From positions 209,691,741 through 209,755,740 of the forward strand of contig CM041465.1 of the NCBI GenBank assembly GCA_023213395.1: a stretch of DNA of 64,000 bases. Reading direction: 5' to 3'. The DNA comes from Cycas panzhihuaensis. Taxonomy: Eukaryota; Plantae; Cycadophyta. Positions within the stretch are counted from its first letter, which is position 1. Every line of letters starts with the position of its first letter. Positions 1-64,000 of the stretch are shown here, in pieces. The translations under genes were made by a program, and so were the position numbers. The notes under the pieces are model-generated. The model was not told the origin of the DNA and did no database searches. It was given only the letters and a program-made list of their open reading frames with translations.

Positions 1-1088
1 TGTTTAGGACTTGCTTGATTACTCAAGACTTAGAATCCCTTGTGTATAAGCTTATCCTCTCCTAAGGATAAATACTTCTCTATGTTAGGAGTCTTTTAAT
101 TAATTAAGACTTGATATCCCCATCGTACAAACTACTCCTTCCTTAAGATCATCTATTTCTAGTCATGTTCTAAATGCTAGAGGAGGTGGCTTACTATTAT
201 CATTTAGGTTAAGAATTAATTCCTCTTTCTACCTTCATCTTTAAGTGTGGGAACTCATTAGAATCAACTATAGGCACCCCTAAGTTGTTCATCTGCATGG
301 ATGGATCATCACCAAGTAAGGAAGTCTACAATAATTAACGCTTGATAGGGTCACTAATCTAGGGTCTAAGCTCTTCTAGGTCCTCACGCTTATCAATCCT
401 CCTACTCTTTAGCTAGTACGATGTAGATTACTCCTTTTTAAGTGAGAATAGAGGTCTAAGTTAGACTTTTATCCATATAAAGATTTTATGGATATATATA
501 GAGGAAACCTAAGATGAATACTTTGGGTTAAGGATCCCCAATAATCTTTTTACCTATTAGAGAGTTACTTGTGACCTCCTTGAGATTAAGGGGACTTTTG
601 TCTAATTTAATTCATTGATTTAAGTGCTAATGGTATTTGAGTTCTATTTGATTTTATTATATATATGTGAAGTAGCTTAATTTGTAAGTTAGTTCAATCT
701 ATACATCTTTCATCTAGCACACAAGTAAAGAGACTTCTTCAGAGAGGTTGATTGAAAGGTCCACCCTTGAGACATATCATCATTAGTTCCTTTTCACATA
801 GATTTAATAGGTCGTTGGTCCTAAGATGTGAAACCATTTTTAATGACCATACTGAGGAATTACTAAAGCTTCTTAGCTATGTGTTTTAGACTCATATCTT
901 GCACACTTGCTTGAGTCCTTCACTAAATTACATCTAGTCTAATTCACTTTATAAGACCTTTCTATGCTAGTTTATTGACTCTATCATATATCATTCCATA
1001 GATCACCATAGATTATTTCCTCATCTTAGTTCTGAAGCACCCATGTCTTATCTTCATACCCCTCTTACATATCCTTATGAGTAGAACC

Positions 1089-1393
1089 TGCTGGATGTTA
1101 ATAAATCAAAGTCATTAGATTAATTATATGAAGGTGACTTTATGTTAGCTAAGTCACATAGTTAAATGTAATTTAATTTATATTTAAGTATATTTTGGGA
1201 TCATGTCATTAGGCATAAAACTCCTTTGGAAACCCTAATGTACATCCTCTGATATATAAGCCTAAATATAAAAGGGAGAGTCATAATTCTCACCTTTTAT
1301 TTTTGCTCTCAATCTTGTTCTCTTCATTTTGCTCTTATTATATGCTATTGCTTTAATGTAGTGGAGTGTGACAACTAGATACTTTACCCAACA
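1089..1393 (+). repeat. 5' LTR of copia A
   Basis: Begins TG, ends CCCAACA, followed by the PBS; contains TATATAAG; matches 15602-15910. Confidence 0.92.
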
Positions 1394-1395
1394 AC

Positions 1396-1405
1396 TGGTA
1401 TCAGA
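1396..1405 (+). promoter_or_regulatory. Primer binding site (tRNA-iMet) of copia A
   Basis: TGGTATCAGA, 2 nt after the LTR end; complementary to the 3' end of initiator Met tRNA. Confidence 0.9.
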
Positions 1406-3431
1406 TCTATTATTAACCCCATTTCCCCACTAGGCTTGCAGAGAGCTATTAATACCTTTCACTCACAATTCATGTGAGTTTGAGATCTTATTTAAGAATT
1501 TTATTTCGAATTAGAGAGCTTAAAATTATATTATTTTATATGTTACTATATTTGATATACGTGCAGAATTTTAGAGGTGAAAAGACTAATTTTTGAAGCC
1601 GTCTGGTTGCCAAAACAACCTCAGAAGCATTAAAGGCCTAAAATTTTATAAAAAATTTGACCATCTCAGATTTTAAAAAAATTTGATATTTATGGTCACC
1701 TAGCTAAGAGAATCATTTTTATCTTTTAGAGTATCTTTAGATTCAACCTATAACAACCATTTTTGGCTAAAATAAAAGGTTAAAATTTATGAATGAGTAA
1801 CCTATGACACCATTCTTAATAAAATCCTTTAAATATGAGCTAAAAATCTTTTTTTTTTTAGGGATCTAGTATATTTGTATCTCTGGAGCATTTCAAGATA
1901 AATCTCATCAAATTTCATCTACTAGTTAATGAGATCTTTGTAATTTTTTTATGGATACTGAATCTGCCTACTCAACCCCACAAAAAACGTTACGAGGATA
2001 TTCCAGGCAATTTTTTGTTCATTTTTAGAGATGATACAGAAGAAAAAGTTGATATACATATTAAGATGAAGCTTTTGACATACTAAAGTTTGGATTCTGA
2101 GACTATGAATATGCAAAGATTTTGCTTTTGTGCTTTTTTCAGGCAAAATCCTTTTATGCCTTTTTAGAAATCTAACTTCACTAACTTATTAGAAATAATA
2201 TTCTAAACATTTTTTTTTTTTAATCATAAATTCAAATTCTATCATTTAGGCCTCTATATTTATAATTTTAAAAAAAATTTACTAATTTATTACTATTTAT
2301 AAATTTTATTAAAAAAAATCATAAAATAGGACAAAATAACATGCATTTAGATTTAGAAAAATTAGTAATTTAGTAGTAATTTGATTTACTTTTTGACCTT
2401 TTATAGTTTTTGTATTGAAATTTCTAAAAATATATTTAGAAACATTATACTAAACTAAGGGAAACCTTGGATTGGAAGTAACATCTAGTTCTCCTACTAA
2501 ATCTAGCATGCTCTTTTGATTTTCATACATAGTATAAAGTAACAACAATAACAAAGAAAGCATGGAAGGCAATCAAGCACATTTGACATCTTTCTATTTC
2601 AGTTTTTAGTTCAAGTTATTTAGAAATAACTTGTGTTATTTCTTAAAAGGATTCTCATCTGTATGACTTATATCACCAGTTCTTGACTTGTGCACACACT
2701 TACCTTAGTTGAAATAGATCATAGTTAGCTGAAGTATAGGCCCTAAGGGAGGTGTGTGTTTCATATTAGGTCTAGTCTTAACCAAAATAATGGTAGAAGG
2801 ATAAGTTAGGCATACCTACATCCTCCAATGAGGGATAATCTTGATAACCACCCAAGAAAACTAAAAACTTTAATCAAGATTACAATATACCTAGTCTAAT
2901 ATCCATCATAGTTATAGGATATACATGTACTATTTGACTCTTTGAAGGAGGTATATAACTACTCACTGGTGAACTAGGTGAGGACTAGGAGTACTTGGGC
3001 TCCACTATGACTTGGATTTCATCATTAAGCGCAGGTGTAAGTATTGTAGATGAAGGCCCTAATACATATACTACAAGCCCCATTGGGCATCGACACCTCA
3101 ACTACTTTGGACTTGAGATAGCAGTTTAGGTTTGATTATACATGCTACATTAGACTTGGTTTTTTAGTTATATGCATCCACATGTTGGCTTCTACATGGG
3201 TATAATCTTGATTTATGATCACATGAAATATTATTTATCTTTGTGATCTTTATATTATCATTTGTACACATCATTAAACACTATTATGTTAGGAGTATTT
3301 GCCATAAGTGTTGGTGGCCTATTATCATTACTTGCTACTTAATCATATTTCTCCATGATGTGCCAGGTGTATCAGCCACACGTATCAGTGATATTTTTAT
3401 TTACTATTTCTTTTACTTTATCATCTTCACT

Positions 3432-6400
3432 ATGTCTTCTTAATTTAAGTAGAATATAAACTACATCTTAAAAGAAAAAGATAATTGGGATCTATGGTAT
3501 ATTAGAATCAAGAATACTACTAAGTATGAAGGCCTTTGGAGAGCCCATTTGCAACTTATACCTATTATTCTTATGACATCAACATCACTTGCCTATGGAG
3601 GAACACCACGTATAGCTCCAACAGATCCTATAAATAAATTATAATGGGAAATCAATAATGAGAAGATTCATATATCTATTCTATTAGTGACTGATCACTC
3701 CTTGCATAATCTAATTGATGAAGAACAATACGATACAACTTGGAAAGTCCCCGAGGTTCTTAAAAAGAATTTTGATACAAAGTCTGATCTTAAATTTGTT
3801 TATCTAGTCTTAAAGATGAATAAAATAAAGATATAGAAGGGATGTGCACATGAAACAATCAACCTTTTTCATCCAATCAAATAAGTAATAGACAAAGATT
3901 TTAAGACCCAATATATTACATGAGCATTCCTCATACAATCATGTTTATATATATCTGATTATAAGAACTTACTTGGGAGTCTTCAATCAAGTGGAATGTT
4001 GAAGACACTTAACTTCAAAGTTCTTGTAGAGAAGTTTATAGAATTTGATAAGACCTTTGATACTAATTTTACAACTTCAAATCCTCTTCCGTATGCGTCT
4101 TTTGATGTGGAAGAAGAAGTATGCTTCTCAAAGAATCAAGATCCCTCCCATGGTAGAGGAAATAACCAAGTAAGAGGTAGAGGATGAGGTAGAGGAAATT
4201 AACTATAATGGTCAATAGAACTCTCAACAATAACATTCTAGATAGTCTCAAGGCCAAGCACTAACTTTTAATGCAAGACAGTCAGGCCAAACCAGTACTT
4301 TAGGGAAAGAAATCAGATTATCATATGAGAAAGGTATAATAGGAAAAGACACCTTACAAAGGATTGTCGTATACTTACATACAATTTTCCTAAGTTTCAA
4401 CAGAAATACAAGGCTTATAATGTTGATGAAATATATGAAGAACAATTTAGTAGAACATGTTTTGCTCAAGCATACATTCAAAGACTTGAGGGAAGAACCA
4501 TTGATCAAACTAAGAGGTGTTTTAAAGCTCATTATGGCTATGCCACTTGTGATCTTGAATCACCAATGTAAACCCCTCTTGGAGTTACAAATAGCATAAT
4601 TTCAGACACCTCTTCATGGATCATGGATAAATGAGAGATATAGCATATGACCTGTAATTGAGATCTATATCTAACTTTTGATTCCAATATATATGGTGTT
4701 ATTCACATGGATGACAAATCCTAATAATAGGTTGAAGGTATTAGGAACATACACCTAAAATTCCTAGGCTTGAAAGACTTTACATTACTTGATATCCTAT
4801 ATATTTCTAATATGAAATAAAACCTACTCTCCTTATCTACTCTTGTCTCTCGTGGATTCAATCTTAGTGTTACCATAAATGACCAAACTCTTTAGGTCAT
4901 TCACCCTCCAATAAATCAAGTGGTCTTGATTGGAAACTTATTGGTAAATTATTTAAGTTGAATGACTTCCCATCTTCTGAAACTAATTGTGCTCAAAGCC
5001 CTTGTATTGATGAAGACTTTACTTTTAATACCACTTTGACACACTCTAATTTGTCCCTAGAAACTCTTTGGTATGCTCGCATGGGCCATATTCATATTAA
5101 TCAACTTAGAGATCTTTGTTATAGCCTTTTAGGTCTGACCAAGTTCTCCTCTAAGCCCTTTAAATGTGAAATATGTATAATAGCCAAATCTCATAGATAA
5201 CCCTTTACTGATAGTTAATGGAAATTGAGTCATCCTCTTCAATTGGTAAACTCTAATCTATACGGATCAATGCCATTCTATCATTGAAGCAAAACTTATA
5301 TTATATATCCTTCATTGATGATTTTACTAAGAAAATGTGGGTGGCTTTTCTAACTAGGAAATATGAGTAATTTAGTATCTTTAAAGTTTTAAAAACTTGT
5401 ACTAAAAAGGAGTCAGGTTATCAGATTAAGTATCTCTAAACATATAGTAGTGGAGAATACACCTCTACTAAGTTTGAAACTTATCTATGAGATAATGACA
5501 TCAAGTGTCATACTATAATAGTAGGCACCTCCCAACAAAATAGAGTTGTCAAGCGTATGAATAGGTCTATTATGAATATGGATCGAGCTATGCTAGTTTA
5601 TAAAAATGTACCTACTTACCTATGGGCAAAAGTAATTTAGATAGTTGTTTATTGCATGAATGCTACCATCCCAACTAAAGGAGGAACTTCTTATAATGAA
5701 AAGTGGACTAGATAGGCCCCCACTACCTACCACTTCAAAATATTTAGCTCAATATATTATGCCTATATACTAGATGGAGATAGAAATAAACTCTAGCCTA
5801 GGGTACTTAATGGCACCTTTATTAGATACCCTATAGACAAGGAAGGGTACAAGGTCTTTATATCTTCACAACAGAAGATTATCATCACTAGACATATGAT
5901 GTTTACTGAAACATAGGATCAATTATTACAATTAAACTCAAAAATATTGAACTACTATTATTATGATACTACTCAATATGATGTATAGATTCCAAAATTT
6001 GGGAGGTAAGACACTCAAGAGTTAGTTAAACTATTAGAATCTAACAATAGAGCCATGGTAGATAGTAGTTGTGACTCTAAACTAATGAGTGCACATCATG
6101 CACTACCATTCAAGAACAATAGAGTTGATAAAGGTAAAGTAATGGTAGATGGACTATGCTCCCCAGATGTGCCAACATCCTCTTTAATAAATATATAAAA
6201 TGATCCTTTTTAGGACCTAAACAAAAATCATGTAGTTGGAGAAATGAAGACCTCATTCCTAACTTAAGGTTCTCATGAAGCCTGCCAGCTAAATAAGGAT
6301 ATACAGCCTGATGAGGTAGGAAAAATTGGCACTTGAACTACCTATAGAGCCAAGATATAGGAATCACTTTTTATTGAGTTATAATTAATAGAACTACATC

Positions 6401-6907
6401 TTGCTCTCAATGAAGATCCTTTCTAGTACCAAGAAGCTATAAAGCACATAGCTTGGAGGAATGGTATAAATGAAGAATATCAGTCTCTTATAAAAAATGA
6501 TACATGGGAGCTCATCAATCTACTACTTAGAAGAAAGATAGTTTGAAACAAATGGATGCACAAAAATAAATATAGATCTGATGGCACCCTTGAAAAACAC
6601 AAGGTGAGGTTGGTATCAAAGGGATTCATACAAAAGGAAAGCACTGACTACATTGAAATCTTTACACCTACAACTAAGTAGCCCACAATCAAAACTCTTG
6701 TGGCCTTAGTAGCTCAACTGGGCTACAAGATTCACTAGCTCGATATTAAAACTATATTTTTTAATGGTGATCTTGAAGAAGAAATCTACATTGCTTAGCC
6801 TGAAGGATTTGAGGTTTCTAGTCTAGAGCATAAGGTGTACAGGCTCAAAAAGTCCTTGTACAACCTTAAACAAGCCCCTTATACTTAGTTCACTAAGTTG
6901 TCAGGAA
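3432..6907 (+). pseudogene. copia A gag-protease-integrase-RT (5' part), many stops
   Basis: Gag start MSS...KDNWDLWYIRIK. GAG-pre-integrase LWYARMGHI...CEIC (4958-5200). Integrase FIDDFTKKMWV and PQQNRVVKRMNR. RT KNDTWEL, KVRLVSKGF, KKSLYNLKQAP. Confidence 0.9.
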
Positions 6908-7387
6908 TGTTAGAGAGAGAGTTTTGATTAGATATCATATGTACATTGGTTTAATAAATAAGATTTATCAAAGCACTTCAAAATAATAAAGCATGTTTAC
7001 AAATATAATTATTACCACTGAATAATCATGTTTGATAGGGGAAAACCCCTTTAGGGGATTAAAAACTACCTCTTAAAATAAATAATAATTATTATAATAT
7101 ATATGTATATTATAGTTATATTGCTAATGAGGATCTCATCCTCTCTCAACGTCATGTAGCATGTAACAACATTTGACAGCAATGACCTCTTGGTCATCTA
7201 TTTCCTCCTACGTCACCTCAACCCTTTAACATTTTAAACCTTCATACCAACTTCCTAAAATGTAGGATGGGATAAATAGGAAGAGGTTCATTGAAATGAG
7301 AAGTTATCATTTTAATGAACCATTAATAAGTAATATTAATAAAGTGAGTAAAAATAATATTAGAATAAATATATCATTAATCTAACA
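6908..7387 (-). repeat. 3' LTR of copia B
   Basis: TGTTAGAG...TCTAACA, adjacent to the PPT; matches 13637-14117. Confidence 0.93.
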
Positions 7388-7451
7388 TCCCCCTTTAATG
7401 TTATCTTTTGTAATACAGAAAGAAGAAGAGAAGATGAAGATAAAGAAGGCT

Positions 7452-10400
7452 TTAATATGTTGATCTCCCTTTGATGAGGACTTCTTTAATCTTTAATAAC
7501 TCTATGAGCTTTAGAAACTTTACTTTGGTTAATGGTTTTATGAGAATATTTGCAATCTCCAAGTCTATAGGATAATCAGATAAGTGAATAATATCATCAT
7601 TTACAAGATTACATATAAAGTATTGATGTAATTTTGTGTGTTTTATTCTAGAGTGAGCAACATGATTAGCAATAATAGAAATCACACCTTGATTATCATC
7701 TTTAATTTCAATTAGAGAGTTGGGATATAATTCAAGTTCACTTAATAGAGATTTAAGCCAGAGTGATTCTTTACGAGCTTCAACAAGTATATAATATTCA
7801 GCTTCAGTTATGGATAGGGCTAATGCTTTCATTTTCTTGCTAGACTAAGTAATTGGTGAAGAGTCTAAAAAGAAAATATAACTTGCAGTTGACTTATAAT
7901 TATCTGAGTCTCCTGCCCAGTTTGAATCTATATAGCCTGCTAATTTTAGGATGGTACTACATGAATGATAAGTTAGGCCATGGAATATTATACCTTGTAG
8001 GTATCTTAAGATTCATTTTATAGCTTTCCAGTGAGACTCATGAAGTTTTTGCATGTATCTAGAGTAAAGAGCTACATCATACGAGATGTCTAGGCAATTA
8101 TGTGTTAGGTAGATTAAACTGCCTATAAGTTGGCAATAAGTGGTAGGATCAAGAAGTGGTGTTTGACAGTCAGTAGATAGTTTTACTCCTAATTGTAAAG
8201 GATTTGGGGCTAGTTTGGTATTTTCTATATTAAATCTTTTGATCAAATCAAGTGTATACTTGGGTTGTAAAATAGTTATCTTTAAATTAGTTTAGCAAAT
8301 TTGCAAACCTAAGAAATAATGTAAAAGACCTAAGTTGGTCATTTCAAATTTATGCATTAAGATAGATTTTAATTGATGAATGTTTGTAATTAAAGATCTA
8401 GTTATAATTATATCATCTATGTAAAGAATTAAGATAATAATATTTATATTTTCACATTTGAAGTAGAGATTGGGATCACTAATGCACTTAGTATATTCAT
8501 TTTATGTAAGGTAATCATCTATCTTTATATACCAAGCTCAAGGAGTTTATTTTAAACCATATAAAGATCTTTTTAACTTACAAAGAAGATTAGGATTATC
8601 TATAAAACTAGGTGGTTGTTTTATATAGATTTCTTCTTTGAGATTACCATTTAAAAAGGCACTTTTAAAATCCATTTGATGAATTTGCTAATTAAATTTG
8701 GCTGCTAAAACTAAGATAGTTTTAATAGTATTTATTTTAGCTACAAGAGTAAAGGTTTTGGTATAACCAATACTGTTAATTTGAGAAAAACCTTTGGCTA
8801 CTAGTTGAGCCTTATATTTTTCAGTATCTCCTTCAGAGTTATATTTTGTTTAGTAAACCCATTTATAGTCTACTAATTTTTTTCCAGGGGGGAGTGTAAC
8901 TAAGTCTCAAGTTAAATTCTTTTTAAGTGTATCAAATTTAGCTTACATAGTTTGTTGCCATATAGGATTGTTATTTGCTTCCTTAAAGGTTTTTGAATCA
9001 TCTGTAGCCATGAATTTGACCATTAGTGCAAAGTTTACTTGACGCTTTTGAGAACGCATTTTCTTGGTAGCTAATGGATTTCCAGCATCAGATCCATCAT
9101 TAGAGAGAGTCTTCTATGCCCACACTAGTTGTTTGTTCTTTGTAGAAATATAGGTAGAGGGTTGATCGGATGTATTTAATTGATTAGTAGAAGATTCAGT
9201 TAATGTCTAATTCTAAACTTATTGGACAGGGATTATATCGATTCAGGATTAACTTGTTTATAAGAGGGGTCTGATAAATAAGTGTTAGTTAATAAATTCT
9301 TGACAAGAAGTTCTATATAAGTGGTATTTAATGAAGATCCCTCTTCATCAAATACAACATCATGTAGAATCAAAATCTTGTGCGTGATTGGATCAAGAAG
9401 CCTATAAGCATTACTTTCTTTAATGTAGCCAACAAAGATGTATTTAGAACTTTTAGGGTTAAGTTTCTTATGTTTTTCTTTAGGAACATTCCCCCATGCA
9501 ACACTTCCAAAGATTTTAATATGTTTGATAGAAGGCTTTCGACCAAATCATTTCTATTCTGGTGTAACATTATGTAGGGATTTGCTTGGTAATTAATTTA
9601 AAAGATAGTTAGAGCATGCTATTACTTCAGCCTATGACTTTAGATCTAGACCTTTTGCATGTAACATGTATAGAATCATTTTGACAAGAGTATGGTTCTT
9701 ACATTCAACAACACTATTTTGTTGAGGGGTATAGGCAATGGAATGCTAGAATTGTATTCTGTACTTTTTGCAGTATGAGGTAAATTTATCACAGACGTAT
9801 TCTTTTGTGTTATCTGATCTAAATATTTTTATTTTAGAGTTAATTTAATTTTCTACTAATGTTTTAAATTCAATAAAAATGTTAAAGACCTGATTTCTTG
9901 TTTTAAGCATATAAACCCAATATTTTCTAGAAAAACCATTGATGAAAATGATGAAATATTTACTTCCAGAGTATGATGGTACTTAGAAAGGACCATAAAT
10001 GTTAGAGTGTACAAGTTCAAGTGAAACTTTTACTCTGAATGTAGTCTTATATGGAAAAAGATCTATGTGTTACTTACTTATCAAACATGATTCACAAATA
10101 CCATAGACTATATTTAGGGTGGGCAATCTATGAACCATATCATGTTTACTTAAATACTAAAGTTTTCCATAACTAGTATGGCCAAACCGAGCATGCCATA
10201 ACTTGTCGATTAGATCAGATTTAGTTATGAAGGCATTGAAAGATTTTGTTTTAGAATGTTAAAAACTTGTTAAGTTATAAAGATATGTTTTATAATTTGC
10301 AGGTCTTGAAGCAATTACTTTAAAATTGTTTAAAGGTTATTTGGTAACAAATCTATCTTTCTAGAATTTAACAATAAGGTCTTTCTGGCATATTTGATAA

Positions 10401-11645
10401 CTGAAAGAAGATTCACTAATAATCTAGGAAAGAAAAATAGATCCTTGATAGAACCATATTTTAAAGAAACATCTTCTATTCCTTTAACTTTTAGTTATGA
10501 GCCACTTTCAAATGAGATTTTCTCTTCAGATTTAAGGTTAGAATGATATGATGATAAGTATTCTTGGTGTCCTATCATATGATGGGGTGTACTAGAATTG
10601 AGAATCCATAAGGGTGGTTAAGAAGTTAGAGGAGAAAAAACTGATGTAGAAGTAGTTAGAGAATGGTTAGGATTGTGGGATCATTGTTGGATCCCCTTAG
10701 AAGCTTTTCAGGCTTCAAAAGTAATTATATTCTTACAAACATCAATGGTGTATTCCTTTTTATGGTAATAAGTACAACTAATGTTTTAATTAGGATTAAA
10801 ATTAACAATATTCCTTTTTGGGAATGACTGTTTAGAGGTATTATGAGATTTAGATGATCCAAAATACTTAGTGTTATGATGAGGATTATTTGGAGTAGAT
10901 GAACCTCTATATGATTTTTAGAATTTGGGATGATTATGATGATTACTTTGATAGTTATTTTTAGGTTTATTAATTAGTTTTGACTTGGAAAAAAGAGCTT
11001 ATAAAGGATCTTTAAGTTTTCCAATTTAAATCAACATTATTTGATGTTTAATTAGTTGATTTTTTAATTGATTGAAGGTAATTGGTGAATGTCCTGCTTG
11101 CTACCTAGTAGTTTTGAAAAGGTTAAAATGTTTTAGAAGTTTATTGATTATGAGAAGGATGAGTGTATTGTTGTCTTTTGTATGTGTTACAGTGATAATT
11201 TTATCATCTACTTTTGTGGAAGACTTTATGAAATTACCTAAGTCTTTTTTAATAAGTTGAAGTTTGATAAGAAGCCTTCAACTTTAGAGAAGTCTTTATA
11301 GTTTGAATAATATATTTACTATTGTAGAATGGCTAACTTCTAATTATCAACCTTATCATATTTCTCCTTAAGTGAGTTCCAGACTGTGGCTAAATCATCT
11401 ATATCAAATAAGTCCTAACTAATGTCTAGGGAAAGAGAGGTTAGGATGGTGCCTATGGCTCTATCACAATTCATCAGGTATACCATATAGGTATCTGATG
11501 TTTTGTTTGTTGATTTAATAAATTCTCTCATTACATATCACCATAGCTTTTGCTATTTTAGGTGGTGAGATATTTGTGTTTTCCAATTAGCATAATTTGA
11601 CCTAGTTAATACTTGAATTAATGCATAGGATGTAGTCCCAGACAT
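7452..11645 (-). pseudogene. copia B gag-pol, degenerate
   Basis: Gag MSGTTSYALIQVLTRSNYANWK from 11645. RT YCQLIGSLIYLTHNCLDISY (8013-8246). Ty1 RNase H ALSITEAEY...DNQGVISI...HSRIKH (7452-7832). Integrase relics at ~9400-10080. Confidence 0.92.
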
Positions 11646-13636
11646 GAGTGCTATTGTGGGATAGACCAACGAAGAGATCTTCCTTTAGGAGGCAAGAGGT
11701 GGAAGACTTTTAAATGATGTTAATTCTATTTTTACAAACAAAAATATACTTCTAAGATGAATTTGTCAATATTAAAGATAAATCCACATTAAAATGTAAT
11801 TAACATTACCACTTGGTCATAAATAAAAAATCATCTTTAACACATCAGTTTACCATTAGAAAAATAAAGATAGCTCATTCAATTTTTTATGTTTAATATT
11901 GATTAGAAAATAGAGTAAAATAAACTTATTAACATTAATATTTATAGTTAATAATAAAAAAATATTAAATTTTTGATGAATTCTAAGCAATCATATGATC
12001 ATTGCATGTATTAAAGTTTAAATTAAAACATTTGGTGGACACAAATTTATTTCACTTTAATTTTTAATTAATTGCATAAAATTATTTAAAAATCATGAAA
12101 AAATTAATGAGTTTTGTTGAATTAAAATCAAATAATGAATATTTGCTAGCTTAAGATACTAGAATTGATAAATCATATGAAAATTTTCTTAAAAATGTTA
12201 CATACCTTAGCTTACCTAGGCATGGATACAGTCATATATTTAGGTGAGGTTTTGTAAGTCAAAATAACATCCAAATGGCTTGAGTAGCTAGTCAATGCAT
12301 CTGTATCTAAAATATGAATCTAACACTCTTCTTAGAATTGAATTTAGAATTTGTATGGTGAAGTTATTAAAAAAATAGCACAGGTACCCCCTTTAAGAAA
12401 AATAATTAAAAAAAAATAATTGTATAAGGGAATAAACCCCTTTTTAAAAGTTGGATTGAGGTCACATGGGAGACTTATATGGTCAAGAGCTAGAGGAGGG
12501 GGGGGCGGGCTAAAGTGGATCCAAAATGAGAGTTTAATTTAATTTAATTTAATTAAACTTTAAAAAAATAAAAATTAAATTAAAAGGTTGAAATGGGGGG
12601 TGGGGGGGCTTAGACCCAAAACGTTTATCAATTATTATGTAATGTTTTTATATTTGTAAAAACATTACATAAAAAATGATTTATCTACATGTCTGCCTTA
12701 CTCAATTTTAGTTAGGGTTTTTTCCTTTGTTTGCAATGGTCTTCCTTTGTTTTTGTAATGATCTTCCTTCATTTTTGTAAGTTCTTCCTATGTTTACAGG
12801 TTCTGGGTGATGGCAGCATGATCTTGGTGCTTTATTCAATGATTTGGGGCATCACCCCCATCTCCTTTATGCCATTTATCTAGGTATTTGATGGCTGGTT
12901 TTTGGTCCTCGTCTCTTCCATGGTTATAGCTACTTCAGTCTAGTTGCCTGTCCTACACTCCTCCGTGGTTGTAGCTCCTTCAGTCTAGTTACTAGTCCTT
13001 GATTGAAGATAGTTCTTGGAAATCTAATAATGTTCTACTTCAACCTCTCTGGTTTGAGGTATTTGTGTGGAGTGGTATCTTTTAACATGATCTTTGTGAT
13101 TAGTGCTTTTTGCGGTTTGGTTTTCCTTGGTGGTTGTTCTCTTTCTTTCCCCTATTTAGGGACTTTGAGAGGAGTAATGGTGTCTTTGTGCTTATTTGCA
13201 TCCCTTCATTAGATGCAACTTTTTATGTCCTGTTAACCATAATTCTTCTAATGGTTGATGGCATTTCCAAAGGTGTCTATAAGCAATGAGAGTAAGAGTA
13301 TGAGATGGCTGTGGTTGATAGATTGGTAACTGGTGGCTTCAATGTGGTTATGTTGATAACCAGAAGATTTTTTTTTTTTTTTTAAAGGTTTCCCTTAGAT
13401 TCCAATAAAAACTGCACTCCTTCTTCTTCTTTATATTTTTGTAAATCCTTGAGATGAATGGGTTTAAACCCAAAATTTGTAACTCTTTCTATTTTGTTAG
13501 TAGATGAATCCTTCTTGTTACAACATGTTGTAATGGAAAATTTGGAGTGTTGATTTGATTTTACTTAGTTTCTTTGAAACCTTCTTTTAGAAGTTCCTGT
13601 ATATAAAAAAAAATGAAATATCCTACTCTGATACCA

Positions 13637-14117
13637 TGTTAGAGAGAGGGTTTTGATTAGATATCATATGTACATTGGTTTAACAAATAAGATTTATCAA
13701 AGCACTTCAAAATAATAAAACATGTATGCAAATACAATTATCACCACTAAACAATCATGTTTGAAAGGGGGAAATCCCCTTTAGAGGATAAAAGACCACC
13801 TCCTAAAATAAATAATAATTATTATAAAATATATATACATTATAATTATGTTGATAAAAAGGATCTCATATTCTCTTAGTGTCATGCAACATGCAACAAC
13901 ATCTGACAGCAAGGACATCCTAGTCATCTACTTGCTCCTATGTCACCTCAGCCCTTTGACCATTTTGAACCTTCTTACCAACTTCCTAGAATGTAGGAAG
14001 GGATAAATAGGAAGAGGTTCATTGAAATGAGTAGTTATCATTTCAACAAATTATTAATAAGTAATATTAATAAAGTAAGTAAAGATAATATTAGAATAAA
14101 TATATTATAATCTAATA
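13637..14117 (-). repeat. 5' LTR of copia B
   Basis: Adjacent to the PBS at 13626-13636; matches 6908-7387. Confidence 0.93.
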
Positions 14118-14122
14118 AGAAA

Positions 14123-15155
14123 AAATAAGGCAATTTGGATATGAGGTTTGTGACTATCAAGATATTGATGCAACACTATTTATCAAATGTGAAAAAGATA
14201 AAGTTACTTATCTCTTAATCTTTATGGATAATATACTTATAATGGGGAACACTGAATAAGCAATCGACTAGCTAAAGAAGGACTTAACTAAAACGTTCGA
14301 ATTATCTAACTTTGGGCTGATGAAATACTACTTAGGGATTGAAGTCACTTAGAAAGATGGCAAAATCTTTCTTTCTGAAAAAAAATACATCAATGATCTT
14401 CTAATAAAGATTTAGTTATGAGATGCTTGAACTATAACCACTCTAATAGAACCTAATGTTAAATTCATAGTTGGTGGTAATGATCAAGAGGTAGACATAA
14501 TACTTTATAGGTAATTTGTAGGTAGTCTCATTTATATTACTAATGCAAGACCTAATATTGCATACGTTATTGGTATTTTTGCTCATTATATGACAAATCC
14601 TAAGCAAAATCACTAGCAGGAAGTAATGTAAGTGTTGAGGTATCTTAAGATGACCAATAAATATGGTATGTTGTATGAACCCAATTCAGAGTTCTAACTA
14701 TATGTATACATAGACTCAGACTTTGCTAGAGATAAAGACACAAGGAGATCCACGTCCAGGTATGTAAAGTTTCTTCGAATAGTACTAATATCATAGATAT
14801 CTAAATGACAAAAGACAATTACTAATTCAACTGCCAAAGCTAAATATACTACTACTTCTAAGATCAACAAAGAGGTGATATGGCTTGGGAAATTATTGGA
14901 AACATTGAATATCACCCAAATAAGTCATATTAGCATTCATATGGATAATCAATCAGCAATCCACATGGTGAAAAATCCTGTATTTCATGATTGTACCAAA
15001 CATATAAGTATAAAAGTTCACAGGATTCATGAACTAGTTCATGATAGCATAATTCAACTGGAGTACTATCCCACGGCAGATCAAGTGGCTAATATCTTTA
15101 CCATATCGCTACAAAGGATGAAGTTTGAATAGTTCTGTAGGTAGATTAGCCTTTG
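14123..15155 (+). pseudogene. copia A RT C-terminus and RNase H (3' part)
   Basis: VGSLIYITNARPNIAY, DSDFARDKDTRRSTS, MDNQSAIHMVKNPVFHDCTKHI...ADQVANIFT. Confidence 0.92.
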
Positions 15156-15601
15156 AGCCTCCATATCTAACTGATTGGAGGAGATGATAACATGATTATC
15201 ATACTCTATTCTATTTGTGAAAACCCCCTATGGATGCTAAAGAATAAGAGTAAGTCTTTACGCTATCTTATTTGTGTAAACCCCTTGTGGGCACAGAAGG
15301 ATAAGGGTTATATTAGTCTTGGAAAATTAGAACCTATGAAAACTTGAAAGGGCATGGGGGATGACTAAATAATATATAGAGACCCAACAAATCAAGTTGC
15401 ACATTTAAGTTACTTAGCTATTAGGCTACATCAAGAGCCACCTTGACCATTTTGATTTAAGAGGCTATATATCTTAGTAAGTTCGTGGGTTTTTATTCCC
15501 CATGAGGGTTTTCCCACAAAAGTGTCAATGTAATAATGAGGCTCAAATGAAGACCTCATATAATAGATTTTATCATAATGATCTTTTACCATTAAGGGGG
15601 G

Positions 15602-15910
15602 GGTTAATATATGTTAATGCATTAAGGTCATTAGATTAATTATATGAAGGTGACTTTAAGTTAGCTAAGTCACATAGTTAAATGTAATTTTATTTACATT
15701 TAAGTGTAATTTCAGGATCATGTCATTAGGCAGGAAACTCCTTTAGAAACCCTAATGCACATCCTCTGATATATAAGGATGAATGTGAAAGGGAGAGTCA
15801 TAATTCTCACCTCTCATTTTTGCTCTCAATTTTTTTCTCTTCATTTTATTCTTATTATGTGCCATTGCTTTAGTATGGTGGAGTATGGTAACTTGATCCT
15901 TAACCCAATA
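15602..15910 (+). repeat. 3' LTR of copia A
   Basis: Follows the poly-G PPT, ends CCCAATA (CA>TA), then TSD GAACC. Confidence 0.9.
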
Positions 15911-16169
15911 GAACCTACCTTGGGTTACTTCTACTTCTACTTACTCTCATATCCCAATGCAAAAGCTTGTTAATAAGGTACCTTATTCTCATACATTTTG
16001 CTCAAGCACAAGTATTAGTGATTGTGCTCAAGCCTATTAGACTCATTCAACCTTTATCATTAAACAATCCCCTTCTCATATGACCACATCACTTTAGGAG
16101 AGCAAGCCATATGCTGTCTATAAGAAGAGCCTTTTCCTAACGAGGTTCTTCTTTATAATCTTCTCCCTT

Positions 16170-19100
16170 TTATTCCTAAGTTACCTAACTTTATTGGGGA
16201 ACTTGGGAAATATCCTTTAAGTCATATTGAAGCATTTTCTTTGGAATATACTTTTTATATACCTAATGATTTTTACTTATGAGACTTTTCTCGAGGGCAT
16301 TGTGGGGTAATGCACTTAAGTGATTTTACCAAATATCCTAGACTTTGGTCCTCTTATTCTAGCAACTAATGGATGTCTTTATAAGTGACTTTGATGTCAC
16401 TTGTCCTTTCATGGTGGAAGAAAAATCACTTCTTGTGATCAAGTAAAAAGATGATAAATTTGAAATAGATTTTTATGAACATTATTTCGATCCTAATGAG
16501 GCATTCCAGATTTAAAATTTTGAAGAATTATTCTCCCAAATCTATGAATCCATTGTGTAACAAAACTATTAGTATACAACTTTACTTTCATCCATTTCTT
16601 ATTAGGTAAAGCCTCTTGATGCTAATTCTAAAATGATTAGCATAGTCATACATTCAAGCCTAATTCCATCACAAGCATGCAAAACTAGTTCGTGTCATGT
16701 AGGGGTAGTTTCCTAATCAATTTCCTTCACTACTCCCTTTGCATTGCAATAGGATGTAGGGTCATTGATTACAATTAGCTTCATAGGTAGCTTCCCTATT
16801 AGTCTTACTATATATTCTCTTATACCTCTCTAAGTCATGTTGTGAGCCCTTTTAGACTAGTCTACGCCTAAAATAGATCCTTATATTAGGGATGAGGGCT
16901 CTGTTTTCTTTCATAGTGATGGGGTCTTAAAACCTCTCATTGACCTATCATCTATCCTTGATTTAGAGCTATCCATAGAGACTTATTGTGATTCTTTAAG
17001 TTAGCTTAATGAGCTTCATCTTGAGCATGATCATGATACTCATCTTGATGAGGTTCCAAACCTTTTTATTGAGTTTTCTATTAGTCCTAACTTATAGGTG
17101 CTTTAGGGGTCTTACTTTGACATGCAAGCTACTTAGATTGGGAGAGTTACCCTTTAAAAAAATATTAAACTTGAGCCATTAAAGTAAAAGATCCAACCCC
17201 AAGATGATGAGATTATTTTATCCATTTCAACTTTTAATTAAACTACTCCATATGTTTCCTTAGGGGTTAGATTTAATTTGTAGGGTTTTCTCATCATCTA
17301 GGTTAAATTTAATACTCTTACTAACTTAGGTGTATCTATGCTTGTTTCACTTATTTCATAGTAGGAACTAGGGACAATTCTATGAGTACTTATGTTACCT
17401 TCTACCACATCCCTATTAAGGCATGTTAGGGTCATGCAAGCTAGCTCAAATCCCCATATCCTTTAATTAGACATGGAGTCTTTTCCTAACATACCCTTTT
17501 AGGATCCTCCATGGAGTCCTTTGATAATGATTTAAGGAGCTCCCTATGGAAGACTAGTAAGTTTAGTTCTTTCCCTTGATCTTTAGTGCCTAGCATTTAC
17601 CTCAATTAAATTATGAGTAGGTCTTTTTGTAATAAATCTTATTAGGAATGGCATAACCTATGTGAAGCCTTTGTAAGACACTCCTTTGATCCATCCTAAT
17701 TGTTATCATGAGATGATTCTATATAGCCCACCTCGACTCATAAGCATCTTGTGTAATATGCTTATGAGGCTGAGACCACTTTTAAGTAAGTCATTTACTT
17801 TTACTTTTAAAGGCTCAACATCCTTTATAGCCTTTGGTGCTTCATCCATACTAAGTTGATTCTATTTCCCTTTAGGGAAAGGAATTTGATGTCACTGGGA
17901 AGAACTTTTTTAATAGGTTTAATATGAACTAGCAAGTTAAGGACTTTATTAGACTCTACTCCTAAGGAGAATAATCAATCCAAGGACCCCTTCAATAAGT
18001 TACCTCTTGATTTCACTTAGGATTATATTGGCATGGGGCCATTACATCTCGTTGTATCCACTTACACTATTCTGAAGTAGTTACCCTAATTATTCTTTTC
18101 TTTATACTTTGATAGCCAATTTCTTACTTGAACAATAGGCTTTAAGATGTCCCTCTTTATTAAGGATTTTCTTGGTCAAAACAAAGTTCTTATTCATCTG
18201 GATGACCTTTGTTCCACCATGGGCTTAAACTAAATTACCTTCATAATGCGAATAAACTATGGCTATGAGAAATCCATCTATTAAAGAGATTAAACTATGG
18301 TAGTTTTTCTAATCCTATGAGATAAACATCCCCCTCTAGAACAAGGATAAACTATAGCTCTAAAATCCATATAAACTAATGAGCTTAAACTATGGTTAGT
18401 TTCTCAGATTCTCTCTTTTAAACACCACTTTAATATAAACAAAAGACTCATCTTTTACCATTTTATCTTCTTGATTGAGCTTAGTGCTTTGTTGTATGCA
18501 AATATCACTCTTAGTAACCATGTAAGGCTACTATCTAACCATGAGACATAGGTATTATTTACCAAGCACACACACGTACATCTCTGTTGGTTTAACTCAA
18601 GCAATTTATCCTATTAAAATCCATTACTCTTTCCTCCTATGTTTGGTATTTAGGAGGGAAGAAGGTCCCCATCTTTGATTATCAACATAATAGCTAAATA
18701 TAAGTCTAAATGGCCAACTTCTTTTGCTATATGATATAGCCTACTTTTGAGTCCTTAACTAACAACTTTTGATCTTGACCTATTACCATCTCTTATAATC
18801 TTATAGCCTTTTAGGTAGACTTATAGATATTTCACTCTTGCTTGTTTAGTCACTTGTCCTCTCATGCTAGGATGGTTTCTAATACCTCTCAATTGCTCTG
18901 CTAAAGCTTGTTGTTTACTTTGTCACCATCCCTTCACACTCAAAGACACTTTAGTTTAGATATCCTTTTAGTTCTTGTAGTTTAGCTTTTGAGGATTTGG
19001 TTTGTGTTTTCTTATTTCCTTGGTTTCATTAAAAAGGTCACCCTTGTCATAGTTTAAGAAGTACCACTGTTTCATGACTAGGATAATCATTAAGCACCTG

Positions 19101-19900
19101 AGTCTAGTCACTCCTTCAATTCATCGCATCTCAATGAAAATTGCATGATGATAATAATCAAAGTAATGGTTGCTTATCATCTAAAAAGTAGGTTCAATGA
19201 TGCCTGGATCACCATGACCCTTGTCTAAACTATTATATGGTATGACCTAAAATAGTAGCATAGAGAGAGAGAGAGAAGAGAGAAGGAAAAAAAAAAGTGA
19301 GTAGAGAAAGGAAGGAGTCCTTTGTACATATGTTCTAACCTTCTTGGTATTTAGAGTAAGTTGCATGATGATTTTGTCTCCACCTACTATAATATAGTTT
19401 ATGTCCATTAGAGTGCATCATTTAGGACCTTGGGATCCAGTTACTCGGGCCCACCATGGTCTTAATTATGATTGAAATCTATTTGACATTTAGTAGTCTT
19501 TTATCCTTATTTATATTTAGGGGGTACTCTCATGATGAGAAAACTAAACCAAGATCATATCTTCTTCTCATCTTATAATCAAAATCAAGTCTCTTACATA
19601 GAATCATATTCTCGTAGGTTGATTCCCATACTATTCCTATATCTATCACTTTGTCTCTGAGTTTGTTTCCTCTTTACTATGGCATTGAGCATACATATTT
19701 ATGAAGGTAGTCAGGGTAACCTAGGGCTATCAACTACTACATGGGTTGTTCGTGACCAAATAAGCAACATGTTAACTTTTGTTAGCATGTTCCTACCTCA
19801 AACAACCAATAATTAAGTTGAGTATATTATTGCCATAAGAGCATTAAGTGACATATTGTAATTCTATGATGGTCCCATTGATCTTTTTTTATTTATTTCC
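16170..19900 (+). pseudogene. Highly decayed Ty3/gypsy-type internal region (likely host of A and C)
   Basis: Retrotransposon-gag-like relic at ~16210-16390 (PLSHIEAF...NDFYL..LFSRALWGNALK*FYQ, with frameshifts). Integrase-like VVRDQISNMLTFV at ~19745-19785. Boundaries not resolved. Confidence 0.5.
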
Positions 19901-20316
19901 AACTTGTGGTCTTTCAACTTATTGGTACCTATCATAGTCATTTAGCCTATTTACACTCCTTTCATAGTCAAGCTTTAACATTGTTGTCTTGCTTCTTATC
20001 TATTACAATCCAATATACTTCACATAATCAAAATATTAAAGTTGACTCTCTAGTATCTTATATTCTAGAGTACCATTACTCTTAACCTCATCACTCTAAG
20101 CTAGGGGTAATACTTCGTAATGAGTATAAACTAATTGGACACTCCATAATGAGTATAAACTAACTACTCACTCTACAATAAGAGTAAATAATAGCTCCAA
20201 AAACCCACCTACCAAAGAGCCTAAACTATGGCAGTCCCCATCATATACTTGTGATGGATGTGACTATCCCTCTAAGACCTTGTAGTCTTACTCACTCAAG
20301 AGATAGGAGATGGTTT

Positions 20317-20620
20317 CTAATGAGGTTAAACTATGGCAGCCAAGCCTTCAAAGCACTACTAGTGAGGCTAAACTATGGAAACTATCCCTCCAAAGAACTA
20401 CTAATAAAGGTCAACTATGGTAACTATCCTTTTAAAGCACTATTGATGAGGCAAAATTATGGCAACTATCCCCTTAAAGCACTACTAATGATGCTAAACT
20501 ATGGTAATTATACCTCCAAAGCACTACTAATGAGGCCAAACTATGGAAACTACCGCTTTGAAGCACCACTAATGAGGTTAAACTAGAAGAGGTTAAACTA
20601 CAACAACCATCCCCTTAAAG
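20317..20620 (+). repeat. 42-bp tandem repeat, ~6.5 copies plus a degenerate tail
   Basis: Unit approx CTAATGAGGCTAAACTATGGAAACTATCCCTTCAAAGCACTA. Related TAAACTATGG motifs at ~18225-18395 and 20222. Confidence 0.9.
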
Positions 20621-20646
20621 GTCCCATCAACATAATGGGTACTTTG

Positions 20647-20850
20647 TGTTAGAAAATATTTTGTAGTGCACATTTGTCGGCTTACAAGACTCACATTCTT
20701 ATAATTTTATTAATTGTCAGTTTCATTATACTCATAAATGTATGAGTATATAAACTCTTTTGTACATTGAATTTTACATATGGAAGTAAAGTATCTCACG
20801 ATACCATTTTTCAATACTGGAGTTTTTCGTGTGTATTGCAGATTCCAACA
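20647..20850 (+). repeat. 5' LTR of copia C
   Basis: TGTTAG...CCAACA with TATATAAA at 20747-20754. Confidence 0.96.
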
Positions 20851-21411
20851 TGGTATCAGAGTGAAGGTTCGAAGAAATTTCTACTCTACAGTGACAGTTG
20901 AAGAAGTTGTGGCCATCAAATTTGAGATCAAGTGCCATTGATCCTCTGTTTCTACCCGATCAAAGGTACTTTAGTTTTTTCGTTTCTTTTTATGTTTTTC
21001 ATTGTCTAAATCATCTATCCGCTTTCTAATTTGTTGTGTGATAATTCATATCTACTCTATCCTCCGTTCTGTTTATTTTTTTGATCACCGTGTTTTCAAA
21101 TAGCTTTATTACAGTCTGCATCAAGTTTCATTCCCATCTGTAACTGCATCACCCATGCTCATATTACACTCAGCCACCAGATGTATAAACATTTTGAACT
21201 GTATCCCTCTTCGTCTCAGCCATAGTTCTTCAGTTATTAGGTTTTTGATGGTCACCATTTCATATTGTGTTTGGTCGCCGTTCATCCTTATGCATTATCG
21301 CAGCCAGTATTTGATTGAAATCCAATCTAATTTTCAGGTAGTCTCTTCTATATCTGTAAATTCATGGATCCAAATCTCTGATGTATCTCCCACATATCTG
21401 CCTGTATATCA

Positions 21412-22101
21412 TTGTTCTTCGTAGACCGGAAACCATACAATCGTTTGATTGTCATACGCTGTAAAGAAAATCTGCTCCTTCTTAACGGAATCAGCGTATT
21501 TCTGGAAATTACAACCATCGTGACATCTCCCTTTAACATCAATTTCGAGGCTTAGAGGAGTGACATCAACAAGTTCTACATCTGTGTAATGCCCTTTCAA
21601 CACTGTGGCTTATACAGCAACATCGTATGCGATGACCTCGTCGGGATTTATACTCTTACACAGTTCCCTTTCCTCGAAGAACTCTTGAATCTTTGGAATT
21701 CGAGTGGATCCTCCTACCAAAACAACTTCATCAATTTGGTTTTTGGACATATTAGAATCCGCTAAACACTGCCTCACAGGTTCGATATACTTTTTGAAAA
21801 GATCAATGTTGAGTTCTTCAAATCTGACCCTCTAAATCTTTGAATAGAAGTCTTGCCCTTCGTAGAGGTAATCAATTTCAATAATGGTCTCTACTGCATA
21901 CAAAAGACCTCTCTTTACCCTCTCTTACGCAGTGCGTAACCTGCGAAGAGCCCTTGGATTATTGTTGATATCTATCTTGTATTTTCACTTAAATTCCTGC
22001 ATAAATGATTGACCATTCTGTTATCCAAATCCTCACCACCAAGGTGAGTATCTCCGCTAACAGCTTTAACCTCAAACAAACCCTTTCTTCATAATGACCA
22101 G
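21412..22101 (-). pseudogene. HSP70: Captured cytosolic-type HSP70 gene fragment (NBD C-half, linker, start of SBD)
   Basis: Manual minus-strand translation: [157 protein letters not shown]. Contains stops and frameshifts. Confidence 0.95.
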
Positions 22102-22598
22102 GCCTTCGTAATTAACTCTCATTCATTGCTGCTACTGTTCACGCCTCTCCTTTATCTTACGCAGCAGCCGTTATCCTTATGTATCACCATCACATCATTT
22201 TCTTAATGTTACATGGTTTTTGTCAATATTTCAACTAACACCATTCTAATACTACATACATGCAATTTAGTTATTTACTACAAAATGACATCGATTGGTA
22301 TTTAACGATTGCAATCACCATAGCGCTATTCGCGGACTCACAACATGAACCTTGATGATTGACACCTTTATCTCTTTCATGACGTTTATTTGACTCTAGT
22401 TTATCATGATTTATTTTGAAGTTTACATTTATATATATATTTTTTATTGTTTCTTGAATTATTTTTGAGATTTTTATGTTTTCTTTGTAGTAATCGAAGA
22501 TTTCGATATTTGGTATAGATTTCTCTTATCAAAAAGTTTTTTCTCAATACTTTTTTGGAAGCTTTTATTATTTTGTTAGGGTTTAAGAAACAAGGACT

Positions 22599-25500
22599 AT
22601 GGCAGCATTTCAAATTGGACAATCTCTACCAAAATTCAATGGCTCTGACTACCTATCTTGGTCAAGACAAATTCAAGTTATCTTACAATCAAAAGGTTTG
22701 TGGAATATTGTTTCTCAGGGGCTCAATCTACCTCAGCTAACTTTGTCAAATACAAAATTGACACCTGATTAAGAGTTAGAAAAGGAAGAACTTTTAAAGA
22801 AGGATAGTAATGCACTTTCACTTATATATATGTCTGTAGATGGGCAAATATTCCCATGCATATATGGAGCTTCCACCTCCCATGAAGTTTGGAACATATT
22901 AAAAACTAGTTATGAAGGGGCCATATCTCAACGACTTCAAAATCTGAGATGATGCCTTCAGATTCGATTAATGAATTCATTACCAAAATGCAAGATCTAG
23001 TCAATCAAATGGTATATTTGGGAGAATAGACATCTGAACAGAGAACGATCGAGAAAATATTAAGAAGTGTAAGTGAAATCAGTAAATTTGAAAATATTGC
23101 GACTACCATTGAAGTAACCAAGGACTTGTCTACCTTAAAGGTTGATCAATTATTGTCAATATTGCTCAACGTGGAAGAAAAATGTAAAAGCAAGGCTACA
23201 AATGAAGATTTAGATCAAGCTTTTACCTCAACTTCTAACTTAAGGATGAATCGATCTCAAGAAACAAATGTACGACAAAATCTTCAGTTCTCAAGAGGAA
23301 GGTCAAGAGGATTCAATCAAGGAAGAAGCTGGAATTCGTCAAGTACAAATCAAGGCAGAGGATGGAATTCTACAAGGTCAAGTCAAGGAAAAGGTGGAAA
23401 CCCTACAAGATCAAGTTGGAATTCTTCACCTATAGGTCGAGGTGCGTCTCAAGGAAAGGGCAGGGGTTATGGTCCTCAATGCCACCGATGTGGGAAATTT
23501 GGACATTTGGCTAGAAACTGTTATTCAATAAACACTATTATAGACATCCAAGAGAATTCTTCTAAAGGTGAGAGTTTATTCTATACTAGTTTAATGGCAA
23601 ATTATTTGACAAATGATGAATGGTTTATTGACTCCGGATGCTCAACACACATGACTTACAATACTATTTTTTTTTCAAAGATTGATAAGGATCAGAAAGG
23701 GAAAGTTATATTTGGAGATGACAATACCCAAGAAGTTCAAGGTAGGGGGACTATCTCTATTAAAACAAATGACGGAGAAAACAAGGATATTCACAATGTT
23801 TTACTTGTTCCAGGATTAAAGAAAAATCTGTTATCAGTTGGCCAAATGATGGAACAAAGATACAGGTTAGTATTTGATGATGGTGAATGCAAAATCTATG
23901 ACAAAAAAAGAAATTTTTCTTTGATTGCTAAAGGAAAAATGACTAAAGATAGATTGTTCAAATTAGCTCTATGTCCTCAAAATGTTGCCTTGAATGCTTC
24001 GGTTGATAATGATAATATTCTATGGCATCTTCGTTATGGACATTTAAATTATGGTAACCTTATCAACCTAAGAAAGAAAGGAATGGTTAGTGGTCTCACC
24101 TTTATTCAAAACAACAATGATGTTGTAAGGATGTTTTGTTAATATAATGGAGGTACCTTAAGTGTGCCGTTCGATCCTATGGAGGTGTTTTATTCTATTT
24201 GCTAATATCTTATTGTAGGTTCTATTTTCCAACATGTTTGTGAAGGATGTGTTTTTAGAAAACATCATAGGAACAACTTTCTTGAATCCAATTTTCAATC
24301 CCAAGCTCCATTAGAATTAGTTCATGTTGATTTATGTGGTCCCATGAATAATGTGTCACATGGAAAGGCAAGATATTTCATGATTTTGGTTGATGATTTC
24401 ACAAGAAATATTTGGGTTTACTTCCTTAAGGAAAAATCAGAAACATTCTTGAAATTTATAAAGTTCAGAGCTATGTCTGAAAGATAAAGTGGATTCAAAA
24501 TAAAAATCCTTCGTTCAGATAATGGGGGAGAATTTATCTCTAATGACTTTAAAAAATTTTGTAGCAAAGTCAGAATAAGAAGACAATTTACAACCCCTTA
24601 TACTCCCCAGCAAAACAAAGTAACTGAAAGAAAGATAAGGACTGCTACAGAAATGGCAAGATGTATGCTAAAAGGAAAAAAATTAAATGACTCATTTTAG
24701 GGTGAAGCAATAAATGCTATCGTGTATTTACTAAATAGAAGTCCAACTAAGGCATTGAAGGATGTGACTCTAGAGGAAGCATGGACAGGTAAGAGGCCTG
24801 ATGTAAGCAATTTAAGAGTGTTTGGTTATGTTGCTTATGCCCATATTCCTAATCAGAAAAGAACAAAATTAGAGAGCAAAAGCATTAAGTGCATCTTTAT
24901 AGGATATTCTGATGAGCAAAAAGCCTATAGACTTTATGATCCAATTGCAAAGGTTTTCTTTGTAAGCAGAGATATTATTTTTGATGAACATGGTGAATAT
25001 AAGGGTGAAGACGACAAAGGTAAAGAAATTCTGATTGAGATTGGCACCTCAGAAAAAAGGACAAATACAAATTCAATCGAAGATTCAAGCTTGAATCAAC
25101 AATAGGGACAGGATCCAAAATGGCTTACAAGAAGTCATAATCCTAAGAATATTTTGGATAATGACTTTAACAAAAGATTCACAAGATCACAAGCTAAAGT
25201 AAACTATGCTCTAATGTCTCAAGTGATGCAAAATGATGAACCTTAAACTTTTGAGGAAGCTACAAAAAGTAATGAATGGACTCAAGCAATGGAAGCAGAA
25301 CTCGATGCCATAAATCAGAATAAAACATGGGATATGGTTGAATTACCACCAGGTAAGAATGTCATTGGAACCAAATGGATATTTAAGACTAAATACAAAG
25401 CTGATGGGACTATTGACAAATATAAGGCAAGACTGGTTGCAAAGGGCTATGCTCAATAAGAAGGTATAGATTATGAAGAACCATTTGCTCCAGTTACAAA

Positions 25501-26759
25501 GATGACTACCATCAGGTGTATTGTATCTCTCGCTGTTCATCTTGGTTGGAAGATCTATCAAATGGATGCAAAATTAGCTTTCCTTAATGGTTATGTTGAT
25601 GAAGAAATTTATGTCTCTCAACCTCAAGGTTTTGAAGTTAAGGGACATGAACACTTGGTGTGTAGACTCAAAAAGGCTTTATATGGACTAAAACAAGCAC
25701 CAAGAGCTTGGTATGCAAGGATTGATAAATATCTTCAGGATAAAGGTTTTTAAAGAAGTAATTCAAATTTAAATCTTTACATAAAGACCTCCAAAGATTC
25801 TATTTTGATTGTTGCAGTGTATGTTGATGATTTAATTTACACTGGTAACGATGATGAGCTACTTCAAGAGTTTAAAGGATATATGAATTTTGAATTTGAG
25901 ATGATGGATTTAGGACAATTACATTACTTTCTTAGAATTGAAGTATGGCAAGATAAAAGTAGAATATATATGTCTCAAAGCAAATATGCTATGGATATCT
26001 TAAGGAAATTCAACATGAGCAATTGTAATTCCTGTAACACTCCCATTGAAGTTAGATTAAAGCTAAGTAAGCATGAAGAATCCACATCAGTTGACCCCAC
26101 TCTATATCGTCAGCTAATTGGAAACCTCATATATCTTACTAATACAAGACTAGATATAACATATGCTGTCAACCTAACTTCAAGGTTCATGGCAAATCTT
26201 AAGTAGGAACATTGGAATGCTGCTAAGAGAATTCTTAGGTACATTAAGGGAACAATTGATCATGGCCTTTTTTATAACTCCTTCAAACAAATGCAGCCTG
26301 ATTGGCTATTTTGATGCAGATTGGGCTAATGATATGGAAGATAGGAAATCTATCATAGGTTATGTTTTCAACATTGGCTTAGCAGCAATATCTTGGAATA
26401 CAAAGAAACAACCCACTGTGTCATTATCCACAACAGAAGCAGAATACAAGGTAGCTGAAGCAACAAGTCAAGAAGTTATTTGGATTAGAAGACTACTTGA
26501 AGATCTACATCAAAGGCAAAGTGATACTACGATTATTCATTGCGACAATCAAAGCACAATACAAATGTCGAAGAATCCAGTCTTACATGTAAGAACAAAG
26601 CATATTAAGATTAAACATCACTACATTCGAGAGCTGGTTCAAGAAGGACAGATTGAACTTGTACATTTTAGAATGGAAGATCAACTTGCAGATATATTTA
26701 CAAAGGCACTACCAAGGATCAAGCATTACAAGCTTAAGGAAGGTTTGGGAATTTTTTAA
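22599..26759 (+). pseudogene. copia C gag-pol (few stops/frameshifts)
   Basis: MAAFQIGQSLPKFNGSDYLSW. Zinc knuckle CHRCGKFGHLARNC. Protease WFIDSGCSTHM. LWHLRYGHL. Integrase LRSDNGGEF, TPQQN. RT YVDD. RNase H DADWA...STTEAEY...DNQSTI. Confidence 0.96.
24121..24234. other. 114-bp insertion in the integrase zinc-finger region of copia C
   Basis: Removing it restores NNNDVCEGCVF in frame. It has TGTTG...CAACA termini and brings in a stop codon. Confidence 0.8.
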
Positions 26760-26778
26760 AATATGCATTATGGGGGAG

Positions 26779-26982
26779 TGTTAGAAAATATCTTGTAATG
26801 CACATTTGTCAGCTTATAAGACTCACATCCTTATGATATTATTAATTGTCGATTTCATTATACTCATAAATGTATGAGTATATAAACTCTTTTGTACATT
26901 GAATTTTACATATGGAAGTAAGGTATCTCATGATACTATTTTTCAATCCTGGAGTTTTTCGTGTGTATTGTAGATTCCAACA
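26779..26982 (+). repeat. 3' LTR of copia C
   Basis: Matches the 5' LTR; followed by TSD CTTTG. Confidence 0.96.
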
Positions 26983-29049
26983 CTTTGGTATCAAGTTTGA
27001 GTTTGAAATGTAACTTCTCAAAGGGATTTCTTAAGCCCCCCTTATTCTATTTCGATGGAACTTCCTTCACCACTTTTACATGCTATAGATTCATCATCCA
27101 ATCTAGCCTTTACTTATAACATGGTAAATAAAGTCAAGACATTCAAGTTTAAACTTCATTTAGTCATATAAGTTGAGTTTCCACCATTTATCATCTTGCT
27201 TTCTACTACTAACAAGAGATTTTAGTGAAAAAGGTCCAAATGTTTCACTATAACCACCCCTTTTGGCATCACTAGGTTCATATCTTGCTTTATTTACTTA
27301 AGCTATTTACTAGTTATGGTTTGTATTCATTCAATAGATGTCACTTAGTTAGCATTTTAGTTATCAGATCTTCTTTAGTTATTGTTTGATTGTTAAAACT
27401 TTAATTAGGACATGATTATCCATTTGTCATTTTGTTTTAAGTTATGAGAGTTGAAAGATTTCCAACTAGATGATTGGATGCATGTGATTGTGATGATATT
27501 TATTTATTGATGATTGATATCATGACGTAATTTTATGTTCTTGTCTAATATGATTCATAAAATTGTTCCAAGTGTTCCCTTTTTGATCATTTCTTTTTGA
27601 ATACTATCAAGTATTATAATTGATTTTAGTCTTATTTCTATGACTTTTTGACATTTTCCCTTCATGATCTAGTCTTTATTAAAGACATTACTACTTTTAG
27701 AAGGCCTAATAAGTTAGTTCTTACATTTTCTATTTCTTTTTCTATCTTTTTTAGCCTTTTTAGTGATATCATATTTTTGGTAATAATAAAAATATGATAA
27801 CCTTCATATTTTTCGTTTTATTTGTATTATCACACTTTTAGTTGAATATTATATTTTTTATCATCATGTCTATAAATTAAGAAACAAAATATAGATTTAT
27901 CATGTATTTTGATTTGATTTCTTCTAAGATTCATAACCTGGTATTGCCCTACCTACCTTGACTAATCCATGATAATCTTACCTTCCTCTATGTAAGATTT
28001 ATTGAGAAAAGTTAGCCTAAACCATGGGCTAAAATTATGGTTTTCTTATTCGCCCTCCTCCCTCTTTTTTCCTATAAATCCCTGTATATTTTTAAAATGA
28101 AGGGAGGAGAGCATTTAGATATAATAAAGTGCTACCAAAGTTTTTCTAACACTCCTTGCTAGTGACTTGTTGTTGATCGAAGTAGATTGGAAATCATCTT
28201 CTTGGAAGCTTGTGAACTCTATTCGAAAGATTATAAGACCATATTTATCTTAATTATTTCTTAGTTCTCAAATTTACCCCTCCACCTATTTTGTAAGTCT
28301 TATTCTCTTAGTTTCCATTAATTCTTTGGCTATATTCTTCTCTCCTATAACCTCTATTATTCTCAAGTTTCTCATTCTCACGGTACTTAGATCTCTCTTT
28401 ACAACATGTTGGATAGGAATATAACATCAATCTAAGGCACATTACACTTATTTTTATCAAGTTTGAAGTATCCTTTTGTAATTCAATGTTTATTTTACTA
28501 ATTAGAGTAGTTTACTTTGGCTTAATTAAAATAAAAAGGAAAAAAAGAGGCTTTTTTCATTGTAATTTCTATTATTTTCTATCAAGGTCTGCTTGTTTCA
28601 TTTACTCATTAAGTGATATGACTTGGGGATCAAACCAATTTTGATCTCTATCTTATTTTCACATTGTTGGAAGCATTAAAAGGGGTTAGTTTAAGGGATT
28701 GAACTAATTTTAATCTATAATATTAACTACCAAAGAGCCAAATTACTTGTCTACTATTTTTCTTATTCCCATTTATAATTTATAAAGAACTTCATCCTAA
28801 CAAAGGGTTAAATAAACCAAGCCAATTCTTTGCGAAGAGCCAAGCAGTAAGAAAAGTGACTTTTGATTAATTGAGTATCCTTACCCTCTTCAATAGAGTT
28901 TTAAAGAACTCATGGAATTCACTTATTATCAAAGTTTATTCATATGCAACAGAAATGTTGTTATACATTTTCTAAAATTACTTTTTTTTTTTTTCTTTTA
29001 AATATAATAATTTAAATATAAAATGGTTTTATATCTTCGATCAATTAAC

Positions 29050-30745
29050 TTCATTCTAAAATGGCGGTAATCAAAAGAGGATGAATCTATTACTTCATAG
29101 CTCTATTGGATGCCTCCTCGAAGGCACCTCCAACATATCCCATACTTCTTCCATATAACTTAAAGTTAATCTTTTATAATTTTTAGAATTATTCTAAAAA
29201 CCTTAATTGGTTTATAAATAAACCCTCTTCTTCCACATACTAGAGATGCACTTATATGGGTTCTAAAATTTTCTACCTATTAATATTATCCACCTTATAT
29301 CTTCTACATGTAATCAATTTGATCTCTTGTATTAATGAACAATATCCATTACTTCAATATACTCCAAGAATGTTACTACAATTTTGCTTTTCTCTATAGT
29401 TCTACATAATTATTATCTTCTTCATAATTTGTCTAAAATTTACTCACTCTTCTTAGGTCAATTTTATACTATAGGCCTACAACCTATTTCAACCTACTTC
29501 CTCATGGATTTTCACTTAACCTTCTGGTAGTGAATCCCTTAAACTAGGACACTTAAGACTACCTTTATAATATCATTGTCTCTAATAGCCTACATAACAC
29601 CATAAATTATCTTTAAGTAGTGAAGATTATTACCATGTGTGTGTGTACTTCATCATGAATTTGTTTCTCTTCTCATGGAAATATACTAATAAGTTTTGAT
29701 TATTGATAAATATTGGCTCAACTTTGAAGGGTGATCAAGCCTACATATGAGGCTACTTCTGATCTCTAACTTTCAAACTTATGGATAAATATTTGACACC
29801 TACATGCTTAACATAGGGCCCACATGCACAATAAAATATCCATAGAATGAAACAATATCAACAATATCTCATGCCAATTTTTTAGAGTTTAATCTTTAAT
29901 TTATATACAACTCTTCAATTTTAATGCACCTTAGCATTTATTGGTAATAATAGTTATAATCAGTTCCTTTAATTAGTGAGCTCCCCCTTGCTTTATATTG
30001 GCTTATAATTATACTTTTAATGATCTGCTACTTTTTTATCCCTCCTAAATCTATTTGCTTACATTAGAGGATACATCATACATGCTCATACCTACTCTAC
30101 TATGCTCTACTTCACTAGAACAAGCTCACTCCTACTCTAATATAATATCAGTCCAACTTAGAGATTAGCTCTAATACCATATTAGAAAATGGATTAGAAT
30201 TGATTTGATACCATGTTAAAATTCTGGGTCTAATATCATCATCATACAATATTAAACACTTCATTAGATACAAAAATATTGATATGTAAGCATTCATTAT
30301 TAATTCTAATACATCACATGATTACGAATAGGGCATATAACATCAATAATAGAGAAGGAAGTATAAATCAGGAATATAATATTGAGACATAAGATTTCCA
30401 TTAGTAGAATATCAAGTTGAGAAAACATCCATTTCAAATGTATGAGATGCCATTAATAAAATATGTATAATGAAGCATGTGATAAGACCATACTCGTTTC
30501 CATTAAGGAAGCATTAGGTGTCTTCATAACTAACCTTGAATAAGTTATTCCCTTTTATATAAATAGGTCACCTTACCAATGAAGTTACACTAAACATTAA
30601 CCAATCATATCGTATATGAGAACCATTATATCAACTAATCAAATGAGTATTTATATAATAATTAGTTTTGCATACATATTTGTAACTTTGAGAGAGTATA
30701 TCTAATGATTTTACTACAATAATATGATCACTAGACAACCTAACA
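29050..30745 (-). mobile_element. Truncated LTR element D: putative 5' LTR (~30180-30745), PBS and decayed internal sequence
   Basis: Minus-strand PBS TGGTATTAGAGC at 30168-30179. LTR-like segment ending CCTAACA (+ strand) at 30745. No partner LTR found; left boundary is a guess. Confidence 0.55.
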
Positions 30746-33700
30746 TGAGCATCATGGATTGACTATAGATTAAACATTCTTTTCCAATGCTCATGAACCT
30801 CCAATTAATACAAAAATTTGGTTTAGGTGTGCTTAATAATAATTGTCTTTATCTTAAAATTTCACTTAATTTAGATATCAAGAGTGAATGTTATGACGAA
30901 GATAACAAGTTGCTACCCCTACATGCATGCTATATAAGCCCAATATAATAGATATTCATATATGTAAGTACTCTTGGATCTTAGAAAGTGAAGAGGGAGA
31001 TGAGCTATTCATATTTAAGAGGGGATGTACTTAGTTACTATATGGTTTAGTAATTAATTTATAATCATAGGTGCCCTGTAACATAGGGGTTGAGGTATAA
31101 GTTGACAACATAAAAAATAAATCACATGAACTAGAGTAAACAACAAATATAAAATTATACTTGGTCACTTCAAAGGCCTAAAAATTAGGAAATAGGTAGA
31201 TAACTATATTTTATATAATGCATATTAGTATTCGAGGTAGTGTATTACCATTTAATTTTATATAAATCTCTTACTTATTCGAATTCAATAAATGAGTCAT
31301 ATAGGTAACGTAATAATCTATAAAATATGAAAGTAGTATAGACTCAAGATACCCTTCTAATCTAGTGAAAATTTAAGCAAAATACCTAAATAAACAAGAA
31401 GTAATTAGATGAAGTTTTGTGATTTTAGCTACACTAGAATCGATAAAGCAAGGATTGATTAGAATGAATATGAGAATAATAGGGCTATAAGATATGCCTA
31501 GTCTAGTGGTAAGTTATTGGAACTTGTATTGAAAAGGTTTTCACCTATTCAAGGCTACTTGCATCTAGTTAGCTTCATACAATCTCATAGGAATAATAAG
31601 TAAAAGCCATCAATCAAGAGATATAAAGTAGTTGCAACACTTTGTTCTCTAAATTATATGTAAATAAGGAAGAATGGTTTGTCCCTAAGTACCATGGCCT
31701 TGATGGAGATAAAAATGAAAGGCTAACTCACCCCAAGGGTATAAGACCAATTGGCATGCAATTGATCCCTTCATAAGGAATGAGTGTGTATAATATAATA
31801 TACAAAAATATAAGTAAACTATCAAATTAGAGTTAAATACTACATCTAATGTATTAGAATTAGAGCTAAATACCACATCCAACATTGTAGTATCAAAAAG
31901 CCCATGGTTGAATCCATTAGAAAAGACATTTTTAGAGTTTACTTTGACTTATTTTAAAAAGCTTATTATTTGCTATTTTTAAAGCCTTTTAAAATATTTT
32001 GTTTAGAATCTTTTTTGCCTATATTGTGACATGTATTATGTCATTTTTTGAAGAGTTATAGATATGTTTTTAAGGCTCATATTAAAGGACTTTTAGGGGT
32101 AAAACATTTAAACTTGTTTGCATATTTTTAGGGTATTTATATTGCATATTTTTTAGTTTTTTAGGGCATTTTTGAAGCTATAAAAAAGAGAAAATATATG
32201 GTAAAAAGGGCAGATATTGATATGTTGAGAAATATATTTTTCATGATTGATTTTTTATTCATGTGGGTCTAAAATAATGTTACATACACGTTTTCTTATT
32301 GAAGGCCATAAGATTTTTTTTTTGAAGTTGTAGATTAATGAAAAATGGAGCAGATTAGGTACTCATGTAGGCCTAATTACCTTGCAAAGTCAATAAGTTT
32401 GTCACAATAAAAAAAAAAGAAAATAAAGAAAAAAGGGTGTTTTTAATAGCTATTTGAAGCTATAATTTTTGTAAGAATATATCTTATTACAACTACCATA
32501 AAACTTTATAGGGTTCATGTAAAAAGGTGGAAATATGAAAAATAAAATATATGAAAATAAAAAAAAAATCCTTATATAATTAGAAAGTCTAAGAAGCATT
32601 TTTTTACTTGTATTCTTAAAAAGAAGAAGCCTCTCTCTCTGTTTATTTTTCTCTCTCTCTACACACACACACACATTTTTGAAAAGTGAAAGTTATTATA
32701 AAACTAGTATAGAGTGGTTAAAATCCCCATATAAGGTTTGAATGAAAAGTATATTAGTTGCTAAAAAGAGGTAATATAGTTTTTTTTACTGAGATAAAGA
32801 CTTATCTAGCTTCTAATGGCTTACAAATATATTCCTAATATTACTATTCAAAAAAAAGGAAGGATGAAAAACAAAAAAAAAACTTGTGAAAAATGTGGTA
32901 AGGCCAGGTGAGAATGATGAACTTATTACACAAGGAAGAGACACTTAGAAGGGCAAAGGTTAAAAAGAATGTAGAGATGCTATGATTGTAGAGGGTAAAA
33001 ACCCTTAACATAATGGTATATAAGGATGCCCCATGAAATCCACATCAAGGATGCATTAATATAGAATAAATATTAATGAGGAACATATATCCACTGTGAG
33101 GTATTAAAAGTTTTTAGATGTAGAGAATATTGAAGCATAATAGTAAATTCACCAAGTGAGGGTAAGATAAAGAGTAAATACAATGATTAAAGTCTCAAAA
33201 TGAGTTGAGCAAGTTATAGAAGATGCCCATAAAACTAAAAGATAGAGTAAAAAGTATGATGAGAGGAATAATAAAACCCCCCATACCTCAAATGTTGTAG
33301 CATACTAGTAGCTTAAAACCCATGGTATTTTCAACATTGATAACATGGTATATTGACCTAAGTAGCATGAGGAATATGCGAGCTAATGAAATATACATTA
33401 TTTTGAGGGTATATTATTCTAACAAGCTAACTATGCACTTGAAAAAATAAAAAAATTTAATGATATTTGATTTTTAATTGGAATCCACTAAAGCCCTTTA
33501 TGGAGAGAACCCCTAGTTATATAAAGCACCTACATAACTAGAAGCTTTAATATAAAAGGGTCTACAACTTGATTTTTTAGCCTTTCATATTTGTTAAAGA
33601 GACAAGCTTATGTTTTTTGCTATATCTTCAATAAATAAAGTTGAATTTTAGTATCAGAAGTTGCATTGGGAAGTTGGATTAACCCTCTTTAAACTGATAG

Positions 33701-34171
33701 GTTATTTAAAGTAATTTAGAGTTGATTTGCTATAGAAATATTAGCTCAAAATCAAGATGAGTATTTTATTAGTTTTAGGCACATTTATCTTTTTTCAAAG
33801 GTTCTAAATCATTTGATGATGTTTTTTATTACTATATTAATATGGAAAAAATATAAACTTTTATGTCATAAGATCTAGGATCTAGAGAACCCCAATTTAT
33901 ATTAAATTTATAAAAAATTATCATTAGGGAGAGTTATATTAAGTTTAGTGACATTCCTTCATAATTATATTTGTATCAATATAACTTATATTATTGGATA
34001 TATGTAAGTCCATAATGGTATTGTGAAGCCAAAAGGACCTTTTATCATGTAATTCTAGCTATTAGGTGTTGATGATATTGTATCTTTAGTCAATAGTTAC
34101 TAAACAAGCTACTCATAATCCCATTTATAATTATGTAATTATATATTACAGGGGGAAGAGAGGTGGGGGAA

Positions 34172-34568
34172 TGTTAGATAATAATATCTAATTATATTTA
34201 TTGTTATCCTAACCCTTTTGATACTCTCTCAAATATTTAGTAAATTTTATATTTATATCACCTAAACATATGTGCTACTTAGAAAATGTACTAGCATACA
34301 TAGGTTGACTTAAAGGGTTCTTTGCATAAGGTAAGCTATTTTAGAAATATGTATATCATTCTTTCAATAAGATAAAGTTTTATCATTCCTCCATATATCT
34401 TGTGTACTATTTATTTGCATATATCTCATCTTTTATTTTTTATTTGTTTAACTTATACTTATCTCTTTTGTCTATTTCAAGTTCTTATTAGGTCTATCTT
34501 CCATTGCTATTTACTTTCTCATTTATATCCCAATATTTTATTATTAAAGTTAGAAAAAATTTCCAACA
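34172..34568 (+). repeat. Putative LTR flanked by a PPT and a PBS-like motif
   Basis: Purine tract AGGGGGAAGAGAGGTGGGGGAA (34150-34171), then TGTTAG...TTCCAACA, then AAG-TGGTATTAGAC (34572-34582). Confidence 0.5.
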
Positions 34569-35149
34569 AAGTGGTATTAGACTTGAATGCCACATATAAC
34601 ACTCACAACATGTAATAAATTAGACAAGAAAATAAGTTAAAATCCTAGAGAAATAGGTTCAAGAGTGAGATAAGAGGATTTAAAATAATCACAAAAAAAG
34701 GCATGTAAAAACACTCTCCAACTCTCTTATAGGCAAGGCTTATGATATCATAAAAGAGAGAAGATCTCTCCACACTTTAATGCACACACAAGATTAAAGG
34801 TTTAAAAAATGGAGATAGAGTGGAGCATATATCAAATAATCAAGCCACTGTATTGCATGAGCATAAATAGAGTATTACAGTCAATCCATTGTTGAGAGTA
34901 TATATAACTTTCTAAACGAAGGTGGTGTCAAAAGAAACCAGGGTTTGTCACCCCAGTAAAGATATAGTTTAAGGGAGGAGGGAAATGTCCTCAACCTCTA
35001 AAACTTAAAATATAATAAAATAATGTTTAATTAAAGTAACTTTAACCTTACCTTACTTACCTTCACATGTGTGCACTCACATGTCAAATGGTGGGAGTGG
35101 GGTGACGAATATTAACCCTAACATTCTCCCCACTTAATGGTCATCACAA

Positions 35150-35825
35150 ATATCTTCATTTTTTCATGAACTTGTGGTACTTGAACTTGAAAAAAAATTT
35201 GAATGCTTGTCCTCTAGCTTTATCATCATCAACTTGCCTCATCCTTTTGGTAATGTGTATCTTTTTAACATTGAGTGGTACAAATGACATCCAAGTAGGT
35301 GCAGCTTAATTTGAATGAGAATGAATGACTGCATCTTTAACTTTATTATTTATAATCTTTGTTTTATGAGTAATGATCATGTCCAAGTGTTTCTCATAAG
35401 GTTTCTCCACCTTAAATGAAGGATAATCTTCACATGCAACAAGGCGATCGTTCATTTGATTTAAATCTTCTTCCTTAGTCTTTTCTTCACAAATAACCTA
35501 CTCTGACATCTGTCTCATATGCTTAACAATATCAAAGTTAAATTTATTTACTCCCCTATAAATATAATCTAAGGTGTTCCATATGGATTTGAAAGTTGTC
35601 ATTCCATAAACTTTAGAAAAAAACATTATCATCTATAGTGTAAAATAATATAGTTAAGGCTTTATTATCCTTTTTTATGTGCTCTTTAGTATTAAGTTCA
35701 TATCCGTTTTGTAGATATCTCCAAAGATGATTTGTGATAAAGTAAGTTTGTATTATTTTACGCCATTATTAAAAATCATGGCCATCAAATATAGGAAATC
35801 ATATTTGATTTAGATTCATTACCAT
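35150..35825 (-). pseudogene. copia gag N-terminal relic of element F
   Basis: MVMNLNQI*FPIFDGHDF**WRKIIQTYFITNHLWRYLQNGY...KKDNKALTILFYTIDDNVF...KSIWNTL, typical of a copia gag N-terminus. Confidence 0.8.
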
Positions 35826-36080
35826 TTGTATAGAAAACTTTAGTACATAATAATAAAGAAAAGAGAATTTCAAATAGATAAAACCTTAAATGATTTCAAT
35901 ACGAATACAAGTAGATAATAAAGATATTCCAAAAAGAATGTAAGCAAAGGTCAATAAGTTATCAATGATGTGGTCTTTCCAATAACTTCTAAGAAAATGA
36001 TGTAATCCCTTTAAAAATGAAATGTTCTAAAATAAAGTACACTACCAACTAGATGCTACTTTTATAAGTGCAACAAATAT

Positions 36081-36189
36081 ATGAACTTTTTAATAATGAT
36101 GAATAAAGAATGCTTTCAACAAGTGTATGAACTTTTCAACAATGATGAATAAAGAATGTTTTCAACAAGTGTATGAACTTTTGAATAAA
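36081..36189 (+). repeat. 46-bp tandem duplication (~2.3 copies)
   Basis: ATGAACTTTTCAACAATGATGAATAAAGAATGTTTTCAACAAGTGT repeated. Confidence 0.85.
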
Positions 36190-36489
36190 ACATATACCTT
36201 TAGAAGAAATCAAAAACTTAATAAATCAATGAACTTATAATGTATAATTTCAAATACACTTTGAAATAGAATGATTATATAAGCAAACTTGCAAAGTAAC
36301 TAAGATTTTTAAATATGCAAATCTCAAATAAAACTTCTTGATGATGAAGAAATAGAAAATTAATAAAATTTAAGCTTTTGATTTTTCAAATGAATAAACA
36401 CTATCTTGAGCAAGAAAATGACCAAAATTTTTAATGTAAGATGAATAATTATTACTTTGTGACCACAATGAGAATTTATGAGATAGAAA

Positions 36490-36494
<5 letters not shown>

Positions 36495-36547
<53 letters not shown>
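36495..36547. repeat. (AT)n microsatellite
   Basis: Perfect AT run. Confidence 0.98.
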
Positions 36548-36551
<4 letters not shown>

Positions 36552-38205
36552 TATTCTTTAGAAAGATGAAAAAATATAAGGAATAAACTTCCAAAATAGA
36601 GAATTGTACCTGCTTTAGTATGGAGGACCACTTAACTTGTTGCTCATCTTAGGTGTACGTGATCGATCTTCTACTACAAATTATTTTAGAAGAAACTATA
36701 TAAAAACCAAATAAAATCTTAAAACATGTATCATGAGTAATCAATAAGGTAAATAAAACTTAGTTATAAGAAAGAACTCCTTAAAGGGTTAAGAGGACAA
36801 TCCTATTAGGATAAATCAAATGCTCAACTTGATTAGATTCAAAGCTATACTAAACAATATCAACATAAGATAAGATTATACCATATTGAAGAGTAATAAA
36901 ATATCTATCCAATGGATTTGATCGTTTGGAAAATGATTTCCTGCAATTCAAGATTTTAATGCATAAGTGAAATGACCCCTTTTTGGGGCTTAACGAGAGC
37001 TAGGCGACTCAAAAGGTCATGAACTACTAATAAGATCTTATAAAATAATGTAGAAATGATCAAATATAAACTAAAGAGCTTCTTAATATACTTTGAGTCA
37101 ATAAACTTAAGAAATAATGTGTAAAAATATATAATAATGATAAACTATGAGCTTTTATGTACCTTAACTTTGTCTACTTTGAATGCCTACAAGAAAACTT
37201 CAAAACTTATAAATAAATATGTCAGTTCAAAGAGAAATGAGTTAGCTTACCAACTAAACTAATGGATTTGAAATCTAGTATTAAACAGAAAAGCTATATC
37301 AGAAATAGTAAAAGGTACTTTTTATGTTAATAACTTAAAAGCTTGAGGAAAAAAGTAATTGACTTTAACTCATTAAAATTAGGTCAAATCAGCTCCAAAG
37401 GTAGCAAATAACTAGTCTAAACTATAACCCACAAAATTCTAGACATAAAAGGATAGGTTTCATCAGAAACTAGTACCCCAGTGAAAAGATAGTACAAAAA
37501 AGAGCCAAGTACCCTATGTATTAAGGAAAAAAAAAAAAAAAAAAGAAAGTTTATAACCTTAAGATAACCCCTTTTAATAAACAAGCTATGGGTCACATGG
37601 GCTAATGTGATTGGGGGCTAACACCTTAAGGGAGCTAAAAACTTAACAAAGGAATTTAAAAATTTATAAAGAACATTTAAATTCTTTTAACTAAGGTAAT
37701 ATTGAACCAAATCTTATAATGTCAATTAAACACGAATAATGTTGTTTAACGGCTGAGGTGATTTTCAACTAACTGAATTATAGAAAAGTAGATGGCAAGG
37801 CTTCAAATCTTCATGCAGATGAGGGGTTCCAACACCTTAAGTAACAATCAATCTAAAAAGATTGAGGAAACAAGGATTTGATCATGTTAACCAATGATGA
37901 AAGCGAATAACACTAATATGCTGAATTCAAATAACAAACTACGTAGTTGAACATAGGTAAAACGATGACTAAAAGTTGATAGAATCGATCAAGCAAGATG
38001 TAGACGAAGGGGTTGATGAGGCTACCACATAGATCTGTCCATATTAAAATGGAAAGAAGGAGGACGCTAAAGGACGATGATAATGCAGAGCAAATAGAGG
38101 AGAACAATGAAGAAAAAATTGATCAATTTAATCAAAATATAGATTGAAGAGGGTGCGGGGGGGAATACCAGTAAACACTCGATTCAAAGCCAAAAAATGA
38201 GGAAA

Positions 38206-38330
<125 letters not shown>

Positions 38331-40159
38331 TTATGAAAAAAAATGTAGACGGTGGCTAACCAGAGAGCACAATAATAATATAAAGATAGAAATGATTGCT
38401 CACACTCCAAATCTAAGATGAGATAGACCCACAAGAGGCGCCCAATTAAATATAACTAGAATGTGCAATTTTTTTTTTTTAAATTTTAAGAAAAATAATA
38501 AAATAATAAAGAACCTAAGAAACACAAGCCTAAGATGATTTTGGAGGTAGGATCTCACCAATGAAGAGATAGAATCTGACAAAACTGGAGGAGTATCTTA
38601 ATATAGTTGATGGAAAGATTCTTATCAAATTTCATGACAAACAGAAGCTTATGCACAGAGAATGAAGCTCTAGATCCCAAGGAGGTTGTACGCCTTTATG
38701 GAGACTATACGGCCCAAGAAATGCTTAAAATTAGACTGAACTTGCTTGGTCTATCTTGTATTAGACCTGCACCGCTATCACACAAAAAAACTGATGAAAA
38801 AAGAAGCCAAAACAAGCAAAGAAGAGAAGGGGTAGTGGGTTTTATTGTAAAAAAAAAAGCTGAGCTTCCAGGAGGGAGATCTCTTTGTTAGAGCATCAAA
38901 AATTAAAATCGTCAAATTTAATACAGAGCTAACTCAAAGAGCTTCGAAATGACTGGTGATTTGCTAGGGTTTCATTCATTGTGGAGACTACACCAACCTG
39001 TAAAAGCATAAGTTCCTTGCCAAACCTTAAAAAAATGGTGAATAGATAATAAAATCTTATAAAATATCAAATGAAATCTCAGTATAACTTCTCCAAAAAC
39101 TTGTTGGGTTGAATATATAGCAATTATTACATAGATCTAAAAAATATTGAGTAAATAGACTAAATACACTAAAAATAGCCTAATATTTAACAAAATCTGT
39201 AAAACTTATTAATAGAAACTTTGTAAAATGATAAGATCTTAAATATTTTACTGATTGTGGCTGTGATCCTACATAAATCTATGAAAATATGGGTTATTTT
39301 GTAAATATAAATTAGAAATAATCAAATTTTTAATGAAAAATAACATAAGAAACTACTAATAAGCTTTATAGAAAATGAATAGAACTAATATTTGACTTAC
39401 TGTGAGTAGATCTACTTTAGAAACTAATGGATCTTCTTACTCTCAAAAAATGACTTCAACGGGCCAAAATCTGAGCTCTAATACTAAATCAAGAAGTTGG
39501 AACATGGATGCTTTGATACCAAACAAAGGTTTGAAAAATGGAGATAGAGCGGAGTATATATCAAATAATCAAGCCATTGCATTGCATGAGCATAAATAAA
39601 GTATTACTGTCAATCCATTGTTGAGAGCATATACAACTTTCCAAAAGAAGGTGGTGTTAAAAGACACCAAGATTTGTCACCCCAGGAAACCTCCTCAACC
39701 TCTAAAATTTAAAATATAATAAAATAATGCTTAACTAAAGTAACTTTAACCTTACCTTACTTACCTTCATACGTGTGCACTCACATGTGTAAATGGTGGG
39801 AGTGGGTGATGAACATTAACCCCAACAAAAGAGCTAACCAAAGCTCAAGAATCTACTTTAAATAAGTAATAACTTGTAAAAGTGAGCTCTAAAAAGTTCT
39901 AGATTCTATATGAACAAATGCTTATATAGACAAAATTGGCTAATAATTTTATTAAAATACTATGGTATTATATGTACATAGATTTCTCCCATAGTTTAGG
40001 ATCTCAAAATTAGTAAATTAGGAAAAAAATCTTAGATTTTAGGTGAAAATTAGTCTTAAAAAAAATGTAAATGGTTCTATGACAAATCAATGAAACATTA
40101 CAATAAGCACGTGACACAATAATATTTCAGAGAAAGTACCATGTTAGAAACTATCATAG

Positions 40160-40350
40160 TTGACATAGCACTATGATTTATTAACATGGCACTATAACTT
40201 ATTAGAGTATATGCTACATTGAAAAGCTATCTTAATTAACATGGCACAATGAATTTCAACATAATATTACAACTTGTTAGTGCATATGCTACATTACAAG
40301 TTGACTTAATTAATATGATATCATGATTAAGCAACATGGCACCATAGTTA
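40160..40350 (+). repeat. Degenerate tandem repeat with AACATGGCAC / ATATGCTACATT subunits
   Basis: AACATGGCAC recurs three times and ATATGCTACATT twice, at ~74-bp spacing. Confidence 0.6.
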
Positions 40351-42319
40351 ATGCTAAAATTTATAGTAGTAATAGACCAATCATTATGATATTAGATTAC
40401 AATGATCAAAGAAAAAGCTAAAAAAAGAAGTAGAAAAGTCCTAAAAAGAGCTTGAAAAATAAAAAAATAAAAAGGTAGTAAGAGCCATATATATTTAAAA
40501 CTAGTTAATCTCAGTTACTATGTGGTTGAGTATTTAATTTCTAATTATATATACCTTTTTAGATAGGGGAATAATCACAAGTTGTTCATGTTGTAATAAT
40601 TCCAAATTACTTAAAACAAGAAATAGTTAGAATAAAATAACTAGTCACTTTGAAGGTCGAAGCATTAGGAAACACTTGTTCTCTTAGTGGTGAAAGTTAT
40701 TAGATAATTGACATAAGATCCTAATAGTTGTTGACCTATTGTAGCTATAAATAATATGATATAATTTGTTAAACTAGATCATCTACCTCTATATTTTAGG
40801 CTTTAGGGATATGGCATATCTAGACATATGGCAACTATGCAAGTACTTACTAGCTAAGTTTATAAACACTTATAATTATAAGTTAAGAGTTAGACAAGTA
40901 CTAATCATGTAGGATTAGTAAAAGGGAATTAATACAAAGTACTATATCTATGATTTGGCCATAAATATCATCTTAAAGTGCTTTATGATGATAATGCACT
41001 TATCCAAGTTATTGGTGGTACAAGGAAGAAATAATCATGTACTCGTGACAACATGACCTATGAGAGTTTATATAATTGAAGACATAATAAAAGGCTTAGA
41101 GTTTTCTTAACTTCTCGCATTAGTATGGATAACAAATTCGATGGAATATAACACACTTCAAAAGGATATATTAGAGGATTACTTGATAAATAAAAGAAAG
41201 ATGAGAAATAATAAGGAGAAAAATGGTTGATGAAAACTTGCTTTAGACTGGAGGAGGGCATTCATAAGTAGCTGTGGGTATTGTTGAGTAAAATCTAAAG
41301 TAAGATTGAGTTCATACATAGGTCACACTAGACTTGAGTAATGCCGATCCCAAGATTCTTAAAAGACATATCTAATTAAAACCTATATTATAGACCAATA
41401 GGTTAAGATAAGGCCGTCACATAACCTAATCAATATGATACTATTATTAAGTTCTTAAACCTCTTATTTATTCCTTAATCCTTTTTACCAAATAAGATTT
41501 GATCAATGTAGGAGCCTTACAACATATAAGCAGGATCCAAGGTCATAGAAAGATGCACATGATTCAAATCTAAATTACTAAAGTGGTAGGTAGGGACAAG
41601 GTTATTACGACTTGCCCTAGATGCTAAGATAATGAGTATGTGGCAATGGATTTTAGGATCAAAATAAATATTGCCTTATGAATGCTCCTTTAAATAGAGT
41701 TTATAATTTGGTAAAATGGCTGAAATATTTGATCTCCTAATTGACCCTAGGATACTAGTGATGTTCAAAACTAAAAGTCTCTTGATCACTATCTTGTGAG
41801 TATAAGGATGTGATGGAAAGGGAAAAATGGAAAGGGGTAACATCAATTATTGAGTTAATTAAGGGTATATCTATACTGGTGCTAGGGTTTTAATAAAACT
41901 CAAGTTAGTTATGATGTAAATGTAGAGTTATTTCATTGTGGGGACGTGTAGGAATTTAGGATCACTTAAAGTAACAGTTCATGGAGTCAACTTTTACATC
42001 AAGGGTCAAAAGGCTAAAAAGGGAAAAAATTTAAGGATCCTAGCTCAAAATGGAAACTTTTGACTATAAATATTAACATGTTTGATGACCCTCATACTAG
42101 AACCCCTCTATATGCGCTTGCTCAAATTTTATATGAGGGCCATTGATGATGAGGCTGGACACTCAATGTGATCTTGATGATTCCTAGACTTGCATATATG
42201 CTTGAAACTTATAGAAGCATAATAGTAGAGGGGAAAAATTAAACCAGAGAAAAAATAAAAAGAAAACAAAATTTTTATTATTTCTTCTCTTTTTAATTTT
42301 TGTTATTACAAAAGAAAGT

Positions 42320-43370
42320 GTAACTAGTTTATCCTTATCACAGAGTACAACTAATAATTTAGAATCATGTTAGAGTTCCACTAGTTTATACTTATTACAA
42401 AGTATAGTTCCCTTAAGTGATTGACTTGGAGGGAATTACAGTTTATGCTTATTATAGGTTGTAATTGGTTTATACTCATTATAGAGTATAGTACACCTAA
42501 GTGACTTGCTTAAGGGGAGTTATAGTTTATACCTATCATAAGGTTTAGCTAGTTTATACTCATTGTAGAGTTTAGTTATTCTACACTCATTATAGAGTGC
42601 TTAATTTAGGAGGAAACATGGTGTAATAGACAATAGAGGTATCTCACCCAAGTTTGAGGAAAGCTATAAGGAAGGATTAAAAACTATTAACATAAGTCTG
42701 GGGTTAGTTGGTTTATCTAGTGAATGAGGTTATCAAATAAAGCAATAAGTGTTGAGCCTATATGAACAATTCTTGAATCTTATTGATCACCTTTATAAGA
42801 GACAAACAATATTTAAGAAGCATTCATAAAAGATATAATACAAATATATACCAATACTAGGTAAATCTAGTTAGCTAATATTTGTGTGATACTTACTAGA
42901 GGAATTTGCTTATCATTGAATAAACCATAATAACCTATCAAATGAGAAATGGGTCTCCAAAGCATGCAAGATTCTACTTGGAATGACATTTAGTTGTAAA
43001 AATACTTTAGGATTTCATAACCCCACTAAGTTCCTTTACAACCCTAAATTCCTATGTGGTTCTATCTTTCCATGTAGTTTTCCTTTCCCTTGATATCATC
43101 ACTTTCTATTTTCTCTTAATTCATATTATCTTTTAAAGGGTCAACTAGTTTATAATTTTTACAAACTGCAAGTGATAGTTTAGGCTTGTGTCAAAGTTAA
43201 GTTAGTTTATACTTGTTACAAAGTATAAGTATGGCCCAAAGTGAGTAACTTGAGGAGGAGGAGTTTAACCTCTTTATAGAGGGCAGTGTAGTGTGAGCTT
43301 ATTTTCATGTCAGAGCTTAGTTAGTTTATATTCATTACAAATTATATTGTAGTTTAAGCTTATTGTGAAG
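42320..43370 (-). repeat. Degenerate short-unit arrays (AGTTTATACTCATT family) at 42320-42600 and 43140-43370
   Basis: Repeated TAGTTTATAC(T)CATT/CTTATT motifs; reverse complement of AATGAGTATAAACT seen at 20119-20162. Confidence 0.6.
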
Positions 43371-43689
43371 TATGTCATTTAGAAGATCAAGCTCTAGGCT
43401 TTCTAGGGTAGCTAGATTGTAAGCTCCATTATTTAGGGTAGCTAGATTTGACATGCCTCAAGGTAGCTATATTTATAATGAATACAAACTCCAAATGAGT
43501 AATAAACAACCTATAAATTGGATTTATATGGCTTCCAACATGATTGGAAACATCTCCACTCCTTGATGCTTCAAATCCATACTTCTAACTAGTGCTTAAA
43601 TCACTCATGAATTAAGAATTTTTACTCCAACATGTAATGGCTTCCTCTAAAAAGATATAGACACAAATTTTAAGGTATATATGATTTAA

Positions 43690-44530
43690 AAAGCACGTGA
43701 AGATAAGTGACTAATAATTGTGATCCTAACCCAAGTCTTATTGGGAAGAATATAATCTTAATTATGAATCACTATATCTCTAACAAATCATAGTGTACCA
43801 TGTTATCATTCCCAATGGCATTTCATTTAATACACAATGGATCTCAAAGACTGCCTCTCAACATCAAATGATTAGATTTAAATTTAAATAATAGAATATC
43901 CTCTTTAGAAGGAGAGTATATTTTACTAAGAAAAGGTAACTTTCCCAAAATACCCCTATGACTTTTTCATTCATATGGCTCTTAAAACCCATGGTAAAAG
44001 GAATTATAATATGTATTATGTATAACATAAGGCCTTAAAACCTTAGTTTATATATTTTTAATATCACCCACAATATTTCAATTGCTGTAGCTCCCTCTTT
44101 AAACAACACACATCCATAATCAACCCCATAGTTGATGCATGAGCCATAACCTCATACATACGTGAAATAGATTAAAAGCAGTCACATGATCTATGCAAAG
44201 ATGCCCATGACTCTCTCACTATTATATAACATCATACCATGACACACAACTATAAGTATAACTATCCCACTAATATAAATGGACCAACAACCTTCAAATA
44301 AGAGAATTAACTCTGAAACAAACATCTAAATATTTATATATAGTAGAATGCATTTCCACATCATAAACATAGGCTAAACAACTCCTTAAACAAATCCAAT
44401 CATATCTATGGAATGTGTTAACAACCTCTTTACTATCCAAGCATAAGATTTCATGCCCAACATATCAAAATGACCTTTAAATAGAGACCAACACTTTAAG
44501 AATAATCCCAACACATTCCATCGCTATTAG
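43690..44530 (-). pseudogene. Ancient non-LTR retrotransposon AP-endonuclease relic
   Basis: Motifs in the expected order on the minus strand: WNVLGL (~44520), IVGDIK (~44075, GDFN-like), DYIL (~43755), DH (~43722). Confidence 0.45.
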
Positions 44531-46208
44531 GTCACCCTTAAATATGGTTTAAAAAATAATTAGAGTGCCCAACTTACCCAAATAGCCCCAAAAGGCTTCA
44601 ACACTAGCCCAACACGGTCTAAATAGTGCCCAACACTAATTTATGATCATAAATAGAGGTAAAATCTTATTGATAGGTGAATTTGACTTGATTAATCACC
44701 ACTACATCACTATAACTCTCTTTTAGTAATTAGAGAAAATTAGAATTACCCTAAACAAGGCTCTCATTAGCATTACCATATAACATTTGATCTTATCACT
44801 TCCACCCAATTGTAGCCTTAGTTATCTACATCTGTTCAACTCTATTACCATGTGAAAAACTATGAAACATAAATTATGTATTTCTAAACAACCATGGTCT
44901 TAATCATATATATGTAAGCACACATGAAAGAGCACGTTACATAATACAAATGTTTATATAGAAAAACCTACTCAAGATAAAAGCTACATAACAATAATGG
45001 CTGACTATAATTCTTCCAAACTTGATTACTACATCCTTCTTAATATGGTTTACCTGTATTATAAATGCCACCTAGGGGTTTATATAACATCCTAAATAGT
45101 GCATTAATTAATGGTTACAATTTCTATTATTCATGCCCTTTGGCTTAATATTAATTAATTACCACTTAGAATTAACCATAAATAATTAACTTAAACTATC
45201 ACTTTAATAGAGGATCTAACTCTTTATTATCATGAATTATCTCTACTAAGGGATTAGAGTATTTGTAGGGCTAAAACTTCCATATGACCACTTTTGAGTT
45301 CACCATTATAGAAAAAATATAGTTCACCAAATAAAGAGAAGTAAACTGCTAACATCTAGTTTAACTAGGGTCCACCTAGTAACATATTATATTCTAAGTT
45401 AAGGTTGATGATAATAATCTTAGTCATGATTATCTTACTTTCTAAGATTAGGGATAAATCTAATCTCTTAATGGGAACCTTTTGGATCTTATCGTACCCT
45501 TGAAGTACCTAATTGATAGGCTCAAATATAGAAATCTTTAGAGATTCTAAAAGTTTGAGAGCTATGATATTAATGGAGGTCCCTAAATTAATAATGTAGC
45601 TTTTTATGTTGTACTAATGGTTTAGATTTGGATATGAAAAGGAGTCATTTTATTTTAATCCTTCTCATAATTTTATTCAAGTTGAGAAGGATCGAGAAAC
45701 CGGTTAGCACGGACGGACTGAGGCGACGCTGAGCGACTTTGAAGGATCGCAGCTAGGGTTTTCTATAGGGACGGAGGACGAGACCCAGGCGTCTTGGACG
45801 CCATGGCGTCCTTAGAAAAGTGAAGGGGCCGGACGTCGACCTATCTTTGAGGCCCATGGGCTCGCGCTCCTTTTCTCCAAGCCCTTGTTCGAGCTATGGC
45901 GGTGGGGTAAGGTGCAGAATTGCTTGGCGGCTAGGTGTCTCCCTCTTTGGGTCAGAGATATCACTGTCTGGAGGTAGTCCTCTCTCCTCTCCTTGCTTTG
46001 CCTCTCTTTCAGTGCGGAGGCTTGTGGTCAGAAAGGACGCTTTATCTTCCCGGGGTGGCGGTCAGAGCTGGGGTCCAGAGTGACAGATAGATCGTGGCTC
46101 TGGAAAAGTACAGCAAATAGAGGAGCTGGCCCAGTAGGACTGCAAATAGATTCAGTATGTTTTTGCCCTGCTGTTTGGAGTTTTTTCTAGCTAGTTAATA
46201 AATTAATT

Positions 46209-47590
46209 ATGGAAACAAATCTTCACCTTCTAGAGCAGAACCAAAGGCCTAACTTGGATTCACAGGAAAACTTACAAAGACGTCCTGAAATCTAATGAGG
46301 AAGTATCTTTTGATTTAACCCCAGTGTACGAAGACAATAAAGTAAGACTGAAAATTCCCCTTGCATTGGTCGAGAAAATGGAGAAATTGTGGGAGTACTG
46401 CCTTGTCGGCAGGTTCTCGGGTCCCAGACTGGGTTTGGAGCCCATTAGGGTTTGGACGAGGTCAAAATGGAAAACAACGAGTAATGTAGAGGTAATAGCC
46501 ATGCCTAAGGGCTATGTGCTATTCAAATTTACATCACATGAAGATATGGCTAGCATTCTGATTAGGGCACCTTGGATGTTTGGAAGAAAGGCTTTATATC
46601 TGGAGAAATGGCACAGGGGCTTTGATCCCTCGATTCCAAAAATTAGCCAAGCCCCTATTTGGATTCAACTACCGGGGCTGCCGCTTCACCATTGGAACCA
46701 GGAGGTTTTTAATGGGGATAGCGAAGGCGGTAGGCCCCCTCCTAGCAGTCGATTCGGCAACGAAGAACAGAAGCAGGCTTATTAACGCCAGAATCTGTGC
46801 CTTGGTGAAGTTAGATAAGCCTTTATTGGATGATATCTGGATGGACCTCCCCGACGAAAGCTGGGCTCAACCTTTGCTTTACGAGATGGATCATTTTAGG
46901 TGCTCAACATGTAGGAACTTGGGACACCTGCCCCAGAAGTGCCCGGGAGTGCAACCCCCAAAAGAAGATCTTGCAGAGCCAAACAAAAAGGAGGTAGGAA
47001 AAGTAGAGGAGCAAGAATGTCCTAGCCGATTGGAGACGGCAGAAACCTCTTTTCAGATCCTAGGCTTTGATCCAAACGAGGAGGATACGTTGCTTGAGGA
47101 GGATGCCCAAACGGCTCAGATCACTGGGGTTCCAAAGGGCCTGGACGAAGTGGATAGGGCTACGGAACACCCCCCAAAGGGGGATGCTACGCCGACTCAT
47201 ATTACCTCACCTAAGCCTTGGAGGCAGTTGGAGAAAGTGGCGGACAAGGGGTCAGATTTACCCTCGCTGAGTCCAGGCCGTCTTGGGCCTAGGGATGGGG
47301 GCGGGGTCGCGGTGCTGCCTCGCCCAGAGGAATCAGGGCAGGCAACTCTTGATTCAACCCTACAAACGCCTCATAAGAAGTTGCCGGATATAGGTGCTGA
47401 GAAGCGGGTTGGAAGACCCTCGTCAAGAGTCCAAAGAGAGAAGGATTCAGCTGCCCAAGTCGATCTAGGTATGCAGAAAACTCTAAAAGAAACATTCCTT
47501 GAGGGGCCTACACTCAGATCCGGTTCAGTAGCTGGAGAGCCCCCAAAAGGGAAGGCGGCTGAGGTCTGGAAACAGAGGAAGAAGAGATGA
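46209..47590 (+). pseudogene. LINE ORF1 (DUF4283-like domain + zinc knuckle), frameshifted
   Basis: CLVGRFSG...PWMFGRKALYLEKW...IWIQLPGLPLHHW, then CSTCRNLGHLPQKC. Split over frames 46324-46785 and 46580-47590. Confidence 0.92.
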
Positions 47591-50500
47591 AAATTCTCTC
47601 ATGGAATATCAGGGGCCTCAATGCCCCTTCAAAACAAAGAATCATCAGAGATATGAGAAGAAGACATCAACCGGACTTGTTATTTCTTCAGGAAACAAAA
47701 CTTAATAAAGAGAATGGACCTAAGATTAGGAGCATTATTTGGAAGAAAGCTGAAGGTATTGAGGTGGATTATGCCCAAGGCAGGGGGGGTCTGATGGTTT
47801 TGTGGAACCCGTCAATCTGGTTGGGTGAAATTTTTCTGATCGAAGATTCCTTCATCTCGGTTCGGCTAACTAGCAGAAGCAATAACACTACATGGATTGC
47901 CACTAATATGTATGCCCCAAACTGTCAGGAAGATAGAAAGTGTCTTTGGGCTAGATTGATTGAAGCCCATAGGGCCAGCCATCTTCCATGGTTATCATGA
48001 GGCGACTTCAATTGACCCTTTGCCCAGTGAAAAGAGAGGGGGCACCGAAATGGACTACCAGTATGAGTGATTTTAGTGAAATTTTGCAGCAGGGTGGGTT
48101 AGAGGATGTCAACCTTGGGGGTGCCACTTTCACCTAGACTAATAAAAGGCTCGGGAATAACCTTATCCAAATTAGACTGGATAGGGTGCTGGTTAATTTT
48201 GAGTGGGTGAGGTACTTCAAGGATTTCACCCTCGAAGCCTCAGAGAATCGCCTCGATCACTCGCCCCTTTTGTTGAATTTCTCATATTCCAGAAAGTTCA
48301 TCGGGGCCCCTTTCAGATTTGAATTGATGTGGCTCCGCCACCCAGATCTAAGAAATAGGATTGAGGAATGGTGGAGCATCGATATAGAAGGACATGCTAT
48401 GTATAGATTTTCCAAGAAATTGGACTGGGTAAAAAGGAAAGTCAAAGTCTGGAACAAGGAAAATTTTCAAAATATAAATGATCGAAAGGAGAGGACTTTC
48501 CAGGATTTGAAAGATACTGAGGACCAGATCGAGCGGCTGGGCAGATCTCCAGAGATGGACAAGGTAGAAAAGGAGCTGACTGAGACCCTGGAGGAAATCC
48601 TCACTAGGGAGGAAATCCACTGGAGACAGAAATCCAGGGCTCTGTGGTTGGCAGAAGGAGACAGAAATACAAGATTTTTCCATATGACTACTGTTAAGCA
48701 TAGAGCGAACAACCGAATCAACAAGCTTCAAAGGGAAGACTCGAAGTTGGTTCGATGTAAGATATGAAGGAGTCGGCGGTGATTATTTCAAGGAGCTATT
48801 TGCCGAGCCGACGGGTGGGGACATGGATTTGAGGAAGGAATTCCTCAATAACATCCCCTGCTTGGTGAATGATGCCCAAAATGCCCGATTCTGACTCCTT
48901 TCTCTCAGGAGGAGGTGAAGGTGGCGCTCTTTAGTATGAAGAGAGATAAAGCGCCTGGCCCTGACGGCTTCCCCCCGGGGTTCTTCCAAGAATTTTGGGA
49001 TATTATTAAGGGAGACTATATGGAAGCGCTCCATGAATTTTATGCAAACAGGAAGATCTTACAGGAGTGGCAGACTACCTTCCTGGTTCTTATTCCTAAG
49101 AAAGAGGGAGCAAAAAGGATGGAGGACTTTCGACCTATAAGCCTATGCAATGTCAAATACAAAATTCTAACAAAGGTATTGGTGAACAGGTTAAAGCAAA
49201 TTATGCCAAACATCATTTCTCCGAACCAAGATGGCTTTCTCCGGGGGAGACAGATATACGATGGGTATATCGTTGTCCATGAAACCATTCACTCTGCAGC
49301 AGAGAGGAAGGAGCCTGCGATGCTCATCAAGATTGACCTCTCGAAGGCCTTTGATAGGATCTCTTGGGATTGTCTACTGGATTGCCTAAGGGCTTTTGGC
49401 TTCGGCGAGACTTGGCGCTCATGGATTAATCTATGTATTGGTAATCCGCAGTCATATTATCAATGGTACGTCTCGCTTCTTCCTGTGATTTAGGGGCCGA
49501 GGCGACCCGCTCTCTCCTTTTTTGTTTATCACGATGGCGAGTTGGGTAGATCCACGAGTCCCTGAGGAGACAGGGGGTTATAAATGGTATAAAGTCGACA
49601 TCGAATGGACAACGTGGCTCATCACCAATTAGTTGACGATAATATCTTCCTTGGGAAACCTACAATTAGGGAGGCCACCAGCTTTAAAGAGTTCTTGGGC
49701 CATTTTGAGAAGGCCACGAATCAAAAGATAAACTTGAATAAGAGCAGCATATTTTTTATAAATACCCAGTAGTATTCAAGGCGGGATCGATAGATGCCTA
49801 GAGATAGGCATCAAAAACTCCACTACCTACCTTGGCCTTCCTCTATTTGTTGGGAAGATGGCCAAGGATATGTGGAACCCCTTATTGACAAAGTTACAAA
49901 GGAAGATGGCGGATGGAAAGGCGCCTCCCAAGTCAAGGCCGAAAGCTTCAACTTGTAGCCTCCACGCTCTGAGCATCCCGTTTCGGATGTCCATCTTTAG
50001 AGTCCCGGCGGGTATCTCAGATATCATTGAATCTATCCAAAAGAGGTTCCTTTGGGCTGGTATGGAAAACAGAGATAGAATTCATTTAGTCAACTGGGAA
50101 AAGGTTTGCATGCTAAAATGGGCCGGGGGCCTAAATTTGAGAAGGCTCCCTCTCTTCAATGCAGCTCTAGGAGCTAAGTTGGGGTGGAGGCTAGCAAAGG
50201 GGCGAGAGGCTCTGGGAGAAGATCCTAATCAGGAAATATGTGCAAGGAGGCTCTTTGGCTGAAAATGATGTCTCTCAGGTTGGCTCAACCATCTGGAGGA
50301 GTATTCTGAAAGCTTAGAATGCTTTGAGGAGCGGGCTGAGATAGAGGCTTGGAGATGGGAACTCCATTAGATTCTGGGAGGATGCATGGTGTAGTGACAA
50401 AGCGCTTAAGGTCTATCCAGACCTGGAACCCATAATGGGTCCATGTGTTAGGATCTACGGCAGCCATGTGAAGGACTATTGGGAAGGAAGCGGAGATAGC

Positions 50501-51724
50501 AGGTCCTGGAAGACCCTTGAGGAAATTCAAGGTGAAAGAGTGCAAGAAGGCATCAACAGGATTAAAAGCATGCTTGGCAAGTGTTACATTCCTAGATTTC
50601 CTACGGCAGACTCGATAGTGTGGTCCCTGAGTTCGACCGGTGTCTATTCTGTCAAGCAGGGGTATCAATATCTATGTCAAGCAAGAGGGGACCAGAGAAA
50701 CCCTATCCTCGAAGGGGTCTGGAAGCTCCCTATCATCCCAAAGATTGTTGTATTTTGGTGGACCTGCTTAAGAAACAAAATACTTACAGCTGATAATCTG
50801 GAAAGAAGAGGTTTTATCTTTGGTAGCGGATGTACTTTATGTTGCTCTGAAGAAGAGTCTATGGACCACATCTTTTTGGAATGCCCCTACACAAGGGAGG
50901 TATGGAGAATGTTACTGGGAAAATTCGAGGTAAGCTGGATATTCTCGGAGAAGATATCGGATCTTTGGCTAGCCTGGATAAGCCCATTCAGGAGTAGGAC
51001 GTTGAGTTGCATTTGGACTAGTGCTCTTCCGATCTTAGCCTGGAACATATGGAAAGAAAGGAATCGTAGAATATTCCAGGCGAAATGGTTGGACCAGGCT
51101 ACCATTTATTGCAGAATCTGTGCAGATATTAGAGAGAACGTCAGATCAGTGAAAGAAAAATGCCTGCTTGAGCCAGAGAGAAGGATTCTGAGCAAGTGGG
51201 ATATAGTTCCGACTTTCGTGGTGGATAAGAATAAAGATAGCAAGTGGCTACCTCCTGAGGAGACATGGATCAAAATAAATTTTGATGGTGCAAGAAGGGA
51301 ATCCGGGGCACGGGGAGGTATTTGTAGAGATCATCTTGGGTCTACCCTTTGGGTTTTTGCGGAATTCTACGATTGCCAGACAAACCATTACGCAGAGATG
51401 CATGCTATGCTTAAAGCTCTTAACCTTGCGGTGGAAGGTAATTCTTAGAGAGTGATCATTGAGGGAGACTCTGAGGTCGTGGTGAAAACTCTGAAAGGGG
51501 AGGCCATCTCGGATTGGAGATTTCAACTTATATTTAATGATGCGAAGGAAATCATCAAGGGGCTGACTGATGTCCGTATTAGGCATACTCTGAGAGAAGG
51601 AAACAAACCAGCAGACTTTCTGGCAAAATGGGGAGTGAGATATAGGACAGGACAAATTTGGAAGACGGATTTCCCTAGGGATCTTTTGGTTCTGGTGGAG
51701 AAGGATATGACATGCATCAGCTAG
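47587..51724 (+). pseudogene. LINE ORF2 (endonuclease, RT, zf-RVT, RNase H), frameshifted
   Basis: MKILSWNIRGL, LQETK, GDFN, RLDRVL, DHSPL; KAPGPDGF, FRPISLCN, KIDLSKAFDRISW, GDPLSP, LVDD; CTLC...ESMDHIFLEC; KINFDGA...AEMHA...IEGDS...REGNKPADFLAK. Confidence 0.95.
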
Positions 51725-52417
51725 CCGTGGGGCTTGTCCCGGCACCTCTTTCTGGCCTAGTCCGTGGGGTTGTCACGGACTCATACTTCTCTGTCGCGCT
51801 ATACTCCTTGATGTACTAGGTTATGGGATCCTCTTTCAAACCCACTGAAATTCATTTTATCTAATCAAAAAAAAAGTTGAGAAGGATCAAATAATATATG
51901 GAACCTATTAAGGCTAGGTTGCCCCATACCAAGTGCTTCTAATAAGAGTCCCCTTTACTCAGGGTAGCTATTCAAAAGTTCTAATATGGAAATCTCTATA
52001 GACATAAAATAGAGCTCTTCTATGATGGAAAATACTTTTCCCTTAGTGGACTATGAGATAATTCATTTAGAATCCACCCATATCTGATGAGAAGGGAGTT
52101 TCCGTAATAGTTATACTAGTTTAGAAATGAAGCCCTTCTTGAAGTTCTTTATTTGGCTTTGGGTCACTATTAGTGTATCATCTACCTTCACCATATTGAT
52201 GGTATTTAGTTGCTCATCCTTCTTTGAAGAATATTTCATATTTTAGTAGTTGTTTTTATTTGTACAATGCTTCTTTATAGTAAGGTCCTTCTAAATGTCT
52301 GACTTAGAACTACCTAAGCCACTCTTTGCCTTAGGAGGACCATTTTCCTTTAATTTTATGTCATGGTTTAAGAAAGGGTCTATATTTATGATTACCTAAT
52401 GGAAATGAAAGGTGATG

Positions 52418-52498
52418 CATATATACACACATACACATATATACTTGTGTGTATATGTATGTGTGTTTGTATGTGTATGTGTGTGTGTGTGTGTGTGT
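52418..52498. repeat. CA/TG-rich microsatellite
   Basis: Interrupted ACAC, TATG and (TG)n run. Confidence 0.85.
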
Positions 52499-53160
52499 AA
52501 TAATGGTTTGAGTTCCCTCCTTTATAGTCATAATAGCTTATACATACCTTAAATCATAATGCAAACATATTAAGAAACTTTCAAACTAATATATTCTTTG
52601 TTACCAACCTATAAAATTTTGTTGGTTTTTGTTTGACTACATCCAAATGCTTAATGAAAGTTATAATATACTCAACTATGCTACTAGGAGTGCATGTTCA
52701 AGTGAGTTTCATTTGTATTACCTCTCTATGTATAAAGATAAAAATTGATACAACATTCATCCATCCCTTTTAATGATAAGGTTAGCTAGATAATATAGTA
52801 TAATATAACATAGTAAAATATGATATAACATGATACTACAATATATTATATTATATTATATTATCTAGCTATATTTTTTCACTAGGAGGGATGGATGGAT
52901 GTAACAACTATTTCTACCTTTATATGCAAAGAGGTGATGCAAATGAAACTTATACATACACTCCTAGCAACATAGTTGAGCATGTTATAACTTCTAATAA
53001 GCAATTGGACATGGTTGAACCAAAACCAATAAAATTAAATTTTTTAAAAGTTGGTAACAAAGCATATATTAGTTTGGAAGTTTCTTGATATGTTTTCATA
53101 ATAGTTTAAGATATGGATAAGCTATTATAACTACAAAGGATGGAATTCAAACCATGATGA
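52498..53160. mobile_element. Foldback / MITE-like long inverted repeat
   Basis: Arms of ~320 bp, about 75-80% complementary by eye. Examples: ATGGTTTGAGTTCC vs GGAATTCAAACCAT; CTCAACTATGCTACTAGGAGTG vs CACTCCTAGCAACATAGTTGAG; TAGCTAGATAAT vs ATTATCTAGCTA. Short AT-rich loop near 52816-52833. Confidence 0.88.
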
Positions 53161-55699
53161 TGTAAAAGATAGCATTGTATGATCTCAGAATGATAAAGAG
53201 TATACCAAGCATAAACTACGTGTGAGATTCTAGAATAAACTACTGATCATAAATAAACATATTGATAATTATAGATAAAAGACAATGCTGATTATGTATA
53301 CACTAAATTTTGATAGGCTATATTCTATTTTTACTTATACCATTAATTGTTCAATATGTAACCTATACTAGAATTTAATCACACTATCATTCACTTATAC
53401 TTCTATTTTATTTCACTATCAAAATGAAAATCCATATATTTTCCTTCATTAGAATAACTTCATATATAATATATGATCTTAAATTCTATTTCATTACATT
53501 CTTATTTCCTTATACTATAAATTAATATGCATATTATTTTAACTATTGTATTATTATTTTTTATTTTAAATCATTGTATTACAATTTTTTCAAGAATTAA
53601 ATTCTAATATATTATAAATAATGTATGGACACATTATTAATTCTTATATGTTATTTTCTCTTGAATTATCAAGTTAATACACTATAACCTACACTAAAAT
53701 TTACTTACATTATCATTTACTTATATTTTTAATTAATCATATTACAACTTTATTAAAATCAAATGTTTTATACATTGTATTTTACAGGTTAAACTTTTGT
53801 TATGTTATGCTTCTTATGCTATATTTTAATATACCCTCATTTGTTATAAATTGAATTATGCTAGGTCATTTTTCTATTATAAAGATGTTGATTCTATAAA
53901 CTAATGTAACAAATTAGCATAATTACCTTTATAGGTTAATGGCGAGGAAGAGTTTTTTTTCCTCTCATTTAATATCATTGTTAGAAACAATTTTAGTATG
54001 ATATATCTCACATGTTTTTTTTTTTTTTTTCAAGGATCCATCTATTACCTTTATAAATTATTAACCCAACCTCTATAATTATATTAATAAATATTTATAG
54101 AGTTGGAAAGTATCCTAACAATACTTCCCACCTTTATAGTAAGCTTAAATGTATTTTTCTATGTTAGACCTATAAATAAATTAAAAAAATCTCTAAGAAT
54201 CTAAAATATCATAATGATATAATCCTTTATAAGATATAATTATAAATACCTTTTTTATTTCCTTCTTCTTTTGATGCATAAAATCCCTATAAAGTGGGGA
54301 TGATTCTTTGATGTAAGGTACCATAGGATATGGGGAACTATTCTACCTAAACCACTTAAGACTTGCTACTTAGCCCTATTTGCTTTGAAGAAACCAATAG
54401 AACATGACTCCATACAGTTCAAAAGTAGGAAGTGATATAAAAGTCTAAAAAAATTACATAAACTCTATCTCTTTCAGAAAAACCACTACATATTACCACC
54501 ACTAACACACTTTCATATAACACAACTGCCATTAACTTATGAGATCTTATGTTTGAAGTTGGCATTAACTTCTAAAAATCTCATGTCTAAGGGAAACATG
54601 CTACATTGCCTCAAACATAATTACCTCAAGCTTAGACTCCTAAGTTTTGTGCCCCAATTTAAAATGCCACTATTTGTGCCACTTCTATTAATACTCCTTG
54701 GTTATAAACTTAGATATTATAACTAGTGAAGCAACCTCTTATCCCCACTTGCACATGCAATCTAGAAACTTCTAAGATCACTAATGCCCATAAACGCCTA
54801 GATCATCAAAAGGCATGCTTGAGCATACAACGAATCCTTAAAAGAATTTTTGACATTGTAGAGCTTCTCAACACTCTTCTCTAACATAAAAAAACTCCTT
54901 TCCACATACATAAAAGGTATGAGTCCAATGGGGAGAGAGGGGTCACAATTGACCCACCTCAACTAGTCCTACATTGTCCAATAAACACTAGTTAACATGA
55001 TACCTAAGATGTCTAATAGATCTTTTGATCTTGGACAATTATATTTTAAAACACAAACATTATCGTTGGCCATATTCATCTACCCCTATCTCTACCATAA
55101 CTAAAGATAATAATTATCCACTATGGTCCCAACCTTTTTACCATATTAAGAACCCTCCTTAATACATATGTGTTATATGTATAATATATAATTAAAACAA
55201 ATTCTTGTTCCTTATCTATTAATTTACATCTATTAAGGAATATATAGAGTTCCTCGAATCCCTTAACTATATCATATAATGGTATATAACGAATATAAAC
55301 AATAATAGCAATGGGTGACGAGTATCCATCCTCTCAAAGCCTATATAGTCATCCATCCCTAACACCTTGGGGCTAGAATTTAACTCAATTTAAGCCTTAA
55401 TCCATGTAACCATAGCATATTCTAGCTTCTCAAAGTTTGAATCTACTTTTCCATAGTTATCTTTCACCTATGTTAACAACCTAATGTAATGTAGAATAAA
55501 GAACAATTGACTGGAAGAATGAGTTATACTCTTTGTTCAAATGAATAAATAGGTTACTTACTATACTATACTAGATACATGGCAAGCTTAGCTTCACTCA
55601 TAACCCCAAGAGGTTGCACATCACATTCATGTACCACCTTGCCCACACGTCATCATAGTGACCAAAAGGCTATCCATTATCAAACAAACTAAAGTACAT

Positions 55700-57850
55700 T
55701 ACCATACCTATCTACACTTGGTCAAAGGCCAAGTTCATTCCACACATGGGAAATAGTATTATGTTTGAAATCATAAACAAAGTGGCAATGTATACCCTTA
55801 AATAAAAATGACATTAAGGGGCATAATAAATACTTTATGTGTTGTTGCAATGTAATGATCTCTTTCCCCAATGGATCTTTTTCTACAAAGCATTCATTGT
55901 CAATGGTGAATGTATTTTTTCTTAGAGAAGTAGTGATAAGCACTATCCTTGAGAGAAATGCAAGAAGCCTTGAGGCCAAGAATTTGATTAATGTTGATGT
56001 GATTAAAAATCTCATAGTCAAATGCCTTGATAACTTTGGAAGGATCTCCAACTTGAATAATAGTCAAATGGTAATTTTGGGAAAAATACCATTGTATGGT
56101 GCTCTTCAACCAAAGTATTATACAATCATAAATCTTAACTGACTAGATGTTGAAGGTATCAAATAGATCAAAATTGTATGATATTAAATATGTGACCCTT
56201 ATGTCATACAACTCATAACATGGGGTTGGTTGACTTAATATGGGTTGATCCAATGCTTATGGATTAGCCACCCTCCTAAGAAAGGGTTGGCCAATCATAT
56301 TTAGGTGAACATCCCAATAATCATTGAGCAATGCTCAAAATTAAGGATTACCTTCAAAATATAAAATTATTGTGAAACTCTAAATCTAGTAGAGGACATA
56401 TAATAATGAATAAAAATTTAATATAAATACTAATAAATATTTGCAACCCTTATAATTGAGTAAAATAACCCCATTTGATGTTAGAAGCACCACGCCATAG
56501 TGCATAACCACAAATGATTTTAGGAGACCATACCTACTATGTTTTGGTTTGCATCCACCATTTGTGTCTTAACTACACAATAACAAATCTCTCCATCCTT
56601 GATATGATTCAAACACATGGATCACTAAAGTGCAACAATATTTGAATCACCAAAATACATCAAGAATTAAACAAATTAAGCACTGATTTCTATGATAATA
56701 GCCATCAACCACCCAACTTGATCTTCTACTAGGTGCTTTAGATATTTACATAATAATCAAATCAAACAAGTAGAAACTTACTTTTGTTAGTAGTCAAAAG
56801 GATCTTAGACCCCCAAAAGCCCCAACCAAGTATGAGGGACTAATTTTCATTAAAGGGCAAAGCTAGACTTGACCACTAATGCTTAACACTCAAGAAATTC
56901 ATTCATCACTGAATGATCCACCACCACAATAAGATTCCAAGTATTGCATATAATTCTAAAGAAACCAATATACTCACCATAAACCACAATCATATAAGAA
57001 TCAAAGAACATCATGAGGCTACTACAAAACATCTCAAACCTCCTCCAATAATCCCTCTAAAAGAAAGTAATCCAACTAAATTGATCTTAGGAAGGAAGGC
57101 CTCAAGAGCACTAGACAACATTATAAGCCTTCCCCACCTACCACCAAGATAAAGAAAGTAATGAATTTATGAGGGAGATACCTAAAAGGCTAAATCTCTA
57201 CCCCCAAGATCCCACATATAAAATCTGAGCCAAACCCTATCAGGAACCAAACCCAACAATCCCTTCAAATCCCATAAAAACTATAATGATCTTGTAAAAA
57301 ATCATAATAGCCTCTCCTAGGGAAAATCAACTCTAAAGTCCCTTCCCTCTCATCAAAAAAGTAGGGTATAAATCTAGAACCCTCATAGATCCTAATAATA
57401 AGAGCCCACTTAATCCATAAAGACTCATAATACCTTCCTCTAAGGAATAATGGCCTTAAACCTACCCCCTCTTAACATTAGAGTAGGGAAGTGCAACCAC
57501 CATAAAGCTCAGGAAAATTAATAACTAACCTAATGGGAAGACCCAACAAAAACCAAAAAGGAGGGAGAAGGATTCTTACAAATAACAAGCTTTAATAGTA
57601 AAGGGTCAGAAGATCAATTATGATAATAACACTTAATGACCTAGGAAGATAACTTGGGGATCCTAATAGAGGCTAACTCATGAGTATGGGACTACCTTAA
57701 ATGATCCACTTGAAATCAGACAAAAGCAAATTTAATCTTCCAAATAATATGAAAGTCCTTAAAATAAGGGCCTCCTGGGCCATGATCCTCTTAAACATAC
57801 AAATCCACTGTGCAAGTGTAGCATTATCCTCTATCACTGGATAGAACCAA
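55700..57850 (-). pseudogene. Ancient, heavily decayed LINE ORF2 relic
   Basis: zf-RVT-like [27 protein letters not shown] (55722-56051), GRWGRLIMLSSAL (~57110-57145), KLGWLM (~56705-56722). Boundaries uncertain. Confidence 0.45.
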
Positions 57851-59363
57851 TCTAATTAATTTGTAATTACCCATTTTGATGCCACAAGGCACACGTCTAC
57901 CTAAGCTACTTGGGCCTAAGCCTAATAGATCCTTACAACCTTCATCCTTTCCAAGTCATTCAATGTTACTATAAATCATAAATACCTTATTAATCAAATT
58001 ATATCCAATATATAAACTCCAAATATTTTCTCTCTTTGAGATGAACCACCTCTTAATGTCTACTAAGCAAGACTTATTTTAAGAGGCCTCAGACAAAATT
58101 TTCAAAATGATATATGATATATGAGGCTCATAGGTGTTTTATATATATACTAAATTTCTTTTTGGCCTGTTAACCCTTATCTATCTAATGGTGCATGCCA
58201 TAAGTTGACACATCACCATCAAAAAAGTATCATTAAATCTTAATAAATCATTATTTACATGACATAAAATCACACATGATCACCAATAATTATACTTAGC
58301 ACAAACTTATACAGATTAAAAAACCATAATCATTATTCATGATTTATTTTATAAAAATATGTTCCCTCTTAAGATGTTTTGCCATCAAAGAATTAATATG
58401 GTCTTTAAATATTTATATTATCACATGTTGCTACTAAGATGCCATAGGTGCTTGTGGTATCTAAGTGATGATCAATGAATGAAATAAAATGATTCCTCTT
58501 CATGGTTTAAGCAAAATGCCTTATGAATACAAAAAATTATTCGTAGCTACCGTAAAGTGATTTATCCATGGTAGATAATACACTCCCTTAAAATAATGTC
58601 CCCTTATATTATTACCTTTGATATAATTAGAGGGATGTAACTTAGATATTACAATGGTAGTAAGTTGATGTTTATAAAGGTAGAGCAATGGAGAGAATAA
58701 TGGGAAATCTATATGTTTACTCAAATAGATAGATTGAAATGAAATGTATATAGATGAGAAATTAAAAGTAAAACTTACATATCAAGGGTTGCCAGGGTTG
58801 GTTTGAAGAGATATACATCATAAATAAAAATACAAATGGTAAACTATATTAAGAGAGAATGAATAGGGATTCACTATGGTGGATGAAAAGTTCTCATGAT
58901 AACCCAAAGTATATAAGGAAGAATATCCAATAACTCTCATTAGTCTTGAGATCTTATACAATGACTTCTTTGTAAGTAGCTTGTTATATGATGGTGAAGA
59001 GAACATGCATGTTATTCCATCATCTCAATAATCTCTAATCTTGAGAGGATCCATGATATCTACTATTAGAATGTTTGATAACTAAGACTTAAGCATCGAT
59101 ATAACTTTTGAATTTAGTTGGATAGAAGCTATTATGCCCTTTTATAATAGTAGGGTACTCTTAATGAACCAAGAAAAATATCAAAAGAAATAATCTAGTA
59201 TGCAACATGTTATAAATCTAAACTAGAATGAATGCTTATATTCTTTGCATTCTCATATTAGTAATTATGAATTTTGTTTAGCTCTAATTTTGATTCTTGT
59301 GACATAATATTCTCTACTTTGTTTTGTTAATTCTCTTTTTTCTTCATATTAAAACATGATTTC

Positions 59364-59888
59364 AGTTAAAACATAATGTTTAATGTGGGTTTATTATACA
59401 CATACACTTCCCACCATTCACCTACTTCGAGATATATGAGATGCATATATGTCCATGCTATCTCTTTATTGGGATGATGTAACAACTCTTTACATTTGAT
59501 AGGCTATTTATAAGGTTATCTCACTACATATATATACACTCACCACCTGTGAACTTGAGAAAGGATAGACGAAGGAGAGAGGAGAAAGATGTAAACCTTA
59601 TGATCATAAGCAAAGTCCTAACTCCACCTTCTCTCATGGTTTTTCCTACAATGGGTTTTCCACATATATAGGTTGGTGTCCATCTTGTGGTGATGCTTAT
59701 GCTTAATGATGTTTACTTTATTTTACATTCATGTGGATTAATTCAATATGTGCACATACTCATGAGTTCATTATTATTACATTTTTCATATTAGCTCAAT
59801 ATTCCATATATATTTTATCATGGTATCAGACTGATTTTGGTACATATTTTAATATGGTATTAGAGCAATTCTAGTATAGATTTTAACA
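59364..59888 (+). repeat. 5' LTR of element E
   Basis: (A/T)GTTAAAACATAATG...TTTTAACA; matches 63023-63559. Confidence 0.9.
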
Positions 59889-62800
59889 TGATATTAGAGC
59901 TTATGGTTTTAAGATCTTGTAAAGCAGAAGCCTATTGAGCTTGTGATAGGAGCCAAATATAAGGTATTATTTGTTGAACCAGATATATACATATGCCAAT
60001 GACATGAATGATAGATTATAGGGTACATGAAGCCAATCAAAGCTACATATAAGACAAATACAACAGATATTGATGATATGTTTATATGTGATTTTTTTTG
60101 TCAATATTTATTTACACCGGTTGGACCCTTTTCTTAAGAACATGCAGGTATTCCCAGTAGTCTATACAATATTCAGTCCATAAGTGAAGGCTTTTGCAAG
60201 TGTCCCTTAATGGATTCACTATCACTCATGGATCATTCTAGAGATATTTACAAGCATCTCACAATGAGATTCACTGCCAGAATGAAGACAACCCATTAAT
60301 ACACACTAAACAGGTAACAAGCCTATACAATAATATATTGACAGGTGTCTTAGTGATAGTATGAAAGGTATGTGAACTCATATTTAAGTGGCTTAATATG
60401 ATAATCTTAACATATGGAATATATACAATTGTTGATTATTTTATTACAATAGTTGATATGAATATTTTTATATATACATGAATAAATTTGATATATATGA
60501 TATGAATTGTTTAAGGGAGCATGAGAAATTTTTTTACAGTAGCTTAATTACATATAGGTATGATTGTATTTTATTGACAACTTTATATGAAGGCATGGCT
60601 ACCTATGTATTATGACAAAATATTAAACCCTAGATGATGACATGATAAAATTTCATTTTATATAGACAAATTTATATTGCTAGAATTTTATAGCAGCTTG
60701 TGATGATTATTATATAAGAGCTATTGTGAATCAATTTGGGGCATAAAATATTGATGGATTATGTTGAATATGTAGAAATTACATATATCTATTTGATGTA
60801 TATGACACCTATATGAAGGAATTTCATTGAGGTTGATAAATATATTATTGATGGTGACTTGCTTATTGGATAATGTAGTGGAGAATAGAGGGAAAATCCC
60901 ATATAGATGTCAACCACACTTCCTGTCTATTAAATAGATGCCCTTGCACAAGTAACACTATTAGATTTGTATGTCTTAATCATAACCCTATGTAGAGATC
61001 ATCATCCTTATACCATAGTTAACTGCTCATAGCAAATATTAAATACGGATTTGAGCCATGTTATACAGTAAGCTAGCCTACTATTTACTCCACTATCAAT
61101 TGAAGAATACTATAGCTCATAATAGAGATTATCATTCCCTAATAAAGCTTCAAATTGGCATAAATTGACTTTCACGTAGTCACAACTATGAAGAGCTTAA
61201 CTTTATATCAGTCGATAGAATATAGCCACCCATCCGAAATGTAATGTAGCCACAACCTCCAAAGTTTATATTTATCTATAGGGAATATTATCGCAAAACA
61301 TACTTTCCCTTGAATCGCCCTATTACTCCTAAGAAACATTATTACAGAGGAAACATCAAACAAAATTATAGTTGGAGCCACCCAAATATAGTCAGAAATA
61401 AGAACACAAATATAAATAATCAATCAGTCTTTCCAACCTTATTCATCCATAATTAAGCCATACTAGGATTAGTTAATCATATTAGAGGAGATGCCATGGA
61501 AGATTAAAATTTTGTAGAGAGATGATGAAGATGTAAATTATATATACATCAGATATAGATCAATCATTTTGGTAATCAGATGGTCATAGATACCTTTGTT
61601 AACAATGAAATTTAAATGGGAGATGAGTTTTTGAAAAAAGTTTTAAAACCCTTAAAAAAATTATATTTGGTTTTCTAAATTTAATTAGATTTCATAAATT
61701 TTTAGATCTAATTTTAGGCCCTTGTAAGTCAATAGGTAGTCACACAGTAAATTCACACGATTAGGGGTTAATCCTCAAAGGGGTGGATTTTAAATTTTTA
61801 TAAATTATATTAGATAATTTTTATTTTTTAAAAAATTATATTTGATATTTAATAAGATATTAATTTAAACCTTTATTTTTAAGGGATTTTGCACTTTTTT
61901 ATAGGTCATTGGCACATTTTTTAAAATATCTCATCACTTATATATCAAATTCAAGTGTCGTTTATTGCATTGGAAATTAAGCTTCGAGACAATCAAAATG
62001 AGTGGTGGTATAACCTACTTTGGACAACAGATAACAGAGAAAATTCAAGGTAAAATTGGTACAAAGGCTTTAAACCTCATATAGGATGAATTCCATGTCT
62101 ATTTTTAGAAATTTTTTAGCTAATTTTGATGTTTTCTATGGCTCCAAACATGATTATTAAGTTTTCTTAAAGGAATAGTAGATGATAATTAAAGTTTGGC
62201 TTAAAATCAAGCATTTTAATGCCCATTTAAAATAGTTTAAGGCATATTTTAGTTAAAAATTTTTATTAAGTGAGTAACATTTGATGAATTTGTTATATAT
62301 AACATCCTTAATATGTTGGTTATTTATTTCCCCCCTTAATAATGTCACATTTGGTTTAGTGGATAGTAAAATTCCTAACCAAACATATAGATCACCTAGT
62401 TATTAAAATATTTTTTTATGATCCACCTAGTTGTCGATGTTATCCAACTAGATGCTGAGTATAATTTACCTTATTATAGTTAACTTGCCTTAGCCAAGTA
62501 GTTTGGCCTATTCTCAGAGTTAAATATTCAACATGCGATCCAACTATCAACTTGATCTAGTTGATGCTACACTTACACAACACTCTTAATTATGTTATCC
62601 CTACAAGTAATTTGGAAGGATGATGAATCATATATTTAAAGTAATTTACTAGTGAACTAGAAATTATAGTGGTTGGTCACTCATGTATTTTAGTAGATGG
62701 ATATTATTTTATATGGACTCAAATATCACTTTGCTTACTTCTTAGTTTAATAAATGATTAATAGAATGTTGATCATCCAACTTAATGTTGATTGAAAGCA

Positions 62801-63022
62801 ACTATATAGGTGAAGATATAAAGATATGCATAAAACACTTTATATATATTGGTTTTATATCTGTTAATGCTTGATGGAGATAAGCATATGGTTATGAGTT
62901 ATTTACAGGTTACATGTGATACTAGATACATGATACAATTATAGGTTACAAGTTCCAGCATAGAGATTAGAGACTTAAAGACTTGAGATTAAGATTCAAG
63001 GACCTTAAACATTATACGGGGG

Positions 63023-63559
63023 TGTTAAAACATAATGTTTAATGTGGGTTTATTGTACACATACACTTCCCACCATTTATATACTTTGAGATATATGAGA
63101 TACACACATATCCATACTATCTCTCTATTAGATGATGTAACAACTCTTTACATTTGATAGGTTATTCATGAGGTGATTTTACTATATATATATACACTCA
63201 CCACTTGTGAACTTGAGAAGAGATAGACAAAGGAGAGAGGAGAACTATGTAAACCTTATGATCATAAGCAAAGTCTTAACTCCACCTTCTCCTATGGTTT
63301 TCTCCACAATGGGTTTTTCACATATACTTCTTGGTGTCCATATTGTGGTGATGCTTATGTTTAATGATTTTTGCTTTATTTTGCATTCATGTTGATTAAT
63401 TCACTGTGTATATACTTATGAGTTCATTATTATTCCATCTTTCATATTATGGAATTGGACCTAATCTCAATATTCGACACATATTTTATCATAGCATTAG
63501 ACCAATTCTGGTACGTATTTTAACATGGTATTAGAGTAATTTTGGTATAAACTTTAATA
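63023..63559 (+). repeat. 3' LTR of element E
   Basis: TGTTAAAAC...CTTTAATA, followed by TSD ATTTC. Confidence 0.9.
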
Positions 63560-64000
63560 ATTTCATCATGTTTTAATTGTTTTTAGTAATTTTTTTTCCT
63601 CTCTTCATTTTCTTCCTACTCTTCTTATTCTTCCTTTCCTTTCTCCTAATTTGTTTCCCATTCATAACCTCTTTTATCTTATTCTTCTAATTCATCTTTT
63701 TCATACTTTTTAACTTCTTCATTCCTAATTTGAACTTAATCTAATATTTCTTTAAGTTTCTAACACATTTTAATATTTTTTAAAATCTATTAATCCATTC
63801 CAAATTTTCTTCTTTCTAATATCACAATAAACTCAATTATTCATATTAAAAAAATTACAACATATTGAAAAAAAATTACAAAAAAAAGAGGTTCAAATAT
63901 TACAAAAATTTAAAGTAAAATTGACCTTAATCATCATAAGTGATGTAAATTTCTTTCTAATTATCTAAATTAGGTGCCATTTTTTTATTAGAAAGTAACA

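Follow-up and report, generated by a model that had tools for sequence, protein, structure and literature searches.

Within the 64-kb window (the whole stretch of DNA that we analysed, 64,000 nucleotides long), we uncovered a dead copia retrotransposon that carries a decayed fragment of an HSP70 gene in antisense orientation between its primer-binding site (PBS) and gag. The fragment is enclosed in a leader segment with GT..AG ends, and we think it probable that this segment is spliceable, that the fragment is a passenger inside it, and that the passenger has no present HSP70 function. Taken by itself, the HSP70 scrap is an ordinary instance of known gene capture in an unusual slot; the new point here is the GT..AG frame around it together with a copy that lacks precisely the framed segment. 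The candidate leader intron is the sole part that we judge to merit further work: if the copia leaders of this genome do contain such an intron, it would explain how kilobases of foreign, ATG-rich sequence can be tolerated ahead of gag, why the cargo for the most part lies backward and why long and short leader forms coexist, and it would add to the known splicing strategy of copia elements.

The host of the fragment is a degenerate Ty1/copia element at 20647-26982 with a leader of 1.75 kb, and its parts are arranged as follows (positions are those of the window):

20642..20646, no strand: 5′ target-site duplication CTTTG, the same 5 nt standing beside both LTRs
20647..20850, plus strand: 5′ LTR, 204 bp, TG..CA, with a TATA-like TATATAAA near 20750
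20851..20862, plus strand: PBS TGGTATCAGAGT, of the initiator tRNA-Met type
20851..20965, plus strand: first part of the leader (“exon 1”), ATG-free, with the 3′ end CAAAG
20966..22579, plus strand: GT..AG-bounded segment of 1614 nt, a probable leader intron, containing the HSP70 fragment
20968..21003, plus strand: T-rich stretch in the 1614-nt segment, at whichever of its ends is nearer the PBS, i.e., the left one
21026..21411, no strand: left flank of the cargo, about 0.4 kb, without HSP70 homology
21412..22088, minus strand: HSP70 pseudogene fragment of 677 nt, from ATPase lobe II into the beginning of the substrate-binding domain, roughly amino acids 215-450
22089..22549, no strand: right flank of the cargo, about 0.46 kb, without HSP70 homology
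22580..22598, plus strand: second part of the leader (“exon 2”), abutting the gag ATG
22599..26759, plus strand: degenerate gag-pol with DUF4219, zinc knuckle, Pol_BBD protease, pre-integrase, integrase SH3 and RVT_2 domains
26770..26778, plus strand: polypurine tract ATGGGGGAG
26779..26982, plus strand: 3′ LTR, 204 bp, TG..CA
26983..26987, no strand: 3′ target-site duplication CTTTG

A prior sequence-only reading of this DNA had proposed a copia element with 204-bp LTRs and a perfect target-site duplication, and the two LTRs flanked on both sides by CTTTG bear this out. The element belongs to the Ty1/copia group by its TG..CA LTRs with a 5-bp target-site duplication, its paired PBS and polypurine tract and its domain order: from the gag ATG at 22599 the Pfam matches run DUF4219 (the N-terminal domain of copia gag), zf-CCHC, Pol_BBD, gag_pre-integrs, SH3_retrovirus and twice RVT_2, which is the order of copia, while the last ORF of the element, in the RNase H region, gave no Pfam match. 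Its PBS agrees at 11 of 12 positions with what we take to be the usual copia PBS. The LTRs are 93% alike (14 differences, 12 of them transitions; K2P 0.073), which corresponds to about 3.6% divergence per LTR, and gag-pol bears about 10 stops and 2 frameshifts, a load that fits decay since insertion. The closest proteins to the gag-protease part in a collection of 5.8 billion sequences, in which the host itself is not represented, are Ginkgo gene models at 46% identity. Comparison of the element flanks with the rest of the 64-kb window yielded no second copy of the family there, and Rfam and tRNA scans of the window returned no matches.

Two observations concern the surroundings of the insertion. 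Immediately 5′ of the 5′ LTR lies a 42-bp tandem repeat of 6-8 units (20251-20627), which translates to a 111-aa ORF with NYGNYP.KALL-like repeats and is also repeated in the read sets described below (summed depth 190-500 in the bin 20450-20648). The reconstructed target site (20636-20646 joined to 26983-26998) reads ...GGGTACTTTGGTATCAAGTTTG and includes the PBS-like word TGGTATCAAG; the element may have integrated into an older one, at its primer site or close by.

The identity of the passenger is established by profile and structure comparisons. It spans lobe II of the nucleotide-binding domain, the linker and the first strands of the substrate-binding domain, and three stop-free pieces of it each match Pfam PF00012 significantly (E 3e-9 for 207-241, 6e-24 for 295-370 and 3.6e-7 for 372-437), all three exceeding the gathering threshold of that family. 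The fragment covers only positions 207-451 of the 599 in the PF00012 profile. A read-through in which an X was placed at each break, with no repair, reached E 8e-76 over positions 246-451 of an HSP70 profile that we built from full-length HSP70s. Its closest solved relatives are the cytosolic yeast SSB1, human HSPA2 and HSC70, with BiP slightly behind; the motif NPRALRRLRTA and a second 10-residue motif are of the cytosolic HSP70 type as well. No intact HSP70 frame runs over the ATPase and substrate-binding domains. A search of a plasmid collection returned no match.

The antisense placement of HSP70 sequence between PBS and gag, likewise a claim of the prior reading, was confirmed on the minus strand at 21412-22088, with all the motifs that it had listed present and with PF00012 matching. 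Its limits of 21412-22101 held in part: significant homology begins on the left at about 21412 as given, and it ends on the right at about 22088 (possibly 22109). A by-eye impression of homology reaching out to about 20970 and about 22180 was rejected; when three full-length HSP70s were set against 20851-21414 and 22089-22598 by frameshift-tolerant protein-to-DNA alignment, with shuffles as control, the flanks scored no better than shuffled DNA. A collinear “EKHKKK” match to HSP70 in the T-rich stretch (E 0.86) was likewise discarded as an artefact of A-rich low complexity. The open stretches of both cargo flanks gave no Pfam match. The T-rich 20968-21003 is possibly a decayed antisense poly(A) tail, as far as its composition and place allow one to say.

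The fragment is considerably more damaged than the element that carries it. Its lesions comprise 4 in-frame stops, 3 frameshifts and two in-frame deletions of 4 codons (12 nt), which are located in the KIQ/EFF region and in the linker. Counting the disabling ones, there are 7 per 677 nt in the fragment versus about 12 per 4158 nt in the gag-pol of the same copy, i.e., about a 3.6-fold density; at the gag-pol rate the fragment should carry about 1.95 (Poisson P about 0.004). By this comparison, the passenger must already have been dead long before the present insertion, and by its lesion density it is without constraint. Protein comparisons, too, fit a long decay before insertion: across a collection of 1.84 billion representatives and another of 5.8 billion sequences searched by words, neither of which includes the host's proteins, identity to any protein reaches no more than 60% over 225 aa and no more than 68% over the best 73-aa piece, and the fragment is about equidistant from the cytosolic HSP70s of plants, fungi and animals. 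The two 4-codon deletions bear on the proposal in the prior reading that the donor was a divergent paralogue with a short linker. Among the proteins found in the 1.84 and 5.8 billion sequences no HSP70 shares this pair of deletions, and 2 in-frame indels out of 5 are compatible with neutral decay. Hence, the donor is indistinguishable from a canonical cytosolic HSP70, and a divergent paralogue does not appear to be needed.

We next consider whether the passenger belongs to this one copy or to its family. Logan contigs of four public runs, namely X1 and X2 (organism A), X4 (organism B) and X5 (organism C), were aligned to 20450-26400 at 80% likeness; these represent up to three related organisms, each run contains at most 27% of the words of the stretch, and the stretch turned up in no RNA run. 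The junction of the LTR and PBS with the leader is bridged by contigs over 20848-21061 in X1 (depth 61) and 20824-21051 in X2. At the junction of the left flank with the HSP70 sequence (21421), X1 contributes 6 contig variants and X2 another 3, with at least one per run spanning 65-74 nt on each side. An X5 contig over 22003-22239 bridges the HSP70 sequence and the right flank, another lies over 22106-22333 at 94% identity, and the junction of the leader with gag is bridged by an X2 contig over 22478-22797. The left flank is multi-copy in organism A, and 22003-22333 is found in organism C at 90-94% identity. Host-derived sequence is thus shared at the same junctions, all four of them, as would be seen in a retrotransposon capture, in short contigs and not in whole copies. 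As the bridging contigs are 6-18% diverged from the copy in the window, the cargo-bearing leader is evidently present in several diverged copies, and the runs that show it carry more than one organism label. At 80% likeness, part of the contigs over the conserved HSP70 sequence may stem from true HSP70 genes.

These observations point to the HSP70 fragment being an old passenger that was copied along with the element family; the sign by which the prior reading would have recognised a filler acquired after insertion, namely absence of the fragment from every other copy, is not what the contigs show. The alternative, that the piece entered a single copy post-integration by double-strand-break repair or as a nested transposon, could draw on the summed contig depth, which is far lower over the leader than over the LTR and gag-pol, although contig depth is not copy number. 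What speaks against it is that the cargo junctions are bridged in several diverged contigs which come from other samples and organisms, that the lesion density of the cargo is greater, which makes it older than the insertion, and that the cargo has neither terminal inverted repeats nor a target-site duplication, on which account we rejected the nested-transposon version. By these comparisons the one-off origin is already largely refuted, and we regard it as extremely improbable. The contig depth within gag-pol is itself uneven: the bins 24032-24230 and 25624-25822 lie far above their neighbours, with up to 130,000 summed, and they correspond to conserved integrase and RT motifs common to many copia families of these genomes.

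A more consequential alternative is that the antisense HSP70 sequence is a working regulatory module, acting through pairing with mRNA, through siRNAs or by making silencing of the element costly, and that it ties a heat-responsive copia element to the expression of a chaperone. Its orientation and its presence in several copies would suit such a role, and captured fragments as sources of siRNAs and of epigenetic conflict have been documented in maize and examined in a gymnosperm (10.1101/777037; PMC13477047; PMC13317346). The properties of this fragment argue otherwise. It is heavily decayed, and with at most 60-68% amino-acid identity long perfect matches to HSP70s of the host would be unlikely now; its lesion density shows no constraint; the element copy is itself dead; and cargo-bearing transposable elements of the gymnosperm Platycladus enjoy no methylation advantage (PMC13477047). 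The LTR (20646-20850), moreover, has no heat-shock element core of the form GAAnnTTC or TTCnnGAA, which speaks against heat induction of the ONSEN type, to which the prior reading had alluded. A present-day antisense or siRNA link to the HSP70s of the host, as had also been put forward, is at odds with the ceiling of 60% over 225 aa and 68% over 73 aa and with decay that preceded insertion. A present link between transposable element and chaperone regulation hence finds no support in what the sequence offers, and the reading as a working module strikes us as quite improbable.

The idea of costly silencing, which the prior reading had raised, is already published as an epigenetic conflict between transposable elements and the donor genes of captured fragments by Muyle et al. 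(10.1101/777037), and it has been tested in a gymnosperm (PMC13477047). That work concerned young captures and used their small-RNA and methylation data, whereas the fragment here is old and decayed. At the time of capture, the unspliced RNA of the family would have been perfectly antisense to the donor, and for this reason the conflict idea is a legitimate historical hypothesis.

We now turn to the segment that holds the cargo. The 1614-nt segment begins at the donor CAAAG/GTACTT and ends, after a U-rich tract, at the acceptor TTTTGTTAG/GG, 19 nt 5′ of the gag ATG. The donor agrees with the consensus at 7 of 9 positions, and just one other GT site in the leader scores better. In one contig of X2, 20963 is followed directly by 22578, the 3 letters AGG being common to both sides of the joint; when the cut is moved by +2, what is absent is exactly 20966-22579, with GT..AG ends. 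This segment-less contig is a single one of depth 16, its shorter side is 30 nt long, and the kind of run it comes from (DNA or RNA) is only guessed. Two features expected of a U2-type intron are thus seen, namely GT..AG ends in consensus-like contexts with a U-rich 3′ end, and a molecule without the exact intron, the latter in the one X2 contig. Among random joints, about 1-2% could by chance show both a GT..AG pair and a 3-nt microhomology. The distribution of start codons follows the same boundaries: there are no ATGs in 20851-20965, 24 in the segment and none in 22580-22598 before the gag ATG, such that the joined leader is about 134 nt long and the gag ATG is then the first ATG past the PBS. 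The plus strand of the 1614-nt segment has no AATAAA. The segment is 38.5% T, a bias that stems from the pyrimidine-rich character of the reversed coding sequence.

A second short form occurs in X4 and X5, with a joint from 21025 to 22550 and the ends CT..TA; X5 shows a further skip from 20942 to 21001 at the same depth, probably in the same contig. Since the limits of this form differ from those of the GT..AG joint, no more than one of the two can represent the ancestral empty site, and at least one must be derived. The form with canonical ends is most simply explained, on the basis of its joint, as reverse-transcribed spliced RNA, or as spliced RNA itself if the run is of RNA. Taking these lines together, we find it reasonably probable that the 1614-nt segment is spliced as a leader intron.

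It is nevertheless conceivable that the passenger is a family-level one and the segment is no intron. Then the short contig would represent either the ancestral leader, into which the foreign sequence was inserted at the AGG microhomology, or a chance deletion, and the copies with long leaders would be poorly translated and reliant on proteins of other copies. The joint is indeed seen in one contig only, its 3 common letters are compatible with microhomology-mediated joining or template switching, the donor is of moderate quality only, and the T-rich stretch starts right at the left limit, as if the foreign cDNA began there. What this reading accommodates less readily are the exact AG/GT..AG/G ends with the U-rich tract 5′ of the acceptor, the other short form, which two further read sets show with limits of its own and by which at least one short form is derived, and the fact that the long form, for all its 24 upstream ATGs, has spread to several diverged copies. 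We therefore hold it to be rather unlikely, if well worth keeping in mind.

Two further sites within the segment deserve mention. The best donor-like site of the leader, better than the one at the segment boundary, is a cryptic AAG/GTGAGT at 22040-22048 (GT at 22044) with a near-perfect 5′ splice-site consensus. On the opposite strand it belongs to the coding sequence of GDTHLGG, the best conserved motif of HSP70, and the antisense HSP70 cargo is accordingly predicted from its sequence to carry a strong cryptic donor along with it. Close to each end of the segment stands a copy of a 12-nt repeat, which we set aside as not significant in T-rich sequence.

Returning to the reading that we favor, i.e., a decayed passenger in a spliceable leader segment, we propose the following course of events. 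Long before this insertion, the 5′ leader of the subfamily would have gained about 1.5 kb of foreign sequence, including about 0.7 kb of reversed HSP70 coding region, which thereafter decayed neutrally as a non-coding passenger. The spliceosome of the host would remove the 1614-nt segment and so clear the 24 upstream ATGs from the translated RNA; the cargo would be tolerated, in this proposal, because it is located in a segment that is probably spliced out. The unspliced RNA, with its 24 upstream ATGs, would serve in a retrovirus-like manner as the packaged template of reverse transcription, and the cargo would have spread with the subfamily because it is this RNA that is packaged and copied. 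Occasional reverse transcription of spliced RNA would give rise to segment-less copies. The cargo could have entered by either of two routes: plus-strand DNA just past the PBS may have switched template onto a co-packaged host mRNA, which would yield an antisense copy, or insertion may have taken place in either orientation, followed by survival of the U-rich, antisense, intron-compatible one.

A wider version of this proposal, which we put forward only tentatively and consider rather unlikely, is that the many copia families of this genome with antisense host cDNA in the leader retain there a spliceable intron that works as a “cargo bay”. Any foreign cDNA placed in it would be absent from the translated RNA yet carried in the unspliced genomic RNA, and the antisense orientation would be favored in that the reversed coding sequence is U-rich, intron-like and without sense poly(A) signals. 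If true, such a bay would account for a pattern found across the genome and would be a new expression layout for plant Ty1/copia elements.

Several known systems offer partial parallels to the proposed arrangement. In retroviruses, a splice donor lies in the leader downstream of the PBS, and leader splicing serves the env and accessory mRNAs; in the Ogre elements of the Ty3/gypsy group, an intron separates coding regions. The candidate intron would resemble these in having a splice donor soon after the PBS, in sequence that is kept in the unspliced genomic RNA and in retrotransposed spliced copies. To our knowledge, neither the retroviral leader nor the Ogre intron serves as a store of host cDNA, and the literature that we searched holds no account of a leader intron housing host cDNA.

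Splicing is also known in plant Ty1/copia elements, where the intron is centered on the protease region and the spliced product encodes gag only, as in the shGAG RNA of EVD (PMC5580714). As in EVD and in the splicing of Drosophila copia, host GU..AG splicing would here generate the translated RNA, with the unspliced RNA being the full-length genomic form. Unlike the EVD-type intron of the protease region, the candidate intron described here is confined to the 5′ leader, ahead of gag, and encloses foreign sequence.

With respect to its content, the element is comparable to other LTR retrotransposons with captured fragments, such as maize Bs1 and those found in surveys of rice and sorghum (reviewed in PMC13317346), in which a host coding piece lies between the LTRs, is non-functional and is amplified with the element. 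Such captures are numerous, with about 400,000 captured gene fragments per gymnosperm genome and Ty1/Copia cases among them (PMC13477047). Fragment capture in those systems is attributed to template switching of the reverse transcriptase, one of the two routes proposed here. What sets the present case apart from these captures is that the cargo is antisense, sits between the PBS and gag and is contained in a GT..AG segment; the words “orientation” and “intron” are absent from the review (PMC13317346).

Two other copia elements in the window are also long-leadered:

1396 to about 3453, plus strand: leader of about 2 kb in the outer copia element, between the PBS at 1396 and a gag-like N-terminus near 3453
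13636 to about 11070, minus strand: leader of about 2.6 kb in the nested copia element, between the PBS at 13636 and a gag start estimated to lie near 11070

The open stretches of these two leaders (1396-3453 and 11070-13636) gave no Pfam match. Further LTR pairs, 86-90% alike, are found at 34796-39827 and 59365-63409, spaced 4.7 kb and 3.66 kb, respectively; these belong to short or non-autonomous elements without long ORFs and are accompanied by PBS-like words at 39521 (minus strand) and 59821 (plus strand).
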